Notes under the pieces: generated by a model | The model's database searches: none | Told to the model about the DNA's origin: nothing | The model's input: only the letters and a program-made list of their open reading frames with translations | Program-made: the position numbers and the translations under genes | Assembly (NCBI GenBank): GCA_963790475.1 | Contig: CAWBOS010000015.1 | Span: 480,001 to 544,000, forward strand | Length of the DNA: 64,000 bases | Direction of reading: 5' to 3' | Source: an uncultured delta proteobacterium | GTDB taxonomy: Bacteria > Desulfobacterota > RBG-13-43-22 | Shown: positions 1-64,000 of the stretch, in pieces | Position numbering within the stretch: position 1 is the first letter of the stretch | How the letters are laid out: each line of letters opens with the position of its first letter

Positions 1-592
1 ACGACACCCCGCATTTGGCGGGATCTGTGTGCCCGGATCTTATGCCGAGCCAGGCCGAATCCGCGGTAAGAAATCGATCCCGCGGTACATCGCAGGGATC
101 GAAGGGAACGCCGAAGTGCCTGCGCACACTTGAAGTCAGCTCCGGATCCATCAACCGCCAGCCAGTCCCGTGCCAGTACTCAGTGACCCAGTGGTCGTCA
201 TAGAAACCCGGATCGAAATAGTCGGCGAATCCGACCCTTAAACGGGCAGGTATCCCTTGGTGACGAAAGTTGCTGCAGGCCAGGAGCGCGTAATGACGGC
301 AAACACCGATGAGCCGCTTCTCCGGGATTCGTTTCTTGTCCAGCGATCCGGAGTCCCGCGACAGGATACGCCTTAACATCTCAGGCAAATGCCTGCTTTC
401 GGCGTCATCAACGCTCTCAGGCGGGCTAACGATACCGGCCGGTTCGACAAAGGCCTTGTGCAATACCAGCCCGCCGACGGCATCCAGAACACCCTTAGGA
501 TCTTTCGGCAAGGGATCGAGAAGTTGGCGCAGGTCTCCGGGATCAGACTCGATGCTATGGCTGCTGTAATAACGTCTTTCCTCTGGTGTCAT
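1..592 (-). CDS. Transglutaminase-like domain protein (partial, runs off window start)
   Basis: Not in ORF track. Manual minus-strand translation gives MTPEERRYYSSHS...LIGVCRHYALL...GIPARLRVGFADYF...DHWVTEYW...WRLMDPE, with the Cys/His/Asp pattern of transglutaminase-like proteins. AGGAGG RBS at ~599-604. Confidence 0.8.
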   Translation of the reverse strand, partial: MTPEERRYYSSHSIESDPGDLRQLLDPLPKDPKGVLDAVGGLVLHKAFVEPAGIVSPPESVDDAESRHLPEMLRRILSRDSGSLDKKRIPEKRLIGVCRHYALLACSNFRHQGIPARLRVGFADYFDPGFYDDHWVTEYWHGTGWRLMDPELTSSVRRHFGVPFDPCDVPRDRFLTADSAWLGIRSGHTDPAKCGVS

Positions 593-630
593 TGTCATCC
601 TCCTCTAAAACTCTCATTCCCCTATAAGGA

Positions 631-2049
631 TTATCCGGTTCGGCGGCGGAGGTATTTGTAGTATTGAAGGGCATTTCTCAAGGCCTGGGCGCACCGCTCG
701 AAGGAAAGAAAAACCGGGATGCCCATACCCTGCAAGTTGAACATGATATCTTTTATTTCCTTTTCGGCATCGGGATTATAGAGCATGGACACAACCATCA
801 GGGGTTTGGAGTTTCTTTTCTTGACACTGTCCAATAGGTCCCTGGCCCCTTTCATTTGTTCGGGTGTGAAATGCCACCCCGGTTTCGTGGAAACAAAATA
901 AACCAGATTGTCAATATGGGGATCCTGGGCGACGATATCCATAACCCGTTTCATATCCCTTCGAACCGGTCCGGCGGAATCGATGGGATTACGGTAACTG
1001 CCTCCCACGGGTCCGAAGAAGGTCTCCAGTTCATCATAGGATTCCTGGGTAAGCTGGGGCACATTCAGCCCGGATTCGGCAAAAATGTCGGTGGCGGTCA
1101 CGGAGTGGCCTCCCGGCCCTCCGGCAATGGCCACCCTTTTTCCTTGAATAGCGGGAAGAAAGAGTAAGGCCTTCAGGGTATCGATCAGTTCCTCCAGGCT
1201 GGTCACCTGCAGGGCTCCACATTGATTGATTGCCGAATCCCAGATGTCCCTGGACGAGGCCAGGGACCCGGTGTGGGAGGCCGTGGCCCGCCCGCCTTCC
1301 TCCGTTCGTCCGCCCTTCCAGAGGACCACCGGTTTTCGAGCGGCCACCTCCTTCAATACGGAAAGAAAATGACGGCCGTTCTTCACCCCTTCCAGATACA
1401 TGCCGATGCCCTTGATTTCCGGGTCCTGGCCGAAATACTCCAGGAAATCCGGTGAATCCACCACTACTCCATTGCCGAAGCTCACCGATTTGTTGATGTC
1501 CAACCCCTGATCATGACCGTCCAGGCTGAAGGCAATGGCAATGCTCCCGCTCTGAGAAATAAAGCCCAGGGGACCGGAAGCACCAGTATATTGCTCGGCG
1601 CTCTGTTTTATCCCCACCCGGGGATTGAACAGCCCCATGCAATTGGGACCGATGAGATGAAACCCGGCCTTTTCCGCCTTTTTCACCAGCCGTCGTTCCA
1701 GGATCATTCCTTCTTCGGTATTGGTTTCAGAAAAACCGGCACTGAAGAAATGGGCCGCAGCCACATCCTTGCGAATGCAGTCATCCAGAACTCCGACAGT
1801 CACATTTCTGGGTACAGCGACAATAGCCAGGTCCACAGGTTCGGGAATATCGACCAGGCTGGGGTAATTTTCGATCCCCAGCGCCTTGATATCCTCAAAA
1901 GATTTGGGATTGAGATGGACGGAATAAAGTTTTCCCTTAAACGATTGGTGAGCTTTCAGCCAGTTGAAGTTATTACTTTTGCTGTCCCCGACCACGGCCA
2001 CCACCCGTGGATTAAAGGCTCGATGCAATTTATCGAAATCGACTTTCAT
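631..2049 (-). CDS. Acyl-CoA synthetase (NDP-forming) alpha-like, CoA-binding protein
   Basis: GPNCMG, SQSG, SFGN and ASHTGSLA (phospho-His) motifs. Confidence 0.85.
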   Translation of the reverse strand: MKVDFDKLHRAFNPRVVAVVGDSKSNNFNWLKAHQSFKGKLYSVHLNPKSFEDIKALGIENYPSLVDIPEPVDLAIVAVPRNVTVGVLDDCIRKDVAAAHFFSAGFSETNTEEGMILERRLVKKAEKAGFHLIGPNCMGLFNPRVGIKQSAEQYTGASGPLGFISQSGSIAIAFSLDGHDQGLDINKSVSFGNGVVVDSPDFLEYFGQDPEIKGIGMYLEGVKNGRHFLSVLKEVAARKPVVLWKGGRTEEGGRATASHTGSLASSRDIWDSAINQCGALQVTSLEELIDTLKALLFLPAIQGKRVAIAGGPGGHSVTATDIFAESGLNVPQLTQESYDELETFFGPVGGSYRNPIDSAGPVRRDMKRVMDIVAQDPHIDNLVYFVSTKPGWHFTPEQMKGARDLLDSVKKRNSKPLMVVSMLYNPDAEKEIKDIMFNLQGMGIPVFLSFERCAQALRNALQYYKYLRRRTG

Positions 2050-2070
2050 GCCGAACTCCCTTTTTCATCA

Positions 2071-4030
2071 TAGGCGCTTAGTGAATCAACATCGACAAAA
2101 TTTTGTCGATAATATTATGCTGCCATTTTATAAATTTCAAAAATTTGTTGCATCTCATGTTGGATATTTTTGTAATGAATATCGATAGTAGAGAAGTTTC
2201 CAGGTTTTGGTCCGGGATGATGCTTTTCAGCGCCAGCGAGCAGAGGAATCAATATTTTTTCCCGCAGAACAAGGACAGCCGTCATCGAACGCAAGCCCAC
2301 CGGGGTGGCCATATAACAGCGCGAATGGCCGATCATTTGAACCAGATCTTTACCTCTAAACTTTTTCAAGTCATAAGAAGCCTGCCGAGCCTGATACCGG
2401 CTCTGCGGGATTCTGAGAATTTCCCGGACTTTTTCTGCCAGATTCGCAGCCGTAAATCCACGGGGATGGATAGAAAGAGCAATAACAGCTTCCATGACCG
2501 CCCGGATACGAGGCCGATTGATATCGACCCCTCCCACGGAGGTGGCTCCAACCTTAGAGGGCAGAGGCCACTTCTCCAAGGTACCGTTATCAATAAAAGA
2601 AACATCGACCCCGTTCAGAACGGTGAGGAATCTTTCCAGGACTTCTTTAAGGGATTCGCAGATCTGTGGGAAACGATCGATCCGTTTTCCGCAACGCAAC
2701 TGACTCGTATTGTGAATAATAACCTCGGTTCGGAGAACCCTTTCGCCTTTGCTATACATCTTGACCGTCATTTTTCCAAAATGGATTTTGAAGATCGTCA
2801 GATCATAGACAGGTCTCTCGACCGTGATCTCGAATCGAGGCAACGGTTTCTTGCCGTGATGACTGAATGGCCGGTGTCGATAGCCAAAAATAGTTCGAAC
2901 CGTCTTGAGATTCAAAGGGGCTCTGGTTCGATCGATCAAGCCCTGGAACACCTGATCCAAAGTTCGGCCTCGGTTAAAAAGCAGATTGCGGCTATACTCC
3001 ATCTGATAAACAGAATAACTGTAATGGAAGCCACTGGCTTTCTGCTCCGAAAGATCCAAGGCAAAACAAAGACAGGCCGAATAAATCCATTGATCGCAGG
3101 TCCGAACCAGACGCCCTACAGAGCACGAGGCCCTCATGGTATCCGCGATGTGGTCCAGACCTGCGCTATCGGTCACTGCCGTAAAGCAGTTACCTTCTTT
3201 AGTAAAGACAAGCCCTTGTTTCATGGCCTGACGGGATAGATATTCATGTCCGTTCAGGATGATCTGGGCATTAAAAGGAGGATGGGGACAGAGTTTGATG
3301 GTCAGATGTCCCCATTCCGGATCCATTATGTGGAACGAATAATGGTTGACATAGGGGTAAGGGGTCTTGGTGGAAATGTTACTGATCCCCCCGCTTTTAG
3401 ATCGCTGAATGTGGAAAAGGGGTGCCGGAGCAATCCCGGCCAGAATACAAAATACACCCCGAAAGTTCGGATCCCCGGGAATATATTGCTCGGCCACCTC
3501 GTGCTTTCGTTCACCGCGCTGGCAATGGATCAAGGGAATACCTTCTTTCTTAGCATAGGCATGAATCCGTCGGCTGAGTCGTCCGGCAAAACGCATCAGG
3601 TTGGTATCATTCAGATCGTTATCTGTTCCCTTCAAGGCCCGCCACCAGGTTCTAAATCCTCCAGGGGACTGGCCAAAAATGAAATAGGCATTGAGCACAA
3701 TACGATCAATACAATCATAAATGCCGTCAAGGTAGTCTTGATATTGCTTGCAAAATTCATCTGCCATGATCATCGGTCTTTCCCTGGTCGATCTTTTGAT
3801 ATGGAGGGCTCCCCAGTCATTGCCGGGGCCCCTTCTCGGCGGCTGCGAGAATGGGCCCCTGAGCGGCTCGTCGGAGCAGCCGCCTCAATTAGAGGTTCTT
3901 TTACAGCTAATATCGGGGCTACCCCTTAAGGGAAAGACCAGATTAAAGACTCCGGGCTTTTAAGTCAACTGCCCTGTTAGGGGCCACCTCTTCCGGGGAA
4001 CTCCCGGACGAGGCGTAGAATCTTATTAGG
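2071..4030 (-). mobile_element. Putative IS-like element, boundaries approximate
   Basis: Perfect 20-bp palindrome ATCGACAAAATTTTGTCGAT at 2091-2110 just past the stop; GC-rich hairpin leader at 3800-4020; TAGG at both 2071-2074 and 4027-4030. Confidence 0.45.
2115..3773 (-). CDS. Putative transposase/replication-initiator-like protein of an unclassified mobile element
   Basis: 552 aa; KMYSK...LRTE motif; C-terminal wHTH-like SYDLKKFRGKDLV segment; inserted between metabolic genes; flanked by a palindrome and a structured leader. Confidence 0.55.
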   Translation of the reverse strand: MIMADEFCKQYQDYLDGIYDCIDRIVLNAYFIFGQSPGGFRTWWRALKGTDNDLNDTNLMRFAGRLSRRIHAYAKKEGIPLIHCQRGERKHEVAEQYIPGDPNFRGVFCILAGIAPAPLFHIQRSKSGGISNISTKTPYPYVNHYSFHIMDPEWGHLTIKLCPHPPFNAQIILNGHEYLSRQAMKQGLVFTKEGNCFTAVTDSAGLDHIADTMRASCSVGRLVRTCDQWIYSACLCFALDLSEQKASGFHYSYSVYQMEYSRNLLFNRGRTLDQVFQGLIDRTRAPLNLKTVRTIFGYRHRPFSHHGKKPLPRFEITVERPVYDLTIFKIHFGKMTVKMYSKGERVLRTEVIIHNTSQLRCGKRIDRFPQICESLKEVLERFLTVLNGVDVSFIDNGTLEKWPLPSKVGATSVGGVDINRPRIRAVMEAVIALSIHPRGFTAANLAEKVREILRIPQSRYQARQASYDLKKFRGKDLVQMIGHSRCYMATPVGLRSMTAVLVLREKILIPLLAGAEKHHPGPKPGNFSTIDIHYKNIQHEMQQIFEIYKMAA

Positions 4031-4087
4031 ATCAACCAAGAATTTTCCTATATCATTTTATGCATCTAAAATTTCAAACGGGTTTGG

Positions 4088-4828
4088 CTAATGTTCTTTA
4101 TTCCATTCAACGGCCACAATTCTATTTCCGTTAACCTGCGCCGCTTCGTCAGAGGCCAGATAAATGGCGGCCGGGGCCATGACCTCCGGTTTTAAAAGCC
4201 CGGAGAGCTGTTCTTTGGAAATTTTTGCCGGGACCATCCCGGTAAGGGTCGCACCGCCCGGCAGGAGCATATTTAAAGTGACCCCGGTCCCTTCCAATTC
4301 TTTAGACCAGATGGTGCTCATGGATTCCAGGGCCGCCTTGGAAGGACCATAAGGACTGAAGCCCTTCCGCCTCATAGTCCGTTCATGAACAGAAATATTA
4401 ATAATACGACCCCATTTTTGTTCTAACATAATGGGAACTACGGCCCGGGTCATTAGAAAAACGCCATTGATATTAGTGTCGATGATCATCCTCCATATCT
4501 CGGGATCCGTTTTCCAAAAAAAGGCCGGAGTCGTTGTAAAATCCTCACTGACATATTTCATGCCTCGGGCCGCATTATTGACCAGAATATCAATCCTTCC
4601 GTACTTAGACAGGGTGGTCTTGACCACGTTGGACACATCCTCTATTTTGGTGACATCGGCCTGAACGGCAGTACCACCGGTCAGGGAGGCGACCTCTTGA
4701 ATCTCATTCCATTCCCGGGCGGCAGTCACAATAAGTCGAGCCCCCTCTTGGGCATAGGCTAAGGCCATCGCCCGGCCGATGCCCCTGCCGCCGCCGGTGA
4801 TGATAGCCACTTTTTCCTTCAGTTTCAT
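4088..4828 (-). CDS. SDR family oxidoreductase
   Basis: TGGGRGIG, NNA and YGPSK motifs. Confidence 0.92.
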   Translation of the reverse strand: MKLKEKVAIITGGGRGIGRAMALAYAQEGARLIVTAAREWNEIQEVASLTGGTAVQADVTKIEDVSNVVKTTLSKYGRIDILVNNAARGMKYVSEDFTTTPAFFWKTDPEIWRMIIDTNINGVFLMTRAVVPIMLEQKWGRIINISVHERTMRRKGFSPYGPSKAALESMSTIWSKELEGTGVTLNMLLPGGATLTGMVPAKISKEQLSGLLKPEVMAPAAIYLASDEAAQVNGNRIVAVEWNKEH

Positions 4829-5114
4829 CGTCTCCTCCAGGGATTATTTTATTCAAGACCTAGAATTTTTTGATAGGAAAAGAGTATAGGATGGAGAAGA
4901 AATGAGAGTCAAGGGGAAAAGCAGATGGAAAAGAGTTGACGCCCCTTACAGATCTTCCTATACTTCTCCTGCCCATAAGGAAATCGTGATTGGCTCTTTT
5001 TCAAGAACTGGTGATGATAGAAGTATTGGAGGGTTAGAGTCCGCTCCGGGCGGGCTTGATCCTTGAATCCTTGAAGCTTTTTTCAGCAGAACTACCGGAG
5101 GGGGTAAAATTGAA

Positions 5115-5519
5115 ATGAGTCTGGAATCGGATTTTGAGTCCATCCCGATCGGATTCGATCTGGGAGAATGGGAAATGATCCTGGACGAGAAGACGGTCAA
5201 TGGCCATGCGGATCTTATGCAATGGCAGTCCCGGGAGGTTATCGATAAACTGCATTGTGCCCCGCCGGGGATTTCCATCGGAATACACCCGCGGATGCAA
5301 TTCGCCAAGTTTACTTTTTTACGTTCGGCCATTTGGGCCAAGAGCGAGCATGAATTTCTAAAACCTTTTAAGATCGGTACCAGGATCAGCATTCGAGGCA
5401 GGATAGTCGATAAGTTTGTCAAGCGGGGACGGTTCTACAAAGTAGCTGAGTTTGAGACCCTGGATGAAAACGGCCAGGTTTTAATGAGAAGCCGGGAGAC
5501 GGGCATTAATGTCGAATAA
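5115..5519 (+). CDS. Hotdog-fold/MaoC-like protein
   Basis: SEHEFLKPFKIG...GRIVDKFVKRGR pattern; paired with the downstream MaoC gene. Confidence 0.65.
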   Translation: MSLESDFESIPIGFDLGEWEMILDEKTVNGHADLMQWQSREVIDKLHCAPPGISIGIHPRMQFAKFTFLRSAIWAKSEHEFLKPFKIGTRISIRGRIVDKFVKRGRFYKVAEFETLDENGQVLMRSRETGINVE

Positions 5520-5528
5520 TTGAGACCG

Positions 5529-5656
5529 TTGAAAAATGTCCCCTTTTGCTCAATCTCTGCGTCAGACTCAAATTTCAATCCTCGAAATATTTCATATATT
5601 CCTCCGGTTGAAATTTTCGCCTTCCTGGATCTTAACCAAAATTGAACATTTTTCCA
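5529..5656. repeat. ~130-bp MITE-like repeat, copy 1
   Basis: Similar to 48015-48156 (shared TTTTGCTCAATCTCTGCGTCAGACTCAAATTT core); imperfect terminal inverted repeats. Confidence 0.8.
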
Positions 5657-5677
5657 TGCTATTTGGGGAGAAAAGTG

Positions 5678-6070
5678 ATGAATAAAGAAAATATACAAAC
5701 CGGACAAGAGATTCCCGGTCTATCCAAAACCGCTTTCACGCCGATCGAAGAAGACGCGCGCAATCCGATCCATACCGATGAATACGCCCGGAAACACGGG
5801 ATGCGGGGGGCGCTGGTTCCCGGGTCTACCCTGCTCAGTTATATGCTGGAGATGCTTTACAACGCTTTTGAAGAAAAATGGCTGGTCTTCGGAAAGATCA
5901 AGATCTCCTTTGTCGGAGGAGGGGCTTTAAACGGAGATCAGGTAACCGTTCATGGGAAAGTAAAATTGATTGAAACCCAGGAAGCTGGTGACCGGGTTAC
6001 GCTGGACCTGTTGATGGAAAACCAGGAGGGCGTCAAGATCATGGTCGGCGAGGCGAGCTGTCTCATGTAA
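5678..6070 (+). CDS. MaoC family dehydratase
   Basis: NPIHTD...A...G...VPG hydratase motif; ATG at 5678 after GGGGAG. Confidence 0.85.
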   Translation: MNKENIQTGQEIPGLSKTAFTPIEEDARNPIHTDEYARKHGMRGALVPGSTLLSYMLEMLYNAFEEKWLVFGKIKISFVGGGALNGDQVTVHGKVKLIETQEAGDRVTLDLLMENQEGVKIMVGEASCLM

Positions 6071-6626
6071 TCTAAAAACATTTAAGTTACTATTACAAGG
6101 GCAGTAAAATATATAAGAATTGTAATTCTTAGAATAACGGAATCGATCAAAAATGATCTCGAAAAAATAAAGGAAAGCCTATTTCCGTCATTCCTCTTCT
6201 ATGTTGAAAAGCAAGTCTTTTTTATAGAGGATAAGTTTTATGGTTTTTAGTTTTTCAAAGAGAAACCTTGGTATGGATGACTGCCTGTGTATTTCTCTGC
6301 CAATTTGAGTATCCGCAAGAGTCCACACCGGCAGTCATCCATACCAAGGCCAATTCTCGCAATCTTCCCTCTTACCGAAGGAGAGGGCGTGAAAGTCGAT
6401 CCGTCGAATAATTTAGAACAATTTTTTAGAGTTGAGCCAATTTTTAAAATCAATCTTCTATCAGCAGACATGTCCTAACGGATAGCTGCAGTACCTTGAT
6501 TATATTTTAAAACGTGGGCACGGAGTCTGGCGAAGAGCAGACATCATCTGACAATGCGCTGCAGGAATGACACACCGTTTGCCCACGAACCCGATTTATC
6601 GGATTGGTTGCCCCTCAGTCCGGTTA

Positions 6627-6890
6627 TCATTGAACTACGCCCGGAACATATTCCGCTTGGTTCTTTAACACATAGCGAATGCGGTTCAGGAGCCTTCGAG
6701 CGATCTTAACGATGGCTTTTGTTTCACGCATCCGTTGGCCATATTCATTAAAGGCCAGGAGCAGTACCGGATCTTTGCGGGCGGCCACCCAGGCCGCTTC
6801 GATCAGTACGGCTCTTAATTGGGAATTCCGCCGAAAGGACGTAAATCGATTGACCAGAGAAATCCAATTTGCTAACATATTCCATGGCAT
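6627..6890 (-). pseudogene. IS110-family transposase C-terminal fragment
   Basis: NSQLRAVLIEAAWVAARKDP...KAIVKIARRLLNRIRYVL is typical of IS110 C-termini; N-terminal part missing. Confidence 0.8.
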
Positions 6891-7002
6891 ATTACGAGAT
6901 TATCAGTAACAACGCTATCCCGAAATTAAACTTTCTTAAGTTTCGATCCGAGCTTACTTAAAACTTTATTTGCCGGAGTAATATTTCAAAGGAGGTTCAT
7001 CC

Positions 7003-7917
7003 ATGTCCAAACTGATGCAGGATACTACCTTCCATTTTACCGATCCTGACGGATTCCAGGTCTTTGTTCGTCAATGGGTGCCGCCTGTCGGTTTAAACCC
7101 CAAGGCCGTAGTCCAGATCGCCCACGGCGCGGCTGAACACAGCCTGCGGTATGAACGGGTGGGAAAGTTCCTTAATAACGCTGGGTACCTGGTCTATGCC
7201 AATGACCACCGCGGCCATTGGAAAACGGCCGGTTCCCTGGATCAGGCCGGCATAGCCGGCATCGACGGTTGGAACGGAATCGTTAGAGACGCCAAACAAC
7301 TGACCGACATCATCAAGAAGGAAAATCCGGGACTACCCGTCTTTTTGTTCGGCCACAGCATGGGCTCTTTGCTTTCTCAGCATTATATCCAGCGCTGGGG
7401 AAGCGGGCTTAAGGGTGTTGTGCTGTGCGGCTCTTCGGGGGCGCGCCCGGATTTGGAGAAGAATATATCATCCTTAGAGAAGCTGCCCCGGGAAGATATC
7501 TCCAAAGCCATGTTCAGGGATGTTAACAAGCGCTTCGAGCCGGGCCGGACCGGCTTTGAATGGCTCAGCCGGGATGAGGCCGAAGTGCAGAAATACGTGG
7601 ATGATCCCTGGTGCGGCTTTCCGTTCACCTTTGGCTTTTCATTGGATTTACTCAAAGGAATAGTGGAAGGCTGGAAGCCGGAAAACGAAGCCCTCATCCC
7701 CAGGGATCTGCCGGTTTCTATTATTTCCGGTGACGATGATCCGGCGGCGGGAGAGAACGCGGCTAATTTAAAGTTGCTGATCGATCGTTATAAGGCCTTG
7801 GGCCTTAAGGACTTAACGGCCCAGCTGTATCCGGGGGCGCGTCATGAGATCCTCAATGAAACCAACCGCGATGAGGTGCATCGGGATTTACTGGCCTGGT
7901 TCGATTCCCATTTGTGA
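7003..7917 (+). CDS. Alpha/beta hydrolase (lysophospholipase-like)
   Basis: HGAAEH, DHRGH, GHSMG and ARHEILNE motifs. Confidence 0.9.
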   Translation: MSKLMQDTTFHFTDPDGFQVFVRQWVPPVGLNPKAVVQIAHGAAEHSLRYERVGKFLNNAGYLVYANDHRGHWKTAGSLDQAGIAGIDGWNGIVRDAKQLTDIIKKENPGLPVFLFGHSMGSLLSQHYIQRWGSGLKGVVLCGSSGARPDLEKNISSLEKLPREDISKAMFRDVNKRFEPGRTGFEWLSRDEAEVQKYVDDPWCGFPFTFGFSLDLLKGIVEGWKPENEALIPRDLPVSIISGDDDPAAGENAANLKLLIDRYKALGLKDLTAQLYPGARHEILNETNRDEVHRDLLAWFDSHL

Positions 7918-8637
7918 GGTGATGATCTCAGGTCGGGATGATTTCCTCAAGGCCTGCTTATTTCTAAATCGGTATTACCGGGAAATCGATAAAGGAAGCC
8001 TGTCCGATTGATAAAATGTCCTTGGGACAAGATGAAAGGGGCAAGGGGAAAGGGGAAACCTATGCTTTATAGGCCGTTGATAGAATTTGCCCCGATCTAA
8101 GAGCAAAAGGTATATTAACTGTAATGTTGTTTTTCAATTTTGGCTCTTTATACAACATTACAAACGATAATCAATTTTTATAGTCCAGACCCGAAAAATC
8201 CCTTTTTCTTCAGAAGACCCCCTTAATCTCCTTGTCCTTCGCCCTGTTTTTCGCCTTGATTCTGTCTTTTTCTTGTCTTATACTCGTTCCATTGAAAAGA
8301 AAGTTCAATATCTCACGGGATTGAACAAAAAGATTTTCTCAGCGACCTTTGCACCTTGTAGTGAACATTAACTCTCTTTCCATATAACTAATATTTTGCC
8401 TTTCTTCGTTATTTGTGAAGTTAACATTTCCTTACATTTTGAAGTAAGTTGCCTGGCCAAAAGGCTGGTCGAAGTGATAGCTGAGCAGATATTCCTTTTT
8501 CTGAATGGTTAAATAACCAGTCCTTATTTTTTTTAATAAGAAATCTGCTTTAAAGAAAATAAAAGGGAGAGAGGGTCAAGGACAAGCCTGACCCCTTCGC
8601 TAATACCCCATTTATTTAAACGAAGAGGAGTTTTTCC

Positions 8638-9975
8638 ATGAAAGATGAGGGAAAAACAAATAAACAGATTGTTGATGAGCCTATTTCATCACGCAAGCAG
8701 ATCGCCAAAATTGAAAAATCCACAGAAAAACTTAAGCAAGCCGAAGAAACCCTGAAGCAAAAGGAATTACTGTTTAACAAGTTTGTGGAGTCATCTCCGA
8801 TCGCCATGCTGTTGCTGGATGGCGTTCCTCCACAAATTAAATATACCAACACTAGGTTTGCCAGGCTTTTTGGATATTCCGCTGATGATATTCCTGATAT
8901 TGACCACTGGTGGTCACTGGCCTTTCCCGATCCTGCCTATCGTAAAGAGGTTAGGGCGGCGTGGAATAGAAAGTTTAAAGAAGTATCGATTACCCAATTT
9001 GAATATAAGCCGGTTGAAAGGGTTGTTACCTGCAAAGACGGCTCTCAGAAACACATTGAATTCCGGACGGTTTCTATTGGGACGACCTATCTCTCCTTTG
9101 GGATAGATATTACCGAACGCAAGCGGGCGGAAGAGGAGTCCAAGGAGAAAGAAGAACGCTTCAATGCCCTGTTCAACCGCTCGTTTGACTGCGTATATAT
9201 CCATGATTTTAACGGTCATCTATTGGACGCCAATCCTGCCCTCCTAGATCTTCTGGAATATAAAAGGGAAGAGGCGGCTTCCATGAATCTTGGAGCTCTA
9301 ATCGACAAGAAACAGCGCGAAAAGGCGCTTAAAGTCATTAAAGAGCTAAAGCAGACAGGTTCTCAACGACCGTTGACTGAATATCAATTAAGATGCAAAG
9401 ACGGCAAACAGGTCTATATGGAAACAAAAGCCTCCGTTATTTACAGGGATAACAAACCCTATGCGATCCTGGGTATCGGTCGTGACATCACAGAGCGAAA
9501 AAAGGCCGAAGCATTATTGAGAAAAAAGACAAAGGCACTGCAGCTGCATTCGATTAAGCTCCATGAACTCAACACCACACTAAAGGTGCTCTTGAAGCAA
9601 CGGGAGGAAGACAAGAGGGAATTGGAAGAGAAGGTCATGGCAAACGTCAAGGAACTTCTTCTGCCCTATCTGGAGGAACTGAACAAAGGCCGACTGGATT
9701 CCAAGAGTAAAGTGCAGGTCAGCATTCTTGAAACAAATCTGAAGAATATCGTCTCCCCCTTCACACATAGGCTATCCTCCAAGTACTCGGGGTTTACCCC
9801 CCGAGAGATACAGGTCGCCAATCTCATCAGACAGGAGAAATCCACCAAGGAGATCGCCGAATACATGGGGGTCTCCCGGAGTGCCATCAACCTTTACCGG
9901 AATAACATCCGGAGAAAACTGGGTATCATTTCCAAGAAGATCAACCTCAAATCTCACCTGATGTCCCTTTCATAA
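8638..9975 (+). CDS. PAS domain / LuxR-type HTH transcriptional regulator
   Basis: Two PAS domains ending in DITERK; C-terminal FTPREIQVA...STKEIA HTH. Confidence 0.88.
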   Translation: MKDEGKTNKQIVDEPISSRKQIAKIEKSTEKLKQAEETLKQKELLFNKFVESSPIAMLLLDGVPPQIKYTNTRFARLFGYSADDIPDIDHWWSLAFPDPAYRKEVRAAWNRKFKEVSITQFEYKPVERVVTCKDGSQKHIEFRTVSIGTTYLSFGIDITERKRAEEESKEKEERFNALFNRSFDCVYIHDFNGHLLDANPALLDLLEYKREEAASMNLGALIDKKQREKALKVIKELKQTGSQRPLTEYQLRCKDGKQVYMETKASVIYRDNKPYAILGIGRDITERKKAEALLRKKTKALQLHSIKLHELNTTLKVLLKQREEDKRELEEKVMANVKELLLPYLEELNKGRLDSKSKVQVSILETNLKNIVSPFTHRLSSKYSGFTPREIQVANLIRQEKSTKEIAEYMGVSRSAINLYRNNIRRKLGIISKKINLKSHLMSLS

Positions 9976-10084
9976 TATCAGTTATTTACTGATATTATTA
10001 TGGTAATAATTTGTTAATATTATTTTCAGGCAAACCCCGTCCTAGAGCTCCTCTGAACATGAATTTCATTTAAACCAGTATAAT

Positions 10085-10315
10085 CGTCGGAATTTTTTAC
10101 ATAATCAAAACTCCCCCAAATTCTGCCCACAATCCTTTGTTCCACAGCGAAATCACACGATATTTTCTTGTGTGACTATTCCTTTGCCTTGTAATGTCCA
10201 GTTTTGTTGTCGGATTACTTTACAGATTCAGAACTTTTTATTATGCCTATATTTATAATTATATAATATTTACTAGTAGTTGTGTTTTTGGTCTGGTATT
10301 GGTCTGGTAAATGCA
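10085..10315 (+). promoter_or_regulatory. Putative sigma54 promoter with two enhancer-like sites upstream of the PEP-CTERM gene
   Basis: GG-N10-GC at 10301-10314 (TGGTCTGGTAAATGCA); related boxes CGTCGGAATTTTTTACA (10085-10101) and TGTCGGATTACTTTACA (10208-10224) with TGT-N11-ACA spacing. Confidence 0.6.
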
Positions 10316-10434
10316 TAAAATAATGGACAGTTGGGTTAGTGACTATGACCGCTAGGGGAAAGGATTTTTTACCCAGGAAACGATGTTGGTATTAAAAATT
10401 TAGCAAAAAGAAAAAATAAAAATATAGGAGGAGG

Positions 10435-10491
10435 TGTTGGGTTGGCAGGGGTTAGGAGAAAGTTTAAGAAATAAACCCGGCCCAACGGGTT
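10435..10491 (+). repeat. 57-bp direct repeat of the PEP-CTERM gene 3' end (other copy 11387-11443)
   Basis: 54/57 identical by manual alignment. Confidence 0.9.
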
Positions 10492-10553
10492 AAACGATTA
10501 GAATGAAGAATGCATTAAATTGAATTAAATTATATTTTATTGGAGGTATTGCT

Positions 10554-11426
10554 ATGAAGAAGATGTGTTTCGTTGTTATGTTCGTGTGTGCCCTGGTCAT
10601 TCCATCCCTTGCGGGCGCTGTGACGATCAACTACGGGAACCAGACGCTCTCGACAGATTTCACCGCGAGCCACTTCAATGACGTCTGGAACTTGATGGGG
10701 GGTGACCTCACCCTGTCCTACAGGATCGATCTCACTGGGATCCAGGCGTCAGCACTACAAGGATGGAGCAACTGGACCGAGGTTGGCCTGCGTGAAGTTG
10801 GGGCAGGCGACTTTAACCCGGGACCTTTCAACACTTACCAGGGTGGTGCAGGAGGGTGGATGGTGTCGCACGTCGATAGCGTCACGTCGAACAATGCACT
10901 TTTAAACGATAATGACAGCAATGGCTTACAAGCATCAGGCGGCCGCGACCAGAATGACTATGACGCTTTGGTTCCCAACGCCGTTGTCACGCCTTTTGGC
11001 ACTACGAACAACTATGGTATGTGGTTCGACCGGGACGGGATGGACCAGTGGCAGGTAACATACTGGGGTTCGATCGACAAAGGGACATACAACACCGGGG
11101 GCATCTACGATATCGTGATCTCCTATCACGCCATTAACGCCGGCCTGGGCACAATGTTTGCCACGGTGAATGGCGTTCCGACCGGGTTCTACACCGCAGG
11201 TTGGAAGAACGCCCCGCCGGAGATTTATCCAGCCGGTTTGAGCTTCAAGGGCGACATGGCGCAGATGCAAGTGTTTGCGGGGCTTGCGAGCAATTATGAG
11301 GGTGGCAGCGTGGCGCTCTCGAACATCACGGTGACCGGAACCCAGGTTCCCGAACCGGCCACCATGCTCCTTCTTGGCCTTGGCCTTGTTGGGTTGGCTG
11401 GGGTTAGGAGAAAGTTTAAGAAATAA
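10554..11426 (+). CDS. PEP-CTERM sorting domain protein
   Basis: Signal peptide; C-terminal VPEPATMLLLGLGLVGLAGVRRKFKK. Confidence 0.95.
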   Translation: MKKMCFVVMFVCALVIPSLAGAVTINYGNQTLSTDFTASHFNDVWNLMGGDLTLSYRIDLTGIQASALQGWSNWTEVGLREVGAGDFNPGPFNTYQGGAGGWMVSHVDSVTSNNALLNDNDSNGLQASGGRDQNDYDALVPNAVVTPFGTTNNYGMWFDRDGMDQWQVTYWGSIDKGTYNTGGIYDIVISYHAINAGLGTMFATVNGVPTGFYTAGWKNAPPEIYPAGLSFKGDMAQMQVFAGLASNYEGGSVALSNITVTGTQVPEPATMLLLGLGLVGLAGVRRKFKK

Positions 11427-11475
11427 ACCCGGCTTAACGGGTTTCTAAAACCGTGGTTCTTACCATGAGAGAGGA

Positions 11476-11508
11476 AGGCAGGGTTCAGAAATGGCCCTGC
11501 TTTTTTTA
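11476..11508 (+). terminator. Rho-independent terminator
   Basis: GCAGGG...CCCTGC stem followed by T-run. Confidence 0.7.
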
Positions 11509-11687
11509 TGCACATTACGAACCGAAATCCTTAAATTTCCGAATCATTCCAGAACAAGAGTAATAGAAACACTTATTCAAGGAAGTGCCTTTGGGGGCGA
11601 GGATGTCAGCTTAAAAATGAACTGGGACTCCCTGCCCCTAATACCAATAACTTCTTTAAACCTTTGATTCTGCGAAACCCCGTCTCT

Positions 11688-13421
11688 TTATCCCTTCCCG
11701 GGTATTACCGGTAAATCAATATAGGAGGCCTGCCCCGGTTGATGAAATATGGTCTGCATAGCCGGTATACCGAAGGCATCTTCTCCGAACGGATTTCCGG
11801 TATTCATATTGCGGTCGAACCTGGGGAAGTTGCTGCTGGTAATATCGATCCGGAGGCGATGTCCCCTGGCGAAGACATTGCTGGTGGAGGCCAGATCAAT
11901 TTTATATTCATTAACTTCACCCGGGATCAGCGGTTGAGGATTGAGAATGGATTTTCGGTACCTGGCCCGAATAGCCCCTTCGGCCACATTGACGGCCAGC
12001 CCGTTGGGATACACATCCACCAGTTTTACAAAAAAATCCGTGTCCACCGTTGAGGTGGAGGCAAAAAGGTGAAGCTTTAACGGCCCGGTGATCTCCAGTT
12101 CCTCGTTTAACTCCGGTGTGGTGTAGCACAACACATCGTTTCGTTTCTCGACAATGGTTTGGTCCTGCGGCCCTGCGGCCTGGTTGAGGTCCGGGTTCAA
12201 CCGGCCGCCCCGGGTCGGTACCGGATCAAGGGGATTATAGACAAAAATGTCCGGGGATTCCCGGCCCGGTTCTTCCCGGCTTAAAACCCCGTCACCAGCG
12301 GCGGTGTTGGCATGGCCGCGGCTGTGAAGAAAAAAACGCTGCCACTGGGTTTCCGGTAAGGGCCAGGTTTCGGCATTTTTCCACCTGTTCCTCCCCATGA
12401 CAAAATAGCGGATGGGGACCAGATATTTGCTGTCAATGCCCTTTAAGTATTTATCGAAAAAGGCGATATGCCGTTCGATCATAAAGGCCCCCGCGCCGGA
12501 GCCGTAGGCACCGAAATTGAGCGCCCCGATAAAATTCCGAAGCCTCGATCCATGGACCCAGGGGCCCATGATCATATGCTGTCCTTCCCGGGCCAGGGGC
12601 GAGCCTCCTTTTTTCTTCATCTTGAAAAAATTGAGGAAGATGTGGGCCACACTCATATCATACCAGCCGGCGGACTGCAGGCAGGGGACTTTTATTTGCT
12701 CATAGGCCCAGAGGAGTTCCTCTTCGGATTTTTTCCCTTTCAGAAAATCATCGCTGAATCGCCGCAGGAATCCTTCCTGCAGACCTTCAAACTTGAAGTA
12801 GGGTATATCTTTCAGGGGCAGGAAGTTGCAGACCTCTTCAAAATGACTCATGGCGTATCTGACATTCTCCAGCATCTTGGAAACGTCTTTCCCCTGTCCG
12901 GCCATCTTGCCGATCATATCCAAGGCCATGGTGGCGAACCAGCTTATGCCCGTTTCCAGCTCCTTGACCCCGCTCATTCCCGATTCGCTCACCCAGCCCG
13001 CCCCGATGACATGGGGCGCGATGGCCTTTAAATGAGGAGGCGCTTCCATGGCCGCGTCCCACTGGTTCCGGCCGAGATAGGAGGCTCCGACCATACCCAC
13101 GTTCCCATCACACCAGGGCTCGGCGGCAATATTTTCTACAGTGTCATACCCGTCTTGTCCCTCCGACCTGCCGATAAAAAATTCACCTTCCGAGGCAAAT
13201 CTCCCCCGGGTATCTTGAATAATCATGGCGTATCCGGCAAAGGCCGCTTCCACCGGGGATAGAAAATCACTGGGAGCGGAAGGGATCTTATTGTAAGGGG
13301 TTCGAACGACAATAGCGGGATGTCTTTCTCTATCATCCGGTCGGTAAACATCCGCCTTTAATGTTATACCATCCCTCATTTTCATGGGAATATCCCGGTC
13401 AACACGAATGGATTGGCTCAT
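11688..13421 (-). CDS. CocE/NonD family hydrolase
   Basis: RTPY, QDTRGRFASEG, GASYLG, GWYD, GPWVH motifs and C-terminal SSNFPRFDRN. Confidence 0.92.
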   Translation of the reverse strand: MSQSIRVDRDIPMKMRDGITLKADVYRPDDRERHPAIVVRTPYNKIPSAPSDFLSPVEAAFAGYAMIIQDTRGRFASEGEFFIGRSEGQDGYDTVENIAAEPWCDGNVGMVGASYLGRNQWDAAMEAPPHLKAIAPHVIGAGWVSESGMSGVKELETGISWFATMALDMIGKMAGQGKDVSKMLENVRYAMSHFEEVCNFLPLKDIPYFKFEGLQEGFLRRFSDDFLKGKKSEEELLWAYEQIKVPCLQSAGWYDMSVAHIFLNFFKMKKKGGSPLAREGQHMIMGPWVHGSRLRNFIGALNFGAYGSGAGAFMIERHIAFFDKYLKGIDSKYLVPIRYFVMGRNRWKNAETWPLPETQWQRFFLHSRGHANTAAGDGVLSREEPGRESPDIFVYNPLDPVPTRGGRLNPDLNQAAGPQDQTIVEKRNDVLCYTTPELNEELEITGPLKLHLFASTSTVDTDFFVKLVDVYPNGLAVNVAEGAIRARYRKSILNPQPLIPGEVNEYKIDLASTSNVFARGHRLRIDITSSNFPRFDRNMNTGNPFGEDAFGIPAMQTIFHQPGQASYIDLPVIPGKG

Positions 13422-13431
13422 CGATTCCTCC

Positions 13432-15915
13432 TTATTTAGAAACAGGTAAAGACTTGACCACAGATAAACTATGAATAACCGAGTCAGGCAAATTAAAAAT
13501 TGACCTTAAAACTAGTTCCGGCCGGATTTCACCTTCCGGACGGGACTCCAGGGTCCAGGTTGCCCTTAACGACCCGTTCGTTTCCGTGCATAACGACAAA
13601 TCCCGGATCAAGGCCCTCAGATCCAAAGACTCTGCTTTTTTACCCGGCTTATCCACCAGCCATTGGCTGGAAGATAGAAAGGCCTCCACCTTTTCCTGAT
13701 CTGGAAGTGTATTATCCATTTCCACCTGATAGTGATGAATCTGGTTTTGGGGCATGGGGCTGTTCAGGGGAACTTCGGTTATCGATAGAATCCGGGTCCC
13801 GGGAAACAACTCCTCCGGCAGCTGGTTCCTGATTTGCTCGGCATTCATCCAATCCAAAATCTGGACATCGATCCATTCCCCCATACTGCTTAATCCCACC
13901 GGCAGTGCCTGTCCGAAAGAAAGACGGGGCATGGGATGAAACCCCTGAGAAAAGGCCAAGGGGAGTTTAACCCGTCGCAAAGAGCGGATGATGGCCTCTT
14001 TCCATTCCAGGTGACCTAAAAAGCGGGATGGGCCGGTTTTGTTTAAAAGCAGACGGAACTTTTTGACGGATTCCTTTGGATAAACTACATAGGAATGGTC
14101 CGAAGCGAGGGTAAATTCTCTAAAGACCTGGGGCTCGACCTCTAAAGATGGGCAGACTCCGCACTGCTGGCATTCCCCCTGACGGCAATCGGGGGTGGCT
14201 TGTCCGGTCAGGGCTTTTTGATATTCATTCCAGAGATAATCCTTGTCCACACCGGTTCGGATAAAATCCCAGGGAAAAAGATGCTCCCGGTCCTGGGCCT
14301 GAAGCACTTTTTGCGGCTCCACCCCTTCCTCTTCCAGGGCCTTCTGCCAGAGTTCCCAGGAAAAATGTTCTCCCCAGGCGTCGAGAAAAACCCCTTTTCG
14401 GAAGGCATTAAAAATAACCCGTCCCAGGCTTCGATCCCCACGCGACAGAATTCCCTCCAGGAAACTCTGACGGGTATCATTCCATTTGACCTGGATGCGT
14501 TTACTGTTCAAGGCCGAGCGTAGGAAATTGAGCCGATTCAAAGACTCTCCCATAGACAGTTGAGACGCCCACTGAAAAGGGGTATGCGGTTTGGGAATGA
14601 AGGGGGAAAGGGCCACATGGATATCAAGACGCCCCCCTTTTCTGCGGACTGTTTTTTCGATCTTTTTAACCAGGAGGACCAGTCCTTCCAGGTCCTCCTG
14701 GGTTTCGGTAGGCAAACCGATCATAAAGTAGAGTTTCAACACCCTCCAGCCCAGAGAAAAAACTGTCTGGGCGGTTTGAAGGATTTCTTCTTCGGTGACG
14801 TTTTTGTTGATCACATCCCTTAACCGCTGGGTACCGGCTTCCGGGGCAATGGTGAAGCCGGTTTTCCGAACCCGCAGGATCTGCTCCATGACCTCGGCCT
14901 TCAAGGTATCCACCCGGAGGGAAGGCAAAGAAATGGCCACCTTTTCCCTCTCCCAGCGTTCCATCAAAGCCGGCAAAAGCCGGTCTAAACAGGTATAATC
15001 GCCACTGCTTAGAGAGAGCAGGGTGGCTTCGGCATATCCGCTTCGGCTTAAACCTTCTTCAAGCAGGGCATAGACCTTTTGCGGGTCTCTTTCGCGGACC
15101 GGGCGATAAATGATTCCGGCCTGGCAGAAGCGGCAGCCCCGGGTGCAGCCCCGGGCGATCTCCACGCTTAAACGATCATGGATGACTTGTTGAAAGGGCA
15201 GGGGGGAAACATCCGGATAGCCGGCCAGATTCAAGTCCGGGATAATCCTTTTTTGAATGTCCTTGATTTCATCGGTACCTCCTATATTTTTTGAATGAAG
15301 GGACGGGACATAAACCCCGGACAATTCGGCCAGCGAAGCCAATAAGGCCGGTCTGCTTTCAGCGGTATTTTTCCATTTCAAACTGAGGTCACAGATCTCC
15401 TGAATGACTTCCTCTCCATCCCCGATAACCAGGGCATCAAAGAATCCGGACATCGGTTCCGGATTAAAAGTGCAAGGTCCTCCGGCGATCACCACTGGGT
15501 CTCCATCGTTTCGATCCCGGCTCCAGACCGGGATCCCGCCCAGCGAAAGCATCTGCAGGACATTGGTATAACCCAGTTCATAAGGCAGGCTGAAGCCGAC
15601 CAGGTCGAATTCCTTTAAAGGCCGGCCTGATTCCAGAGAGGGCAGCAGAAAAGAATGTTCTTTAAGTAACTGGGCCATATCCGGGGCCGGGGTAAAGACC
15701 CGCTCGGCCCAGACTTCGGGGAGCTGATTCAAGATATGATACAAGATCTTCATCCCCAGATAAGACATGCCCACTTCGTACAAGTCGGGGAAGGCCAGGG
15801 CAAAATGAAGCTTGACCGTGTCCGGTTCTTTAACAACCGAAAAAAGTTCCTTCCCCAAATAACGACTGGGCCGGCGGACCCGGCCCAGATATTTTTCCAA
15901 CGGATGGTTCATCAT
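13432..15915 (-). CDS. TIGR03960-type B12-binding radical SAM protein fused to a DUF2344-like domain
   Basis: FPDLYEVGMS; RGCTRGCRFCQAG (CxxxCxxC); C-terminal FSQGFHPMPRLSF. Confidence 0.88.
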   Translation of the reverse strand: MMNHPLEKYLGRVRRPSRYLGKELFSVVKEPDTVKLHFALAFPDLYEVGMSYLGMKILYHILNQLPEVWAERVFTPAPDMAQLLKEHSFLLPSLESGRPLKEFDLVGFSLPYELGYTNVLQMLSLGGIPVWSRDRNDGDPVVIAGGPCTFNPEPMSGFFDALVIGDGEEVIQEICDLSLKWKNTAESRPALLASLAELSGVYVPSLHSKNIGGTDEIKDIQKRIIPDLNLAGYPDVSPLPFQQVIHDRLSVEIARGCTRGCRFCQAGIIYRPVRERDPQKVYALLEEGLSRSGYAEATLLSLSSGDYTCLDRLLPALMERWEREKVAISLPSLRVDTLKAEVMEQILRVRKTGFTIAPEAGTQRLRDVINKNVTEEEILQTAQTVFSLGWRVLKLYFMIGLPTETQEDLEGLVLLVKKIEKTVRRKGGRLDIHVALSPFIPKPHTPFQWASQLSMGESLNRLNFLRSALNSKRIQVKWNDTRQSFLEGILSRGDRSLGRVIFNAFRKGVFLDAWGEHFSWELWQKALEEEGVEPQKVLQAQDREHLFPWDFIRTGVDKDYLWNEYQKALTGQATPDCRQGECQQCGVCPSLEVEPQVFREFTLASDHSYVVYPKESVKKFRLLLNKTGPSRFLGHLEWKEAIIRSLRRVKLPLAFSQGFHPMPRLSFGQALPVGLSSMGEWIDVQILDWMNAEQIRNQLPEELFPGTRILSITEVPLNSPMPQNQIHHYQVEMDNTLPDQEKVEAFLSSSQWLVDKPGKKAESLDLRALIRDLSLCTETNGSLRATWTLESRPEGEIRPELVLRSIFNLPDSVIHSLSVVKSLPVSK

Positions 15916-16008
15916 TAATCCTAAACTAAAAAAGGATAGGAGCCAGAAGCCCGGGGCCCGAAAGGGAATGAAACATTAAATAAGAGGCTTCTGCAAAAGT
16001 TCGTTTAC

Positions 16009-16102
16009 GTCATTCCGGTCCCGCCTTCCCTGCGGGATAGACTCCAGCCGGAATCCAGTCTTTTCAATGCAATCTGGACACCGGCTTTCGCCGGTGAGAC
16101 GG
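16009..16102. repeat. GTCATTCCGG...GGAATCCAG palindromic repeat (REP-like)
   Basis: Near-identical inverted copy at ~27421-27471. Confidence 0.75.
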
Positions 16103-16186
16103 AACTTGGGAGATTTGAAAGAAACTTATAAATTAAGGCTTTCTTATGAATTCTGACCTCTTGGTTTCGGGCCTTGCTAAAAAAAG

Positions 16187-17794
16187 TTATTTCATCAACC
16201 CTTCTAATTTCATTTCTGTATTTTTCAGGAAGGTCTTAATCTCCTGTATCTTTTCTTTTTCCAGGTTGCCTGGTTCGCCTAACTGCCCATCGAAGGCCTG
16301 CAACCGGCCTTTTAACGAAGCCAGAAGGGTCAGGAGTTCTTCAGTCTCAGGAGTTTTTTCGGGCTCAGGAGATTTTTCGGCGGCCTTTTCCTTGAGGGGC
16401 AGCAAGGGAATGGTTTCCTGCCATTCCGGGACGATCACCTGAAAAGGAAAAGATTCCCGAATCACCTGGGCAAAAGCCAGACTGGTAGATTCCTCACCGT
16501 GAATGACAAAAACCGTCAGTTGCGGATTTTTAAAATTCCTGATCCAGGATAATAATTCATTCTGGTCGGCATGGGCGGAAAAGCCGCTGATGGTGTGCAC
16601 CTGGGCCCGGACCGCCACCTCTTCCTGAAAGATCCGGACTTTCTTGGCTCCCTCAACGATAGACCTGCCCAGGGTCCCTTCGGCCTGGAAGCCGGTAATG
16701 ATGATCTGGGCCCCGGGACGCCATAAATTGTGTTTCAGATGATGCTTGATTCTCCCCGCGTTACACATGCCGCTGGCGGCAATGATAATGGCCGCCCCTT
16801 TTTGCTGGTTGATGGCCATGGACTCTTCGGCGGTCCGGGAATATCTCAGATCGGCCATGGCCAAAGGGGTTTCCCCCTGGTCCAGGAGACGGGTCATCTC
16901 CTCATCAAAATATTCCGGAAATTTTTTGAAAATCTCGGTGGCCGAAATGGCCAGAGGGCTGTCCAAATAGACCGGGATGGAAGGGTACTGTCCGTTTTTT
17001 CGAAATTCGTGGAGGATATAGAGGATTTCCTGGGTCCGCTCTATGGCAAAAGCCGGGATAATGATTTTCTCTTGATTTTTGATTCCTTCCAGGATGGCCG
17101 ACAGGAGCTCGGCTTTGCTTTCTTCCAGGGATTTGTGCTGCCGGTTGCCATAGGTGGATTCCACAAATAGGAAATCGGCCTCCTCGATGATATCCGGGTC
17201 GGGGACGATTAATGATTCCTGGCGTCCGATATCCCCGGAAAAAACAGCCCGGCCTTTTGTGCCTCCCGGTTCTTTATAACGGATGTCCAGGAAAGAGGCC
17301 CCCAGGATATGACCGGCCGTATGAAAACAGATTTCCATATCAGGGCTGATCAGCAGACACTCGTCCGCATCGACCGGCTGGAAAAAATTCAGACTGCGTT
17401 CCGCCTCTTTGATGGTGTAAAGGGGTTCCACCGGTTTCTGGCCGGAGCGGGCATTCTTTCGGTTTTGCCATTCCGCTTCCATTTCCTGGATATGGGCGCT
17501 ATCCCGGAGCATGATTCGGCAGAGTTCGAAAGTGGCCATGGTGCAGATGATCTTGCCTTTGAATCCCTCCTTGACCACCTTGGGGATCAATCCTGAATGG
17601 TCCATATGGGCATGAGTCAGCAGGATATACTGGAGTGTTTCGGGGTGATACTTGGATATTAAACGGTTTCTCTTCTCGATGTCTTTTCCCCCTTGAAACA
17701 TACCGCAATCGACCAGAAATCGGCTGCTGCCGTGTTCTAATAAAAAACAGGAACCGGTTACGGTTCTGGTCCCCCCCCAAAAAGTGACTTGCAT
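16187..17794 (-). CDS. MBL-fold beta-CASP ribonuclease
   Basis: LTHAHMDHSG, AGHILG, SGD, ESTYG and FSAHAD motifs; ATG at 17794. Confidence 0.9.
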   Translation of the reverse strand: MQVTFWGGTRTVTGSCFLLEHGSSRFLVDCGMFQGGKDIEKRNRLISKYHPETLQYILLTHAHMDHSGLIPKVVKEGFKGKIICTMATFELCRIMLRDSAHIQEMEAEWQNRKNARSGQKPVEPLYTIKEAERSLNFFQPVDADECLLISPDMEICFHTAGHILGASFLDIRYKEPGGTKGRAVFSGDIGRQESLIVPDPDIIEEADFLFVESTYGNRQHKSLEESKAELLSAILEGIKNQEKIIIPAFAIERTQEILYILHEFRKNGQYPSIPVYLDSPLAISATEIFKKFPEYFDEEMTRLLDQGETPLAMADLRYSRTAEESMAINQQKGAAIIIAASGMCNAGRIKHHLKHNLWRPGAQIIITGFQAEGTLGRSIVEGAKKVRIFQEEVAVRAQVHTISGFSAHADQNELLSWIRNFKNPQLTVFVIHGEESTSLAFAQVIRESFPFQVIVPEWQETIPLLPLKEKAAEKSPEPEKTPETEELLTLLASLKGRLQAFDGQLGEPGNLEKEKIQEIKTFLKNTEMKLEGLMK

Positions 17795-18006
17795 GGTAAA
17801 AAGACCTTTCCGATTTATTAACAAAAGGGTTTATGGATTTGAGGTATTAAAGGAGGTTCGGGTAAAAGTGGTCTGGAAAACAATTTGCTCTTAAACCTTG
17901 AACCCTTTAAGGAACCTAGGGTCTTGACAGTCCAGATCAAATAATATAAGCAGATGAGTAAGAATTCAATGAAAAAGTAAATCTTTCCTAAGCGAGGATT
18001 AGGCCT

Positions 18007-18684
18007 ATGGCTAAGGATTTAAAACCCGAACATCACGAACTTCAATATGTCATTGACGATCTGACTATCAAGGAATCCTGGCGGATGTTCCGAATCCTGG
18101 GTGAGTTCGTAGACGGCTTTGATACCTTGTCCCAAATTTACCCGGCGGTTTCCCTGTTCGGCTCGGCCCGGGTAAAACCCGGGGAGCCCTACTACGAACA
18201 GGCGGTGGAAATCGCCGGTCTTTTGGTCAAGAATGGGTTCAATGTCATTTCCGGGGGCGGCCCCGGAATCATGGAAGCGGCCAATAAGGGGGCGGCGGAA
18301 GCCGGAGGAAAATCCATCGGCCTGAATATCAAACTCCCTTACGAACAAAAACCTAACCCATTTGCCAATGTCCGGCTTGACTTCCGCTATTTCTTTATCC
18401 GCAAGGTCATGTTTGTTAAATATTCCGTGGCCTATGTCATCCTTCCGGGCGGGTTCGGGACCCTCGATGAATTCTCGGAGGCCATTACCCTCATTCAAAC
18501 CCATAGAATTAAGCCCTTCCCGGTTATTTTGGTCAATCGGAGTTATTGGAAGGGATTGTTGGATTGGATGCGCAAGATGGTTTGCTCGGAATGTATGATC
18601 TCGCTGGAGGACATGGATATCATCCAGGTCATCGATGAACCGGAAGAGGTTGTAAGGGCCATTAAAAGAATAATCATCCTTTGA
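18007..18684 (+). CDS. LOG family (TIGR00730) Rossmann-fold protein
   Basis: GGGPGIMEA and PGGFGTLDE motifs. Confidence 0.92.
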   Translation: MAKDLKPEHHELQYVIDDLTIKESWRMFRILGEFVDGFDTLSQIYPAVSLFGSARVKPGEPYYEQAVEIAGLLVKNGFNVISGGGPGIMEAANKGAAEAGGKSIGLNIKLPYEQKPNPFANVRLDFRYFFIRKVMFVKYSVAYVILPGGFGTLDEFSEAITLIQTHRIKPFPVILVNRSYWKGLLDWMRKMVCSECMISLEDMDIIQVIDEPEEVVRAIKRIIIL

Positions 18685-18715
18685 AATGTCCAAGTGGCGA
18701 GGCTTTCGAGGAAAA

Positions 18716-20458
18716 ATGGACAATAAGGAAGTAGCTCATATCCTCAACGAGATCGCCGTCCTCCTGGAACTTTCCGGAGAAAATTCCTTCAAGATCAGGG
18801 CCTATGCCGAAGGGGCCCGGATCATCGAAGCCCAGGACACACCCGTCTCGGAACTGATTCGTTCCGGAACGCTCTCTCAGATCAAGGGCATCGGCAAGAC
18901 CCTTTCCCTTCAGATCACCCAACTGATCCAAGAAGGTTTCATTTCCTTGCATCAAGAGCTCAAGGCCGCTTTTCCGGAAGGAGTCCGGGAGATGCTCCAG
19001 GTCCCGGGCCTTGGTCCCAAAAAAGTCAAAGACCTGTTTGAAAAGCTGGGGATCAAATCCATCGGTGAACTGGAATATGCCTGCCATGAAAACCGGCTGA
19101 TCACCCTGCCGGGTTTCGGCCCTAAATCCCAGGAAAAGATCCTCCTGGGCATCGAACAATTCAAGCGATTTCAAGGTCGTTTTCTTTTTGGAGAGGTCTA
19201 TCCGCTGGCCGCCACCCTCTTGGAGGAAATAGGTAATCATCCCCAAACCCTCCAGGCTTCTCTGGGTGGAAGCCTGCGGCGGAGAAAAGAAATCGTTAAG
19301 GATATGGACCTGGTGGCCGAAAGCGCACATCCCGAAGAAGTGATGGAGTTTTTCACCACCTTACCGCTGGTCGATCAAATTATAAACCACGGCCCGACCA
19401 AGTCCTCGATTCTGACCAAATCAGGAATCCAGGCCGACTTGAGGATCGTGGGACCCAAACAGTTTCCCTATGCCTTGCATCACTTTACCGGCAGTAAAGA
19501 GCACCATATGATCTTGCGGCCCAGGGCCAAGGAACTGGGCTATAAACTCAATGAATATGGTTTATTTAAGGGAGAGGATATTCTTCCCTGTAAAAATGAA
19601 GAGGATATCTACCGCATCTTGAAACTCGATTATATTCCACCGGAACTCCGGGAGGGCTGGGGGGAAATCGAGGCCGCGGAAAATCATATCCTGCCGGTTC
19701 TGGTGGAAGATAAAGATATCCGGGGGGCCTTTCATTTCCACACCCAATCCAGCGACGGCACCCCTTCCTTATCTCAATGGGTGCAGGCCGCCGACCAGGC
19801 GGGTTTAAAATATCTGGGCATTTCCGACCACAGTCAGTCGGCCGCTTATGCCGGAGGATTAAAAATGGATCAGCTGGAAAAACAAGGGGCGGAAATAGCC
19901 GCCTTAAATCAGAAACAAAAAAAGGTCCATCTGTTTTGGGGGATCGAATCCGATATCCTGCCCGACGGATCACTGGATTATTCTGATCAAGAATTGGCCC
20001 GGTTTGATTTTGTCATCGCCTCGGTTCATTCCCGTTTTAATATGACAGAGGCGGAGATGACCCACCGTATCATCCGGGCCATAGAGAATTCCCATACCAC
20101 CATGTTGGGACACCCGACCGGCCGGCTTCTCCTGGCCCGTGACCCTTATCCCGTGGATATGAACCAGGTTCTGGAAGCTGCAGCCCGCAAGGGAGTCATC
20201 ATCGAATTGAACGCCAACCCCCATCGCCTGGATCTGGACTGGCGTTTGATGAAAAAGGCCAAAGAACTGGGGCTGAAAATCGCCATTAACCCCGATGCCC
20301 ATCACTTAGACGGGTTGGCGGATATCGCCTATGGGGTGGGCATTGCCCGCAAGGGCTGGCTAAGTAAGGAAGATGTCTTTAATTGCCTGGATGTCCATCA
20401 AGCGCAGACTTATTTACTCAAATTGAAAAATACTTCAACCCGGCCCCTGTCTCATTAG
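18716..20458 (+). CDS. polX: DNA polymerase X / PHP exonuclease
   Basis: GSLRR..E..KDMD, HFTGSKEH and PPELRE motifs; PHP motifs HFHT..SDG, DHS, GHPTGR, DAH. Confidence 0.93.
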   Translation: MDNKEVAHILNEIAVLLELSGENSFKIRAYAEGARIIEAQDTPVSELIRSGTLSQIKGIGKTLSLQITQLIQEGFISLHQELKAAFPEGVREMLQVPGLGPKKVKDLFEKLGIKSIGELEYACHENRLITLPGFGPKSQEKILLGIEQFKRFQGRFLFGEVYPLAATLLEEIGNHPQTLQASLGGSLRRRKEIVKDMDLVAESAHPEEVMEFFTTLPLVDQIINHGPTKSSILTKSGIQADLRIVGPKQFPYALHHFTGSKEHHMILRPRAKELGYKLNEYGLFKGEDILPCKNEEDIYRILKLDYIPPELREGWGEIEAAENHILPVLVEDKDIRGAFHFHTQSSDGTPSLSQWVQAADQAGLKYLGISDHSQSAAYAGGLKMDQLEKQGAEIAALNQKQKKVHLFWGIESDILPDGSLDYSDQELARFDFVIASVHSRFNMTEAEMTHRIIRAIENSHTTMLGHPTGRLLLARDPYPVDMNQVLEAAARKGVIIELNANPHRLDLDWRLMKKAKELGLKIAINPDAHHLDGLADIAYGVGIARKGWLSKEDVFNCLDVHQAQTYLLKLKNTSTRPLSH

Positions 20459-20593
20459 GCGAATTAGTCCAACCCTGCTTAACCCCCTTAGTTTTTATAA
20501 ACTTGAATTAAGCGCTACCGAAAACAGATACCCTTTATATAAAAAAATGGGTTTCAATGAAATTAAGGAGCAAATGGAAATTAAGATAAATTA

Positions 20594-20652
20594 GGCTAAC
20601 AACTGCTTAAACTTCACAACGCTACGCGTTGCAAGTTTAGCAAATGTTATGC
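20594..20652 (+). other. Integron attC site
   Basis: GGCTAAC ... GTTATGC ends; palindromic arms TGCTTAAACTT/AAGTTTAGCA with one extrahelical base; CAACGC/GCGTTG apex. Confidence 0.8.
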
Positions 20653-20720
20653 CTACAATATCATTGACAATATCATTGAATATAGTTATTCTGTGATAAG
20701 AATACAATAGGCACACCTTT

Positions 20721-20999
20721 ATGAAATATTATGATTGGAATGATGACAAAAATGAGCTTCTCAAGAATTTGCGAGGGGTGTCGTTTGAGCAAGTGGTCTT
20801 GGCAATTGTTTCCGGAGACTTGGTTGACCGCGTAAAACATCCAAACCCGGAAAAATACCCAAATCAGAGAATATTCTTGGTGAAGATCGAGGATTATATA
20901 TACTCGGTACCGTATGTCGAAGACGAGGAGAAAATATTCCTAAAAACAATAATACCAAACGGCAAAGCAACAAAGAAGTATTTGGGAGGCATGAGATGA
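20721..20999 (+). CDS. BrnT-like type II toxin
   Basis: YDWNDDKNELLK..RGVSFE...HPNPEKYPNQ...FLKTIIP. Confidence 0.8.
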   Translation: MKYYDWNDDKNELLKNLRGVSFEQVVLAIVSGDLVDRVKHPNPEKYPNQRIFLVKIEDYIYSVPYVEDEEKIFLKTIIPNGKATKKYLGGMR

Positions 21000-21322
21000 A
21001 AAGAGCGCAATACATCGATAAAGAAGAAATGGAACTTGCAAGATCACTCGAAACCGAAGATTGGATTTCTGATCTTTCCAAGAGAGAGAAGAAACGGTAT
21101 GAGGAATATTCCCGCAACAGCTTGACAAAGCAAAAAAGGATCAACATCAGGATGACAGAGCGGGACCTGAAGAAAATCCAGGCAAAGGCGATTGAGGAAG
21201 GTCTCCCCTATCAATCCCTCATCTCTATGTTAATTCACAAATTTAACGAGGGAAAAGTATCCATTCAAGAATGGCATAACAAGGCCATGCACCCGACCGC
21301 CGAAAAAACAGGCTCCGTGTGA
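20996..21322 (+). CDS. BrnA/CopG-like antitoxin
   Basis: KRINIRM...IQAKAIEEGLPYQSLI; ATGA overlap with the toxin; C-terminus reads into an attC-like arm (GCATAACAAGGCCATGCACCCGACC). Confidence 0.8.
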   Translation: MKRAQYIDKEEMELARSLETEDWISDLSKREKKRYEEYSRNSLTKQKRINIRMTERDLKKIQAKAIEEGLPYQSLISMLIHKFNEGKVSIQEWHNKAMHPTAEKTGSV

Positions 21323-21399
21323 TGTCTGCGTGTCCAACAAATTTGGCCTCGGCTCAGCACCGAGGTTTTGATAGGCAAGCACATAACCTTGATGGTTGA

Positions 21400-21589
21400 T
21401 TACCTTTGAACCAATTAAGGCGCTAAGTTAGTTGGAACATTATTTAGAAACAGAGCTTGAGAATCGCCAGGGAACTTATTTCGAGTGTTTTATAAAGTGA
21501 ACCGGGAAGAGTATCAGGTTGAAATATTAGCAATTGGTATCAAAAGGGGAAACCGGCTAAATGTCGGTGGACAGGAGTATGAGATATGA
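21400..21589 (+). pseudogene. RelE/ParE-like toxin remnant
   Basis: Manual translation of the 3' part: FRVFYKVNREEYQVEILAIGIKRGNRLNVGGQEYEI-stop, overlapping the antitoxin start; 5' part degraded. Confidence 0.6.
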
Positions 21590-21852
21590 GAATAGCACCC
21601 ATAGCCGACGTTAAGGCAAAGTTCAGCGGATATATAAAAGAAAGCCGGCAAGGGCCGGTGGTGGTTACAAAAAACGGTAAACCTATAGCGATGCTATTGT
21701 CTGTAACGGACGAGGAAGAAATCGAAAGGTTGATATTGGCGTACTCGCCGAAGTTTCAGAGGTTATTGAAAAAAGCAGAGCAACAAATTCGAGAAGGTAA
21801 ATGTCAAAAGCATGATGATTTTTGGCGTGAAGTCGCCTCAGGGCAGGCATAA
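21586..21852 (+). CDS. Phd/YefM family antitoxin
   Basis: IADVKAKFSGYI...GPVVVTKNGKPIA. Confidence 0.88.
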   Translation: MRIAPIADVKAKFSGYIKESRQGPVVVTKNGKPIAMLLSVTDEEEIERLILAYSPKFQRLLKKAEQQIREGKCQKHDDFWREVASGQA

Positions 21853-22452
21853 TAGCAGTGAAAAGCCGCCGAACCACTCACTTTCCCTGATCCCGCCCTC
21901 AGGGGGATTCTCGAAGATAGAATAGGTTTTCGCAAATCCCGAGGTGATCATGATCTCATCCGCATGGTAACTTAGCAGGGGCGTTGCCCCTATTCGCGTC
22001 CATGTCCCGGTCGGCGCCGCCGCAGGAGGCGCCACGAGGCCATTGGACAGCGAAGTCACTTGCTTGCACGGGCCTTCGGCCTCGCAAGCTGCAAGCCATG
22101 CCGCATGTCGAGCGTATCGGGTGTCAAATCTTAAATGTACTTAAGATTATTTCCGGCAAAATCATTCTCGTCCCAGGGGTGGAGAATTCAGTCATGGCTT
22201 CATTCATCCCGAAGGCAACTATTATCATCAAATTATTAAAATCTTAATCCACCTCTTCGTCCTTAATGCCTCGGATCTGTAAAGATTGGGACTGATTTTG
22301 ATAAGCAAACCGAATGGACTATGAATCTATGTCCTTGACAGATGGTGGCAATGGCATATAATATGCTATAAAAGATTCTCAAACCGGTCCGACCGTTTTT
22401 GTTCAATCTCGGGTGGACCATTTCTGTTGCGCTAAGGAGAGGAGGTAAGATC

Positions 22453-22716
22453 ATGGGAACAACCAAAACAGCTACCGCCCGGGCCTTGATCGATCCAGAA
22501 GTTAAAAGGGAGGCGGAATCCATACTTAAGGAATTGGGACTTTCGATTTCCAATTCAGTGGAACTGTTTTACCGGCAAGTGGTGGCTCAAAGGGGCTTGC
22601 CTTTTGAATTGCAGGTGCCAAACAAAAAAACCATGAAGGCCCTCCGGGACTCTCGAAAAGGAAAGGGTCGCAAGTTTTCGACCACGGAAAAACTTTTTAA
22701 AGACCTGGGTATCTGA
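22453..22716 (+). CDS. RelB/DinJ family antitoxin
   Basis: ARALIDPEVKREAESILKELGLSIS...GLPFE; GGAGG RBS before ATG at 22453. Confidence 0.88.
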   Translation: MGTTKTATARALIDPEVKREAESILKELGLSISNSVELFYRQVVAQRGLPFELQVPNKKTMKALRDSRKGKGRKFSTTEKLFKDLGI

Positions 22717-22720
22717 GGTC

Positions 22721-22990
22721 ATGCGCTCCATCAGACGGGAGGCCCAATTCAAGAAAGATGTCAAGCCACAGCTTAAGCGCGGTAAAAACCTCGATAAACT
22801 AAAATCGATTATTGAATCTCTGGTCGCGGCCGAGGAGTTGCCGGCTCGCAACAAAGATCATCCCCTTAAGGGAACAGTCAAGGATTGTCGGGAGTGTCAT
22901 ATTGAGGGGGACTGGTTATTGATCTACCGCATTGATGGTAGTGCGCTTTGCTTGGTGAGAACCGGATCTCATTCAGACTTGTTTGAATAG
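22721..22990 (+). CDS. yafQ: YafQ family toxin
   Basis: QFKKD...DHPLKG...RECHIEGDWLLIY...RTGSHSDLF. Confidence 0.9.
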   Translation: MRSIRREAQFKKDVKPQLKRGKNLDKLKSIIESLVAAEELPARNKDHPLKGTVKDCRECHIEGDWLLIYRIDGSALCLVRTGSHSDLFE

Positions 22991-23021
22991 TCGAATTATT
23001 GAGCAGGTAAGCCTTGTATTG

Positions 23022-23069
23022 GTGTCGTCTCCGGTTTTCACTTCGGCCGGCAACACACCGGCCGGCCGT
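23022..23069 (+). repeat. ~45-bp direct repeat, copy 1 (copy 2 at 25000-25044)
   Basis: GTGTYGTCTCCGGTTTTCACTTCGGCCRGCAACAC present in both copies. Confidence 0.8.
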
Positions 23070-23118
23070 TAATAAATGAACCAGATAAACGAAATCTGCT
23101 TCAAGGTTCAATACCCGA

Positions 23119-24057
23119 TTACTTGGGCTCCAGGGCCTTGACCAAGGCCCTGAGGGTCTTATTATAAGGTGTTTTTGTTTCTGTGCGCTCTCCGTATTCC
23201 ACGAACTTTCCGTTCATAAAATCGATCTCGGTCCTGCGTTTCATTTCGATATCAATAAGCATGGACGGCTTATGATCACCGGCCGATTTCATATATTCCA
23301 GTGCGTAGGGGTAAAAATCCCATCCTAAGGTGATTTCATTGGCCCTGGCCACGGTGACGCACTCTTTGATTAAGGCATCGACGATCTGGAAAACGATGGG
23401 ATCACTCATGGCCTGGGCCATGGTAAGACCGGTAACCGCGCACACGGGATTCATACAGGCATTTAGAATAGCCTTTCGCCAGACCATGGATACGATCTGT
23501 TCGGTATGCTGGGTGATCAAACCGCTCCGGGTGAAGGCCTCGGCAATGGCTATGGCGGCCGGCCGGGAATCCCTGTCCAACTCCTGAATGAAATGGGGGG
23601 GATGATGAAAGGCCATGTGCACTTGTCCCGGCTTTATCAGATGGCACCCGAAATTGACCACGGCCCGCATCACCGCTTTTTTTCCCAATACCTCGCTCAG
23701 CACCAACTCGGTATCGATGCCGTTTTGCCAGCTGACTACATACAATCCCGGGTGATAAAAAGTCTCAATGGCCGAGGCGATAAGAGGCAGGGCATTGGCT
23801 TTCACGGTCAGGATAATGACCTCTGGTGGATCTTTGGAAAGTTCATCGACATGGGAACAGGTATTCGGTATTTTCTGTTGCAGGTGCTCAGCCCCTTCAA
23901 TAACAATCCCGGGATGGCGGGCTGGCTCGGTCAACGCGGTAAAAACATCACAGAGGGTCACCTGATAGCCGGCCCGGGCCAGGAAGGCGGCCACGATGGA
24001 CCCCACCGGTCCTGCGCCGACCACGGCAAATGAATGAGGGGAAAAAATTGAATTCAT
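23119..24057 (-). CDS. panE: Ketopantoate reductase family protein
   Basis: GAGPVG, TVK, QNG, W.K...N and SM..D....R.TEID..NG motifs. Confidence 0.85.
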   Translation of the reverse strand: MNSIFSPHSFAVVGAGPVGSIVAAFLARAGYQVTLCDVFTALTEPARHPGIVIEGAEHLQQKIPNTCSHVDELSKDPPEVIILTVKANALPLIASAIETFYHPGLYVVSWQNGIDTELVLSEVLGKKAVMRAVVNFGCHLIKPGQVHMAFHHPPHFIQELDRDSRPAAIAIAEAFTRSGLITQHTEQIVSMVWRKAILNACMNPVCAVTGLTMAQAMSDPIVFQIVDALIKECVTVARANEITLGWDFYPYALEYMKSAGDHKPSMLIDIEMKRRTEIDFMNGKFVEYGERTETKTPYNKTLRALVKALEPK

Positions 24058-24075
24058 GATTCCGCCTTATAGAGG

Positions 24076-24531
24076 TTATTTTGGTTTCCCGACAGTCTTT
24101 TCCGAGATTCCAAAGGCTTGGGCATCCAACAGCCGAATGCCCATTTGCTGCAGAACGGGAATGGCCTTGTCGTTGTCACTGAATCGAAATATGACCATGG
24201 CCTTGCCTGAAGAAAAGCCTATAGATGAATACATGTAGGTAATATTGACATTGGCCTCTAATAGAGGTTTTAATACTTCGGCCAGGCTTCCGGGATAATC
24301 GGCGATCTCAGCAGCGACCACCTCGTCCACTCTGGCTGGGAAATTTTTTTTCATGAAAATCCGCCTGGCTGTGGCCACATCGGAGACCAGGAGCCGCAGG
24401 ACGCCGTAGTCGCCGATATCGGCCAGGCTGAGGGCCCTCAAATTTATTCCGGCGGCCCCCAAGGCCTGAGTCACTTCATACAGCCGGCCGGGGGAATTCT
24501 CGATAAATATGGAAATCTGTTTCAGTTTCAT
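24076..24531 (-). CDS. ACT domain protein
   Basis: KQISIFIENSPGRL...GINLRALSLAD; tandem ACT domains. Confidence 0.9.
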   Translation of the reverse strand: MKLKQISIFIENSPGRLYEVTQALGAAGINLRALSLADIGDYGVLRLLVSDVATARRIFMKKNFPARVDEVVAAEIADYPGSLAEVLKPLLEANVNITYMYSSIGFSSGKAMVIFRFSDNDKAIPVLQQMGIRLLDAQAFGISEKTVGKPK

Positions 24532-24804
24532 GTGCCCTCCCTGGTGGTTTCATCCCCTGCCCTCCTTTTCCTTCTTTCACAGTGCAGGTATTACCAAATA
24601 ATCCCTTGGTTCTTTCAAGACGGTGGCGATATTTCAAAGGCGAAAAGGTTTTGTCGACCGTTGGTAATAATAATATTTCCAATTTCAATAATTCTTTTCC
24701 ACTTGTTTTATATTTTTCGTAAAGGAAGGTTTCGTGTAATGTTAAGGTTAAGTTTACCATAGTTCGATTCTGGTAGAAAACAAAAAATAAAAACAGGGAA
24801 GGTT

Positions 24805-24975
24805 ATGACCTTTAACGAAAAAGTGATTCATATCCTTAAAGGCCTCAGCCAAGCCTATCCGCAAGCGCATATGCCCCTGCATTATCAAAACCCTTTGGAA
24901 ATCCTGATTGACACCATCCTTTCCGCTCAGTGCGCGGACAACCTGCACCTTCGGCGTTTTTGAAAAATACCGGCC
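24805..24975 (+). pseudogene. nth: Endonuclease III N-terminal fragment
   Basis: Manual translation MTFNEKVIHILKGLSQAYPQAHMPLHYQNPLEILIDTILSAQCAD, then degenerates to a stop. Confidence 0.75.
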
Positions 24976-25323
24976 GAAGCCCCAAAAGCCCTAGCAAAAG
25001 TGTTGTCTCCGGTTTTCACTTCGGCCAGCAACACCGGCCGCCGTCGATCATGCCAGGAAATCAACTTCATTGTTTATCAAGTGAATGTGTTAAAAAGCGG
25101 ATGCCGTAGAAATTTTTATTCCTTCTTTAGGGGAAAAAGGCCTTCTTGTAACCAAGATGTTTCCTTTTATGAAAGAATGACTAAATAAATAATTGAACAA
25201 GCTCAACAAAGATTATTGATTTATTCTTCTCAAAATGCTTAATTATCAAATTAGTAGGATGTAACTTTGACACGATCTCAAAGATCATCTTTCTGCTATT
25301 TATAAACAAAGGAGGAAATAAGG

Positions 25324-27030
25324 ATGCGAATACTGCGGGTTAATATGACGAAACCGGAAGCAGTTCTTGAAGACCTACCTCAGGATTGGATGATTGTCGG
25401 AGGCCGCGGCCTTTGCGACCGAATCTTGAAGGCTGAAGTTCCACCCCAATGTGATCCCCTCGGCCCGGAGGCGAAATTGATAATCGCCACAGGCCCACTG
25501 GCCGGGACCCTGGCCCCGTCCTGCGGCCGGATCTCCGTGGGGGCCAAGAGCCCTCTCACCCTGGGAATCAAAGAAGCCAATTCAGGAGGCCCAGTGGGCC
25601 AGAAGATGGATAAATTGGGGATCAGGGCCATCGTCGTTGAAGGTTCGCCTGCAAAGGATAAAATCTATCTCCTGAACATCTCTAAGGATGGCGCAGCGAT
25701 CGAGCCGGCCGACCAGTATCGAGGAATGAAAAATTACGAACTTGCGGACGCGCTGTACAAGAAATTTGACAAAAAGTCCTCGATCATATCCATCGGAATC
25801 GGCGGGGAACGACTCTGGAAATCATCCAGCGTGGGTTTTACCGATACGGAAGGACACCCTGCCCGACATGCTGCCCGAGGCGGTCTAGGGGCGGTGATGG
25901 GGGCCAAAGGCCTTAAGGCCATTATTATTGACGATCAGGGGGCGGCGGCCGTGGATATTGCCGCCAAAGAGTCCTTCAGAGAAACTATAAAAAATTGGGC
26001 TGAAGTGTTAAAAGCAGATCCCCAGGCCCAGGGCATGATGAAGTATGGGACTCCGGCGGGAATCGCTCCCTTGCGGTCTATCGGTTCGGCCCCTTCCAAG
26101 AATTACAGCAGCGAGCAGACCGAGGGTTTCGAAAATCTTGCCGGCCCGGCCTTTGAGAAGGTAAACCAGGAAAGAGGCGGCGGCTTGAAAGGATGTATGC
26201 CGGGGTGCCTCATCCGTTGTTCCACTTCCTACTATGGTCCGGACGGGAAATACCTGACCTCAGGCTTCGAATATGAAACTCTCGCCCTTCTTGGCACGAA
26301 CCTGGGCCTGTCCGACCCGGATATAGTGGCGAAACTGGACCGGCTGTGTGATGATCAGGGCCTTGATACCATCGAAATCGGCAGCGCCCTGGGTGTGGCA
26401 GCCAGCGCGGGGAAAATGAACTTTGGTGACGCCGGTTCTGTACTGGCTCTTTTTGATGAATTGGAAAAGGGGTCGGAGTTCGGGAATATCCTGGGCAACG
26501 GCGTCGTTTCCACATGCAAGGCCTTAGGGGTCACCAGAATTCCGGCTTACAAGGGCCAGGCCATTCCAGCCCATGATCCCCGCGTGGCCAAGGCCGCCGG
26601 GGTTACTTATGCGACCAGTCCTATGGGTGCGGATCATACGGCCGGCATCACCTATGAGAAATTCAAGTCCAAGGATGGCCAGGTTGAAAGGTCCCTGAAG
26701 GCCCAGATTATGGCGGCCGCTTTAGATACGTTCGGGTACTGTTCTCTGGCCAGGATTGGAGATGGCCAGGTTCTTCTGAGTTTTATAAAGGACCTCTTGA
26801 ATGCGCGATTCGGACTGGGACTGGAGATCGAAGATCTGGTCAGAATCGGCCGAGAGACCTTGAAAGTCGAACTTGAATTTAACCGGGGGACTGAGTTTCA
26901 TAAGGTACACGATCCCGACCCGGAATTCCTGAAAACCGAACGTTCGGCCCCCATAGGGAACGTCTTTGATGTGGACCCGGATGAGATAAAATCTATTTGG
27001 GAAAAATTAGACAGCACGGTACCGTTTTAA
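25324..27030 (+). CDS. Aldehyde ferredoxin oxidoreductase family protein
   Basis: AKSPLTLGIKEANSGG, ARGGLGAVMGAKGLKA, EYET and DDQGLDTI motifs. Confidence 0.92.
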   Translation: MRILRVNMTKPEAVLEDLPQDWMIVGGRGLCDRILKAEVPPQCDPLGPEAKLIIATGPLAGTLAPSCGRISVGAKSPLTLGIKEANSGGPVGQKMDKLGIRAIVVEGSPAKDKIYLLNISKDGAAIEPADQYRGMKNYELADALYKKFDKKSSIISIGIGGERLWKSSSVGFTDTEGHPARHAARGGLGAVMGAKGLKAIIIDDQGAAAVDIAAKESFRETIKNWAEVLKADPQAQGMMKYGTPAGIAPLRSIGSAPSKNYSSEQTEGFENLAGPAFEKVNQERGGGLKGCMPGCLIRCSTSYYGPDGKYLTSGFEYETLALLGTNLGLSDPDIVAKLDRLCDDQGLDTIEIGSALGVAASAGKMNFGDAGSVLALFDELEKGSEFGNILGNGVVSTCKALGVTRIPAYKGQAIPAHDPRVAKAAGVTYATSPMGADHTAGITYEKFKSKDGQVERSLKAQIMAAALDTFGYCSLARIGDGQVLLSFIKDLLNARFGLGLEIEDLVRIGRETLKVELEFNRGTEFHKVHDPDPEFLKTERSAPIGNVFDVDPDEIKSIWEKLDSTVPF

Positions 27031-27347
27031 TTTTGAGTGGTGGACGTCGAAGTCTCATCCCATCGCCTCTTGGAATCCCAGGTCAGGTCCGGGATTCCAA
27101 GCCATGGAAAACAGCTTGCAAATTCTGCCTCCCGGCTTTAGCCGGGAAAATTCAAAGTGCATTCAGATCGGGACCGAGAGGTTTAAATTTAGAATATTGA
27201 CCCGAACCCTCCAACCAGGCCTGTAGTTCAATATTCCAAATCAGTATAAAATCCTGCCAATTGGAAGAGGCCCCCTTTCCCGTAGAACTTCAAGGGTTGA
27301 AATATCTTCCCTAATGCTATATATCTATAGAGAGAGTCCTGTAAAAA

Positions 27348-27471
27348 GTCGTCACCCTGGCGAATCCCGGATCAGGTCCGGGACAGGCGCCGGGGTCCAG
27401 ATGATTCTTACCTAAAAAACACTGGATTCCGGCTGGAGTCTATCCCGCACTTGATGCGGGACCGGAATGAC
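27348..27471. repeat. REP-like palindromic repeat (inverted relative to 16009-16102)
   Basis: CTGGATTCCGGCTGGAGTCTATCCCGCA...GCGGGACCGGAATGAC. Confidence 0.75.
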
Positions 27472-27626
27472 TTAATGTGGGTTTCGGCGACTTTTTATGA
27501 GTTCATCTTGTTTGGAGCTTTGTAATGTTCCATTTTGTTCAAGATCCTGGGAAAAAGAACTTTATCCAAGGAGCCTCTTGCAAAACGATAGAAGGCCTTA
27601 TTCTTTAATTCAAGGAGAACCCGTTT

Positions 27627-27875
27627 ATGCCTGATCATGATAACCCCCAACCCAATGAAAAAGGGGATTATTTTTTCGCCGAAATGGAAGAGGGGGAACT
27701 GGTCATGAAGCCCTTTTGTCTATGCGGCAATCCCCTGGCGGAGGATTATTTTTGTGAAAAATGCCGGCGCCAATGCCGTTGCACCGATGTCGTTTGTGCC
27801 GATGAAACCACTTTCCGGTTTATTCAGGATCACCCTCCGTTCAAAAAACTCAGGGTTTTTGTCGCCCCCAAATGA
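27627..27875 (+). CDS. Small Cys-rich hypothetical protein
   Basis: AAGGAG RBS; CLCG...CEKCRRQCRC. Confidence 0.65.
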   Translation: MPDHDNPQPNEKGDYFFAEMEEGELVMKPFCLCGNPLAEDYFCEKCRRQCRCTDVVCADETTFRFIQDHPPFKKLRVFVAPK

Positions 27876-28024
27876 CCACGATTTACAAGGGGTAAGGTTT
27901 AAGGTCAAAAGAAAGTTATTTTCCGGGCGCTTTATCCCTTGTGCCAAGCACTCATAGATTAATTTTCAGACCCATTTGTTGCCTGTCTTAGGCAGGTCTA
28001 AGCGTTTAGAAAGGAAGTGTTGTT

Positions 28025-28882
28025 ATGGAAGAAACCGAACCCACCATTAAACCCGCTGCCCGGGGGGAGGGCATCATGCCCATCCACGGTACCTTCAACT
28101 TTAAATGTGGTCCTGGAGTCGGGTGTTATACCCGGTGCTGCGGCGATGTGACCATTGTTTTGACCCCTTATGATATCCTGCGTCTGAAGAATCGGCTGGG
28201 GATTGCCTCTGAGGACTTTATCGATCAATATACCCTGCCCCTGACCAAAGCGGATTATGGTCTTCCGGTTTTTGTCCTCAAAATGGGAGAAGGCCCGGAA
28301 AAAAGATGTCCCTTTGTCAGTTCCGATAAGGGGTGTTCCGTCTATGCGGAGCGTCCCTGGGCCTGCCGGATGTATCCTTTAGATACCCGAGACGGGGAGG
28401 AAGGGGAGGAAGAATATTTCGTTACGGCCGATCCCAAACAATGTCTGGGCCTTTTAGAAACCCATCCTCAGACGGCGGAAGAATGGGAGAAAGGTCAAGG
28501 GCTGGATGTATATAAGGACGTCGAAGAGCTATTTAATCAAATCACCTCGGCTCAACGGATCTGGGGGGATCACAAATTGGAAGGCAAAGTCCAGGGCATG
28601 GTCCTGCTGGCTTGTTACAACACCGAACGTTTCAGAAAATTTGTTTTTGAAAGCAATTTTTTGAAACTGTTCGACTTGTCCCCGGAGCAAATCGAACTCC
28701 TCAAAATCGATGACCTGGAGTTGTTAAAACTCGGATTCAAATGGCTGCAATTCGGACTCCTTGGAAAGTCAACCCTCCCCATTCGGGAAGAGGTGATTAA
28801 AGCCAAGGAAAAAGAGTTGGGAATCACCCTGCCCAAGGATGACGGTCTTTGGAAGAATCCTGAAATCAAACCCGCCAAATAA
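28025..28882 (+). CDS. YkgJ family cysteine cluster protein
   Basis: C....C...CC...LTPYD...CPF....C.VY..RP.ACR.YP. Confidence 0.9.
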   Translation: MEETEPTIKPAARGEGIMPIHGTFNFKCGPGVGCYTRCCGDVTIVLTPYDILRLKNRLGIASEDFIDQYTLPLTKADYGLPVFVLKMGEGPEKRCPFVSSDKGCSVYAERPWACRMYPLDTRDGEEGEEEYFVTADPKQCLGLLETHPQTAEEWEKGQGLDVYKDVEELFNQITSAQRIWGDHKLEGKVQGMVLLACYNTERFRKFVFESNFLKLFDLSPEQIELLKIDDLELLKLGFKWLQFGLLGKSTLPIREEVIKAKEKELGITLPKDDGLWKNPEIKPAK

Positions 28883-28904
28883 AAGGATCTGAGTTTCAAG
28901 AACC

Positions 28905-29657
28905 ATGAGCTATACCGAACCGTTTGAATATCTGGAAGACAATTCTTTTTCCTTTGCCTGTCATCCGGGCTTGTCCTGCTTTACCGAATGCTGCCGCGAT
29001 CTTAGATTGGCCCTGACCCCTTATGATATCCTACGGCTTAAGAATCGCCTGGGCCTGGCTGCAAACGATTTTTTAGATCAATTCACGGTCAATAAGCCCG
29101 GAGAACATAACGGTTTCCCCGCTGTTTTCTTAAAAATGCAGGAAAACGAACGCCGGACTTGCCCCTTTGTCACCCCTTCCGGTTGCCGAATTTATGAAGA
29201 CCGTCCGGGGGCTTGCCGGATTTATCCTATTGGCCGGGCTTCTTCCCGGACCCATGGTCAAGACAAGGCCAGGGAATTCCATTTTGTCGTCAAAGAAGCA
29301 CACTGCCTGGGTTTTAATGAAACAAAACAATGGACCGTTGAACACTGGTCCCAGGATCAGGGGCTTCAACCTTATAGTTTTTTTAATGATAAATGGACGG
29401 AAATCATCACCCACAAGGGCTCTCTGGGACCGGAGGAAATGATCCTCAAAAAAATGCAGATGTTTTTTATGGCCTGTTACAATCTGGACCAATTCCGAAG
29501 ATTTGTTTTTGAAAGCACCTTTTTACGACGTTTTGATGTCCCGAAAGAGACGATTTCCAGGATGAAAACGGACGACGAGGAACTTCTTAATTTAGCTCTG
29601 CGGTGGTTAAAATTTTCTCTTTTCGGTGAGCAGGGGATTCCTCTTAGGCAGGAATGA
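28905..29657 (+). CDS. YkgJ family cysteine cluster protein (tandem paralog)
   Basis: Same motif set as the upstream gene. Confidence 0.9.
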   Translation: MSYTEPFEYLEDNSFSFACHPGLSCFTECCRDLRLALTPYDILRLKNRLGLAANDFLDQFTVNKPGEHNGFPAVFLKMQENERRTCPFVTPSGCRIYEDRPGACRIYPIGRASSRTHGQDKAREFHFVVKEAHCLGFNETKQWTVEHWSQDQGLQPYSFFNDKWTEIITHKGSLGPEEMILKKMQMFFMACYNLDQFRRFVFESTFLRRFDVPKETISRMKTDDEELLNLALRWLKFSLFGEQGIPLRQE

Positions 29658-29702
29658 GGGACATTAAAAAATAATCATCCATTGATTTAGAGGAAGGGCA
29701 TT

Positions 29703-30092
29703 TCAGAGTTTGTAAGGAATTTGAACAAAGGGGTGTTTCCGGGGATCAAAATCTTTGGTATTTCTGGTTGACAGGATAATCTGATAATGTATCGCCAGAG
29801 CGGCCTGAAAGGCATCCGGAAGTTTCCAACCATATTGGCGTCGAAGGGAAGCCGCTTTTTCAGCAACAGGGACATCAATGGATAATACTTTAAATTGATT
29901 CAATAATAATTTAGCCGTCCTTTCGGCTTCTTTTTCAAAACCAACCAAGATTTCCGCTAACGTGATGACGGAAATTGCCGTGGAATCCGGATTTAGCCCC
30001 GCTAAAAATCCACTGGCTTTCGGGTGCCCATTAAAATGATCGATCAGGATGACCGAATCCAGCAACCTTTCCAACATCAGCGGGAGTCCCAT
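29703..30092 (-). CDS. VapC/PIN domain toxin
   Basis: LLDSVILID, ISVITLAE, LPDAFQAA and TRNTKDF motifs; start may be at 30077. Confidence 0.88.
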   Translation of the reverse strand: MGLPLMLERLLDSVILIDHFNGHPKASGFLAGLNPDSTAISVITLAEILVGFEKEAERTAKLLLNQFKVLSIDVPVAEKAASLRRQYGWKLPDAFQAALAIHYQIILSTRNTKDFDPRKHPFVQIPYKL

Positions 30093-30316
30093 TCAGACCG
30101 CAATTGTTCCTGGTAGGTCAATCCCTCTCCTTTTTTCCAAATGCCCTGTGTTTCTTGAATGATTTTTTGATAGATCTTTTGACCTTCGGAAGCTTTAAGA
30201 CAGGAAATTCCCCTTCGGACTCCCTCGGCCAAGGAAATCCTTTGTGCTCGGCTGAAAGTCTTAAGCCATCGTTTCTCTTCATCAGATATGGTAATAATCG
30301 TTCTGCTGGTTCCCAT
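30077..30316 (-). CDS. CopG/VapB-like antitoxin
   Basis: RTIITIS...SLAEGVRRGI ribbon-helix-helix-like pattern directly upstream of the PIN gene. Confidence 0.75.
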   Translation of the reverse strand: MGTSRTIITISDEEKRWLKTFSRAQRISLAEGVRRGISCLKASEGQKIYQKIIQETQGIWKKGEGLTYQEQLRSEWDSR

Positions 30317-30359
30317 AAAAATCCCTCTTAAAATGTGATATACAATCGTATATATCACA

Positions 30360-30650
30360 TTGGCCCTTGTCAATAAAAAACTACAAGGTTATTTTTTAAC
30401 AAATTTATACGCTTTAAAGGAAAAATTTGGCAACTCCCTAAGCTTACTGGGGACATACCCATCGCACCCCGGGCTTCATTTGGAACGGATTATCAATGAC
30501 CCTACAGCCTGGTCGGCAAGGATTGATCGGCGCCTTCGCCTTTCTTTCGATCCGCAACAGTTTTTGCCGGCCGGTAATCCAGACTGGTCGGCCCCTCTAT
30601 CGCTTCTACGTATCCTTGACCATGATGATTTGTATAAACACCCTAGATAA
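30360..30650 (+). CDS. RelE-like toxin, possibly truncated
   Basis: PSHPGLHLERI....WSARIDRRLRLSF...HDDLY. Confidence 0.5.
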   Translation: MALVNKKLQGYFLTNLYALKEKFGNSLSLLGTYPSHPGLHLERIINDPTAWSARIDRRLRLSFDPQQFLPAGNPDWSAPLSLLRILDHDDLYKHPR

Positions 30651-30775
30651 GCTGACCCATTAGTACTCTTCAAACTCAGAGCTTATTTCCAGTCTCAGGC
30701 TGTCCGATGACCAGGGTCCGCCCTTTCCGAAAAGGTGAACTATTATTCCTCAAAATAATATCGTCTGGCATCCTG

Positions 30776-31087
30776 TCAACCTCTTTGATCCTCATACCGG
30801 TCCAATTCCCTCTCAATTCTTAACTGCTCATCTACCATGCCTCGCTCATAGGCCGTCCTTGGAATATAAGCTGGTGCGGGGGTATAAATAACTTGGGAAG
30901 GCGGATAAACCGGAGGACAATAGATCTCCCTCGCAATAGCGCGAATAACTGGTGAGGCTAATACAGCTATGACCCCACCCAACAAGATAACGTCTCTGGT
31001 TCTCATGGCTTGGGCTTCACCAATTCCAGTTGCCAGGATTCCAAAGGTCATGATTATGACTAATTCTATTGCAAATATCTTTCTCAT
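30776..31087 (-). CDS. Hypothetical exported/membrane protein
   Basis: AGGAGG RBS, signal peptide, hydrophobic segment, Pro/Tyr-rich stretch. Confidence 0.6.
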   Translation of the reverse strand: MRKIFAIELVIIMTFGILATGIGEAQAMRTRDVILLGGVIAVLASPVIRAIAREIYCPPVYPPSQVIYTPAPAYIPRTAYERGMVDEQLRIERELDRYEDQRG

Positions 31088-31657
31088 GGAGACCTCCTTT
31101 TGACGGAATTATCGCCTTTTATTTATATAAGATGAAAAAAAGTGAAACAACGTTCAACTGGCAAAGGGTTGATCGCTGCCTTTATTTTTTAAAAATTCAG
31201 GGGATAGCTCTTTCTCTCGTTCCGTATCCTTCCTTCGCCAGGGGCTCATCCCCCTTCTGTTCTTAATAATTTAACCGACTTCCCTTTAAATCCTCTCCTT
31301 TGGGCCTTCCTCCTTTCTTCTCCCTTTCGTCCTTTTCTTCTTCCCACCTTTTCTCTCCCTTCCCCTTATCTAAAAGTGAAGGGGGGCAAGATTATGAAAC
31401 TCATTAATCTGTTAATCTGATAACCTAAATCGAATCTTAGTTTTCCTGATCAATGGATATAAAAAAGTCTGATCGATCTGGGTTTGTTGGAAAAATACTT
31501 AAATCAGGTATGTCAATAATTAAAGGAGAGCATTACCCGAATTGGCTTAAATAGGGTTATCACCCTTCACAAAATAACAAATGGCCTAACGGGTTAATGA
31601 CGAATCGGATTGATTGTCATGTTGCTTGACTGGAGCCTCAGTCGGAAGTGTTTGCCA

Positions 31658-32170
31658 TTATGGACTAGGTGCTTGGCATCCCTGCCTCTCGACAATAAAA
31701 CCTCGACGACTGCCGTATATTTCGACTGTTAATTGTACCTCATTTATAGTAGTGCGATGGTTTACCTTGATATTGATGCCTTGAATTGGGCAAAAATCTC
31801 GGGCTAATGCATCAATAAAAGGCCCCGCAGGGCACCTCACATGGATTTGGATACCACATAATGGAGTTGAAGTTTCTGTATCTGCGCCTTTATATAGCTT
31901 AAGGGCTCTCGGCTGACACCCTCCTCCACCCCCTGACAGCTGCTCTTGAAAGTCTCCTCCAGGTGGAACCTTAATGACTTGTGTACGACTTAGTCTGTTA
32001 GCGTCTTCGTAATCTATAGAGACGAAATAGGCTTGTGTGGAATTGCTGTTTAGCATAACCTCACAACTTTTAGGCCACTTAATTTTATCCGAAATTCGAC
32101 CCTCGCCATTAGTTGGCGCAAGACATCCGATTAATAAGACTAATACCGTTATGATCACTATCGTCTTCAT
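31658..32170 (-). CDS. Hypothetical secreted protein
   Basis: N-terminal signal-like sequence; several Cys. Confidence 0.6.
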   Translation of the reverse strand: MKTIVIITVLVLLIGCLAPTNGEGRISDKIKWPKSCEVMLNSNSTQAYFVSIDYEDANRLSRTQVIKVPPGGDFQEQLSGGGGGCQPRALKLYKGADTETSTPLCGIQIHVRCPAGPFIDALARDFCPIQGINIKVNHRTTINEVQLTVEIYGSRRGFIVERQGCQAPSP

Positions 32171-32546
32171 TATTTCTTTTTTTTGCCTGGACCTTTAGTG
32201 TCCATTGTAAATTGATAGGCAACAAGCCGGTTCTATCCAGTGGAGGAGGAGTTATTTTGAAAAATCAGAGCATAGCAATGCAAACCTGATGTGTCTTTTT
32301 TTTTGGAATTTCAAAGATCCGTTGGCCTAATTTCGGTGACCCATTCTTCTTGACTAATTTTTTTTAAAATTCATTTTATCAGCGGTCCTGTAGGCATCAT
32401 ACATTCCCCAAATCCACAAAATCGGAGTCGTTATAAAACCTACCAGGACATACATAAGCAGGATAGAAATACTGTAGGTTACAAACATCAAAATGCCTTT
32501 GAGTATTTGTCCGTTATAAATCTGTCTAAGACCACAATAGAAAAAA

Positions 32547-33997
32547 GGCCGCATCCGGCTTTTTCATGGGTATCCCCAATATGTTGTGTTTATTGAGGTT
32601 TGAATCTTAATGTTGGACAAGTTGGCTGTAGGGGAAATAACTTCAATCCACCACAATGAAAATATATTGCTGTTCGGTAGTGGGATCGATTTCGAAATCC
32701 ACAGGCCAATCGCTTGACCTTTTCTATTTTAGCATTGATACTTTCTCCCAGAGCATTGGTGATTCGATGTCTGGCATAAGTGACGATATTGTCGATATGA
32801 GTTTTTAGAGTATTGGCTGCTTTGATGACCGGGGCTAACCGTGAATGGGTTGCCCAAAAATACCATCGCTGAAAATAATGACGCATATGCGCCTCATAAC
32901 GGTAATCCCACAAATGTCGAATGTTTTCTTTAATAGCCCAAGCTCGGCAAACGCGCAGATCTTTCATCCGAAGCGTTTCAAATTCTTCTCTTCTCCATTC
33001 CGGAATATTCTCTTGACTCCACAACCACAGATACTTGGTCCCCTTCAGCACGGCCTCTCCTTGCTCGGAAAGCAATCGATGTTCATTCTTTCTCACTTTA
33101 TCCACGGCTTCCAGAACGTACTTCATGATGTGAAAACGATCAAAGACGATCTTTTTTTCCGCTCCAGGAATATAGGCCTTGGTGGCCGCAATATAGGGAT
33201 CCCACATGTCCATAGCCACGGCCTGGACTCCGGCCAACTCCTCATGGCTAAACTGCTGATAATAGCTTTCCAGACTTTCCTGTTTCCGATCATCAATAAC
33301 GTACTCAACCGTTCCGTTGTCCAGGTCATATACCAAGGATTCATATTTATGTCCTCGGGCAATAGCCTTTTCATCCACCCCAATACGGGACGGTATGCGA
33401 TGCTCTTTCCGGGACAATCCCCTGATAACAGCTCGTTCCAATGTATTCCAGCTCTGATCCCAGCTCAGACTGCACAGCCTGCCGGTAGCCTCAATACTGC
33501 ATTCTCGGGCTATTCGAATAACAAGGCTTTCAAAGGCATAGGTCATTTCCGAACCATTTTCTCCGAGTTCAGAAGTAATCTGTTTAACTCCATGATCAGG
33601 ACAATTAACCCGAGGCGTCCGAACATGAATATAGGTGGCCATCTGGCAGGTGTCCAGATGCCGATAAATTCTTTCCGGACTATGATCATAAACCCCATAA
33701 AACTGATCACACTCCGGGCATCTTACTTGTATGTCCTTTTCATGATCAAGATAGATGTCCACCCGTTGCTCCGCTTCATTAAGAATCACCCTGGTGATCA
33801 TCCAGGGGGGATGCAGTCCCAGCAGTTTGTAAAAAAAGGTCTTGTCGTCCATCCCTCTTTCTTTGCTAAAGTCTTTATGTTTTATTTTTTAATAAAAAAG
33901 CGGCTGCGAGAATGGGCCCCTAAACGGCTCGTCGGAGCAGTCGTCTTCCATTGTACCACAACATGTTGGGGGCACCCATGAAAAACCCGGGAGCCCC
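32547..33997 (-). mobile_element. ISL3-family insertion sequence
   Basis: ~41-bp imperfect terminal IRs (GGCCGCATCCGGCTTTTTCATGGGTATCCCCAATATGTTGTG / GGGGCTCCCGGGTTTTTCATGGGTGCCCCCAACATGTTGTG); 7-bp DR GAAAAAA at 32540-32546 and 33998-34004. Confidence 0.9.
32590..33852 (-). CDS. ISL3-family transposase
   Basis: CPEC zinc finger, GVDE, MDMW..Y, FDRFH, TNALGESIN.KI...KR.A.GFRN motifs. Confidence 0.95.
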   Translation of the reverse strand: MDDKTFFYKLLGLHPPWMITRVILNEAEQRVDIYLDHEKDIQVRCPECDQFYGVYDHSPERIYRHLDTCQMATYIHVRTPRVNCPDHGVKQITSELGENGSEMTYAFESLVIRIARECSIEATGRLCSLSWDQSWNTLERAVIRGLSRKEHRIPSRIGVDEKAIARGHKYESLVYDLDNGTVEYVIDDRKQESLESYYQQFSHEELAGVQAVAMDMWDPYIAATKAYIPGAEKKIVFDRFHIMKYVLEAVDKVRKNEHRLLSEQGEAVLKGTKYLWLWSQENIPEWRREEFETLRMKDLRVCRAWAIKENIRHLWDYRYEAHMRHYFQRWYFWATHSRLAPVIKAANTLKTHIDNIVTYARHRITNALGESINAKIEKVKRLACGFRNRSHYRTAIYFHCGGLKLFPLQPTCPTLRFKPQ

Positions 33998-34074
33998 GAA
34001 AAAAGAAAGAACCGCAGCTACCCCAGGATTCTTCATAAAATATCCTACTTCTCAAAAATATCCTATCTGGTTGG

Positions 34075-35199
34075 TTAATGTGGGATACTAAAATCATTTG
34101 ATATTGTCTTAATAATATCAGACACTTTAGTTACAGAAATATCAGGATAATAGATATCTGGCTTAATGCCTTTTCCTACACGGGAAATATTGTCAGGGAG
34201 ACGGATGGCAAGGGTGGTCAACCAGAGTTCCCCTCCCTCGGAAAGGGGAAAAATCGTCTGTGATACGAATTTACCAAAACTCTGTTCCCCTGCCACGTGA
34301 GCTAGTTTGTAGTATTGTAAAATTCCGACGATAATTTCTGCGGCGCTAGCGGTACGACTATCGATGAGCAACCATACAGGATTGGAAAGTTTTTTCCCTT
34401 GTGGCGCCCGATATGTTTTAACTACTCCAGTGCGATTATACGTACTGGCTAAACGACGGCCTGCGGGAACAAACAACCCTGCAACATCCAGGGATTCATA
34501 AAAATCGCCCCCGGAGCATCCGCGGAGATCAATCACAACCCGAGTGCCAGGTCGGACCAGCGTTGTGCACAGGGCAGACAGGCTGGGCGCTGTGTCATGG
34601 GAAACAAAATTCCTTATGCGCACAATAATATCAGTGCCTATGCGGTTCCATGTTATCGAAGATGGCCGATATGGAACAGGCATAATCTTGTAATTTTTCC
34701 CTTTGCTTTCCGGGGAGGTGGAAACGGTAAGTATCACTCGCTCCTCTTGTACTGCTCTATCAAGTAAGGATGAAATCCTGGATAAATTATCATTTTCGAC
34801 ATTTATGTTATTGATTGCCAGCAATAGGCCAATTTCAGGAATCCCGGCCTGGTCTGCAGGTCCGTTGGGGTCCGATCGTATCCATAATCTGGATTTATAA
34901 GCAAAAACTTCCATTCCCAAATGAAAGGAGGAAGATGAATTTCCTGGGTAGAAGGGTGGTGGAACATAGCGGGCGTATGGATCGATCGCAAGCAAACCTG
35001 TCGCTAAATGGTTGGTGTCCAGTGCTGCCAGTAATTTGGCGGACGGTGGCCGCAAGGACTTTTTAGCAATGATTGAACGTAGTTCAACAATGGAGGGAGC
35101 TGGCTGTGCTACTGACACAATAAGCGTCAAGTCAATTGTGGACAATAGAAGCAAAATTGCCCATGACTTTGAACACAAACCAATATTAACGTGACGCAT
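34075..35199 (-). CDS. S41 family (tail-specific) peptidase
   Basis: DPY..Y, IDLRGCSGG, TASAAE, GEQSFGK and GIKPD motifs; ATG at 35199 overlaps the upstream stop. Confidence 0.85.
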   Translation of the reverse strand: MRHVNIGLCSKSWAILLLLSTIDLTLIVSVAQPAPSIVELRSIIAKKSLRPPSAKLLAALDTNHLATGLLAIDPYARYVPPPFYPGNSSSSFHLGMEVFAYKSRLWIRSDPNGPADQAGIPEIGLLLAINNINVENDNLSRISSLLDRAVQEERVILTVSTSPESKGKNYKIMPVPYRPSSITWNRIGTDIIVRIRNFVSHDTAPSLSALCTTLVRPGTRVVIDLRGCSGGDFYESLDVAGLFVPAGRRLASTYNRTGVVKTYRAPQGKKLSNPVWLLIDSRTASAAEIIVGILQYYKLAHVAGEQSFGKFVSQTIFPLSEGGELWLTTLAIRLPDNISRVGKGIKPDIYYPDISVTKVSDIIKTISNDFSIPH

Positions 35200-35731
35200 C
35201 GGAAAGGGCTTGCAAATATTTGACCAACCTCCTGTACTCTTCAGCAAGGCGATCTCTTTCCCTCTTGAGCATTTGGTAGCGACCAGGGTCAGCAGCACTA
35301 CCACCAGCGCGATCCAATTCGGCAAGAGCGTATTGCTGTGATTTTAATCGAAGTCGATGATCTTCAATCTTACGGTTTAGTATGGCTATTTCAGATTTCT
35401 GCTTATCAGATTTAGCATTAAGCTGTTTTATGTCAGACTCCAGACTGGAAAGATCCGCCTCCATCTTGGCCATATGTTCCTGTTCCGATGCGAGCGCAAG
35501 GTCACGATCCTGAGCGGTGCTTTGCAAAGTCTGGGACTGTTCATTTAAATCTTGGTTGAGGCGCTGCTGACCTGACAATTCTTCCTGCCGCTGGTGAATA
35601 CGGGAGTCATAGGCACCTGTACTAAGACCATGCAAGCCTCCAAACAGTCCGCCCTTTCTGGGGTCGTTGCTTACTGCACAGGCTGTCAAGGTAATTGAGA
35701 GTAAGAGAGTGATCACAAACCATCTACACAT
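35186..35731 (-). CDS. Coiled-coil lipoprotein
   Basis: Lipobox LTAC; DPRKGGLFGG; heptad-rich body. Confidence 0.75.
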   Translation of the reverse strand: MCRWFVITLLLSITLTACAVSNDPRKGGLFGGLHGLSTGAYDSRIHQRQEELSGQQRLNQDLNEQSQTLQSTAQDRDLALASEQEHMAKMEADLSSLESDIKQLNAKSDKQKSEIAILNRKIEDHRLRLKSQQYALAELDRAGGSAADPGRYQMLKRERDRLAEEYRRLVKYLQALSDASR

Positions 35732-35733
35732 AA

Positions 35734-36408
35734 CTATCTCCTCACTTTAAGCGATTCAACCAGTTGCGCCATTTGTTTATTGTTACTATCGAGCAGTGCA
35801 ATATTATTTCTTAATGCACTGACTTCCTGATCGAGTTTTGCTACATTCGACTGGCTCTGCGTTTCGCTGATGCTTTTCTGATACTCGGTCAGTGCAATCA
35901 ATTCCTTGCTTTTATCGTCTTTGATTTTATCAGCATCTCTAATCAACTTAATAATTTGACCTTGTTTATTTTTCAAGGCAATCTCCGTAACCCTTCTTGC
36001 CTTATAGAGGGATTTGAGGTTAGAAATTTCTTTGTCCAGGGTATTGATCCGATTGGTTGTTGCCACATTATATTCTTCCAATTGTTTGTTATATTGCATG
36101 ACAACTTGGATCTCGCCATTCAGACGATCCTCCTCATTGGCATATTTCTGCTTCCGATCTGCGACCGTACTTCCTATTGCATAACCTGTACCAGCACCTA
36201 GAAGCCCGCCGATGCCCGCTCCTATGGCTGCCCCCTGTTTACCACCCAGAAGGGCGCCGGCGACGGCGCCTGCTGCAGCTCCAACTCCTGCGCCTAGCAA
36301 TGTTCCCTCCGTTTTGGTTCGGGTTGCATCATTGCTTATGTTAGCACATCCTGAAAACATTGCTAATACAATACCCATGGCTATCAGTTTATTCAATATC
36401 CGCATCAT
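35734..36408 (-). CDS. Glycine-zipper lipoprotein with coiled coil
   Basis: Lipobox FSGC; GAGVGAAAGAVAG...GAAIGAGIGG. Confidence 0.8.
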   Translation of the reverse strand: MMRILNKLIAMGIVLAMFSGCANISNDATRTKTEGTLLGAGVGAAAGAVAGALLGGKQGAAIGAGIGGLLGAGTGYAIGSTVADRKQKYANEEDRLNGEIQVVMQYNKQLEEYNVATTNRINTLDKEISNLKSLYKARRVTEIALKNKQGQIIKLIRDADKIKDDKSKELIALTEYQKSISETQSQSNVAKLDQEVSALRNNIALLDSNNKQMAQLVESLKVRR

Positions 36409-36441
36409 GACGTCAAGCTCCTTTGTTGGTATGGTATAAAA

Positions 36442-37434
36442 TCAGTCAACAAAATTGTTAAAACGATGTGTGAAATTCGAGAGCATTTTTACTGGATCAG
36501 GTTTAGGGTTGTTGCGCAAGTCATTCACATGACTGGCAAGCAACTCGGCAACAATCTTTTCACGAGGTGCTGGGTCTCCGTTCTTGATTGTATCCATTGC
36601 ATAGGAGACCTGTTCAGGCGTATAACGACCAAGTTCAAGGACTTTGTTGACATAGGCCATCAGGCTTTGATCTCTTGCGTTTCGTGCATTGCTAATCGTA
36701 CTTTCTGCAGATACCACCTGGTCCTGATAGCGGGGGGAAATCGCCTGCAATTGTTTTGCGGCTTGAAGCACCTTCTCGAACTTAGGCAGATTGCAAATCG
36801 TAACTGAAAGATTAGTACCCTGGCGTAGCGCCTCCAACGCTAAAATGCGGGCAGTCTCACGTTTAGAATCTCCTTGTGTAGTCGGTACGGGTGGAGTCGG
36901 AGGGGGAGAAGGAGCTTTTTCAGTTCCACCTGTTCCAGGGGCATACCCCTCTGGGGGGGGCTTGGGTTTATCACGGATGCCAAAATAGACAACAATAACA
37001 ACTAACAATAGGATAGCAACCGCCGCCCATTTCCATTTTCCCCAAATTGCATTACCCTTAGATATAGGGCTATCTATCGGTAAAGATCCATCCTTGAGTT
37101 TTGTCGTTGCGGGTATAGGTTCAGCATGTGATCCTGCCGATTTATTCTCCTCTGAGAGTATTTTCTCCGTATCTGTATTCGGTGTATCGTTTGGAGGTTC
37201 AACATGCTTTTTGGAAGGCTGATTCTCTAGTGAAGGGCTTCCAGGGCTAGCCATCCCAACACTGGCTTCCTCCAAGACCTGTTCCCGAGTTTGCCCGGTA
37301 TCGCGCAACTCGCCAGTCGCTTTTATGACTGGAACGACCACTATCAGAATACCGCAGTAAGGGCAATATGTTACCGGTCCATACAGAAACTTACCGCAAG
37401 CTCGGCATGAAACGGGGTAAGATTGCTCAAGCAT
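36442..37434 (-). CDS. Zinc-ribbon single-pass membrane protein
   Basis: CRACG...CPYCG, disordered linker, TM helix, Pro-rich linker, helical C-terminal domain. Confidence 0.7.
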   Translation of the reverse strand: MLEQSYPVSCRACGKFLYGPVTYCPYCGILIVVVPVIKATGELRDTGQTREQVLEEASVGMASPGSPSLENQPSKKHVEPPNDTPNTDTEKILSEENKSAGSHAEPIPATTKLKDGSLPIDSPISKGNAIWGKWKWAAVAILLLVVIVVYFGIRDKPKPPPEGYAPGTGGTEKAPSPPPTPPVPTTQGDSKRETARILALEALRQGTNLSVTICNLPKFEKVLQAAKQLQAISPRYQDQVVSAESTISNARNARDQSLMAYVNKVLELGRYTPEQVSYAMDTIKNGDPAPREKIVAELLASHVNDLRNNPKPDPVKMLSNFTHRFNNFVD

Positions 37435-37539
37435 GAGGGATTATGTCCTTTATAGACCTAAGGCCGATATTCCTACCCATGCCGTCTTGAGCAATAAAAA
37501 TATTTGCCTGGGTTCTTCTCATCGTGTTCTCATGCTCAT

Positions 37540-38031
37540 TTACTTAAATGCGGTTTTCCTGGTAATCCTGACTTTGTTAGAGGGCACATTTTTCATAGAT
37601 ATTTCCTGTTTAGCGCGACGTTTTGTGCCATCTCCCTTGATGTCAGATTGTTTGTATTGGTCTGGTTTATAAAAGCCACTAACCAACTCTTTTTTCGTAT
37701 GTTTTTGTGGAATTCCCATATTCTTTTTATATGTATTCTCACTTGGCGTCGGGCCTTTCAAGTGCCCGGAAAACAAATACTTACCTTTTTTTATTCCTTT
37801 TTTGCTTATATTTTCTCCAGGATTGGTAGCCCTTGTAAACGGCCGCCATCTTCCGCTATTCCTTGTTTCCGCTTTTTTCATTTCGACTTTATTCTGTTTC
37901 AAGTTCTCTTTTCCGGTTTTTGTCTCTCCCTTGCAGTAAGCAATTTCCGACATTGGGAAGATCAACCCGATTACCATACAGGATATAAAAGTTAGGAGTT
38001 TTATGTCCCGATTAAAGCCTTTTCTGCCCAT
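37540..38031 (-). CDS. Lys-rich hypothetical exported protein
   Basis: AGGAGG RBS, N-terminal hydrophobic stretch, low complexity. Confidence 0.5.
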   Translation of the reverse strand: MGRKGFNRDIKLLTFISCMVIGLIFPMSEIAYCKGETKTGKENLKQNKVEMKKAETRNSGRWRPFTRATNPGENISKKGIKKGKYLFSGHLKGPTPSENTYKKNMGIPQKHTKKELVSGFYKPDQYKQSDIKGDGTKRRAKQEISMKNVPSNKVRITRKTAFK

Positions 38032-38103
38032 AATTGCCTCCTGGAATCAGTAGCTTGGTATTATAAACGTCCATGCTGATCTACGCGAACCATTCCTGCG
38101 TCA

Positions 38104-41100
38104 CTATACCGTTGGAAGCGGTGGTGGAACCACTCCGAATACAGATGCTATCCCGGCCACAGTTGATGCAGCCGCCCACGAAACCATCCCATCCATCCAG
38201 ACCAATGAATCTTTCGTCAACTGACCTGAGTATACCATTTGACGTAGGATGGGCATATCGAAAGGGCCAGCTTGTTGACCATTCACTGCCACAAATACCT
38301 GGATTTGCTGCTGCGGAAGCGGCGGAGGCCCACCCGGCAAAGTGCCCGCCTGCACCTTTGGCTGTTGCTCAGCCACCACAGCCTGCGGTAGTTTCCAGCC
38401 CGGTTGTAATACTGCATTAAGTAACACTCTCTTGGTCTGGATATTACGCATATTGACCTCATATTGATAAACATCCGAAGCTGACTTGGGGATCTCGATC
38501 GTCCAATCGTGCACCAAATCACTAGCTGTCCGCAACAAACGTTCAGCTGTTCCCTGCCCTAACTTCAGCTCCAATCTCCTGGTCCAATCCTCCACCAACT
38601 TCTCGCACATCAAGGTTGGGAGTGATTTCCGATCCACGTCTACTCCATCACTCCGGAATGTCGCTATGGGGTAAACCGACGATGCATAGTACTCAAGTAA
38701 TGCAATCCACATCGCAAGTTGGTCCGGTGAATTTAATTTTTCCAGATCTTCATCAACCTGTTCCTGTATAATGGGCCGATACACCTCCGGTATTCCGATA
38801 AGCCGGAGTTTTTTCTCATCACCAATTGATTGGGTTCTGCCACGCTTCGTCACACTGTAAAGACCCGCATCCTCCCCTCTCTCTGTGCGTTTAAGCACAC
38901 CCAAAGCGACCGCCTGTACGAATAATTTAAAGTCCTCGGCGCGGGAGGACAATTCATCGAGAGTCAATTCACGGGCATGCACAAATGTACTGGTTGAGCG
39001 ATGGGTATGAACCGGAATTTTATCCTCGCTACGATAGCTGACATACCACTGATCTAATGACTTTAGGGATGGTAACGGTAATCCGGATAGTTCCGTATAG
39101 CAAACCACCTTACCTGGCGTGTCTATATCGACAAATCCGACTTCCTTAGCAGTCATCATGGTCATTGGAGGCAAACGATTCAATAGCAATTTTCCATACT
39201 TGTCCTCAAATTTTTTGGCGTCCTTCACACCGATAAGGCACTTATATTGATCTTTAGGGTTCTGCGGTTTAAGGTAGCCCTCAACCTTTGCTCCCACCCA
39301 CGGCATGGCACGCTGCAGAAAGTCGGTAAACAATTGTGACAGACTTGCATGATTTGCATACTCATCCAAAGCAGCGAACAGAGGGTTCTCTTCATCAGTC
39401 TCCGCATCCCCCCCAATTAGGCTAAGCGCACGGTTGCGAAGCTTGCTCAGAAGCTCGGACCGGCCATCGTCCTCCTTCAACAACGAAAAGAGTTGTTGAG
39501 TTCCTCCAAAATCCTGGAAGGCTTCTTCAGCCCATCGGCGTGCCTGGTCTCGCGGCAATAGTTCCAGTCCATCAAGTCGGCTTTTCGGCGCTGGCAAGAC
39601 AAAGTACATGGCATGACCCTGTTTCATCGCCTCATTGGTGCGGGCAATCTGATCCTCCGCATCGTTAATGATTGCGCGTACCAAGCTCCGCCCTGTTTCC
39701 ATCTCACCAATAAACCCGCCCCAGATAGGGTTGCCATCGGCATCAGTCCCTTGTTGCTTGCCCAAAGCTTCCGATAGGGCATGCACAAGCACTGCTGCCT
39801 CACGGCTTGCTGCGGCATACAGGTGGTAGCGCACATACAATTTGACCGCTTCGGATATCTGCTTGAGCTTCATCTCAGACTGTGTTTGCGCGGATGTCCA
39901 TTTGCCGGTGGCTTGCAGCAGGTGTTCTTGCAGTCTTGCTGTTTCCTCATTGCGTAGCAAGCCCGATAGATCAGAGAACCATTTTGCGTTTTCTTCAAGA
40001 GCCTTAACAATCCCAGTGTTTGCGTTTTCCAGCCTGTCCTTAATACGCTGGATAAGCTCTATCGTATAGTCAAGGCCTCCTCGTTCTTTATTGTCCACTC
40101 TCATCCATAGTGCCCTTAGCAAACCATGGTCTGGAGTGGGATCAAGTAATTCCATAAGCATCTCTGTGCGACGCTTACGAATTGCATCCTCATGAAGACC
40201 ACTGCCTGATTCCACAGCTTTAAAAGTATCATGATTAATATTAGTGAGAGCTTCTGCTACTTTCGAAGGCCACTCCTTGTAGTTACCGCCGGTTCGAATT
40301 TCTTCAAAACGATCAACTATCCGTTTCTCCACATCGTCCAATTTGGAGATGCCATTTACCCTCAGAAGTTCCATGGCCAAGGGATATGTGGTGCGTTCAG
40401 CGCCCTTTTTGTAGAGATCGTTTTTGACAACGAAATCGTAATCGATAATTTCATTATCCACGCCAAGATGCATTCGGTTAGCCAGGATATCATCTCGCTC
40501 ACCCTCCGTTGGGATATTGCTTTTGGGATCGTCGGATGCTACACCAAAAAAAGCCTTTAGCATCCCATTGACTTGACGGAACAACAGAACGTTTTTTTTC
40601 TGCTCCAGGTGAGTGTCTATGGTCGCTTGAGCGAACGATGAGAATGCACGGGAAAAGGTAAGACTCATATCACCGTAAGTTTCCTTCGGCAATGGCATCT
40701 CGTAAGGGACAATCTTGTATTGATTCTGATTGACCGAAATCGAGCGCTTTCTGTTTGCGAAATCCGCCGTCGAGAAATCCTCAAACAGGGAATCGGCAAT
40801 CATGTCGTACAGGTCTTTTATATCACCAGTTTTGGCACCGGCGAGGTTGGCCGTGTCGAGAAGATAGACATCACTGTATGGAGAATTTGACATATCGCGT
40901 GGTATTTCGCCTGCGGTCCACTGTTTAATGTAAGACGACCCTTGGCGCATGCAGGTCTCTAATTCCATCAAAGCGGCATAAGTATTCGCTTCCGTACGCG
41001 TTAAACCCGCCCCTTTGTAACCCGACGGCAGCATGAGTACCAGATTGGTCGTCACGCCTTGATTGGCAGCATCCCTACCAAGCCATCCGGAAAGATACCC

Positions 41101-41745
41101 TAAATCCAAAAAGCTTCCAGATCCGGTACCACCGGCTGTCGAGGCAACCACAACAATTTTGAGTGCGCCTATCTGTACTCTGAAGCCTAAACGTTTTTGT
41201 GCCAGATCTGATTGAACGTTATCCAACAAAGAGTCGGCTTTTGAACGAATGGCGCTCTTTATTTCCTGGTATTTATCAAAAAAATAGAGTCTGGAAATAG
41301 CGCGGATCTGCCCCGCGCCTTTCTCTGGATCAATGTTAAGCTCATTTATAGTTTTCCGGGACAGCGGGAACCACTCTTTAATCAGTGGATAACGATCAAG
41401 ATCCTCATCGCTTTTTGTGTATTTGTTAAGATCCAGCTTTTTGACAAGCTTTTCCGATTCCTTAAACTGTACCTTGTTAGCTAATATGTCACTTTTTTGA
41501 GCAATCCCCTGTTCAGTTTCAAAGGTACTCAAATCAATATAGAGGAACTCAGCAAATGGGAACTCGGTAAGGCTTTCAAGTCGTACCGAATTTCCTGTTC
41601 CGGCGCCCCACAAAGTGTTCAGAATTCGTCTCCGAATCCTCCAAAGAACCTGAGCTCCGGTTCCCCCTAAAGCGATAAACAATGTAGGCACCACCTCCGT
41701 AAGTATAACTTCGGTTTTCTTCCCTTCTTTTGATTCTTCTGCCAT
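38104..41745 (-). CDS. Tubulin/FtsZ-like (Tubulin_2/FtsZl1-type) GTPase with C-terminal GYF_2-like domain
   Basis: IALGGTG, GAGQIR and AGGTGSG signature motifs; long helical region; C-terminal NGQQAGPF...LVWMDGMVSW flanked by PPPLP. Confidence 0.85.
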   Translation of the reverse strand: MAEESKEGKKTEVILTEVVPTLFIALGGTGAQVLWRIRRRILNTLWGAGTGNSVRLESLTEFPFAEFLYIDLSTFETEQGIAQKSDILANKVQFKESEKLVKKLDLNKYTKSDEDLDRYPLIKEWFPLSRKTINELNIDPEKGAGQIRAISRLYFFDKYQEIKSAIRSKADSLLDNVQSDLAQKRLGFRVQIGALKIVVVASTAGGTGSGSFLDLGYLSGWLGRDAANQGVTTNLVLMLPSGYKGAGLTRTEANTYAALMELETCMRQGSSYIKQWTAGEIPRDMSNSPYSDVYLLDTANLAGAKTGDIKDLYDMIADSLFEDFSTADFANRKRSISVNQNQYKIVPYEMPLPKETYGDMSLTFSRAFSSFAQATIDTHLEQKKNVLLFRQVNGMLKAFFGVASDDPKSNIPTEGERDDILANRMHLGVDNEIIDYDFVVKNDLYKKGAERTTYPLAMELLRVNGISKLDDVEKRIVDRFEEIRTGGNYKEWPSKVAEALTNINHDTFKAVESGSGLHEDAIRKRRTEMLMELLDPTPDHGLLRALWMRVDNKERGGLDYTIELIQRIKDRLENANTGIVKALEENAKWFSDLSGLLRNEETARLQEHLLQATGKWTSAQTQSEMKLKQISEAVKLYVRYHLYAAASREAAVLVHALSEALGKQQGTDADGNPIWGGFIGEMETGRSLVRAIINDAEDQIARTNEAMKQGHAMYFVLPAPKSRLDGLELLPRDQARRWAEEAFQDFGGTQQLFSLLKEDDGRSELLSKLRNRALSLIGGDAETDEENPLFAALDEYANHASLSQLFTDFLQRAMPWVGAKVEGYLKPQNPKDQYKCLIGVKDAKKFEDKYGKLLLNRLPPMTMMTAKEVGFVDIDTPGKVVCYTELSGLPLPSLKSLDQWYVSYRSEDKIPVHTHRSTSTFVHARELTLDELSSRAEDFKLFVQAVALGVLKRTERGEDAGLYSVTKRGRTQSIGDEKKLRLIGIPEVYRPIIQEQVDEDLEKLNSPDQLAMWIALLEYYASSVYPIATFRSDGVDVDRKSLPTLMCEKLVEDWTRRLELKLGQGTAERLLRTASDLVHDWTIEIPKSASDVYQYEVNMRNIQTKRVLLNAVLQPGWKLPQAVVAEQQPKVQAGTLPGGPPPLPQQQIQVFVAVNGQQAGPFDMPILRQMVYSGQLTKDSLVWMDGMVSWAAASTVAGIASVFGVVPPPLPTV

Positions 41746-41778
41746 ATTTCAACCTCCTATAAGGTTTGCCGCGCTCAA

Positions 41779-42189
41779 CTATTTCTTGGATGCCACCACA
41801 AAAGCTATTACAAAGCAAATGAGCGAAAGAACTGACAGCGCTATAATCAGTGGCATCGTCATATAAGTCTTGCTAACCAAGGCTGTGCAACCAATAGCCC
41901 CGCCGAAGAACAGGCCTCCAAAAAGGCCCCATCCAGCCATTCCGGCATTGTTCGGTGATCGCTTCATACTTGAGCCGGTTAGATAATTTACAAAGGAAAT
42001 ACGAATAAAAAAGAACACTATCGCCAATACCAACAATGCACCGCCCCCAATCATTATATCTTTAGACGTGGGGCCAACCACTATCTCAGGGCCGGTCGGT
42101 ATTTGTTGGATTTGACTACTACCTTGTTGAGGTGTTTCCGGTGAAGAAATGGGGGGCAATGCAGGACTGTTTTGATCAGCCATGGTCAA
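41779..42189 (-). CDS. Three-TM membrane protein
   Basis: Pro/Gln-rich N-terminus and three hydrophobic helices. Confidence 0.7.
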   Translation of the reverse strand: MTMADQNSPALPPISSPETPQQGSSQIQQIPTGPEIVVGPTSKDIMIGGGALLVLAIVFFFIRISFVNYLTGSSMKRSPNNAGMAGWGLFGGLFFGGAIGCTALVSKTYMTMPLIIALSVLSLICFVIAFVVASKK

Positions 42190-42238
42190 TTCTCCTTTGA
42201 TTTTTCTATTATATTTACGATCTTCAACTCTTAATGTT

Positions 42239-43735
42239 TTACATCACTCGCACACTACAATTCTTTCCTTTATCCAATATAGGGACAGGTTTTCCGAATC
42301 CACGCTTGAGCACGCCAACTCGTTCACCCTGCGAATTTTTTATCACTGCGTCAGCAAATGGCCTTAACCCATAGGATTTCTGTGTACCATCAACTGATAC
42401 ACGGTAGATTTTTTCACGACGCAGAACGACTATCCCAGTAATGGCTGTTCCAATAATCAAAAGAAATAATACGCCAATTACAATGGCTGGCCAACTTGGA
42501 TACACGACCTGAATAAGCAAGGGTTGCATCGTCACAGAATTTTTAGCGGACACTCCCGGGACAAATAAATCAGGCAAAGGATCATTTGGAAAAAGGTCAG
42601 ACATTGCCCTGACGAAGTCCCTGGAAATTTCCAGGTGTTGATCCTTCAGTTCGAATCGGATTATCCCATTTGCCCGATACCCCGCGCCAAAAATAACCTC
42701 CGGACTCCAGGGAGATGGAATTGGCGGCACGCTAATTTTTACCAGGATATCTGAAGACAGACCGGCAGCAGGAATATTGGAGATTTTGTCAGTGGAAAGT
42801 TGTGAGGTAATTCCTTCTTTGCCTCCTCGGAACCCGGAAGTCATTGCGACGCTAGCCGAACGAATATCATAAGGAAAGAAATCATTGCGAAACTGCCCGA
42901 TGATTTCCGCGACCTCCGGCTTGCTTGCGGCGTCAAAGCTCAACACCAGTGTCTTGTGGTCAGGCACGCTTGCTTTGACGTTGTTGCTTCCCTTGACACC
43001 TTTGGGAATAAAAGTCAGTGCCTCAGCATTCAGTGGTTTAAGCCTCGCGGCTTTCTTGCCAAACGGCGCATTGACGGAAATCATCTGCTGAAGAAGCTGA
43101 TCTGCCGCGTCACCATAGGCCAACGCATATATCATCAACCCATTAGCATGAAAATTTAACTGGGAGCGGCTCTGGACCTTCGAGGGGTAAGGAAAGGCAA
43201 CAATGCGCTTAATTTCGGCTGAGTCCTGGAGGAAGTGATAAAACTCCTTATTCTTTTCAACCGTTTCGGGACTATTGTCGGGGCTGTTCTTGTTATTAGT
43301 CACAATCCATAGCAAGCAAGACTTCCCGGGAGAGAAATTGCTAATTGCTCCAATAATCGCCTCCTTAAAATCAGTATCCGCATAGGTTGTCCTGCCCGGC
43401 TTGTGCGCCGGCTCAATGGCCCGTATTGCCTCGTTGATCTTGTTCTGGTCGTTTCCCTTATAGTACAAACGGGGGGACTTGTTTTCCCCCCAAGTTTGGT
43501 TGAAACTTGCAACTACCTGCTGTTCACCACCATATTTACGGACGCGATCAGAAAGTTCTGCAACGATGTCTTTCAGCCGCGAACCCGGATCATCATAGAA
43601 GGGCAGCATCCAACCCGAATTCTGCACCAGAAATACTTGTGGGACAGATGATGCAGCCCACAGCGGCGCACTACTGCACAGCAAGGTGATTACCACAAAA
43701 ACAAAAGATCGAAAGGCCGTATAAATTCCGGACAT
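42239..43735 (-). CDS. Exported vWA-like domain protein with C-terminal TM
   Basis: Signal peptide; FLVQNSGWM / DTDF / IVTNN resemble a degenerate MIDAS; TM near residue 415-440. Confidence 0.55.
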   Translation of the reverse strand: MSGIYTAFRSFVFVVITLLCSSAPLWAASSVPQVFLVQNSGWMLPFYDDPGSRLKDIVAELSDRVRKYGGEQQVVASFNQTWGENKSPRLYYKGNDQNKINEAIRAIEPAHKPGRTTYADTDFKEAIIGAISNFSPGKSCLLWIVTNNKNSPDNSPETVEKNKEFYHFLQDSAEIKRIVAFPYPSKVQSRSQLNFHANGLMIYALAYGDAADQLLQQMISVNAPFGKKAARLKPLNAEALTFIPKGVKGSNNVKASVPDHKTLVLSFDAASKPEVAEIIGQFRNDFFPYDIRSASVAMTSGFRGGKEGITSQLSTDKISNIPAAGLSSDILVKISVPPIPSPWSPEVIFGAGYRANGIIRFELKDQHLEISRDFVRAMSDLFPNDPLPDLFVPGVSAKNSVTMQPLLIQVVYPSWPAIVIGVLFLLIIGTAITGIVVLRREKIYRVSVDGTQKSYGLRPFADAVIKNSQGERVGVLKRGFGKPVPILDKGKNCSVRVM

Positions 43736-45312
43736 TACCCCTCCATCAATTCAAGTGGCCAGCAGAAACAGTCGTTTCTTTCTGGAAAATATACATACAA
43801 TGAGTCGCCATAAACAAAGGCCGAAAGTTCAGGCAATTGTGATAGCCCAACACGGAACAAACTGCCGCCAATCCCACCATGAACCCCATCCACTCCATCT
43901 GCATACAAGGCTTTTTCTGAAACACCAGAACCTTCAACGACAAATCGCACGAAAGTAGTAATTCTTAAATCACGTTTGAAGAAGATATCTGAGAACAATC
44001 CCAATTCATCACGTCCCTCCCAAGGGCTCACTTTGGCGATCAATGCCAAGCCCTTTTCACCGAACTGAAGAAGCGGAAAACGCAATTCTCTATGTTCACT
44101 TATTCTTGGATTGCGTTTGTGAATATCATCCCAGTAATCATCACTCCAGGAAAAACTCGCTCTGCCAGTCGTCACAAACTGGCCACAATCAACATTCTCA
44201 GCATCAATTCTTGAGTCCCCATCCAGCTTGATGATTTTATTGACTATTCCATCTCGTACCGAATAGTCGCGATCCTCACAGAGTTGCCAGAATCCAGAAT
44301 AAGAACCGGTTCTGTGATAGGGTGGACCCAATTCAATGAGCGCAATTGCAGGATGCTCATCGGTTTCCCACGGCCTGAATTCCCAACTCAAGCCGGCTGC
44401 CGAATTAGCGCCAAAAACCCGGACATATCCACCACGGCCAGGCCAATACACAATCTGCTTGTTTTCATCAATGATAGGAATGCCGAAGTAGGCATCGTAG
44501 CCAGAACTCCCACGTAACTGTGGAAACACACACGAAGGATCACAGACTGAACAACATTCAGACCAGGTTATATCGCCCTCTTTCCTGCTGACCATCGCGA
44601 AATTATCTCCGCGCAATACTGGCGCCAACAGATATTTCCCAACGCGTATGGCGCCACCGACCGAGCGCCCTACAGCTTGGTCAACATTAATGCTACTGGA
44701 GGCCCAATTAACAGTTATCCACACAGGGCCTTGGTCAGTAGGGAGACACAAGCCAGATTCTGAAGAATCGCCCGCCAGAGACCACGACCAAGCGGGAAGT
44801 GTATCTTCTCCCGCGTTCCCGATTAGCACTTCCCATTTTTTGGTTTCACCCGGACGAAATATCCACAATTGCCCACTGTCTCTCTGCACCGCTACCAGCA
44901 AACGTCGTTGACCCCCTAATTTAGCTGAACAAAATGCAAAGCGACCATCTCGAGAAGGCAATGGGAACGGACTAGCCTGTTCATTATACGTTCCCGGCTT
45001 ATTATTGTGTATCGATCTTATTGGAAACAATTTCAAACCGTTCCCTGTACCATAAGGAGGAAGCCATAAGTCAGCTACACTGTCATTTGCATCCAACAAA
45101 ATAGAGCCACAATAAGGACAGTTCTTAAATTGAGATGGGAACACACTCTGGTCACAGGGTACCCCCGAGATAGGATGACTTTTCGCCCCAATCAACATAC
45201 AAAGCGGTGCAACCGGCGCTGCCTCGCACTTTTGCCCGAAGATGCTTTGAATTTTGAATGTTTTAGAGTTCTCATCTTGCTCCCAAGATGAATCTTTAAA
45301 CGGCCACAACAT
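43735..45312 (-). CDS. Hypothetical Trp-rich protein with zinc-ribbon-like motif
   Basis: GGAGG RBS before ATG at 45312; CPYCG; stop overlaps the next start. Confidence 0.65.
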   Translation of the reverse strand: MLWPFKDSSWEQDENSKTFKIQSIFGQKCEAAPVAPLCMLIGAKSHPISGVPCDQSVFPSQFKNCPYCGSILLDANDSVADLWLPPYGTGNGLKLFPIRSIHNNKPGTYNEQASPFPLPSRDGRFAFCSAKLGGQRRLLVAVQRDSGQLWIFRPGETKKWEVLIGNAGEDTLPAWSWSLAGDSSESGLCLPTDQGPVWITVNWASSSINVDQAVGRSVGGAIRVGKYLLAPVLRGDNFAMVSRKEGDITWSECCSVCDPSCVFPQLRGSSGYDAYFGIPIIDENKQIVYWPGRGGYVRVFGANSAAGLSWEFRPWETDEHPAIALIELGPPYHRTGSYSGFWQLCEDRDYSVRDGIVNKIIKLDGDSRIDAENVDCGQFVTTGRASFSWSDDYWDDIHKRNPRISEHRELRFPLLQFGEKGLALIAKVSPWEGRDELGLFSDIFFKRDLRITTFVRFVVEGSGVSEKALYADGVDGVHGGIGGSLFRVGLSQLPELSAFVYGDSLYVYFPERNDCFCWPLELMEG

Positions 45313-45770
45313 TTTGTTTTCCTCCAAACCTATGGAGATTGTCACCAGGGAGGCTTCCTGTTATCGCCTCCTGGCTTTCATCTCCTTAAAAATGGACTTA
45401 CACTGGAGATCAAATCAGGTTGGGAGGGTGCTCAACAACCTCCCCTTCTTTAAAAATTTCACACAAAATATTGACAGTGTCATCACAATGATTAGTACAT
45501 CTCAAGAAATTAAATCACACTTGAACTTCAATTTTATGTCGTTTTCAGTTATCTTGGCTACTACTCCATATATGTGCCCATTTTCCTGAATAACAACTCA
45601 ATAATACAGCGTGTCAGGTTTCATGTTGCTCAGGAAACACTATGTTTTTTCAGAAAAAGATAAAGTTTTTCAAGAGTGATTGAGTACTTATTTGCGACCA
45701 CTCCCCTGCTTTGTGATTCATATTTCTTAACAAGTTAGTGGGCGGAGGGTTCTTTCCGTTTTAATCTTTA

Positions 45771-46145
45771 TCATTGTGAATTCTCAATAATCACGGTCAA
45801 GCTCTTATCTCCAATGGCAAACGCATTCTTAACCTCACCTCTTATGGTCACCTCTTCCCCCGTTTTGGGAAAGGTCTTCGATGGGATAACTGCAATTGCC
45901 CCGGTTTCATCCGCGATCATGAAATAGCCATGCCCAAAAACGATGAACGACTTTGTAACATTACCTTTGACGTGCACTAATCGGTCTCCATATTGGGTAG
46001 GTGAAGCAAGAATGTCAGTAATTTTATCCGTCCTTGACAAAGGACTATCTGTGCAGGCGGGCAGTAACGAAAACAAGATAAACGTAAGAATAACGCTGAG
46101 TCCCTTAAATGGGAGGTTCATCGTCATCATATACTTGCAACTCAC
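45771..46145 (-). CDS. OB-fold-like lipoprotein
   Basis: LPAC lipobox; I.DIL..P..Y....V.V.G.V...DETG.I.V; start probably slightly internal. Confidence 0.6.
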   Translation of the reverse strand: MSCKYMMTMNLPFKGLSVILTFILFSLLPACTDSPLSRTDKITDILASPTQYGDRLVHVKGNVTKSFIVFGHGYFMIADETGAIAVIPSKTFPKTGEEVTIRGEVKNAFAIGDKSLTVIIENSQ

Positions 46146-46639
46146 TTTCGTTCTTCATTTGACAAGAATTTGGAAAGAACTTCCTTGATTATCAGCAAAT
46201 TATAGCAGGGAAAATAGATAGTCAAGGGAAAAAAGATTAAGGCAATAGACCTCAAAGAGTTTTTGATAGAATTTCCTTTTTAATTAAAAAGTTATGTAAT
46301 AATAAGGTTTCTAAGAAATATTAATCATTAAACAATTTTTGCAGTTTTTATGCCAACTTTTAATATTTTATAACATCTTGTATTACTTTGATAATTATTG
46401 GGGGCGATTGGGGTCCTACCATAAAGTAGAAAAGATTTTCTATTTATTGCTAATGAATTTCTTCTTTTGTAGGGGAATTTTATTCCCCTTTTTAACTCTT
46501 TCGTTTCTCACAAGATCAAGAAAATAACGAGGATTAAAATTTCAACCGACTTGATAACGAATACCTTAGCCTCTACAGGATAAACCACTTTGGTCTCCCG
46601 ATCATTAACAAGAGGACATTTATCCAAATCTTGCCCAGC

Positions 46640-46849
46640 TTAATCTTCAACATCTCGGGAAATATTTGTTTTTATTTTTCCCCCGATTGGGGTCTGAAAA
46701 TATTCCGAAGAGAGTTTCCCTTCTTTAAGTTGCCCCAAGACTTTTTCAAGCTCATGAGTTAGGTTAAGGCATTCCTTTCCCTTGACTCCTTTGACCCTGA
46801 AAGCGACTTTACCCTTTGTTTGAATGGTTACTTCTACTTCCTCCGACAT
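46640..46849 (-). CDS. DUF2997-like protein
   Basis: MSEEVEVTIQTKGKV...GVKGKECLNLTHELEKVLG; GGAGG RBS. Confidence 0.7.
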   Translation of the reverse strand: MSEEVEVTIQTKGKVAFRVKGVKGKECLNLTHELEKVLGQLKEGKLSSEYFQTPIGGKIKTNISRDVED

Positions 46850-46860
46850 AAACAGTCCTC

Positions 46861-47252
46861 CTATAGGTCTCCAATGGTCAGTTTTTTTAGAACCAAACGA
46901 ATATCCCCTCTCTCGGTCCTCCGTTGAAATATCAGGGAAAAGCCTTTTTTTGCGCCTCCAGAAGAACCTTGCGACGGGCATATCCTGATAGATTTTATCA
47001 ATCAGGTTTTTTGTTTCCTTTTTTTCAAGGCTTTCCCACATACCAAGAATCTCATAAGCCGCTGCGGGAGAAGTCTTTCTGAATCCCAGCTTAAGCCCTC
47101 CCTTCCAGGTTATATCTAAATCGACAGGCTTTGAGGACCCCAGCGATTTAATATAACCCCCTTTGATAATCGGAATGTTTAACCCCTTGTAGGGTTTCAA
47201 TCAAAATATCCTGGTCTCTAATCTCTGTCTTTAAGGTGGTCAGATGTGACAT
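46861..47252 (-). pseudogene. DUF1257 (Ycf35-like) frameshifted gene
   Basis: Starts MSHLTTLKTEIRD after AGGAG; continuation needs frame changes (LGFRK...YEILG.W...; GDIRLVLKK). Confidence 0.65.
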
Positions 47253-47490
47253 CTCTCCTGCTTTTTATATCCTCTCTTATTAACTGCAGTCGATCCCAAA
47301 AAAATATTCCCCTGGAGACCTTTAGATCTGCGTCGAGATCAGATTAAACTGCAAGTTTCCATCATCGTGCTTTTGGCCTTGTTGCGACATGAGATTTAAA
47401 CGAAATTTAAACCAGTTGTTGAAGCAGACATTTCCTAGAAGACTTGGGTTTCTCTTCCTTGATGTTTGAGTTTAAACAGGGCCATAGGGT

Positions 47491-47775
47491 TTGGGGATTT
47501 ATGGTGGCCATTTCCGGATATCGATATATTTCTGGGAGGCTGGAAAGAAGGTCAAACCTTTTGGGTTCCATGGAATTAGGCATTTGACTGTTTCGATACT
47601 CTATCAGAAAGGATACCCCTTATCAGTTATTCAGACCATATTGAGACATGCGAGTCCGAATACAACAGCCCGTTACATACATAGTCTTGGATTGGAAGAA
47701 ACAAGAAGGGCGCTTGAAGAAGGTCTTAAAGAACCTGGTCAAGTGATTGAATTCAACAAGGAGAGTGTGGCATAA
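47491..47775 (+). pseudogene. Tyrosine recombinase/integrase C-terminal fragment
   Basis: FHGIRH...IQTILRH....TTARY; adjacent to the tRNA-Glu 3' end. Confidence 0.85.
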
Positions 47776-47808
47776 AAAAACCTCAGAAGGATTATTTCTG
47801 AGGTTTTT
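47774..47808. terminator. Bidirectional terminator-like hairpin
   Basis: AAAAACCTCAGAA...TTCTGAGGTTTTT. Confidence 0.7.
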
Positions 47809-47849
47809 GTGTCCGAATTTGTGTCCAGGATATATAATAGAATGTTTTA

Positions 47850-47927
47850 TGGCGTCCCCAACGGGATTTGAACCCGTGTTGCCGGCGTGAAAGGCCGGTG
47901 TCCTGGGCCAGGCTAGACGATGGGGAC
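47850..47927 (-). tRNA. tRNA-Glu (TTC)
   Basis: GTCCCCATCGTCTAG...CTTTCAC...GGTTCAAATCCC...GACGCCA cloverleaf. Confidence 0.96.
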
Positions 47928-47933
47928 TTGAAG

Positions 47934-48009
47934 TGGTGGGCCGTGCTGGACTTGAACCAGCGACTCTCTGCTTAAAAGGCAGATACTCTACCTCCTGAGT
48001 TAACGGCCC
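47934..48009 (-). tRNA. tRNA-Lys (TTT)
   Basis: GGGCCGTTAACTCAG...CTTTTAA...GGTTCAAGTCC...CCCACCA. Confidence 0.96.
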
Positions 48010-48014
48010 GCTGC

Positions 48015-48156
48015 GAGAGCTTTGGAAAATGTTCCCTTTTGCTCAATCTCTGCGTCAGACTCAAATTTTAATCCTCAAAATACTAAATGTATTCCTGTGG
48101 TTAAAATTATCCTCTTCCTTGACCTTGAACAAAATTGGATATTTTTCAAAGCTCTC
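48015..48156. repeat. ~140-bp MITE-like repeat, copy 2
   Basis: Terminal IR GAGAGCTTTGGAAAAT / ATTTTTCAAAGCTCTC; homologous to 5529-5656. Confidence 0.8.
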
Positions 48157-48187
48157 ATTTAAACAATAAGCTTTAAAGGAAAAATTC

Positions 48188-48937
48188 TTGAGGAAATTTC
48201 TGAAAATTTGGATATTCGCCACCCTCTTGGCCTTGGGATGGATCATTCTGCCCGCCTCCGGGTTCGGGGCTGACAAGGTTCCTTTAAAAGCCGACGGGTC
48301 TACCAATGGTATGCCGGTTCGGTGGGATCAGGCTTTTTTTAGGCTCATCCCCACCCCTGATAGAGGCAAGCTTGAACGGGGAGAAATTCTTTGCGAAATA
48401 AGAAAAACAGGGAGTGATACTGTATTGGCCCAGACCATCGGCCTAATCAAGGCGAAGGCTGAAGACTGTTTTAAAGTAGTCCGGAACTATAATCAATATA
48501 TCAATCTGATGCCCTGTACGGTAGAAAGTAAGGTGATCCGGTCGTTTCATTTGGAAGGAGAGAATGCCGGCGCCGAGGCAGTTGACTTTTGGACCCGGAT
48601 AAGGGTTCTTGGTTTTAACACCCGTTATCTGCTCCGTATCGTCCATCTCACGGAGTCCGATAAGCAACGATTTCGCAGCTACTGGACTTTGGTGGACCAC
48701 CCGGATCAACTGCCGGCCTGCCTCGATAGGGGGGAAAAGTCCTGCCGGAACGACCTGGCGGTCGATCTGGGGTCACACCAGTTTGAGCCTTTCCCCGGGA
48801 ACCCCAATTACACCCTGCATACCTACACCCTGACTGTTTCCGGGAAAAGCTGGTTGCAACGGATGGCCTTCCGTCTGGGAGGGACAAAAGCAATGGAGGA
48901 TGTCACCCTTGCGATCAGACGTGTTTTGGAGAAATAA
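48188..48937 (+). CDS. Exported SRPBCC/START-like protein
   Basis: Signal peptide; GLIKA..EDCF.VV.NY..Y...MP...ES pattern. Confidence 0.5.
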   Translation: MRKFLKIWIFATLLALGWIILPASGFGADKVPLKADGSTNGMPVRWDQAFFRLIPTPDRGKLERGEILCEIRKTGSDTVLAQTIGLIKAKAEDCFKVVRNYNQYINLMPCTVESKVIRSFHLEGENAGAEAVDFWTRIRVLGFNTRYLLRIVHLTESDKQRFRSYWTLVDHPDQLPACLDRGEKSCRNDLAVDLGSHQFEPFPGNPNYTLHTYTLTVSGKSWLQRMAFRLGGTKAMEDVTLAIRRVLEK

Positions 48938-49673
48938 GGACATCCCGCCATCTTAAAAAGAGGACACATTCATTGGGGGGCTTAAAGGCCCGCACTTCGA
49001 CGACCCTCGTTTCCGTATCGATAGAAACGTAACGCATATAATCACGAGAACAGGCCCCCGAATTGACATAGATCCCTTTTCCGAAGGGACGGCAGGTCAT
49101 CCGGTGGGAATGACCCATCACAATAATATTATTTTTCCCAAGGATCAAGGACTGTCGGGCGGCCATATCCAGCCTTTCAAAAAGTCGTTGTCCGAAGTCA
49201 TAAAACGGTCCTTCTAAAAAATCGGCCAGCCGGCCTAGACCCTTTCGCCTCATTCCACCGATGACCCAGGTGATGAAATAAGGCAGCCGCCCTTTTTCAC
49301 CGATGAAAGGATCGAATTGATGACCATGGATCAGCCATATTCGCCAGCCGTCTTTTTTCAGCCGGATCTGTTTTAAAGTTCCCATAAGTTTTTGGGTGAT
49401 TTGATCGTGATTCCCAAAAATACTTTCGTAGCGTGCAGATTTCCAGCGCCGGACTACTCGGGAATAGCGTTTCAAAATGGCCTCAAGGACATCCGACCGG
49501 GAGCCTGGAAAAGGCCCATAATCGGTTTGGTAAATATCCCCCATCAGAATGATCCGGTCATGGGTCCGGGAGAGATGATCGTCAAACCGGAGCAGACCCT
49601 CTTCTTTCCCCTGGAATTTATCCAAAACCGGGATATGGCCAAGATGGAGATCGCCAAAGGAGGCTATGCGCAT
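48915..49673 (-). CDS. Metallophosphoesterase (LpxH-like)
   Basis: GDLHLG, MGD, GNHD, HGH.FD, GHSH and NSG motifs. Confidence 0.85.
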   Translation of the reverse strand: MRIASFGDLHLGHIPVLDKFQGKEEGLLRFDDHLSRTHDRIILMGDIYQTDYGPFPGSRSDVLEAILKRYSRVVRRWKSARYESIFGNHDQITQKLMGTLKQIRLKKDGWRIWLIHGHQFDPFIGEKGRLPYFITWVIGGMRRKGLGRLADFLEGPFYDFGQRLFERLDMAARQSLILGKNNIIVMGHSHRMTCRPFGKGIYVNSGACSRDYMRYVSIDTETRVVEVRAFKPPNECVLFLRWRDVLISPKHV

Positions 49674-49844
49674 CAGTTGATTTCAGTTTGGGTTCTTAGT
49701 GGCAAGATCCAAATTGTCACCCTGGTGGAAAAGGGAGCCCATAACAAATCTAATATTTAATAATTCCGGCTTTTGCCGATATCGAAAAGGGGATATTAAA
49801 ATTGTTTCTTTCTGAATTCTGACACTGTATTCTGAAAGCTCTTT

Positions 49845-51134
49845 TTAATGTTTAAACGCCCTTTGACCGGTGAAGACCATAGCGGCCGGAGGATTAGCCT
49901 GATTGCAGGCTTCGATCACCTCGTAATCCCTTAAGGACCCTCCAGGTTGCACCACAGAGGTGATTCCCTGTTTCAAACCTACATCCACCCCGTCGCGGAA
50001 AGGGAAAAAGGCATCGGAAATCATGGCCGATCCTGGCAGACCGGCTTTGTCCTCTTTGGTCTTTTGGTCAATCTCTTCCTTGCCCTTAACTTTGCGTTTG
50101 CCCTGCTCGATTTCCAGTTCCAAATCTTTATAGGGAAGTCCGAAACGGTCGAAGCACAGGGCATCGGCATATTTGGTATAGGCCTTATAAACGGCGATCT
50201 CAGCCACACCCACCCGGTCCTGTTCGCCGGTGCCGATTCCCACGGTACATTGATCTTTAACATAGAGGACAGAGTTGGAGGTCACTCCCTGTTCCACGGA
50301 CCAACCGAAGTACAGGTCGTCTAATTCCTTTTCCGTCGGTTGCCGTAAAATCCGGTACTCGCGATTCTGATAGGTGGAAACCGCTGGCAAGAAATCTTTT
50401 TTATTCTGAATGACATTGACAGGAGATTGCTGAAGGACCAAGCCACCGTCCTGCAATCCCTTAAAATCCAGAAACCGGACCTGGCGAAGGCCTTCCAAAT
50501 GATCCATGCGGGGCACCTTTAAAATCCTCAAATTCCCCCGTTTGGCCAAAATGGGCACAGCACCCTCCTCAAAATCCGGTGCGGCTACGACCTCGAGATA
50601 ATTTGAGGCGATCAATTCAGCTGTGGCTTTGTCTAAAGGGCGGTTGAAAACAGCAGCTCCGCCGAAAGCGGCGATTCGGTCGGCCCGGTTGGCTCGAAAG
50701 TAGGCCTCCGATAAGCTAGTCCCATAGGCTACCCCGCAAGGGTTATTATGTTTGACGATGACTGCCGCCGGCTTGGCCAAAAGAAATTTCAGAATGTTCA
50801 GGGCATTATCCACATCGGTCAGATTGGTCTTGCCGGGATGCTTTCCCTCTTGAATCATCTCGGCCTCGGTGATGGCCGAAACCATGCCCTGGCCTGGCCG
50901 AATGAATTGACATTCCCCCAAAACAAGATTGCCGTTGATCAATTCATATAAGGCCGCTTCCTGTCCCGGGTTTTCCCCGTAACGGAGGCCCTTTTCTTCC
51001 AAGACCCCATCGGCCTGGGGAAGTTTCCAGGTCCTCTTCCGATAAATCAGGGATTGATCCCCTAAGGTGATGGTCAAGGTTGGTGGAAAATGATCGGCCA
51101 TGACCGTGCGGTACTTTTTTTTTAGATCATCCAT
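49845..51134 (-). CDS. purH: PurH-like AICAR transformylase-domain protein
   Basis: LRYGENP.Q, VKHNNPCG, SN, SDAFFPF.D, QPGGS.RD and R.FKH motifs; no recognisable N-terminal MGS-like domain. Confidence 0.8.
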   Translation of the reverse strand: MDDLKKKYRTVMADHFPPTLTITLGDQSLIYRKRTWKLPQADGVLEEKGLRYGENPGQEAALYELINGNLVLGECQFIRPGQGMVSAITEAEMIQEGKHPGKTNLTDVDNALNILKFLLAKPAAVIVKHNNPCGVAYGTSLSEAYFRANRADRIAAFGGAAVFNRPLDKATAELIASNYLEVVAAPDFEEGAVPILAKRGNLRILKVPRMDHLEGLRQVRFLDFKGLQDGGLVLQQSPVNVIQNKKDFLPAVSTYQNREYRILRQPTEKELDDLYFGWSVEQGVTSNSVLYVKDQCTVGIGTGEQDRVGVAEIAVYKAYTKYADALCFDRFGLPYKDLELEIEQGKRKVKGKEEIDQKTKEDKAGLPGSAMISDAFFPFRDGVDVGLKQGITSVVQPGGSLRDYEVIEACNQANPPAAMVFTGQRAFKH

Positions 51135-51201
51135 AAAAACTCCAGGCGTGAGGGGTGAGGCATTAGGCGTGAGTTGCGAGACAAGAGAACACTAGACAAA
51201 C

Positions 51202-51999
51202 TCATGCCTCGTGCCTCTCGTCTCGTGCCTTATCTCTTTCAATATAGGCGTAGGCGCTGTGATTGTGAATGGATTCGAAATTCTCCGAATCCACGGAAAA
51301 CCAGGTGATATTGGGGTCGGCTTCCAGTTTTCTGGCTACTTCGCGGACCACATCCTCGACGAACATAGGATTTTCAAAACTCCTCTCGGTTACATATTTT
51401 TCATCTTCCCGCTTTAAAACGGAAAAGACCTCAGCCGATCCGGACTCTTCCACCAGACGGATGATATCCTCAATCCAGATGAATTTCTTGAACCGAAAGC
51501 TTACCCGGACCTCTCCCCTTTGATTATGAGCCCCATATTCACTGATTTCCTTGGAACAGGGACACACCGTGGTTATGGGAACCTTGAGTTCAATCAACAG
51601 ATCCCTGCCCTTGGTGCTTTTGGACGATGCCTTAAAGGTACAAATATATTCCATCAGACCTTCGACCTGGGTTATCGGGGCCTTTTTGGTGATAAAGTAG
51701 GGGAAAGTGACCTCTAAATGGGCGGATTCGGCATCCAGACGTTTTTTAAGTTCATCCAGAATGGTATTTAGATTTTCCATGGTGACCTGACGGCGGTATT
51801 CGCTCAAGACTTCTATAAAGCGGCTCATATGAGTCCCTTTATGATCATGGGGCAGGTCAACATACATATTGATGCTGGCCACAGTCTGCTGAAAGCCGTT
51901 TTCCTTGTCCCGAACCGTAATGGGGTAACGAATGTTTTTGACCCCTACCTTGTCGATCGGAATCTGTCGATTATCTTTTTGGCTTTGAACGTCAATCAT
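51202..51999 (-). CDS. folE2: GTP cyclohydrolase IB
   Basis: KGTHMSRF, TTVCPCSK, GAHNQR and ESIHNH motifs. Confidence 0.93.
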   Translation of the reverse strand: MIDVQSQKDNRQIPIDKVGVKNIRYPITVRDKENGFQQTVASINMYVDLPHDHKGTHMSRFIEVLSEYRRQVTMENLNTILDELKKRLDAESAHLEVTFPYFITKKAPITQVEGLMEYICTFKASSKSTKGRDLLIELKVPITTVCPCSKEISEYGAHNQRGEVRVSFRFKKFIWIEDIIRLVEESGSAEVFSVLKREDEKYVTERSFENPMFVEDVVREVARKLEADPNITWFSVDSENFESIHNHSAYAYIERDKARDERHEA

Positions 52000-52091
52000 A
52001 AGAGTTGCGAGTTGCAAGTTGCGAGTTGCGCGTTACGCGTCAAAGAAATTTCAACCCGTAACCCGTAACCCGGAACCCGTAACTGGTTTTT

Positions 52092-53504
52092 TCACCATCC
52101 TATCGTCAAATATTCATGCATGGAGTTGGCGGCGATACGTCCGGCTCCCATGGCCAGGATGACTGTAGCCGAACCGGTGACGATGTCCCCGCCGGCCCAG
52201 ACCCCCTTCTTAAATGTTTTTCCGGTCTTAGGATCAGCCATGATGTAGCCCCTCCGGTTGGTCTGCAAGCCAGGGGTGGTTGCTGTGATCAGAGGATTGG
52301 CCCCGGCACCGATGGAAATGACTACCAGATCGGTCTCCATAGTGAATTCCGAACCCTCTATCGGAATGGGTCTCCTTCGACCGGAGGAATCGGGTTCACC
52401 CAGTTCCATTTTAATACACTCCATGGCTGTCACGCGGCCCTGGTCATCTCCGATAAAGCGGGTGGGGTTGGTCAGCAGGTGCATCTCCACCCCTTCCTGT
52501 TCGGCATGGTGTATTTCTTCCCCCCGGGCCGGCATTTCATCCCGGGAACGGCGGTAAACGATCTTTACGCTGTCCGCACCCAAACGTAAGGCAGTCCGGG
52601 CCGAGTCCATGGCCACATTACCAGCCCCCAGGACCACCACATTTTTCCCCAAAACAATAGGGGTGTCGTACTCGGGAAATTTATAGGCCTTCATCAAATT
52701 GGAACGGGTCAGGTATTCATTGGCTGAATAGATGCCTATCAGGTTCTCTCCGGGGATATTCATAAATATCGGAAGTCCGGCTCCGACTCCGATATAAACG
52801 GCATCGAACCCCTCATCAAAAAGTTCGTCAATGGTAGAGGTTCGGCCGATAACGGCATTACAGACGATCTTGGCCCCCAGCTTTTCCAGGATATCCACCT
52901 CGGCCTGAACAATGGCCTTGGGCAGTCGAAACTCCGGGATCCCATAAATTAATACCCCTCCGGTCTTGTGGAAGGCTTCGAAGATGGTGACCTCGTGACC
53001 TTTAAGGATCAGGTCCCCGGCCACCGTAAGACCGGATGGGCCGGAACCCACTACGGCCACTTTTTTGCCGGTTGGGGCGGCTTTTTGAGGGAGTTTAAAT
53101 TCCCCCTGAGTCCGTTGCCGGTCGGCGGCAAAACGTTCCAAACGACCAACCGCTACCGGTTCTTCTTTCTTACCTAAGATACACAGAGCTTCACATTGGG
53201 CCTCCTGGGGACAGACCCGGCCGCATACGGCAGGCAGACTGGTCTTTTCCCAAAGCTTCATAATCGCCCCGGAAAAATCCCCTTCTTTGATGTGTCTGAT
53301 GAATCCCGGGATGTCAATTTGTACAGGACATCCTTCCACACAGGATGGTTTTTTACATTGAAGACAACGGCTCGCTTCCAACTGCGCGGTGTCTGGAGAA
53401 TACCCCAGGGGAACTTCATCAAAATTCCTGGCCCGGACCTTTGGGTCCTGCTCAGGCATCGTCTGCCTGGTTATTTTTTCTTTTTTTTTGATTTCCTCGG
53501 CCAC
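52092..53504 (-). CDS. nfnB: NfnB-like / GltD-like NADPH-dependent oxidoreductase large subunit
   Basis: RCLQC...C..GCP, CGRVCPQE.QCE, GSGPSG, GAGNVAMD motifs; paired with nfnA. Confidence 0.85.
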   Translation of the reverse strand: MAEEIKKKEKITRQTMPEQDPKVRARNFDEVPLGYSPDTAQLEASRCLQCKKPSCVEGCPVQIDIPGFIRHIKEGDFSGAIMKLWEKTSLPAVCGRVCPQEAQCEALCILGKKEEPVAVGRLERFAADRQRTQGEFKLPQKAAPTGKKVAVVGSGPSGLTVAGDLILKGHEVTIFEAFHKTGGVLIYGIPEFRLPKAIVQAEVDILEKLGAKIVCNAVIGRTSTIDELFDEGFDAVYIGVGAGLPIFMNIPGENLIGIYSANEYLTRSNLMKAYKFPEYDTPIVLGKNVVVLGAGNVAMDSARTALRLGADSVKIVYRRSRDEMPARGEEIHHAEQEGVEMHLLTNPTRFIGDDQGRVTAMECIKMELGEPDSSGRRRPIPIEGSEFTMETDLVVISIGAGANPLITATTPGLQTNRRGYIMADPKTGKTFKKGVWAGGDIVTGSATVILAMGAGRIAANSMHEYLTIGW

Positions 53505-53589
53505 GTTTATTCCTCCACTATATAGTTCGGCGTTCGGAGTTTTTTAGTTCGGAGTAAAAATTATGAATCAGAAGCCTCACTCTGAACTC

Positions 53590-54450
53590 TTAACTCCGAA
53601 CGTATCTCTTACATTGACACCCTGACCCCTGAAACCGGTCCAGGGACTGTTTTTCCTGTTCCAGGTAGGCCCGCTGCCTCTGGATCAGTTCATCAAAATT
53701 AACCTGATGGCCGTCAAATTCAGGGCCTTCCACGCAGGCAAACCGAGTCGTCCCATCGACTGTCACCCGGCAGCAGCCACACATTCCGGTGCCGTCCACC
53801 ATAATGGGATTCAAGCTGACCATAGTTTTGACTCCATATCCTTCAGTCAGCTTGCAGGTGAATTTCATCATCGGGACCGGACCTATGGCCACAATCAGGA
53901 CAATGGGTTCTTTTTTGTCTAAGTATTCCTTTAGGACCTCAGTGACAAATCCATGATGCCCGTAGGATCCATCGTCTGTACAGACCCGAAGCTCATTGGA
54001 AGCCTGGGCCATCTTGTCTTCCAGTATAAGCAGATCCCTGGTCCGGGCACCGATAATGGCCACAACATGATTGCCGGCCTCCTTCATGCCTTTGGTGATA
54101 GGATGTAAGACCGCCACTCCAGTGCCCCCGCCGACGCAAATAACGGTCCCCCCTAACTTCTCGATATGGGTCGGCAGGCCTAAGGGTCCGCAGATGTCCT
54201 GGAGAACATCTCCCACATTGAGGGACTTCATCAAGGCAGTTGATTTTCCTACCACTTGGTAAATAAGGGTAATCGTTCCCGCCTGGGGATCCGTATCGGC
54301 CATGGTCAGCGGGATCCGTTCGCCAGTTTCATTAACCCGGAGTATGACAAACTGACCGGGCTTGGCCTTCCGGGCTATCAGGGGGGCTTTGATTACGTTA
54401 CTAATTACGGTACCTTGGGCCAATTCTGCTTTCTCTATTATCTCAAACAC
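53590..54450 (-). CDS. nfnA: NfnA-like (SudB/PyrK-type) flavoprotein small subunit
   Basis: PGQF, ERIPLT, GGGTG and MVDGTGMCGCCR...CVEGPEF motifs. Confidence 0.87.
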   Translation of the reverse strand: MFEIIEKAELAQGTVISNVIKAPLIARKAKPGQFVILRVNETGERIPLTMADTDPQAGTITLIYQVVGKSTALMKSLNVGDVLQDICGPLGLPTHIEKLGGTVICVGGGTGVAVLHPITKGMKEAGNHVVAIIGARTRDLLILEDKMAQASNELRVCTDDGSYGHHGFVTEVLKEYLDKKEPIVLIVAIGPVPMMKFTCKLTEGYGVKTMVSLNPIMVDGTGMCGCCRVTVDGTTRFACVEGPEFDGHQVNFDELIQRQRAYLEQEKQSLDRFQGSGCQCKRYVRS

Positions 54451-54852
54451 GCCAAGTCTCCTTCTTGCTGATTAAACGATCAAATCCCTTAGGAAAACTA
54501 AAGGGAAAAAATAGATTCAATGGTCCGATATCAAAAAGAGCTTTTTAGTTTTAAAAGCCTCTTTTCTTTCGTCTATCGCTTCATTTTTTTAATAACTTGT
54601 GATTGTTAGCATAGTTGTCTCGTTCTGTCAAAAAAAATAAAAAAGGATTATGACGGAAGAATCCCCTTGAAGCATCATCCAGGGCAGACGTGAGTCAATT
54701 CTGGAACGGTCGAAGAGGCCTGAAACTTTTTAATAAAACCGGACTTCGTCAAGATTTCACGCCTCTCTTAGCATGGAGATGGGATATCTATGATTTCTTT
54801 TTTCCACTTATTGTTAATCCATAAAAAAGAACTATTAGTCATGTTTAAAAGC

Positions 54853-54910
54853 TTGACGGTAATTAATCGTTGTGATAAATAACACAAGTTTAATTGTAAG
54901 TTACAATTAA
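54853..54910 (+). promoter_or_regulatory. fhs promoter with Rex-like box and a second palindrome
   Basis: TTGACG at 54853; TTGTGATAAATAACACAA at 54870-54887; TTAATTGTAA-G-TTACAATTAA at 54890-54910. Confidence 0.6.
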
Positions 54911-54969
54911 GCCTATATAATATAGACGAGACCCAACGGGTTCAAAATACCTTAAAGGAGGATGTTTGT

Positions 54970-56733
54970 ATGGCGTATAATGCAGTAAAAATGAAAGACT
55001 GGCAGATTTCTGAAGCTTCGGAAAAAAACATGCCCAGCCCCGATCAATGGCGGGACAAATTAGGGCTCCAGAAAGACGAGGTGATCCCTTTTGGCCGGCT
55101 GGCCCGGCTCGACTTCATGAAAATCACGGAACGGCTCAAGGACAAACCGGACGGAAAATATATTGAAGTTACGGCCATCACCCCTACTCCCTTAGGGGAA
55201 GGGAAAAGTACTACCTCCTGCGGTCTTATGGAAGGCTTGGGAAAACGGGGGGTCAGCGTGGGGGGTGCCCTGCGTCAGCCTTCCGGCGGACCGACCATGA
55301 ACATCAAAGGGACGGCTGCCGGGGGCGGAAATGCCCTGTTAATCCCCATGACCGAATTCTCTATGGGTCTCACTGGTGATATTAACAACATCATGAACGC
55401 CCACAACTTGGCCATGGTGGCCATGACGGCCCGGATGCAGCATGAACGGAATTACAATGATGAACAGTTGAAAAGGTTGACCAAGATGCGACGGCTGGAT
55501 ATCGATCCCACCCGGGTGGAGATGGGCTGGATTATGGATTTCTGCGCCCAGGCCATGCGCAATATCATTATCGGTATCGGCGGTCGTATGGACGGATATA
55601 TGATGCAATCCAAATTCGGGATCGCCGTCTCCTCCGAGGTCATGGCCATTTTATCCATCGTTAATGACCTGGCCGATATGCGCAAACGATTGGATGAAAT
55701 CACCGTGGCCTTTGACAAAAAAGGGAATCCCGTAACCACCGGAGACCTGGAAGTAGGTGGGGCTATGACCGCTTTTATGGTTCAATCCATCAACCCCACG
55801 CTGTTGTGTACGGCCGAGTACCAGCCCTGCATGGTCCACGCCGGTCCCTTCGCCAATATCGCCGTGGGCCAGTCCTCCATCATTGCCGACCGGGTCGGCT
55901 TGAAATTATTTGATTATCATGTGACCGAAAGCGGTTTTGCGGCTGATATCGGTTTTGAAAAATTCTGGAATGTAAAATCACGTTACAGCGGACTGAAGCC
56001 CCACGTTTCGGTTTTGACCACCACCATCCGGGCCTTGAAGATGCACGGCGGCGGACCAAAAGTCGTTGCCGGATTGGCCTTGCCCGAGGAGTACACCAAG
56101 GAAAACGTAGGCCTGGTGGAAAAAGGCGTAGCCAACATGGTCCATTGTATCGAAATCATCCGAAAATCCGGCATGAACCCGGTGGTCTGCATCAATGCCT
56201 TCCATACCGATACCAAGGATGAAATCGCCGCGGTGCGTAAGGCTGCTGAAAAGGCTGGAGCCCGCTGCGCCCTATCGACCCATTGGGCCGACGGCGGTGA
56301 AGGGGCCCTGGAACTGGCTGATGCGGTTATTGACGCCTGTAAAGAAAAATCTAAGTTCAAGTTTTTATATCCCCTGGAAATGAAGCTCCGGGACCGGGTG
56401 GCCAAAATTGCCAAGGAAGTCTATGGGGCCGATGGGGTTTCCTGGACAGCGGAGGCCGAGGCCAAGGCCAAGATGCTCGAGGGAGACCCTAAATATGATG
56501 ATTATGCCACTATGATGGTCAAGACCCATTTGAGCCTTACCCATGATCCGACCTTGAAGGGAGTGCCTAAGAGTTGGAAGCTTCCGGTTCGGGATGTCTT
56601 GATCTATTCCGGGGCTAAATTCCTCTGCCCGGTGGCCGGGGCCATCACCCTCATGCCTGGAACATCCTCCGATCCGGCCTTCCGCCGCATCGACGTGGAT
56701 GTCAAAACCGGCAAGACCAAAGGATTATTCTAA
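54970..56733 (+). CDS. fhs: Formate--tetrahydrofolate ligase
   Basis: [25 protein letters not shown] and FEKF motifs. Confidence 0.95.
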
Positions 56734-56795
56734 CCAACGAATTAAAAGTCCAGATATGTTATTCCTGGGTTTTTGTTTATTTTGTTTTCCCTCTC

Positions 56796-56830
56796 GCCTT
56801 CCCGCGAAATGCTAAGGGAAGGCGTTTTTT
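56796..56830 (+). terminator. Terminator-like hairpin between fhs and hdrL
   Basis: CGCCTTCCC...GGGAAGGCG followed by T-run. Confidence 0.65.
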
Positions 56831-56863
56831 ATATAATCTATTTGAGGAGAAGGATATAAATCA

Positions 56864-59800
56864 ATGGCAGGAACAGAACAAGAAAAAGTCGGAGCGGTCA
56901 TGGTCGTCGGGGGAGGGATCGCCGGTATTCAAGCCTCCTTGGACCTGGCCGAATCCGGATATTATGTTTATTTAGTGGAAAAGAAATCGGCTATCGGCGG
57001 GGTCATGGCCCAATTGGACAAGACCTTTCCGACCAACGACTGTTCCATGTGCATCATCTCCCCCAAGTTGGTGGAATGTGGCCGGCACTTGAACATCGAA
57101 CTTTTGACTCTGAGCGAGATCGAGGAGGTTTCCGGAGGACCGGGGCGGTTTCAAATCAAGGTCCGACAAAATCCCCGCTTTGTGGACCCCGCGAAATGCA
57201 CGTCCTGCGGTGAATGTACCAAGGTCTGCCCGATTGATGTGCCTAACCAATTTGACGAAGAGTTACGTGCCCGTAAGGCGGCCTACAAACTCTATCCCCA
57301 GGCCATGCCCGGAGCCTTTGCCATTGAAAAAAGGGGTACCGCCCCCTGTAAAGCCACCTGTCCGGCCCATATCAGCATTCAGGGATTTATCGCCCTCATC
57401 GCCCAAGGAAAGGACAAGGAAGCCTTAAAACTGATAAAACAGGAAATGCCCTTCCCGGCCATTTGTGGACGGGTCTGTCATCACCCTTGTGAGGCCCAAT
57501 GTACCCGCGGTCAGGTGGACGAGCCCTTGGCCATCGAATATTTGAAACGGTTTGTGGCTGACAAAGATCTTAAGGACAGCGAACGCTATGTCCCTTTGGT
57601 TGCCCCCCCGAGGCCGGAAAAGGTCGCCATAGTGGGCGGAGGGCCCTCGGGGTTAACAGCTGCCTATTATCTGGCCCAGAAGGGGTATCCGGTTACCATC
57701 TTTGAAAAGCTGCCTGTCCTGGGTGGCATGATGGCCGTAGGGATCCCAGCCTACCGTCTGCCCCGTGAAACCTTGCAGGCTGAAGTCCAGGTCATCAAAG
57801 ATCTGGGCGTGGAGATGAAAACCGGCCTGGCCTTCGGTCAGGATTTCAACCTGGATGACTTGAAAAACCAGGGCTTTCAATCCATCTATCTGGCCCTTGG
57901 TCTCCATAAGAGCCGCCGGCTCGGGGTCCCCGGAGAGGATTTGCCCAATGTCTTGCAAGGGGTGAACTTTCTCCGCTCGGCCGCCCTGGGGGAGGATATC
58001 CGGGTCGGGAAAAGAACTCTGGTCATCGGTGGAGGCAACGTGGCCATCGACGTGGCCCTTACCGCCCTCAGGCAAGGGGCTGAGGAAGTACGGCTGGTCT
58101 GCCTGGAACAACGCGATGAAATGCCGGCCTGGGAGTATGAAATTGAAGAGGCCTTATCTGAGGGAGTCATCATCGAAAACGGCTGGGGGCCCTTGCAGTT
58201 TTCCGAAAAGGGAGGGAATTTATCCACGATTTCCTTTAAGAAATGTGTATCCGTCTTTGACGATCAGAAACGGTTCAACCCCAGTTATGATGAGAAGATA
58301 ACCACTTCCTGGGAGGCGGATACGGCCATTGTAGCCATCGGCCAGCAGTCAGACCTCGAGGGCCTATCCTCACAAGGATTGAAAATCACTCCCAGGGGGT
58401 CTTTTGAGGCCGATACCCTGACCTTGGAGACCAACCTCCCTGGTGTCTTTACCGGCGGTGATTTTTTCTATGGGCCGAAATCGGTGGTCGAGGCCGTGGC
58501 CTGCGGCAAAGAGGCGGCCGAAAGTATCCACCGCTACCTCAACAACCTGGACCTTAAGGCCGATCGGCAAAAAGACTGGTCCTTTACCAAGCCGGAAACG
58601 GAGGGGGAGAACCTTAAGCCCCGGCAGTCCATGCCAACCCGGGATCTATCCGAGCGCCGCGGGACCTATCAAGAGATGGCCCTGGGGTTCACCGAGGAGC
58701 GAGCCAGGAGAGAGGCCGAACGCTGCCTAAAGTGCGGGATCTGTTCCGAATGTTATCAGTGCGTCGAGGCCTGTCTCGCCAAGGCCATCGATCATGAGAT
58801 GAAGCCCTTTGAAAGGACTATCGAAGTCGGTTCAGTGGTCATGGCCCCGGGCTTTCAGCCTTTTGATCCTTCCCTCTATGAAGCCTATGGCTATATCAAT
58901 TATCCCAACGTGGTCACCAGCATGGAATTTGAGCGCATTCTGTCGGCCTCGGGTCCTTTTGAAGGGCACTTGGTCCGTCCTTCGGATCATCAGGAGCCGA
59001 AAAAAATCGCCTGGCTTCAGTGTGTGGGATCTCGGGACATCAACCACTGCGATCATGGTTACTGTTCGGCCGTTTGCTGCATGTACGCTATAAAAGAAGC
59101 GGTCATTGCCAAGGAACACAGCCCTGCCCCCCTGGATACGGCCATATTCTTTATGGATATGCGGACCCATGGGAAAGAGTTTGAAAAATATTATAATCGG
59201 GCCAAGGACGAACGGGGGGTCCGCTTTGTCCGTTCCCGGATCCATTCAATCGACCCGATTCCGGAAACCAACAACCTCGTGATTCAGTACGTCTCTGAAT
59301 CCGGAGAAGTCTTGACTGAAGAATTTGATATGGTGGTCCTTTCCGTGGGTCTGGAGACTTCACCGGAGGCCATTGCCCTGGCCGAGAAGCTCGGGGTCCC
59401 CCTGGACCATAACCGCTTCGCCAAGGTCAGCAGCTTTTCACCGGTGACCACGGAAACGCCGGGAATTTATGCCTGCGGGGCCTTTGACGGGCCTAAGGAT
59501 ATTCCCCAGGCGGTCATGGAAGCCTCGGCAGCGGCCTGTGCGGCCACCGAATCCCTGGCCGATGCCCGGGGACAGCTCATCCGCCATCAGGAACTCCCGC
59601 CGGAAATCGATGTACTCGGACAGGACGCCCGGGTGGGCGTGTTTGTCTGTAATTGCGGTATCAATATCGGGGGGGTAGCCGATGTCCCGGCTGTCCGGGA
59701 ATATGCCAGATCTTTGCCCAATGTAGTTCACGTGGAGGATAACCTCTTTACCTGTTCCCAGGACACCCAGGAAAAGATGAAGGCGGCCATCAAAGAAAAA

Positions 59801-61285
59801 GGGATTAACCGGGTAGTCGTCGCCTCCTGTTCGCCCCGGACTCATGAACCACTTTTTCAGCAGACCATCCGCGAGGCCGGCTTAAATCAATATCTTTTTG
59901 ACATGGCCAATATCCGGGATCAGGACACTTGGGTCCATCAAGGGGACCATGAAGCGGCCACGGCCAAGGCCAAGGATTTGGTGCGTATGGCCGTAGCCCG
60001 GGTCTCTTTACTCGAACCTTTACATAAGATCTCTTTTGGTTTGACCAAGTCTGTCATGGTCATCGGTGGCGGAGTAGCCGGCATGACGGCCGCCCTGAAC
60101 CTGGCCCAGCAGGGATTCCCCGTCCATCTGGTGGAAAAAAGCGATGTCCTGGGAGGAAATGCCCTTAAACTTCGGCATACCTGGCGGGGGGAGGATATCC
60201 CGGCTTATGTCAAGACCCTGGCTTCTTCGGTCTCCGGTCATTCCCTGATCCAGGTCTACTATAATACTGAAGTAGCCCGTTCTTCGGGCTTTATCGGTAA
60301 TTATACCACCACCCTGAACCAGGGCGGACAGGACCTGGAAATCGCCCATGGGGCGGTTGTCTTAGCTACCGGCGGCCACGAATGGACTCCGGACGTCTAC
60401 GCCTACGGACAGGACCCCCGGATCATGACCGCCCTGGAATTGGACCAGGCCATCATTGGGAAGGAGGAAAGGGTTTCCAAGGCCCAGACCGCCGTTTTTA
60501 TCCAGTGTGTGGGCTCAAGGGAACCTCAGCGTCCTTATTGCAGCCGGCTCTGTTGCACCCACAGCGTAGAAAGCGCCCTGACCTTAAAGAAGCTCAACCC
60601 CGAGATGGACGTCTTTATCCTCTATCGGGATATGAGGACCTTTGGGGTCCGGGAGGACCTTTACCGGGAAGCCAGGAATCAAGGGGTCATTTTTATCCGT
60701 TTTGACCTGGAAAGCAAACCCCAGGTCCAGGTAGAGAATGGCCAGGTGACCGTAAATGTTATCGATCACGTGCTGGGCCGGCCCATCGCCCTGGCCGCCG
60801 ACCTGGTGACCCTGGCCGCGGCGATTATTCCCAACCCGGTGAAAGACTTGACCGAAGTCTTCAAGGTTTCTTTGAATAATGAAGGTTTCCTTCTGGAAGC
60901 CCACATGAAACTGCGGCCGGTTGATTTCGCCACCGACGGGATATATCTCTGTGGTCTGGCCCATTACCCTAAACCTATTGATGAAAGCATCGCCCAGGCC
61001 CAGGCTGCGGCCGGCCGGGCCTTGACCCTTATGGCCAAGGATTCTATCAAGGTTGGCGGCGTGGTGGCCGTGGTGCAAGAGGAACTCTGCGCCGTTTGCC
61101 TGACCTGTGTCCGGGTCTGCCCTTTCCGGGTCCCGGTTATCGGAGAACGGGGGGCGGCGGAAATCGATGTCACCAAGTGTCAGGGCTGCGGAGTTTGTGT
61201 TTCCGAGTGTCCGGCTAAGGCCATCAGCCTGCAACACTTTACCGATAAGCAGGTCCTGGCTAAAGTCCACGCCTTGGCGGCATAA
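56864..61285 (+). CDS. hdrA: Large HdrA-like (HdrL-type) flavoprotein with inserted GltD-like NAD(P)H domain
   Basis: GGGIAG...LDKTFPTNDC; two QCVGSR...CS..CC motifs; internal CGRVC/GGGPSG/GGGNVA module; ferredoxin motifs. Confidence 0.9.
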   Translation: MAGTEQEKVGAVMVVGGGIAGIQASLDLAESGYYVYLVEKKSAIGGVMAQLDKTFPTNDCSMCIISPKLVECGRHLNIELLTLSEIEEVSGGPGRFQIKVRQNPRFVDPAKCTSCGECTKVCPIDVPNQFDEELRARKAAYKLYPQAMPGAFAIEKRGTAPCKATCPAHISIQGFIALIAQGKDKEALKLIKQEMPFPAICGRVCHHPCEAQCTRGQVDEPLAIEYLKRFVADKDLKDSERYVPLVAPPRPEKVAIVGGGPSGLTAAYYLAQKGYPVTIFEKLPVLGGMMAVGIPAYRLPRETLQAEVQVIKDLGVEMKTGLAFGQDFNLDDLKNQGFQSIYLALGLHKSRRLGVPGEDLPNVLQGVNFLRSAALGEDIRVGKRTLVIGGGNVAIDVALTALRQGAEEVRLVCLEQRDEMPAWEYEIEEALSEGVIIENGWGPLQFSEKGGNLSTISFKKCVSVFDDQKRFNPSYDEKITTSWEADTAIVAIGQQSDLEGLSSQGLKITPRGSFEADTLTLETNLPGVFTGGDFFYGPKSVVEAVACGKEAAESIHRYLNNLDLKADRQKDWSFTKPETEGENLKPRQSMPTRDLSERRGTYQEMALGFTEERARREAERCLKCGICSECYQCVEACLAKAIDHEMKPFERTIEVGSVVMAPGFQPFDPSLYEAYGYINYPNVVTSMEFERILSASGPFEGHLVRPSDHQEPKKIAWLQCVGSRDINHCDHGYCSAVCCMYAIKEAVIAKEHSPAPLDTAIFFMDMRTHGKEFEKYYNRAKDERGVRFVRSRIHSIDPIPETNNLVIQYVSESGEVLTEEFDMVVLSVGLETSPEAIALAEKLGVPLDHNRFAKVSSFSPVTTETPGIYACGAFDGPKDIPQAVMEASAAACAATESLADARGQLIRHQELPPEIDVLGQDARVGVFVCNCGINIGGVADVPAVREYARSLPNVVHVEDNLFTCSQDTQEKMKAAIKEKGINRVVVASCSPRTHEPLFQQTIREAGLNQYLFDMANIRDQDTWVHQGDHEAATAKAKDLVRMAVARVSLLEPLHKISFGLTKSVMVIGGGVAGMTAALNLAQQGFPVHLVEKSDVLGGNALKLRHTWRGEDIPAYVKTLASSVSGHSLIQVYYNTEVARSSGFIGNYTTTLNQGGQDLEIAHGAVVLATGGHEWTPDVYAYGQDPRIMTALELDQAIIGKEERVSKAQTAVFIQCVGSREPQRPYCSRLCCTHSVESALTLKKLNPEMDVFILYRDMRTFGVREDLYREARNQGVIFIRFDLESKPQVQVENGQVTVNVIDHVLGRPIALAADLVTLAAAIIPNPVKDLTEVFKVSLNNEGFLLEAHMKLRPVDFATDGIYLCGLAHYPKPIDESIAQAQAAAGRALTLMAKDSIKVGGVVAVVQEELCAVCLTCVRVCPFRVPVIGERGAAEIDVTKCQGCGVCVSECPAKAISLQHFTDKQVLAKVHALAA

Positions 61286-61401
61286 AAAAAACAGGTCAAG
61301 GCCTGAGGTCCGAGGTATAAGGAAAGCCTTTTTTACCCTGAACCTTATACCGCACACCTTGAACCTTGTACCATTAATTCTTATATTAAAAGGAGTTTTC
61401 A

Positions 61402-61830
61402 ATGACCCAACCATTTGAACCCAGAATTGTGGCCTTCTGCTGCCAGTATTGAGCTTACAGCGCGGCGGACCTGGCAGGTTCGATGAGGCTGCAATATCCA
61501 ACCAATATTCGGGTGATCATGGTCCCCTGCACCGGACGGGTTGACGTGATCCACCTCCTCAATGCCATTGAGGAAGGGGCGGACGGCGTCTATGTGGCCG
61601 GTTGTCTGGAAGGGGACTGCCACTATATCAGTGGAAATCTCAAGGCACGAAAAAGGGTCGGACAGGTTAAAAAGATATTGACTGAATTGGGTCTGGAACC
61701 GGAACGGGTAGAGATGTATAACCTGTCAGCCGCCCAGGGCCCCCGTTTTGCGGAGATCGCCCGGGAAATGACCGAGAAGATCAGGGCCCTGGGGCCCAGT
61801 CCGATTAGGACCATGGGAAAGGCGGCCTAA
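61402..61830 (+). CDS. mvhD: MvhD/FlpD iron-sulfur subunit, selenocysteine-containing
   Basis: AAGGAG RBS; MTQPFEPRIVAFCCQY-TGA(61450-61452)-AYSAADLAG in frame with the ORF starting at 61483; PCTGRV and GC..GDCHY motifs. Confidence 0.9.
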
Positions 61831-61993
61831 GAAGCTTTTAGGTTTGGAGTAATTAGTTCGGAGTGTGGCGTTGGGAGTTTATAGTCGGCGTTTTAATAAT
61901 ACTGTCTCAAAATACTTACTCCGAACTCTAAACTCCGAACTTTATTTTTGTTTTTAAAATACAAAGCTAATAATCAATTTTGGGAGGACTACC

Positions 61994-62662
61994 ATGGTTG
62001 TAGCGGAAAGAAAACCCTTAAGCGAAATTCTGGCCATGCTCCAGCCTTACAAAAAGATCCTGGTCGCCGGGTGTAAGGGGTGCGTTACCGTTTGCACTAC
62101 CGGCGGGAAAAAGGAGGTCGAAATACTGGCCTCGGAAATTCGAATCTCCCGGAAAAAGGACGGACAGGAAGCCGATGTTCAGGAAATTACCCTGGAACGC
62201 CAATGTGACCCTGAATATATCGATGAATTGGAAACTATGATCAAGGATCGTGACGCCGTTATTTCCATAGCCTGCACGGTAGGGCCCCAGTATATTGCCG
62301 CCCGGTATATGGATAAGATGGTCTTTCCCGGTCTCAATACAACCTTCATTGGGGGTTCCCGGGAACATGGGGTCTTTGCCGAATTTTGCCAGGCCTGCGG
62401 CTCCTGTATCATCCATAATTTTGGGACCCTCTGCCCCATAACCCGATGCTCCAAAAGTCTGTTAAACGGCCCTTGCGGTGGATCAGCCAACGGAAAGTGC
62501 GAGATCAGCAAAGAGGTGGATTGCGTCTGGCAACTCATCTATGACCGTCTCAAAGGCTTAGGACAACTGGATCAGATGACCCAGGTTGTCCCCTGCAAGG
62601 ATTGGACGACCAGCCGGGACGGCGGCCCCAGGAAAATGATCAGGGAGGATTTAAGGCTATGA
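61994..62662 (+). CDS. metV: Methylene-THF reductase MetV-like subunit
   Basis: GC..C...C..GG, RQC, C..CG.C, CPITRCSKSLLNGPCGG and CVW motifs. Confidence 0.88.
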   Translation: MVVAERKPLSEILAMLQPYKKILVAGCKGCVTVCTTGGKKEVEILASEIRISRKKDGQEADVQEITLERQCDPEYIDELETMIKDRDAVISIACTVGPQYIAARYMDKMVFPGLNTTFIGGSREHGVFAEFCQACGSCIIHNFGTLCPITRCSKSLLNGPCGGSANGKCEISKEVDCVWQLIYDRLKGLGQLDQMTQVVPCKDWTTSRDGGPRKMIREDLRL

Positions 62663-63582
62663 AATCGGGAAGCAGATTAGAAAAGATATTATCCGGCGGT
62701 CACTTCGCCGTAACCGGTGAATGCGGTCCTCCGAGGAATGCCAATCCGGATGTAGTCCGGCAAAAAGCGGCTCACCTGAAAGGTATGGTCGATTCCGTCA
62801 ATGTGACCGATAATCAAACGGCCGTAGTTCGCATGTCCAGTCTGGCCGGCTGTTTGATTTTGATACAGGAAGGGTTGGAACCTAATTTACAGATGGTGGT
62901 CCGGGACCGGAACCGGATTGCCCTTCAAAGCGACATTTTAGGAGCCTATGCCTTAGGGGTTCGTAATATGCTCTGCCTCTCCGGAGATCATCAGAAATTC
63001 GGGGACCATCCCTCGTCCAAAAACGTCTTTGATTTGGATTCGATGCAGCTTATTCAGACCGTCAAGAAAATGCGGGACGAAGGAAAATTCATAAACGATC
63101 AGGCTATTGAATATCCTCCCAAGATGTTTATCGGCGCCGCGGCCAATCCCTTTGCCGACCCGGCAGAATTCCGGGCGGTCCGCCTGGGGAAAAAAGTGGC
63201 CGCCGGGGTGGATTTCGTCCAGACCCAATGTATCTATAATTTAGACCGCTTTGAAAAATTCATGCAGCAGGTTCGGGATATGGGAATTGATGAAAAAGTT
63301 TATATCCTGGGCGGTGTAACCCCTATGAAATCGGTTGGTATGGCCAACTACATGAAGAACCTGGTGCCCGGCATGGATGTGCCGGAGGAGGTTATCAACC
63401 GGATGAAAGGCGTGGCCAAAAAAGACCAGACCAAAGAGGGGATCGCCATAGCCATTGAGACCATCCAGCGCCTGAAGGCCATGAAAGGTATTGCCGGGGT
63501 CCATATCATGGCCATTGAATGGGAAGAACGGGTTCCCGAGATCGTCGAGATGGCCGGATTGCTTCCCAGACCCGAAGTCTGA
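62659..63582 (+). CDS. metF: Methylenetetrahydrofolate reductase
   Basis: GECGPP, NVTDNQ, RDRNRIALQ, SGD and QTQ motifs; ATGA overlap with metV. Confidence 0.93.
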   Translation: MKSGSRLEKILSGGHFAVTGECGPPRNANPDVVRQKAAHLKGMVDSVNVTDNQTAVVRMSSLAGCLILIQEGLEPNLQMVVRDRNRIALQSDILGAYALGVRNMLCLSGDHQKFGDHPSSKNVFDLDSMQLIQTVKKMRDEGKFINDQAIEYPPKMFIGAAANPFADPAEFRAVRLGKKVAAGVDFVQTQCIYNLDRFEKFMQQVRDMGIDEKVYILGGVTPMKSVGMANYMKNLVPGMDVPEEVINRMKGVAKKDQTKEGIAIAIETIQRLKAMKGIAGVHIMAIEWEERVPEIVEMAGLLPRPEV

Positions 63583-63678
63583 TTTCTGACTACGGAATTC
63601 GGAATCGAATGGATTAAAGCCTTCGGTCGCAATGCCTGCAGGCCGTTGAATGGGGTCGGAGCGAAATCCGGAAAGAAT

Positions 63679-63711
63679 AAAAAAGCCGCCTGGTAACGGG
63701 CGGCTTTTTTT
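63679..63711. terminator. Bidirectional terminator
   Basis: AAAAGCCGCC...GGCGGCTTTT between convergent genes. Confidence 0.8.
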
Positions 63712-63741
63712 GTTCAAATCAAGCAAAAGAAAAAAGTTTCT

Positions 63742-64000
63742 TTATAAAGATTTCAATTTTTTCCGGGCTATTTTGGCCTGGCTGGATTTAGGGAAATCCT
63801 TGACGATTTTTTCCAGAAGGAGCCGGGCACTGCCGCTGGTGTCCTTCAGGCTGAGGAATGATAGGGCCTGTTTATAAAGGGCTTCGGGGATATGTCTGCT
63901 TTTGGGATAGGACTTGATCAAATTCTGGTAAGTCAGGATGGCTTCTTCATAATCTTTTGTCCCGTAAATGGATTCGGCTAATCCGAATCGGGCTTCTTCA
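63742..64000 (-). CDS. TPR protein, CpoB/YbgF-like C-terminus (partial)
   Basis: Manual translation EARFGLAESIY..KDYEEAILTYQ.LIK.YPKS..IPEALYKQ...ARLLLEKIVKDFPKS..AKIARKKL. Confidence 0.75.
   Translation of the reverse strand, partial: EEARFGLAESIYGTKDYEEAILTYQNLIKSYPKSRHIPEALYKQALSFLSLKDTSGSARLLLEKIVKDFPKSSQAKIARKKLKSL

Follow-up and report, generated by a model that had tools for sequence, protein, structure and literature searches.

A portable structured hairpin module shared by unrelated mobile elements of environmental bacteria

Two mobile elements and their hairpins

The window (the whole stretch of 64,000 nt that was analysed) holds two mobile elements, both with their gene on the - strand and both with one copy of a hairpin motif on the opposite strand. 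The features are:

2071..4025, - strand: IS_A, a multi-copy element, truncated in the window at its gene-upstream end (4025)
2115..3773, - strand: 552-aa ORF of IS_A, a putative recombinase or transposase
3835..3887, + strand: motif copy 1, invariant core 3843-3879 (covariance-model match, 64.1 bits), made up of the outer stem GGCGGCTGC/GCAGCCGCC, the internal loop GAGAAT/GTCGGA, the inner stem GGGC/GCTC and an apical loop
3882..3906, + strand: small hairpin and T-run, GCCTCAATTAGAGGT TCTTTTACAG, directly after copy 1 (mapped from positions 1544-1558 of the identical copy L001)
32548..33997, - strand: complete ISL3-family insertion sequence with ~40-bp inverted repeats at 32548-32588 and 33956-33997
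32590..33852, - strand: ISL3 transposase gene, 420 aa (Pfam DDE_Tnp_ISL3, 1.8e-67, and Zn_ribbon_ISL3)
33875..33899, no strand assigned: A/T-rich run between the ribosome-binding site of the transposase gene and copy 2
33896..33948, + strand: motif copy 2, within the ISL3 element, core 33904-33940 (covariance-model match, 66.7 bits)

The carrier of copy 2 belongs to the ISL3 family. Its transposase scored 293.6 bits against the NCBIfam model transpos_ISL3 (cut-off 180), inverted repeats are present, and both the window element and a second genomic copy are flanked by target duplications of 8 bp (GAAAAAAG and ATTATTAA, respectively), which we take to be a hallmark of ISL3. Here the motif is flanked on one side by the right inverted repeat and on the other, at a distance of 48 nt, by the ATG of the transposase gene (33852). 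Read on the - strand, the A/T-rich run is a U-tract directly after the hairpin; the run was found in related ISL3 copies and is absent, like the motif, from an ISL3 element (L242) that is 70% identical.

Four other copies of IS_A, of ~2160 bp each, were found in the genome. The 552-aa ORF had no match in Pfam or NCBIfam and is thus assigned to no recognised transposase family, and no Pfam family was found for its Atlas clusters. More than 5854 homologues exist, labelled "hypothetical" or mis-named and mostly located on contigs of ~2 kb. A Foldseek search with the full model (pLDDT 71.8), which covered the N-terminal 270 residues only as part of the whole, returned nothing at E up to 0.001; residues 395-518 alone matched winged-helix proteins (Z 9-10, VIA-align), and the protein is predicted to have a C-terminal winged-helix domain. 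The sequence-only reading had taken both carrier genes for transposases, a name that stands for the ISL3 gene and becomes a putative one for the 552-aa ORF.

The ATG of this ORF is at 3773, and copy 1 precedes it by 66 nt. The small hairpin and T-run beside it look like a terminator on the + strand. Relatives retain GAG(G/A)TT(T)CTTTTAC 3' of the motif, and at the corresponding site of a relative 58% identical to the 552-aa element there is a plain long hairpin.

Sequence, fold and strand preference of the motif

The 41-nt string at 3839-3879 occurs a second time at 33900-33940 with two mismatches, as the sequence-only reading had noticed; both mismatches fall in the apical loop (GAG to AAA region). 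The likeness extends to 48 nt, with GCAGCCGC in copy 1 against GCAGTCGT in copy 2, and 0 such recurrences were expected from 100 dinucleotide shuffles. The same reading had held the carriers to be otherwise unrelated, and BLAST against the genome agreed, showing only 41-42 nt in common to the two regions; the 552-aa protein and the ISL3 transposase had no similarity (best E 1.7). It was also correct in assigning G-U pairs of the ISL3 copy to the + strand, where the 3' arm GCAGTCGT gives two of them. The sister of copy 2 found at another locus of this genome reads GCAGCTGT and relatives read GCAGCCGC.

The motif is built around an invariant core of 28 nt, CTGC-GAGAAT-GGGC-loop-GCTC-GTCGGA-GCAG. 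Its CUGC/GCAG closing pairs lead into a 6x6 internal loop rich in purines, GAGAAU/GUCGGA, and then into an inner stem of 4 bp, one pair of which is a fixed G.U. The apical loop is free, and the outer stem varies from 4 to more than 17 bp, free in sequence but complementary. GAGAAT was recovered in 96 of 100 unique metagenome matches when the 5' loop was left free, and no change of GTCGGA was seen in searches allowing 3 mismatches; the apparent invariance is partly by construction and divergent members are under-sampled, because the database patterns fixed one or both loops.

Covariation was strong, with a score of 0.363, compared with 0.115 in shuffles (none of 500 reached 0.363) and 0.10-0.145 when the partners were slid. 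Outer pairs 5-8 were paired in ~100% of cases with 4-6 pair types each, and the related elements L064 and L092 have wholly different yet perfect 17-bp stems. Of the fold originally proposed, covariation backs the outer stem and four base pairs of the inner stem; the fifth inner pair has to be given up, being unpaired in 28 of 52 rows.

Folding favours the + strand. The inner-stem G.U was present in 51 of the 52 rows, the variable stem had 8 G.U against 0 A.C, and U-tracts after the hairpin were more frequent on the + strand (29/146 instances) than on the - strand (4/146), with 113/146 having none on either strand. The + fold was the stabler one in 133 of 135 hairpins, by a mean of 7.0 kcal/mol. 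Calculated values for the + and - strands were -31.0 and -24.2 kcal/mol for copy 1 and -22.5 and -10.8 kcal/mol for copy 2.

Distribution and genomic context

The genome contains seven copies of the motif, all within the two unrelated elements (ISL3 and IS_A), and no solitary copy was found in it with the covariance model. Two of the seven lie on the G-rich and five on the C-rich strand, a distribution without pattern, and a fixed orientation to replication was rejected. Genome and metagenome searches together yielded 173 unique instances in 82 flank contexts; the carriers are many environmental bacteria, belonging to several phyla according to MAG labels. In one Luteolibacter MAG, palindromes with 39-nt arms were observed at contig ends; these may be assembly fold-backs and were excluded from the evidence.

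Rfam 15 contained nothing at the motif at either window locus (E up to 10), the sole row being CRISPR-DR15 (21.2 bits) elsewhere, and gave 0 rows for eight further loci covering all context classes (48 kb, E up to 1). No match was obtained among 72,556 PLSDB plasmids (distant mode) or in IMG/VR. Full-text literature searches gave no description of the motif or of a module common to ISL3, IS110 and tyrosine-recombinase elements, and the motif lists of Weinberg et al. (2010, 2017) were covered by proxy, through the Rfam scans.

A recombinase gene was located within 700 nt of the motif in 99 of the 173 instances. The flank was long enough to judge in only 9 of the other 74, and the association, at 99 of 108 judgeable instances, is tight. 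The neighbours, with gene families confirmed by Pfam, were a tyrosine-recombinase pair (54), IS110 (26), ISL3 (13), the 552-aa family (4) and others (2). At least five unrelated mobile-element families carry the module in non-coding subterminal DNA, and in every class it is found near gene ends and element ends. The motif and the recombinase gene were on opposite strands in 94 of the 99 instances, a bias that at the level of independent classes amounts to only ~5 to 2. Among the exceptions is a second ISL3 clade (3 instances), which has the motif in sense orientation between IRL and ATG. In tyrosine-recombinase and IS110 elements it is located beyond the 3' end of the gene.

The motif is a portable, optional part of its elements. 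Of the other loci examined, all 28 of ISL3, one of them 70% identical, and all six of the 552-aa family lacked it; it was present in carrier-family members only 55% and 20-25% identical and was kept in transposase-less, ISL3-derived MITEs of ~200 bp. An IS110-type end, GGGGTCACCCATTAAAAGG, was tried as the inverted repeat of a MITE and rejected, its inverted partner being found in 0 of 12 loci. The tyrosine-recombinase carrier is a 2.3-kb element with two tyrosine recombinases. By eye, these elements have an outward promoter-like TTGACA-17-(C/G)AGAAA, and GTTAGAT-like words occur 3' of the stem with no complementary 5' partner.

The motif is thus a real, portable structured module, a member of a hairpin family not catalogued before. 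The sequence-only reading had supposed a conserved, strand-specific module shared across IS families, and had named as counter-signs a known Rfam family, confinement to the two places in the window, and scatter without association to transposases. The covariation, the empty Rfam scans, the 173 instances and the tally of neighbours and their orientation all came out on the side of this part of its proposal.

Possible functions of the module

In IS10/Tn10, a stem-loop RNA (RNA-OUT) is made opposite the transposase gene near its 5' end; with the help of a host chaperone, this RNA restricts the synthesis of transposase. The motif in the window is likewise on the opposite strand and next to the 5' end of the gene, and the reading that we prefer, at a probability of roughly 0.35, is that it works as a + strand RNA, either as an antisense regulator of its carrier or as a transcript end. 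In the window elements such a transcript would run antisense to the leader of the transposase gene, with the hairpin as its stable 3'-proximal body and the invariant purine-rich loop as the place where a conserved host factor, protein or RNA, docks. By construction, the RNA 5' of the hairpin would be complementary to both the start codon and the ribosome-binding site of the carrier gene. By acquiring the module in antisense orientation, an element would thus obtain a ready-made antisense regulator or transcript end, whichever transposase it encodes.

The parallel with RNA-OUT has limits. RNA-OUT serves its own element only and extends over the start codon, whereas the motif ends 48 nt (ISL3) or 66 nt (552-aa ORF) upstream of the ATG, is identical in unrelated elements, and is also found beyond the 3' ends of other recombinase genes. 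An RNA that starts further upstream could overlap the ribosome-binding site or start codon. The picture of an anti-ribosome-binding-site RNA on a scaffold is inapplicable to the tyrosine-recombinase and IS110 elements, because in these the motif is situated past the gene's 3' end.

In three studies, metatranscriptome contigs span 3673-4020, including the motif; they are weak evidence of transcription, being unstranded, uninformative on transcript ends and level, and open to DNA carry-over. One 138-nt metatranscriptome insert with adapter remnants, from a library of unstated type and with an unassignable strand, spans 3742-3879. A consensus promoter scan of the two regions was empty for IS_A and, on the + strand, for ISL3 as well. 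A + strand promoter abutting the hairpin found no support, as -10-like boxes just upstream of it were not enriched across the 82 contexts. Against a regulatory RNA stand also the MITEs, which keep the motif without any gene to regulate, and the presence of a + strand U-tract in only 29/146 instances.

With 26 instances of the motif in IS110-family elements, a relation to their guide RNAs was considered. The IS110 bridge RNA or seekRNA (Hiraizumi et al. 2024; PMC11208158) is a structured non-coding part of the element with internal loops, and in this the motif resembles it. The bridge loops are programmable, element-specific and on the recombinase strand, whereas the loops of the motif are invariant and on the opposite strand; the motif also occurs in elements that have no IS110 recombinase.

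A different possibility, which we hold somewhat doubtful but consider first among the alternatives, is that the module acts as single-stranded DNA. Its + strand would fold when unwound, at the replication fork, in copy-out replication or on entry by conjugation or transformation, and the hairpin would be recognised by a host enzyme. The strand-specific fold, with wobble pairs only on the + strand, the existence of long perfect stems and the retention of the motif by gene-less MITEs all agree with this. Single-strand origin cassettes are said to be portable and optional, and the module is comparable to them in both respects. The 5' arm, CTGCGAGAATGGG, reads directly as TGn + NANAAT + GGG, a pattern like that of an extended -10 element and a G-rich discriminator, left unpaired by the internal loop; a similar hexamer is seen by eye in the outward TTGACA-17-(C/G)AGAAA site of tyrosine-recombinase elements. 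The module might thus act like Frpo, ssi or sso, as a promoter or priming signal in hairpin form; with the + strand as template, it would direct transcription leftward into the gene in both window elements.

It has been pointed out by Weinberg et al. (2017; PMC5737381) that motifs of single-stranded DNA and of RNA are hard to separate bioinformatically. Samuel et al. (2024; PMC11541004) present Frpo as a hairpin that mimics a duplex promoter; it is longer than the motif, contains -35, -10 and UP elements, and is found in plasmid leading regions. As in Frpo and ssi, a one-strand DNA hairpin would present promoter elements to the host RNA polymerase, with the 5' arm of the motif in the place of an extended -10. 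However, TGnGAGAAT is present without a conserved -35 element, and the arm in which the latter is expected is free in sequence. The motif is also absent from the plasmids of PLSDB (0 of 72,556), including any conjugative leading region among them, and from IMG/VR. GTCGGA, the loop opposite, varies no more than the -10-like one, which a promoter leaves unexplained, and the two non-consensus G of GAGAAT are almost never T (GAGAAT in 96/100). The seven genomic copies share no GC-skew orientation (2 G-rich, 5 C-rich), the predicted direction of transcription misfits the second ISL3 clade, and no need for second-strand synthesis is known for tyrosine-recombinase elements.

It is improbable that the module serves chiefly as a transcription stop or insulator beside a promoter or gene end, blocking transcription into or out of the element, with the conserved core as an especially efficient or factor-assisted hairpin. 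The position near gene and element ends in all classes would fit, as would the terminator-like site adjoining copy 1 and the plain long hairpin at the same place in the 58%-identical relative. In the window ISL3 element, the - strand reads as a hairpin followed by TTTTTTATT just upstream of the transposase start. The features of an intrinsic terminator were found at copy 1 and, as + strand U-tracts, in 29/146 instances, including 3 of 4 in the 552-aa family (4/146 on the - strand). They are missing in most contexts: 113/146 instances have no U-tract on either strand, only 8 of 53 in the tyrosine-recombinase class have one, and none of the three in the second ISL3 clade. Furthermore, ordinary terminators are not conserved in sequence across phyla and have no need of 12 invariant unpaired bases.

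REP and REPIN sequences with their RAYT are short imperfect palindromes that are repeated and recognised as single strands; they are numerous, intergenic and genome-specific. The folded integron site attC consists of a stem, an unpaired central part, a short stem and a variable loop. That the module is a selfish mini-element or recombination site of either type, with a hairpin that is recognised by an enzyme encoded elsewhere (an HUH Y1 transposase or a tyrosine recombinase) and has been placed in non-coding DNA of other mobile elements, is the least probable of these explanations, and the "tiny hitch-hiking element" of the sequence-only reading found little support. Its spread is patchy within transposase families, the core is invariant and the arms variable, 54 of 99 instances lie beside tyrosine recombinases, and the layout recalls a folded attC. 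Yet all seven genomic copies are inside two IS types, with none solitary, unlike the many intergenic copies flanking a Y1 gene in REP/REPIN systems, and the same core is found across phyla. A Y1_Tnp gene was located within 700 nt in just one of 99 instances (92 nt away), the other Y1 genes being 1.6-1.9 kb off, past an IS110 gene. Neither a target duplication nor a shared insertion junction was observed, and the 4-bp inner stem is too short for a recombinase-binding arm.

In Weinberg et al. (2017; PMC5737381), attC appears as the "Transposase-resistance motif", which was caught by RNA-motif methods yet acts as single-stranded DNA. It shares with our motif a strand-specific hairpin, unpaired central bases, a variable terminal loop and a link to tyrosine recombinases. 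Whereas attC keeps its structure and short core sites at the base, the motif has an invariant centre and a free base; by eye, no RYYYAAC and GTTRRRY pair at its base, the outer-stem bases being unrelated sequences. The motif also comes without a cassette array or R''/R' cores and occurs with DDE and DEDD transposases as well.

Significance and structural comparisons

As a rule, the cis-acting signals of an insertion sequence occur in its own family only. The presence of the same 28 invariant bases in at least five unrelated mobile families points to a shared, undescribed host function. A bolder and rather unlikely proposal is that the hairpin is a universal "handle", captured by DDE, DEDD, tyrosine-recombinase and unknown-family elements and read by one conserved host machine. 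In keeping with the preferred reading as a + strand RNA, the handle might be a portable small-RNA scaffold that makes any flank a stable antisense regulator. In the other, equally bold version, it might be a single-strand-specific promoter or priming signal, on only when the DNA of the element is single-stranded (during replication or cell entry), and would switch on recombinase expression or second-strand synthesis.

A partner, if found, would explain how a single mechanism restrains or activates very different transposons in sediment and groundwater bacteria. The catalogue of structured nucleic-acid motifs would gain a new family, and the motif could serve as a compact portable scaffold or signal. 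Its carriers are themselves poorly known, among them a 2.2-kb element whose very abundant protein fits no known family and the 2.3-kb element with two tyrosine recombinases.

Several other identities were considered by eye and rejected. A sigma-54 promoter on the - strand (GG-N10-GC) was discarded, since the -24 GG falls at varying and covarying positions (e.g., GGGCT/AGCTC). The K-turn, the sarcin-ricin/loop E motif, the 11-nt receptor, the hammerhead core, loop A of the hairpin ribozyme (AGAA/GUC) and a tRNA T-arm after a long stem did not fit. Loop E of the 5S rRNA of this genome, GGGAGAGUAGGAC / CCGAUGGUAC, loosely resembles GCGAGAAUGGGCC / CUCGUCGGAGC of the motif and is given here as a lead only.

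Recurrence of the motif and its carriers

A 41-nt structured motif had been claimed, in the sequence-only reading, to be common to the leaders of two unrelated transposase genes. The string is indeed present at 3839-3879 and occurs again at 33900-33940 with 2 mismatches (0 expected, 100 shuffles). Similarity between the two copies extends to 48 nt (copy 1, GCAGCCGC; copy 2, GCAGTCGT). The flanks are otherwise unrelated, as only 41-42 nt are common to both regions in BLAST against the whole genome, and the two adjoining proteins also proved unrelated on comparison. The fifth inner-stem pair proposed earlier was not conserved in the pair counts of a 52-row alignment.

Features carrying the two copies in the window
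2071-4025: IS_A, a multi-copy element with motif copy 1; this copy is shortened, ending at 4025
2115-3773, - strand: 552-aa ORF, the sole ORF of IS_A
32548-33997: complete ISL3 element, holding motif copy 2
32590-33852, - strand: ISL3 transposase (Pfam and NCBIfam)

The ISL3 element has inverted repeats of ~40 bp and a target duplication of 8 bp, and copy 2 lies 48 nt upstream of the transposase ATG and 9 nt internal to the inverted repeat. IS_A is present in five genomic copies (full length ~2160 bp), and no terminal inverted repeats are visible in its family. The 552-aa ORF had no match in Pfam or NCBIfam, its family being without a model in either; more than 5854 homologues were found, annotated as hypothetical and mainly from ~2 kb contigs. 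In the predicted structure, a C-terminal winged helix was the only domain recognized by fold, and the N-terminal domain was well predicted and of no recognized fold. The protein is a putative transposase because this repeated element has no other ORF, and IS_A may represent an undescribed insertion-sequence family. Immediately after the motif, IS_A carries a small terminator-like hairpin and T-run. At 3772-3792 on the + strand (1434-1454 of L001, an identical copy of this region), a hairpin with G.T-wobble pairing only on that strand precedes a T-run and coincides exactly with the ribosome-binding site and start codon used by the opposite-strand 552-aa ORF; it is terminator-like toward antisense transcripts.

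Anatomy and covariation

Across 52 distinct aligned rows, the invariant core consists of CTGC, GAGAAT (5' loop) and GGGC, 8 to 11 free bases, then GCTC, GTCGGA (3' loop) and GCAG. Beyond CTGC/GCAG the outer stem continues for 4 to >17 bp, with complementary arms whose sequence is unrelated from context to context. Alignment pair counts gave 87.7% paired cells versus 73.7% in shuffles, and the covariation score was 0.363, versus 0.115 in shuffles (0/500 reached it) and 0.10-0.145 with slid partners. Both-side changes were observed in 8 of the 12 outer-stem pairs; the four inner-stem pairs are nearly invariant, with the compensatory variants GGGTC/GACTC and GGGCT/AGCTC. Part of the loop invariance arises by construction, since the search patterns held one or both loops fixed; GAGAAT was retained in 96/100 unique hits though that scan left the 5' loop free, and GTCGGA was constant in all searches allowing 3 mismatches. 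One divergent second copy kept GTCGGA and not GAGAAT. No match was found in Rfam 15, a check that the first reading had called for. We conclude that the motif defines a new family of hairpin modules, portable and with a strongly constrained core.

Optional presence and neighbouring genes

The motif was absent from all 28 other ISL3 loci in a 301-genome sample, including one with a 70%-identical transposase, whose leader is shorter by ~100 nt, and from 6 of 6 other IS_A-family loci. The exact core is present in ISL3 relatives at 55-57% identity and in IS_A relatives at 20-25%. Two distinct ISL3-derived MITEs (~200-210 bp) retain it; loci L021/L027/L031/L034 and L038/L093 are MITEs with both inverted repeats and the motif and without transposase. 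Transposase-less copies of a second ISL3 clade retain it as well. One ISL3-derived MITE sits between genes of a hydrogenase-like operon, oriented as those genes.

A recombinase gene was found within 700 nt in 99/173 instances; just 9 of the 74 instances without one have 1.5 kb of sequence on both sides.

Neighbouring genes (number of instances)
Tyrosine-recombinase pair (386 aa and 291 aa): 54
IS110 family: 26
ISL3, window's clade: 10
IS_A family: 4
ISL3, second clade: 3
Y1_Tnp: 1
HTH protein: 1

In 94 of the 99, the neighbour gene and the fold are on opposite strands. In ISL3, IS_A and the Y1 case the motif precedes the start codon by 51-178 nt, and it lies past the stop codon in tyrosine-recombinase elements (~31-75 nt) and IS110 elements (52-500 nt); in the second ISL3 clade it is in sense orientation, in the IRL-to-ATG interval.

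The tyrosine-recombinase pair belongs to a 2.28-kb element with TGTACGTAATA termini. Its two genes overlap (locus L078, oriented 902-3190, and ~50 further loci), it carries an outward promoter-like site, TTGACA-17-(C/G)AGAAA, and several copies occur within individual MAGs; we know of no named IS family with this design. At L008, L022 and L216 an IS110-type gene lies 52-66 nt from the motif. Among these loci and L060, L121, L150 and L196, one IS110-family lineage directly abuts an ISL3-like inverted repeat and another lies immediately downstream of Y1_Tnp (RAYT-like) genes, which suggests IS110 elements whose targets are REP-like sites or the termini of other mobile elements.

Folding strand and possible function

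The fixed G.U pair of the inner stem (51/52 rows) favours the + strand, as do the four always-paired variable columns, with 8 G.U versus 0 A.C; this count takes in the window ISL3, which reads TCGT, and the sister copy, which reads CTGT, their relatives having CCGC. The + strand fold was more stable in 133/135 hairpins, and a T-run followed the hairpin in 29/146 instances on the + strand versus 4/146 on the - strand. These preferences, and the terminator-like hairpin and T-run after the motif in IS_A, are as compatible with single-stranded DNA as with RNA. Action as RNA is tentatively ranked first of four readings (probability about 0.35), because the purine-rich loop could form tandem G.A pairs, the T-runs differ between strands and the arrangement is antisense to the gene. 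Action as single-stranded DNA, including an extended -10 hairpin promoter, shares the strand evidence and is placed second, as a rather doubtful candidate. A terminator or insulator comes third and is improbable: twelve unpaired bases, with the pairs that close them, do not vary between element families, and a generic hairpin (terminator, cruciform) is therefore insufficient. A selfish site, ranked last, also seems a poor prospect. None of the four explains all classes of context. The invariance requires a specific reader of the loop that is available in all hosts.

Metatranscriptome contigs from three studies cover 3673-4020 of the window and others, from other elements, match the motif alone; both sets are unstranded, with DNA carry-over possible.

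Distribution

Among the 21 genomes of the window's family, which is coextensive with its order and class, the motif is confined to the window's genus (5/14 genomes, including this one), and an even sample of the phylum gave 8/401 genomes in five families. When 185,579 species genomes were scanned for the exact pattern, 70 loci were detected, the majority labelled Thermodesulfobacteriota or 'delta proteobacterium' and the remainder Verrucomicrobiota, Kiritimatiellae, Omnitrophota, Oscillatoriaceae, Brevinema and Bacteroidales; the labels are those of MAGs, and mobile-element contigs can be mis-binned. A scan of metagenomes that placed no constraint on the 5' loop gave at least 119 loci. The collection totals 173 unique instances, with 82 flank clusters among the 141 with enough flank. 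No match was found in PLSDB or IMG/VR. In L079 and other Luteolibacter MAG contigs, the ends are perfect palindromes whose 39-nt arms enclose the motif core, probably assembly fold-back at the hairpin repeat and not real sequence.

The window's own genome holds seven copies (five in IS_A, two in ISL3), and a covariance-model search of it found no others. Besides one good 5S rRNA gene (99.8 bits), this genome has three weak 5S-like matches clustered on contig C6 (775313-775439, 777726-777835 and 694923-695007; 54, 40 and 32 bits).

Follow-up and report, generated by a model that had tools for sequence, protein, structure and literature searches.

The window analysed here, a stretch of 64,000 nucleotides, carries close to its start a compact element whose only gene, the presumed transposase, lies between a hairpin-rich leader and a perfect palindrome (Table 1). 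The core of this element, 1,955 bp (1.96 kb) in length, was common to all five copies in the genome at 100% identity, with different, unrelated flanks around each copy. In four relatives the genes on either side lie next to each other, ~21 nt apart, and one metagenome contig joins position 2068 to 4091 in this empty-site arrangement; compared with the empty site of the relatives, the DNA inserted here reaches from 2071 to 4087. We also detected miniature derivatives that retain both ends. The unclassified IS-like element of the original prediction is thus confirmed as an insertion sequence, and we describe it as an autonomous member, with a 62-bp tail, of a large and so far unnamed family. Some sources label homologs of the protein as ArsR regulators, which would agree with a non-mobile, ordinary multi-copy gene of the ArsR/MarR regulator type, but this reading is contradicted by the identical copies with unrelated flanks, the empty sites, the miniature derivatives and the termini shared across phyla, and we give it practically no credence.

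Table 1. Features of the element in window coordinates (protein regions in residues); terminal motifs are in gene sense unless marked otherwise.
Feature	Coordinates	Strand	Basis or remark
Core insertion sequence	2071..4025	- (gene sense)	100% identity among five genomic copies
3' terminus, C-TAAG-CGC-CTA	2071..2081	-	TAAG-N3-CTA conserved across phyla, at 28 of 31 distinct 3' ends
Perfect 20-bp palindrome, core CGACAA-N3/4-TTGTCG	2091..2110		5 nt past the stop codon; sequence itself conserved in the family
Single ORF, 552 aa, presumed transposase	2115..3773	-	open reading frame
Rep_trans/TBP-like core of the protein	residues 1-395		predicted structure
Winged helix of the protein	residues ~420-490		predicted structure
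C-terminal helices of the protein	residues 491-547		predicted structure
5' leader, hairpin-rich, between terminus and ATG	3774 to ~4015-4018 (245 nt)	-	single-stranded DNA folding
HP2, short GC hairpin, GGCCCC-loop-GGGGC	3969..3985		highly conserved
HP1, hairpin with 11-bp stem adjoining 5' terminus CTACG	3987..4013		covaries across the family
5' junction, TAAG-ATT then CTA (forward ...GGCG-TAG-N3-CTTA)	4016..4025	-	conserved right terminus
Tail module, 62 bp	4026..4087		part of the insertion when compared with the empty site

Neither a target duplication nor terminal inverted repeats accompany the insertion. The duplication was absent at the empty site, and flank identity over 18 miniature elements was 0–3 nt and inconsistent. 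In local alignments of the first 60 nt with the reverse-complemented final 60 nt, four candidate right ends were tried and none scored above shuffles, in line with the original prediction, which had found no terminal inverted repeats. The sequence ATCA on both sides of 2071–4030 was considered as a duplication and rejected, because it was not seen in the other copies and 4030 is not a junction. The TAGG that had been predicted at both junctions is present at 2071–2074 and at 4027–4030, and the left end was correctly placed at 2071; the right TAGG is no junction, as the part shared among copies ends at 4025. For the miniature elements of the relatives, we also sought clean empty sites in this genome and recovered both flanks at five loci, with intergenic DNA too diverged to give cut positions.

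Conservation of the termini extends from Desulfobacterota to Alphaproteobacteria, Chloroflexota, Acidobacteriota, Dormibacteraeota and Actinomycetota. At the 3' end, the element closes with the palindrome, which the original prediction had correctly located immediately after the stop codon, followed by TAAG-CGC-CTA. Conservation of its sequence within the family marks the palindrome as the place where the winged-helix domain of the protein is likely to bind. At the 5' end, the terminus reads CTACGC and runs into the covarying hairpin HP1, and the flank reads (T)AAG-N3: AAG occupies positions -6 to -4 in 27 of 39 junctions, and CTA is found in 37–38 of the same 39. The three bases N3 differ among otherwise identical copies and therefore come from the flank, so that (T)AAG-N3 has the behaviour of a flank derived from the target, with CTA as the element's first three bases. 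The family seems to recognise (T)AAG-N3 as a short target and, when it integrates, to rebuild an origin-like site of its own, and this would explain the head-to-tail arrays described below. Two observations count against the reading proposed here: the empty-site comparison places the insertion point directly after T(A/T)AG, not after TAAG-N3, and the TAAG-N3 flank is absent at the end of the tail module as well as at the end of a 213-bp repeat related to it.

This 213-bp repeat follows the insertion sequence in the other four copies, and the tail module resembles both of its ends. The repeat was considered as a target and rejected; it is better described as a related non-autonomous element in head-to-tail tandem. 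Tandems were found at four of the five copies in this genome and at 15 of 19 loci in an alphaproteobacterial metagenome-assembled genome (MAG), the partner upstream there being a paralog with 22% identity. Miniature elements of 200–450 bp with both ends were present at 18 of the 20 loci examined in relatives. Since the 3' end of family members itself carries the target site, elements may insert behind one another head to tail, and the resulting tandems may then move as units.

The leader, predicted as a hairpin-rich segment of ~250 nt, gave a z-score of -4.58 when folded as single-stranded DNA, with none of 200 shuffles as good, and is ~155 nt long in other family members. Its conserved part in relatives consists of HP1 and HP2 only. 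In HP1, both sides had changed in 9 of 11 pairs, and 95.2% of cells were paired compared with 78.7% in shuffles, a strong covariation that bears out the proposal of hairpin ends. The original prediction had further suggested a non-coding RNA, and this found no support: Rfam gave no match across window positions 1900–4200, conservation within the leader is limited to HP1 and HP2, and the covariation of the hairpins almost lacks G-U pairs (3 one-sided against 106 two-sided changes), which fits DNA better than RNA. These results also bear on whether the element belongs with IS110/IS1111, in which a DEDD recombinase works with a bridge RNA, as an RNA-guided or site-specific recombination element whose leader encodes the guide. 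Such elements likewise show neither inverted repeats nor duplications, place a structured non-coding segment ahead of the gene and share a short identity between the two junctions, but the DEDD and Transposase_20 domains were not detected in the protein and no conserved long leader RNA was seen. Together with the Rfam result, the scarcity of G-U pairs and the shorter leader of other members, this makes an IS110-type element very improbable. Contigs of one metatranscriptome run (X15) matched parts of the ORF at 90–99% likeness, showing neither transcription of this copy nor leader RNA.

In the 552-aa protein the original prediction had recognised no DDE, HUH, DEDD or serine-recombinase motif, and Pfam and NCBIfam models returned no family at E ≤ 1 for it and none for 32 diverse family members. 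A sequence profile search of the PDB gave no match at E ≤ 10, the 30 nearest clusters in the ESM Atlas share no common Pfam family, and a search started from the most divergent member, P0268, retrieved 16 proteins, all lacking Pfam domains. NCBIfam models are what NCBI uses to name IS transposases; judged by these models rather than by ISfinder, neither the protein nor the 32 members resemble a curated IS transposase. We detected at least 7,365 family representatives at 50% identity (E ≤ 1e-3) and 5,854 matches within a set of 8,000 scored candidates; the family occurs in MAGs whose labels span more than 10 phyla. Loci confirmed in species genomes numbered 321, the 80 that were retained come from MAGs of many phyla, and the alphaproteobacterial MAG alone contributed 19 analysed copies. 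Across the 32 members, which are 24–94% identical, the residues D23, R24, Q257, Y340, R348 and E350 are invariant.

The model of the core (residues 1–395; pLDDT 90.8, pTM 0.90) was compared with the PDB by Foldseek, and the only matches at E ≤ 0.001 were the four chains of 4cij, the Rep_trans initiator RepSTK1 (E 4.5e-4 to 7.9e-4, probability 0.98–0.99). TBP came next at E 0.036, placing Rep_trans ahead by about 80-fold in E-value, and the full-length model gave the same order. HUH/RRM proteins were not among the fold matches of either model, and RepDE and RepDN were absent among the matches listed. A fold search of BFVD gave eight matches at E ≤ 0.001, the best of them unnamed and one a viral TBP. 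According to Carr 2016, the Rep_trans catalytic domain is itself a crescent-shaped, TBP-like pseudo-symmetric beta-sheet. The match to 4cij is distant, with TM-scores of 0.27 (query) and 0.36 (target) and an rmsd of ~12.8 A over ~375 columns, values which indicate that the two folds differ considerably. The C-terminal segment, predicted to be wHTH-like, gave MarR/ArsR-type fold matches and weak PadR/HTH_27 matches.

The original prediction had also read KIHFG (329–333), KMYSK (338–342) and LRTE (347–350) as reminiscent of Rep_trans initiators, and profile alignment by hhalign recovered this register weakly. Between 79 family members and 37 Rep_trans proteins, 102 columns aligned at a pairwise E of 0.0057 (P 0.006, weakly significant; HH probability 6.4%), pairing KTIFG with RTxF, KIHFG with TIYLG, KMYSK with RIYDK, which holds the invariant Rep_trans tyrosine, and LRTE with IRFE. 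The E-value fell to this level only with the larger profiles; against only four Rep_trans sequences the alignment was not significant (E 0.2–0.23; 0.64 in global mode). The Pfam Rep_trans model (PF02486) matched neither the protein, the 32 diverse members nor anything in the whole genome, with a positive Bacillus subtilis control. In two papers (PMC4797284, PMC5714925), Rep_trans proteins are defined by a set of motifs with the catalytic tyrosine on a beta-strand. In the putative counterpart of motif III (RxYxK), K338-x-Y340-x-K342 lies on a predicted strand (335–342), Y340 is invariant, both lysines are at least 90% conserved and lysine replaces arginine. For motif IV (RxE), the invariant R348 and E350 lie on a predicted strand (346–353) and align with the Rep_trans R and E, and for motif II (TxYxG), K329-I-H331-F-G333 pairs with T-I-Y-L-G, of which only the glycine is well conserved in the family. 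Motif I (RxDxAxD, the metal ligands), with its Asp/Asp/Glu metal site, falls outside the confident stretch of the alignment and is without a clear counterpart; Q257-x-E259-x-S261-x-N263 and D23 or D151 might, as a guess from sequence, supply motif I or the metal site.

A genuinely new IS family need not have an enzyme functionally related to Rep_trans: the TBP-like sheet could be convergent or purely DNA-binding, with catalysis by an unrecognised chemistry. The Pfam result, the low HH probability and TM-scores, the missing motif I ligands and the presence of TBP, a non-enzyme, among the fold matches all lean this way. Against it stand the lead of Rep_trans over TBP with a confident model, the coincidence of family-invariant residues with Rep_trans catalytic motifs in collinear order, and an end anatomy (hairpins at the ends, a target motif that recurs at the 3' end, and neither inverted repeats nor duplication) that is the anatomy of tyrosine nick-and-join elements. 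We regard this alternative as unlikely, though it deserves some weight.

We suggest, as the probable reading, that the element represents a new IS family that moves by a tyrosine-mediated nick-and-join reaction, in rolling-circle or single-strand style, with a Rep_trans-like enzyme guided by its C-terminal winged helix; the chemistry is an inference. In this scheme, the winged helix would bind the conserved palindrome near the 3' end, and the core would nick one strand at the TAAG-N3-CTA sites found at both junctions, the 5' site adjoining the covarying hairpin. The candidate nucleophile is Tyr340 in its KxYxK motif on a predicted beta-strand, with R348-x-E350 on the next strand. The enzyme would remain attached to the 5' phosphate while the element strand is displaced or copied, then closed at the second site and joined into a new (T)AAG-N3 target, leaving no target duplication and requiring no inverted repeats. 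Rep_trans/MOBT enzymes are described in PMC9371924 as nicking at a conserved CT'AA and needing an HTH-bound site nearby, and the CTA at both junctions is compatible with such nicking.

A related possibility is that the element is mainly a rolling-circle replicon, in other words a circle resembling a plasmid or satellite, with autonomous replication and occasional integration. Joining of the 3' to the 5' end would bring the palindrome, TAAG-N3-CTA and the GC hairpins within ~100 nt, a layout resembling a Rep_trans double-strand origin with its binding repeat beside the nick hairpin, and many homologs lie on contigs of ~2 kb. However, contigs of this size are also expected from collapsed repeats, and every copy examined in this work was integrated, its chromosomal flanks being sharp. 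The contigs examined, which cannot show rare forms, contained no circular junction, and no single-strand origin or other plasmid function was present, though 1.95 kb leaves little room for one. We therefore consider a replicon of this kind quite unlikely.

If the enzyme is Rep_trans-like, its closest relatives would be the Rep_trans (PF02486)/MOBT systems, with which we compared it (pT181 RepC/RepD, RepSTK1, ICEBs1 NicK, ICESt3 RelSt3 and CTXphi RstA). It shares with them the best and only significant fold match, collinear counterparts of motif IV and, as candidates, of motifs II and III, an invariant tyrosine on a predicted beta-strand, a separate HTH-type DNA-binding domain and a repeat, here the putative binding site, close to the presumed nick region and its GC hairpin. 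Unlike them, the protein is much larger, with an insertion of ~60 residues between the halves of the sheet, is invisible to the Pfam model, has lysine for the motif III arginine, shows no motif I and spaces the tyrosine and RxE by 8 residues rather than ~14–21. The element is moreover a chromosomal multi-copy IS with miniature derivatives, unlike the plasmid, phage or conjugative elements of Rep_trans.

Among transposons, the HUH Y2 elements IS91, ISCR and Helitron likewise have a single gene, no inverted repeats or duplication, a short conserved target motif abutting one end and composites resembling read-through of an internal end, but Pfam and NCBIfam found no HUH motif or Y2 transposase domain here and the catalytic fold is unrelated. 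IS91 carries a zinc-binding N-terminus, whereas the protein described here has a winged helix. IS200/IS605 elements (HUH Y1 TnpA) resemble the element in their subterminal hairpins at each end, in insertion beside a short specific flank motif and in lacking duplications and inverted repeats; they differ in that our protein is ~4 times larger, has a different fold without a Y1_Tnp domain and has no TnpB partner gene in the family. From the DDE-transposase families it is set apart by having neither terminal inverted repeats nor a target duplication of fixed length.

Our literature search, which covered search listings and passages of selected papers, met with no IS or transposase described as Rep_trans or TBP-like, and passages of a 2026 paper (PMC13107129) still name no other sources of Rep_trans-type nucleases than rolling-circle plasmids, filamentous phages and relaxases of conjugative elements. 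On balance we slightly favour the view that with this element a new class of prokaryotic transposable elements has its first example, one whose transposase is a tyrosine nuclease of Rep_trans/TBP fold fused to a winged helix. Rep_trans-type nucleases would then also power a large family of chromosomal insertion sequences, adding a further transposase chemistry and fold to the DDE, DEDD, HUH, serine and tyrosine recombinases and providing a natural link of rolling-circle replicons with transposons outside the HUH superfamily. Being compact (one protein of ~550 aa plus ~150 nt of ends) and inserting at a defined short target without duplication, such a system would also be a candidate DNA-insertion tool. 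The family is widespread, with thousands of clusters in more than 10 phyla and up to ~20 copies per genome, yet is entirely unannotated, and its recognition would account for thousands of entries annotated as 'hypothetical protein' or 'ArsR regulator' and for many ~2-kb metagenome contigs, improving repeat and IS annotation in MAGs. Cultured Mycobacterium, Rhodococcus and Burkholderia also carry homologs on plasmids, annotated in RefSeq as a hypothetical protein or ArsR regulator.

The original prediction, which had proposed an unclassified IS-like element with a Rep_trans-like enzyme and named other copies and empty sites as a check, proved real and was largely borne out: the element is almost certainly a true IS that looks active, and its family is very widespread and unannotated. 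A protein search of its own genome revealed that the 552-aa protein is encoded, 100% identical, at five places (C6, C10, twice on C12, and C15, the window's contig), and a DNA search delimited the stretch common to these copies, whose flanks are different at each of the five. The element's flanking genes are adjacent in four congeneric genomes (G105, G138, G286 and G301), with a spacer of ~21 nt, and in one public metagenome contig, from a relative at ~90% likeness, window position 2068 is joined to 4091 with four other letters between. Measured against these empty sites, the gain is window 2071-4087, with a core of 1,955 bp and a tail of 62 bp, and comparison of the window with the empty sites of relatives revealed no duplicated bases at the insertion. 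Miniature elements of 203-451 bp, with both termini in the correct order, were detected in 18 of 20 stretches fetched around short matches in the genus (of the others, L049 was not resolved and L050 is cut by a contig end); the window's own genome holds two, plus a partial one.

The predicted palindrome is perfect, and the leader, described as hairpin-rich, folds far above shuffles (z -4.58). As had also been stated, the element lacks terminal inverted repeats, whichever candidate right end is taken. The TAGG reported at both putative junctions is present in both places, but the conserved right end is a different motif, ATTCTTA after GGCGTAG. A right end at ...GGCGTAG itself was ruled out by the 18 miniature elements, in which conserved sequence runs 7 nt beyond it, mostly ATTCTTA; both ends therefore read TAG-N3-CTTA on the + strand, a direct rather than inverted repeat of ~10 nt.

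A non-coding 213-bp repeat directly follows the IS core in four of the five copies and stands alone at eight sites in the same genome. It starts TAGTAACTTAGG and ends GGGTTAGG, opening with the TAG-N3-CTTA motif of the IS ends; in the window copy its place is taken by a 62-bp remnant whose two ends resemble those of the repeat. Three further repeat copies are apparently split by ~1.5-1.8 kb insertions, and another carries an IS-type left end in place of its own. The short module past the IS right end, a hairpin around ATTCTTA...GAGAAT followed by ...AATTTCAAA-N4-TTTGG, was also seen beside miniature elements, in the right flanks of five fetched loci (L035, L039, L040, L041 and L048).

Coordinates of the element, its associated repeats and neighbouring features
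Feature	Record	Position	Strand
552-aa ORF	window	2115-3773	-
Stretch common to the five copies	window	2066/2071 to 4025	
TAGG	window	2071-2074; 4027-4030	
Palindrome	window	2091-2110	
Module past right end	window	4026-4087	
213-bp repeat (among other sites)	C12	1548298-1548507	
	C10	746689-746897; 1086155-1086363	
	C13	134415-134623	
	C11	39224-39433	
213-bp repeat, apparently split	C12	171333-173145; 1488787-1490526	
	C6	571119-573020	
213-bp repeat, IS-type left end	C10	1521108	
Mycobacterium plasmid copy (L133)	NZ_OY970457.1	142768-145593	
8-nt C-TAAG-N3 unit, two or three iterations	L062	866-931	
	L056	3152-3203	
	L075	3134-3185	
	L084	3126-3177	
GC-rich hairpin-forming leader stretch	window	3839-3885	
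Leader-like stretches	window	33900-33946	
	C15	183004-183045	
420-aa ORF	window	32590-33852	-
87-aa ORF	window	6627-6890	-

The termini are conserved across phyla. In one alphaproteobacterial MAG, 19 loci hold an element whose protein shares 53% identity with that of the window; every one of them ends at the identical base, 45 nt past the stop, four start 155 nt before the ATG, and 15 extend upstream into conserved sequence. On the gene strand, the 5' end reads CTACGC, a hairpin, then GGCCCC-loop-GGGGCAG, and the 3' end CGACAA-N-TTGTCG, ~10 nt, then TAAGCGCCTA. These are the terminal features of the window's element, and the same end anatomy was found in six more genome pairs and on a plasmid of a cultured Mycobacterium. 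On the latter (L133) lies a copy that is 50% identical and shares the termini, and the record has five matching places; there a 17-nt unit, twice repeated, precedes the 5' junction, and the upstream gene is a 'hypothetical protein' of ~539 aa. Of 39 distinct 5' junctions, 37-38 have CTA, 27 have AAG at -6 to -4 and 36 have A at -6, the three bases between AAG and CTA being variable, and 28 of 31 distinct 3' ends consist of the palindrome, a spacer and xAAG-N3/4-CTA or TTA. Copies within the alphaproteobacterial MAG that are otherwise 99.7-100% identical differ in the 3-4 nt separating AAG from CTA, so this segment is flank and (T)AAG a target preference. The hairpin ends originally proposed are reflected in an 11-bp terminal hairpin that covaries, with 95.2% of cells paired versus 78.7% in shuffles and 41-55% with the partner slid. 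Changes on both sides occur in 9 of its 11 pairs, and two-sided changes number 106 against three one-sided (G-U type), a pattern that appears to suit a DNA hairpin better than an RNA. In the palindrome near the 3' end the sequence itself is conserved, as would be expected for a putative protein-binding site.

Upstream of the element in the 15 long alphaproteobacterial loci lies the 3' portion of a further superfamily gene (22% identity, E 9e-24), and it ends ...TAAG-GGA immediately before CTACGC. In the window's genome, the 213-bp repeat and the IS are arranged likewise. In both, an element occupies precisely the TAAG-N3 site that another family member carries in its 3' end, and the pair has since spread together. 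The MAG record (L088-L117, CAVOKY01...) holds at least 19 near-identical copies in one genome, and the composite, an element head-to-tail behind its paralog (15 of 19), outnumbers the single element. Reiterated units of 8-17 nt with the motif were found at several junctions; those of C-TAAG-N3 could have been left by repeated rounds of insertion and excision, or by slipped termination.

The full-length model of the 552-aa protein is mediocre (pLDDT 70.8), its best PDB matches being the Rep_trans initiator RepSTK1 (4cij, E 3.9e-3) and then TBPs, with MarR-type winged helices matching its C-terminus. Residues 1-395 folded with a 79-sequence alignment gave pLDDT 90.8 and pTM 0.90; as the structural check on the prediction, their only PDB matches at E<=0.001 were four, all chains of 4cij (E 4.5e-4 to 7.9e-4, prob 0.98-0.99), followed by the archaeal TBP 1mp9 (E 0.036). 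TM-scores to 4cij are only 0.27/0.36, so the relationship is distant, and that the same element uses some other, unknown chemistry is unlikely but deserves some weight. Rep_trans enzymes are described as sharing the TBP sheet topology, with a beta-strand bearing the nucleophilic Tyr within RxYxK(xxE), TxYxG on the strand before it and RxE on the strand after, and an N-terminal Asp together with RxDxAxD as metal residues (Carr et al. 2016, PMC4797284; 2017 review, PMC5714925). Invariant residues among 32 family members (24-94% identity) include Y340, R348 and E350, K338 and K342 are conserved at >=90%, and residues 335-342 and 346-353 lie on adjacent strands of the predicted structure. We tested the motif register with hhalign: against four Rep_trans genes taken from same-phylum genomes, KMYSKG..LRTE fell onto RIYDKA..IRFE at only E 0.23, and 37 Rep_trans proteins against the 79-member family alignment paired KTIFG/RTxF, KIHFG/TIYLG, KMYSK/RIYDK and LRTE/IRFE over 102 columns (pairwise E 0.0057, HH probability 6.4%), the register that had been read by eye. 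The transposase is probably a tyrosine nuclease that resembles Rep_trans distantly and acts by nick-and-join.

We suggest that the winged helix would bind the palindrome, the Rep_trans-like core would nick TAAG-N3-CTA sites at both junctions, and the element strand would be released or copied, then closed and inserted at a (T)AAG-N3 target. Such insertion would restore a complete 5' junction site, so the element could move again. Because CTA occurs at both junctions, the element boundary is ambiguous by three bases; cutting at CT^A at both would be an attractive lead, nothing more, given that Rep_trans and MOBT enzymes are described as nicking at a conserved CT'AA (PMC9371924). Misfits with this mechanism are the ends of the tail module and the 213-bp repeat, which lack a TAAG-N3 flank, the empty site, according to which the insertion in the window immediately follows T(A/T)AG, and the N3 of the genus's miniature elements, which is mostly AAT.

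A word-indexed search detected 5,854 proteins matching at E<=0.001 among 8,000 candidates scored; the best 120 of these carry no Pfam domain and are named 'hypothetical protein', a few ArsR-type regulator. An exhaustive profile search of 50%-identity representatives detected 7,365 at E<=0.001 and 887 at E<=1e-30. Species-representative genomes yielded 321 confirmed stretches, of which the 80 kept carry MAG labels including Thermodesulfobacteriota, Planctomycetota, Chloroflexota, Acidobacteriota, Alpha- and Gammaproteobacteria, Actinomycetota, Dormibacteraeota, Nitrospira, Caldithrix and others. Relatives also occur in 20 plasmid records of cultured bacteria (Mycobacterium, Rhodococcus, Burkholderia, Paraburkholderia and Caballeronia), annotated as hypothetical or ArsR. 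NCBI names IS transposases by NCBIfam models, and none of these matched the 552-aa protein or 32 diverse family members. Full-text literature searches found no description of an IS or transposase of Rep_trans or TBP-like kind, and the carriers listed in a 2026 paper on archaeal Rep_trans-like proteins (PMC13107129) are only plasmids, filamentous phages and conjugative transposons.

The non-coding RNA suggested earlier gained no support: Rfam found nothing on the element, leader length is not conserved (245 nt in the window element, ~155 nt in the alphaproteobacterial MAG), and only two terminal hairpins are common to relatives. Neither Rfam nor leader comparison pointed to a guide or regulatory RNA, though contigs cannot exclude one. 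A GC-rich, hairpin-forming leader stretch recurs at 91-95% identity at two further places, one just upstream of a 420-aa ORF, presumably an ISL3-type transposase, and the other in a second copy of that locus. Nearer the element lies an 87-aa ORF that resembles the C-terminal portion of IS110-family transposases and is possibly a remnant of a further IS.

What the first reader, a model, noticed from the sequence alone, without database searches (positions are those of the whole stretch)
34075..46145. Island-borne cluster built around a giant tubulin-like GTPase with GYF_2 tail, vWA-like protein, lipoproteins and an S41 protease
Seen: ten co-directional minus-strand genes, several with overlapping or abutting stop/start. 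In order: OB-fold lipoprotein; Trp-rich Zn-ribbon protein; exported vWA-like protein with a non-canonical MIDAS (QNSGW instead of DxSxS); 3-TM protein; 1213-aa protein with GGTG/GGTGSG tubulin motifs and a PPPLP-flanked GYF_2-like end; Lys-rich protein; Zn-ribbon-TM protein; glycine-zipper and coiled-coil lipoproteins; S41 peptidase. An IS-split TM2-like gene follows. Known: FtsZl1/Tubulin_2 proteins occur with vWA proteins and were proposed to remodel membranes, but as far as I recall they are uncharacterised. Inference: this partner set has no recognisable kinase, FHA or second GTPase, spans cytoplasm to outer membrane, includes a periplasmic protease and sits next to a tRNA-integrase remnant. 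It may be a mobile trans-envelope sensing, defence or remodelling system.
Basis: partly seen in the sequence, partly recalled or inferred. Interest (0 to 1): 0.8.

Follow-up and report, generated by a model that had tools for sequence, protein, structure and literature searches.

The report
Tubulin-like GTPase envelope-spanning gene module
A horizontally acquired operon pairs a giant tubulin-like GTPase with a fixed set of membrane, periplasmic and lipoprotein partners, which defines a testable subtype of a bacterial tubulin family whose function is still unknown.

Summary
The ten minus-strand ORFs are real and lie at the stated coordinates. Nine of them form a tight operon, g02 to g10. The 1213-aa protein matches Tubulin_2 (E 7e-52) and GYF_2 (E 4.5e-15).

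Across 31 related loci, six families travel together:
- a Zn-ribbon beta-propeller (g02)
- an exported vWA-Ig-Ig-TM-tail protein (g03)
- a small 3-TM protein (g04)
- the tubulin-like protein (g05)
- a Zn-ribbon-TM protein (g07)
- a Gly-zipper lipoprotein (g08)

The coiled-coil lipoprotein and S41 protease recur in 4 further loci, and the Lys-rich protein in 1. The OB-fold lipoprotein recurs in none.

The QNSGW motif of g03 aligns with a canonical DHSGS MIDAS in a distant relative, so g03 is a vWA domain with a rewired metal site.

The module was not found in 20 same-genus or same-family genomes. Relatives 63-81% identical occur in other lineages. It lies beside a tRNA and an integrase remnant.

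Nothing matched PADLOC, and the flanks are housekeeping genes, so a defence role is unsupported.

This is a new, sharply defined variant of the FtsZl1-vWA operons described in 2010. The mechanism I give, a GTP-switched scaffold under a trans-envelope receptor complex, is inferred and not shown. I did not model the tubulin fold.

The parts
43735..45345 (-). g02: cytoplasmic Zn-ribbon plus beta-propeller protein. The ORF is 536 aa; the likely start is Met12 at 45312. Core component.
   Evidence: No Pfam hit. AF2 model pLDDT 87.5, pTM 0.89. Foldseek gives WD40/PQQ-type propellers at E about 1e-5. 96 homologues, all 'hypothetical'. Present in 20 of 22 related loci with room.
42239..43735 (-). g03: signal peptide, vWA-like domain with a rewired MIDAS (QNSGW/TD/TN), two Ig-like sandwiches, a TM helix (415-439) and a 57-aa cytoplasmic beta domain. 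Core component.
   Evidence: AF2 pLDDT 87.6. Foldseek gives Ig-like hits and Rpn10 vWA (prob 1.0 over 106-109 columns). hhalign to P0432, which carries DHSGS, gives 99.4%. VWA_2 is sub-threshold in 4 of 10 distant relatives. Present in 24 of 26 loci.
41779..42189 (-). g04: small membrane protein with three hydrophobic segments, a conserved N-tail LPP motif and a conserved KRSPNNAG..AGW loop. Core component.
   Evidence: Sequence. Family alignment. Present in 26 of 28 loci.
38104..41745 (-). g05: 1213-aa FtsZl1/Tubulin_2 GTPase with a conserved body of about 750 aa, a GYF_2 domain and a terminal PPPLP tail. Centre of the module.
   Evidence: Pfam. GYF matches GltJ GYF 7z3c at E 1.3e-4 for the protein and 5e-10 for the profile. 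Invariant GGTG and AGGTGSG. Single copy in the genome.
37540..38031 (-). g06: small Lys-rich (17.8% K) protein with a hydrophobic N-terminus. Accessory.
   Evidence: No family hit. A 49%-identical homologue sits at the same position, between g05 and g07, in L044 only.
36442..37434 (-). g07: N-terminal Zn ribbon, long Pro- and acid-rich linker, one TM segment and a C-terminal helical domain. Core component.
   Evidence: Present in 22 of 22 loci with at least 1.5 kb downstream. The Zn ribbon is generic by PDB profile search.
35734..36408 (-). g08: lipoprotein with a glycine-zipper segment and a coiled-coil C-terminus. Core component; its C-terminal domain varies between loci.
   Evidence: Gly-zipper Pfam hits. 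YiaD-type N-terminus below cut-off. Present in 15 of 19 loci.
35186..35731 (-). g09: coiled-coil lipoprotein (LTAC lipobox). Accessory, always found with g10.
   Evidence: Coiled-coil-type weak hits only. Homologues in L003, L035, L044 and L047.
34075..35325 (-). g10: exported S41 C-terminal-processing peptidase with a PDZ domain. The start is uncertain (TTG 35325 or ATG 35199). Accessory.
   Evidence: Peptidase_S41 E 5e-28. TIGR00225 E 1.7e-28, below its cut-off. Homologues after g09 in L003, L035, L044 and L047. Junction read.
45771..46145 (-). g01: small putative OB-fold lipoprotein. A neighbour, probably not part of the module.
   Evidence: Sub-threshold hits only. No homologue in any of the related loci searched. 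425-nt gap to g02.
47491..47775 (+). Tyrosine-integrase C-terminal remnant.
   Evidence: PF00589 positions 120-168 of 172, E 7.7e-11.
47850..48009 (-). tRNA-Glu(UUC) and tRNA-Lys(UUU) pair at the edge of the variable region.
   Evidence: ARAGORN. Synteny with two same-genus genomes ends at about 48181.
32555..33990 (-). ISL3-family insertion sequence directly downstream of the operon.
   Evidence: DDE_Tnp_ISL3 E 1.8e-67. 34-nt terminal inverted repeats.

Best explanation
Shown. The cluster is a horizontally acquired operon built on a six-gene module that stays together over deep divergence. The six are g02 (Zn-ribbon beta-propeller), g03 (vWA-Ig-Ig-TM-tail protein), g04 (3-TM protein), g05 (Tubulin_2-GYF_2 protein), g07 (Zn-ribbon-TM protein) and g08 (Gly-zipper lipoprotein). 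The window also carries a recurrent add-on: g06 (basic small protein), g09 (coiled-coil lipoprotein) and g10 (S41/PDZ protease).

Inferred locations:
- g02 and g05 are cytoplasmic.
- g03 and g07 are bitopic. Each has a small cytoplasmic domain and a large periplasmic one.
- g04 is an integral inner-membrane protein.
- g08, g09 and g10 are periplasmic or outer-membrane anchored.

Inferred mechanism:
- The tubulin-like GTPase assembles in a GTP-dependent way under the inner membrane.
- It is nucleated or capped by the propeller protein.
- It is held at the membrane through the cytoplasmic faces of g03, g07 and g04.
- The GYF domain, together with the poly-proline tail that nearly every homologue carries, cross-links or autoinhibits the assembly.
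- The periplasmic vWA-Ig ectodomain binds a ligand without a metal, because its metal site is replaced by an invariant QNSGW.
- g07 and the lipoproteins connect the complex to the outer membrane.
- In this way an event at the envelope is coupled to the assembly state of the cytoplasmic polymer, or the reverse.
- In the window's variant, the S41 protease, with the coiled-coil lipoprotein as a likely adaptor, trims or removes a periplasmic component.

The biological output is open. I favour surveillance or remodelling of the envelope as an accessory, strain-specific trait.
For: Composition and conservation:
- Pfam calls.
- The gene order g02-g03-g04-g05 is kept in 8 of 9 genome loci; the ninth is too short.
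- HMM scan of 31 related loci: g04 26/28, g03 24/26, g02 20/22, g07 22/22, g08 15/19, counting only loci with enough flank.
- The order holds down to 33-46% identity of g05.
- The flanks switch straight to housekeeping genes, which bounds the unit.
- g09 and g10 occur in 4 further loci, and g06 in 1.

Topology:
- The AF2 model of g03 shows an N-terminal helix, an alpha/beta domain, two beta sandwiches, a TM helix and a C-terminal beta domain.
- g02 models as a propeller and has no signal peptide.
- Paired cysteines occur in the C-terminal domains of g07 homologues.
- Lipoboxes are readable in the translations.

vWA with a rewired MIDAS. Q38, N39, S40, G41 and W42 are invariant in 36 sequences.

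GTPase:
- GGTG and AGGTGSG are invariant in 22 sequences down to 39% identity.
- Canonical FtsZ is also present in 5 of 5 host genomes tested, so g05 is not the division protein.

GYF:
- It matches the solved GltJ GYF domain.
- A terminal PPP(L/P) tail follows the GYF in nearly all homologues.

Shared periplasmic domain: in L002, the g07 homologue and the g08 homologue carry the same beta-rich domain, as expected if they pair across the periplasm.

Horizontal acquisition.
Against: - No interaction, GTPase activity or polymerisation has been shown.
- The tubulin fold of g05 was not modelled here. Profile comparisons with FtsZ or with solved tubulins were not significant: hhalign gave 1.3%, and the PDB profile search found no tubulin or FtsZ. 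No T7-type catalytic loop could be aligned. The 2010 paper likewise could not identify the T6-H7 elements, so filament formation is uncertain.
- g03 gets no Pfam vWA hit of its own. A direct hhalign against six vWA domains of the same genome gave 4%.
- By the positive-inside rule, the conserved LPP tail of g04 would be periplasmic, so it is not an obvious GYF ligand.
- Many of the related loci are close relatives of each other (L001/L002 nearly identical; L038/L039/L045 and L042/L043 close), so the counts overstate independence.
- Variants exist without g03 and g08 (Azospirillum plasmid) or without g02 (L046, L047). Not all six parts are therefore obligatory.
Confidence: 0.4

Rival explanations
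1. It is an anti-phage or other biological-conflict system. The periplasmic vWA-Ig receptor senses an invader at the envelope. The tubulin-like GTPase acts as the NTP-dependent thresholding switch. Membrane proteins or associated peptidases execute growth arrest or envelope change.
For: - The family is rare, patchy and strain-specific: 0 of 20 same-genus or same-family genomes, and 0 of 400 evenly sampled genomes of the phylum of G041 with a Pseudomonas-type query.
- Close relatives occur in distant lineages.
- It lies beside a tRNA and an integrase remnant.
- The C-terminal adaptor of g05 is swapped between homologues: GYF, triple Zn ribbon, SHOCT-like or HTH.
- Different peptidases accompany Tubulin_2 genes: S41 here, three caspase-family genes on the Azospirillum plasmid, and papain-type giants in other Tubulin_2 operons.
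- Kaur et al. 2020 (PMC7159879; passages read) predicted a conflict role for GTPase-tubulin-vWA neighbourhoods.
Against: - No PADLOC family matched the ten proteins beyond coiled-coil noise.
- No system-defining PADLOC hit was found among 66 flanking proteins of 5 loci or among 40 other proteins of the window.
- The flanks are housekeeping genes.
- No recognisable toxic effector is present.
- The GAP1 GTPase and the FNIII component of the published systems are absent.
- PADLOC-DB dates from 2023, so a newer system could have been missed.
Confidence: 0.3
2. It is simply the FtsZl1-vWA 'membrane remodelling or vesicle biogenesis' system as proposed by Makarova and Koonin in 2010. It would be an accessory cytoskeletal device that bends or partitions the inner membrane, with no sensing role.
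For: - g05 is a clear FtsZl1/Tubulin_2 member next to a vWA-type gene.
- All partners are membrane or envelope proteins.
- The paper's main text describes vWA proteins with signal peptides or TM segments, plus many lineage-specific membrane partners.
Against: - Features the paper describes as frequent are missing here: an intact MIDAS, a P-loop GTPase, a Ser/Thr kinase and an OmpA domain.
- Nothing in the sequences speaks directly to membrane bending.
- The paper's own reviewer noted that the data do not decide between remodelling, transport and signalling.
Confidence: 0.2
3. It is a surface-adhesion or motility-type trans-envelope machine, analogous to the Myxococcus Agl-Glt focal-adhesion complex. 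There, Zn-ribbon and GYF modules dock a GTPase/cytoskeleton platform onto a complex that reaches outer-membrane lipoproteins.
For: - The GYF domain's only solved relative is GltJ.
- Zn-ribbon modules sit on g02 and g07.
- The periplasmic domains of beta-proteobacterial g07 homologues read as helical and TPR-like, by eye.
- Outer-membrane lipoproteins are present.
- Passages of PMC11761067 describe GltJ ZnR-GYF docking of MglA and AglZ.
Against: - There is no proton-motive motor of the TolQR/ExbBD type and no TonB-C domain.
- The GltJ equivalog model scores 30.9 bits against a cut-off of 450.
- The g07 Zn ribbon does not find the GltJ Zn ribbon.
- The carriers include non-gliding lineages.
Confidence: 0.07

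Closest known systems
FtsZl1 (Tubulin_2) - vWA predicted operons (Makarova and Koonin 2010, PMC2875224; passages read)
   Same: A divergent tubulin-superfamily protein with a long C-terminal extension is encoded next to an exported or membrane vWA-type protein and several membrane proteins. Canonical FtsZ is also present in the genome. The function is uncharacterised.
   Different: - This subtype has a fixed six-gene set with a Zn-ribbon propeller, a 3-TM protein, a Zn-ribbon-TM protein and a Gly-zipper lipoprotein.
- Its MIDAS is replaced by an invariant QNSGW.
- It has no P-loop GTPase, kinase or OmpA domain.
- It carries a GYF_2 domain plus a poly-proline C-terminus.
- The paper's main text mentions none of propeller, GYF or zinc ribbon. 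Its supplementary families B1-B9 could not be seen and may overlap with these partners.
GAP1-N2 GTPase-centric conflict systems with tubulin and vWA (Kaur et al. 2020, PMC7159879; passages read)
   Same: Tubulin-domain proteins with C-terminal helical extensions sit next to membrane-bound vWA proteins with an extracellular vWA domain. A membrane-proximal, NTP-dependent action is predicted.
   Different: No GAP1 GTPase or FNIII-repeat protein is present here. Those systems are described in Firmicutes and Actinobacteria, whereas this one occurs in diderm lineages with outer-membrane lipoproteins.
GltJ of the Myxococcus Agl-Glt gliding complex (PMC11761067)
   Same: It has a GYF_2 domain of the same family (7z3c). 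A Zn-ribbon and GYF logic docks a cytoplasmic GTPase/cytoskeleton platform to a trans-envelope complex.
   Different: Here the GYF sits on the GTPase itself and the Zn ribbons sit on other proteins. There is no motor and no TonB-C domain. The equivalog model is far below its cut-off.
Integrin beta subunit (recalled; weak Foldseek rows)
   Same: The layout matches: an extracytoplasmic vWA-type domain followed by Ig-like domains, one TM helix and a short cytoplasmic tail. The gene is encoded with a cytoskeleton-superfamily protein.
   Different: The Foldseek matches to integrin beta are weak (prob 0.35-0.44). The metal site is lost. I do not claim homology beyond the vWA fold.
S41 protease with lipoprotein adaptor (Prc-NlpI, CtpA-LbcA; recalled, not checked in a paper here)
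   Same: g10 is an exported S41/PDZ peptidase encoded directly after a lipoprotein (g09). The pair recurs together in 4 loci.
   Different: g09 is a coiled-coil lipoprotein, not a TPR lipoprotein. The substrates are unknown. The pair is an add-on present in only a minority of loci.

Membership tests
FtsZl1 / Tubulin_2 (PF13809) | Match to the family HMM above its gathering score | tested here: met
   177.2 bits against a cut-off of 27, E 7.3e-52, profile positions 1-347 of 356. Confirmed on the genome.
FtsZl1 / Tubulin_2 (PF13809) | Glycine-rich nucleotide-binding loops T1 and T4 (GGTG, GGTGSG) | tested here: met
   G27-G30 and A204-G210 are invariant in 22 homologues down to 39% identity.
FtsZl1 / Tubulin_2 (PF13809) | Tubulin/FtsZ fold of the N-terminal domain | not tested
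hhalign against 5 FtsZ sequences gave 1.3%. The PDB profile search found no tubulin or FtsZ.
FtsZl1 / Tubulin_2 (PF13809) | GTP hydrolysis and polymerisation | not testable with these tools
   This needs biochemistry. No T7-type loop could be aligned.
FtsZl1-vWA operon (Makarova and Koonin 2010) | vWA-domain gene adjacent to the FtsZl1 gene | tested here: met
   g03 lies two genes upstream. It is linked to vWA through P0432: hhalign 99.4%, and VWA_2 at E 2.3e-5, 25.4 bits against a cut-off of 27.
FtsZl1-vWA operon (Makarova and Koonin 2010) | Intact MIDAS DxSxS (stated for the majority of members) | tested here: not met
   QNSGW takes the place of DHSGS, and TN takes the place of TD at the end of strand 4. 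The replacement is invariant in 36 sequences.
FtsZl1-vWA operon (Makarova and Koonin 2010) | Frequent partners: P-loop GTPase, Ser/Thr kinase, OmpA-domain protein | tested here: not met
   None was found in Pfam or NCBIfam scans of the ten proteins. g08 resembles only the Gly-zipper N-terminus of YiaD-type OmpA lipoproteins.
vWA domain (PF00092 / PF13519) | Match to a vWA HMM above its gathering score | tested here: not met
   g03 has no hit. hhalign against six vWA domains of the same genome gave 4%.
vWA domain (PF00092 / PF13519) | Alpha/beta vWA fold | tested here: inconclusive
GYF_2 (PF14237) | Match above the gathering score and similarity to a solved GYF domain | tested here: met
   55.6 bits against a cut-off of 25.8. 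7z3c at E 1.3e-4 for the protein and 5.1e-10 for the profile.
Peptidase S41 | Family HMM above its cut-off, and the Ser/Lys dyad motifs | tested here: met
   98.1 bits against a cut-off of 24. TASAAE and FGKxxxQ lie 25 residues apart in the translation; which residues form the dyad is recalled.
Known anti-phage defence systems (PADLOC-DB 2.0) | Match of any component to a defence-system model | tested here: not met
   Only coiled-coil-type weak hits for g08 and g09. Nothing system-like in the flanks.
GAP1-N2 GTPase-centric system (Kaur et al. 2020) | GAP1 TRAFAC GTPase and an FNIII-repeat component | tested here: not met
   No P-loop GTPase or FNIII family was found in the ten proteins.
Agl-Glt gliding machinery (GltJ equivalog NF033761) | Equivalog score above its cut-off | tested here: not met
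   30.9 bits against a cut-off of 450; the match covers the GYF stretch only.

The most novel reading that the evidence does not exclude
The module would be a bacterial counterpart of receptor-to-cytoskeleton coupling. An integrin-like ectodomain (vWA with a rewired ligand site, Ig-like domains, a single TM helix and a short cytoplasmic tail), together with a Zn-ribbon-TM partner, would transmit events at the outer envelope to a membrane-tethered tubulin-superfamily polymer. Assembly of that polymer would be set by GTP, by a beta-propeller cofactor and by GYF/poly-proline self-interaction. This would give FtsZl1 proteins their first defined role and would show a tubulin-family protein acting as a signalling scaffold rather than in division or DNA segregation. 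The cassette moves between phyla as a unit.
Probability: 0.15. Interest if true: 0.85.

Novelty: new variant of a known kind. Interest (0 to 1): 0.58.

Why it matters
FtsZl1/Tubulin_2 proteins are the most divergent branch of the tubulin superfamily. In my searches I found no experimental work on them since their description in 2010.

A reviewer of that paper asked how a cytoplasmic FtsZ-like protein could work with periplasmic and outer-membrane partners. This subtype offers a concrete and testable answer. Two bitopic proteins, g03 and g07, have small cytoplasmic domains, and there is a dedicated cytoplasmic propeller protein.

The module is compact, at six genes, and sharply bounded. Database names place homologues in cultured Pseudomonas, Stenotrophomonas and Chlorobaculum parvum strains. 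Genetics, imaging and biochemistry are therefore feasible.

The invariant QNSGW in place of the MIDAS motif is a natural experiment in how a vWA domain changes its way of binding ligands.

Tried and rejected
- Complex prediction of g02 with the cytoplasmic tail of g03 (residues 438-498) returned 'no answer', with score 0.00 against a mark of 0.32. It counts neither for nor against binding.
- The look-up of sequencing runs (kind rna) listed no RNA holder. This is no evidence on expression, and read laying was therefore not used.
- hhalign of the g03 N-domain against six vWA domains of the same genome gave 4%. The TD and T(D/N) loops lined up, but the result is not significant.
- hhalign of the g05 N-domain against five FtsZ sequences gave nothing in global mode and 1.3% in local mode.
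- I searched for a direct repeat of the tRNA-Glu 3' end that would mark the far end of an island. No direct copy of 13 nt or more was found, only one inverted 13-mer that is likely chance.
- I tried to place the left border of the acquired region by synteny. The 19-kb flanks of the tRNA pair in three same-genus genomes share only the tRNAs with the window. The regions next to the right-hand conserved genes in two genomes stop matching at about 48181. The left border is not located.
- The promoter and terminator scan gave 20 promoter-like sites against 19.8 expected, so it is uninformative.
- I considered that TM2 of g04 is a glycine-zipper pore. The GxxxG run is present only in the close subfamily, so I dropped the idea.
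- I considered that P0375 (989 aa) is a natural g02-g03 fusion. Its g02 similarity stops at profile position 450 of 533. About 90 residues with no similarity follow, and then comes the g03 signal peptide. It is most likely a frameshift or gene-call artefact, and I do not use it as evidence.
- I considered that the Zn-ribbon/propeller-like protein of the distant Tubulin_2-HSP70 locus L057 is a g02 homologue. hhalign gave 0.4%, so this is at most an architectural parallel.
- The g07 Zn-ribbon profile found only generic zinc ribbons in the PDB, not GltJ's.
- The region downstream of g10 in the window shares nothing with the regions downstream of the S41 gene in L003, L035, L044 and L047 (tblastx).
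- The phage collection gave only a GYF-sized fragment hit. The viral-contig scan gave none.
- The Atlas search of the g05 middle region gave only other Tubulin_2 clusters, at 0.77-0.80, which is lead level.

Full report
**Observation.** I label them g01 to g10 in order of transcription.

| Gene | Coordinates | Size |
|---|---|---|
| g01 | 45771-46145 | 124 aa |
| g02 | 43735-45345 | 536 aa |
| g03 | 42239-43735 | 498 aa |
| g04 | 41779-42189 | 136 aa |
| g05 | 38104-41745 | 1213 aa |
| g06 | 37540-38031 | 163 aa |
| g07 | 36442-37434 | 330 aa |
| g08 | 35734-36408 | 224 aa |
| g09 | 35186-35731 | 181 aa |
| g10 | 34075-35325 | 416 aa |

Pfam confirms three of them:
- g05 matches Tubulin_2 (E 7.3e-52, residues 22-388) and GYF_2 (E 4.5e-15, residues 1151-1197).
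- g10 matches Peptidase_S41 (E 5e-28).
- g08 matches glycine-zipper families at about their cut-offs.

The other seven have no family above its cut-off in Pfam or NCBIfam. PADLOC gives only coiled-coil noise.

From g02 to g10 the genes are tightly packed. g02 and g03 overlap by 1 nt (TAATG). The gaps from g03 to g08 are 33-105 nt, g08 and g09 are 2 nt apart, and g09 overlaps g10. g01 stands 425 nt upstream of g02.

**What travels with the tubulin-like gene.** A scan of one genome per species found 9 loci whose g05 homologue is 63-81% identical. In 8 of them g02-g03-g04-g05 lie in the same order. The ninth is only 2.6 kb long.

Clustering of all ORFs showed two more recurrent families whose position varies. 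One is a Zn-ribbon-linker-TM protein like g07. The other is a glycine-zipper lipoprotein like g08.

A metagenome scan with a family alignment added 52 loci. I built HMMs for the six families and scanned the six-frame translations of 31 loci that hold a g05 homologue. I dropped L031 because it is the same place as L005. I did not examine L052-L083, which are short fragments or only distant Tubulin_2 genes.

Counting only loci with enough flank:

| Family | Loci with it / loci with room |
|---|---|
| g04 | 26 of 28 |
| g03 | 24 of 26 |
| g02 | 20 of 22 |
| g07 | 22 of 22 |
| g08 | 15 of 19 |

The order is kept down to 33-46% identity of g05.

Several loci are close relatives of each other, so these are not independent counts. 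L001 and L002 are nearly identical, although one is labelled Bacteroidales and the other Chlorobiaceae. L038, L039 and L045 are close, as are L042 and L043.

The exceptions are informative:
- An Azospirillum plasmid keeps g02, g04 and g05 but has no g03 or g08. It is surrounded by three caspase-family, three OmpA-family and two DUF4384 genes.
- L046 and L047 carry tandem g05 paralogues and no g02.

g09 and g10 follow g08 in L003, L035, L044 and L047. g06 has a 49%-identical homologue at the same position in L044. g01 has none anywhere. The unit in the window is therefore nine genes, with a core of six and a recurrent three-gene add-on.

In the long loci the flanking genes are housekeeping genes. 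Examples are G6PD, 3-dehydroquinate synthase, riboflavin synthase, MgsA and a dicarboxylate symporter. This bounds the module sharply.

**What the unknown partners are.**

*g02.* It models with high confidence (pLDDT 87.5, pTM 0.89) as a beta-propeller preceded by a short zinc-ribbon region. Foldseek returns WD40/PQQ-type propellers. It has no signal peptide. Its 96 homologues are all unnamed and carry no Pfam domain.

*g03.* It models at pLDDT 87.6. The order of elements is:
- an N-terminal hydrophobic helix
- an alpha/beta domain (33-220)
- two beta sandwiches (230-411)
- a TM helix (415-439)
- a small beta domain (442-497)

Foldseek is dominated by Ig-like sandwiches. It also matches the vWA domain of Rpn10, at prob 1.0 and rmsd 3.2-3.3, but only over 106-109 columns.

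Direct sequence tests for vWA fail. g03 gets no Pfam hit, and hhalign against six vWA domains of the same genome gives 4%.

The link comes through the family itself. A profile search of 1.84 billion representatives found a small family of 219 clusters. Four of 10 distant members give sub-threshold VWA_2 matches over the whole model at the N-terminal domain. One of them, P0432, aligns with the g03 family at 99.4% probability. It has DHSGS where g03 has QNSGW, TD where g03 has TD, and TD at the end of strand 4 where g03 has TN.

So g03 is a vWA-type domain whose metal site has been replaced. The replacement residues Q38, N39, S40, G41 and W42 are invariant in 36 sequences.

*g04.* It has three hydrophobic segments, a conserved KRSPNNAG..AGW loop and a conserved LPP motif in its N-tail.

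*g07.* Its homologues share only the N-terminal C(x2)C/H...CP(F/Y)CG ribbon and the overall layout. Their C-terminal domains differ and often carry paired cysteines, as periplasmic domains do.

[quoted passage not shown] This suggests that the inner-membrane protein and the lipoprotein pair across the periplasm.

**The tubulin-like protein.** The whole 1100-residue body is conserved, not only the GTPase domain. GGTG (27-30) and AGGTGSG (204-210) are invariant in 22 homologues down to 39% identity.

Of the 120 best homologues listed, 101 carry Tubulin_2 with GYF_2. In the rest the C-terminal module is missing or is replaced by zinc ribbons or SHOCT. In the loci I read, the replacements are three zinc ribbons (L003, L044), one zinc ribbon (L047), a SHOCT-like helix (L034) or an HTH (L037). 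In nearly every GYF-bearing homologue the protein ends in a PPP(L/P) tail.

The only solved relative of any part of g05 is the GYF domain of GltJ.

Profile comparison with FtsZ lines up the T1, T4 and T5 motifs but is not significant, and it finds no T7 loop. This agrees with the 2010 description of FtsZl1, which could not identify the T6-H7 elements.

Canonical FtsZ is present in all 5 carrier genomes tested. g05 is single-copy in the window's genome.

**Mobility and context.**
- g05 was not found in 13 same-genus or 7 same-family genomes.
- A Pseudomonas-type homologue found nothing in 400 evenly sampled genomes of the phylum of one carrier. Only two first-look candidates per genome were scored there.
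- Named records with homologues include Desulfobacterales, Chlorobiaceae and Chlorobaculum parvum NCIB 8327, Syntrophorhabdaceae, Sideroxydans, Sulfuricella, Hydrogenophilales, Pseudomonas, Stenotrophomonas and an Azospirillum plasmid.
- In the window the operon lies between an ISL3 element and an integrase remnant next to tRNA-Glu and tRNA-Lys.
- Synteny with two same-genus genomes ends at about 48181.
- G+C content is slightly lower across 30-48 kb.

Horizontal acquisition is therefore well supported. I could not locate the far border of the acquired region.

A defence-island setting is not supported:
- PADLOC finds nothing system-like in the cluster, in 66 flanking proteins of five loci, or in 40 other proteins of the window. 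The rest of the window is metabolic.
- No relative lies on viral contigs.

**How it most likely works (inference).** The predicted locations span the whole envelope.

| Location | Components |
|---|---|
| Cytoplasm | g05, g02 |
| Inner membrane | g04, and the bitopic g03 and g07, each with a small cytoplasmic domain |
| Periplasm and outer membrane | ectodomains of g03 and g07; g08, g09 and g10 |

I propose the following:
- GTP-dependent assembly of g05 takes place under the membrane.
- It is organised by the propeller and by the cytoplasmic faces of g03, g07 and g04.
- It is modulated by GYF/poly-proline contacts.
- It is coupled through g03 and g07 to ligand binding or mechanical state in the periplasm and at the outer membrane.
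- The S41 protease, with its lipoprotein, is an optional processing step.

None of these contacts is shown. The one complex prediction I ran gave no verdict.

The biological purpose is open. I give about 0.4 to an envelope surveillance or remodelling device, 0.3 to a conflict or defence system, 0.2 to plain membrane remodelling as proposed in 2010, and less to an adhesion or motility-type machine.

Different peptidases recur around Tubulin_2 genes, and this deserves follow-up under any of these readings. They are S41 here, caspases on the Azospirillum plasmid, and papain-type domains in 1150-aa proteins of other Tubulin_2 operons.

**Comparison with what is known.** The association of FtsZl1 with vWA proteins and membrane partners was described by Makarova and Koonin (PMC2875224; passages read). 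Kaur et al. re-read tubulin-vWA-GTPase neighbourhoods as conflict systems (PMC7159879; passages read).

This cluster is a member of the FtsZl1 family and of that general operon theme. It fails the frequent features of both descriptions: an intact MIDAS, a P-loop GTPase, a kinase, an OmpA domain, and the GAP1 and FNIII components.

Full-text searches found no experimental or in-silico description of the Tubulin_2-GYF_2 architecture or of this six-gene set. The search terms were:
- FtsZl1 with tubulin
- Tubulin_2, PF13809 and FtsZ-like 1
- tubulin-like, vWA and GYF
- DUF4339, GYF_2 and PF14237
- FtsZ-like with anti-phage

The main text of the 2010 paper mentions no propeller, GYF or zinc ribbon.

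**Verdict.** I rate this as a new variant of a known kind. Interest is moderate to high, because the module is compact, sharply bounded, deeply conserved and present in cultured bacteria. That makes the open question of what FtsZl1 proteins do directly testable.

Noticed in passing
window 48015-48160: A stretch of about 143 nt just right of the tRNA pair is repeated at 80-92% identity. It occurs in more than 20 places in the window's genome and many times in other genomes of the genus. It looks like a MITE- or REP-like dispersed element.
   Followed up: no
window 32555-33990, with 33920-34051 and 32354-32563: An ISL3-family IS with 34-nt inverted repeats sits between two ORF fragments. By eye these read like the N- and C-terminal halves of a small TM2-type membrane protein. 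Pfam gave no TM2 hit for either fragment.
   Followed up: partly
window 29703-30373 and 46640-47200: A PIN-domain gene (E 1.3e-15) has a 98-aa ORF abutting it upstream, possibly a toxin-antitoxin pair. A DUF2997 protein (E 3e-13) lies between the operon and the integrase remnant.
   Followed up: no
L030 (Azospirillum sp. TSA2s plasmid p2, NZ_CP039644.1, 175071-196607): A distant full-length g05 homologue (28% identity) keeps the g02-like and g04-like genes but has no g03. It is surrounded by three caspase-family, three OmpA-family, two DUF4384 and one PEGA gene.
   Followed up: partly
L075 8076-16213, L077 1001-8914, L063, L057: Other Tubulin_2 operons in metagenomes have a different recurrent layout. 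It consists of a canonical vWA protein, a 300-aa protein, a Tubulin_2 protein of about 920 aa, and a 1150-aa protein with a papain-family (Peptidase_C1) domain. L057 instead has an HSP70-like 945-aa protein.
   Followed up: partly
L001 and L002: Two MAG contigs labelled 'uncultured Bacteroidales' and 'Chlorobiaceae' carry nearly identical copies of the module; the g08-like protein is identical. At least one bin label is doubtful, so cross-phylum claims that rest on MAG labels need care.
   Followed up: no
L046 1679-8211, L047 1145-8894, and G041 (L031, L032): Some loci carry two tandem g05 paralogues, with the first standing where g02 normally is. One genome (G041) holds two separate copies of the tubulin-like gene.
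   Followed up: no
L003, L044, L047, L034, L037 (C-terminus of the g05 homologue): The C-terminal GYF_2 plus poly-proline tail is replaced by three tandem zinc ribbons (L003, L044), one zinc ribbon (L047), a SHOCT-like helix (L034) or an excisionase-type HTH (L037). The 1100-residue body is kept.
   Followed up: partly
G000 contig C1, 6127-10382 (L011-L015): The window's genome has a separate run of four adjacent vWA-domain genes, reminiscent of Bat/MoxR-type clusters and unrelated to the module studied here.
   Followed up: no
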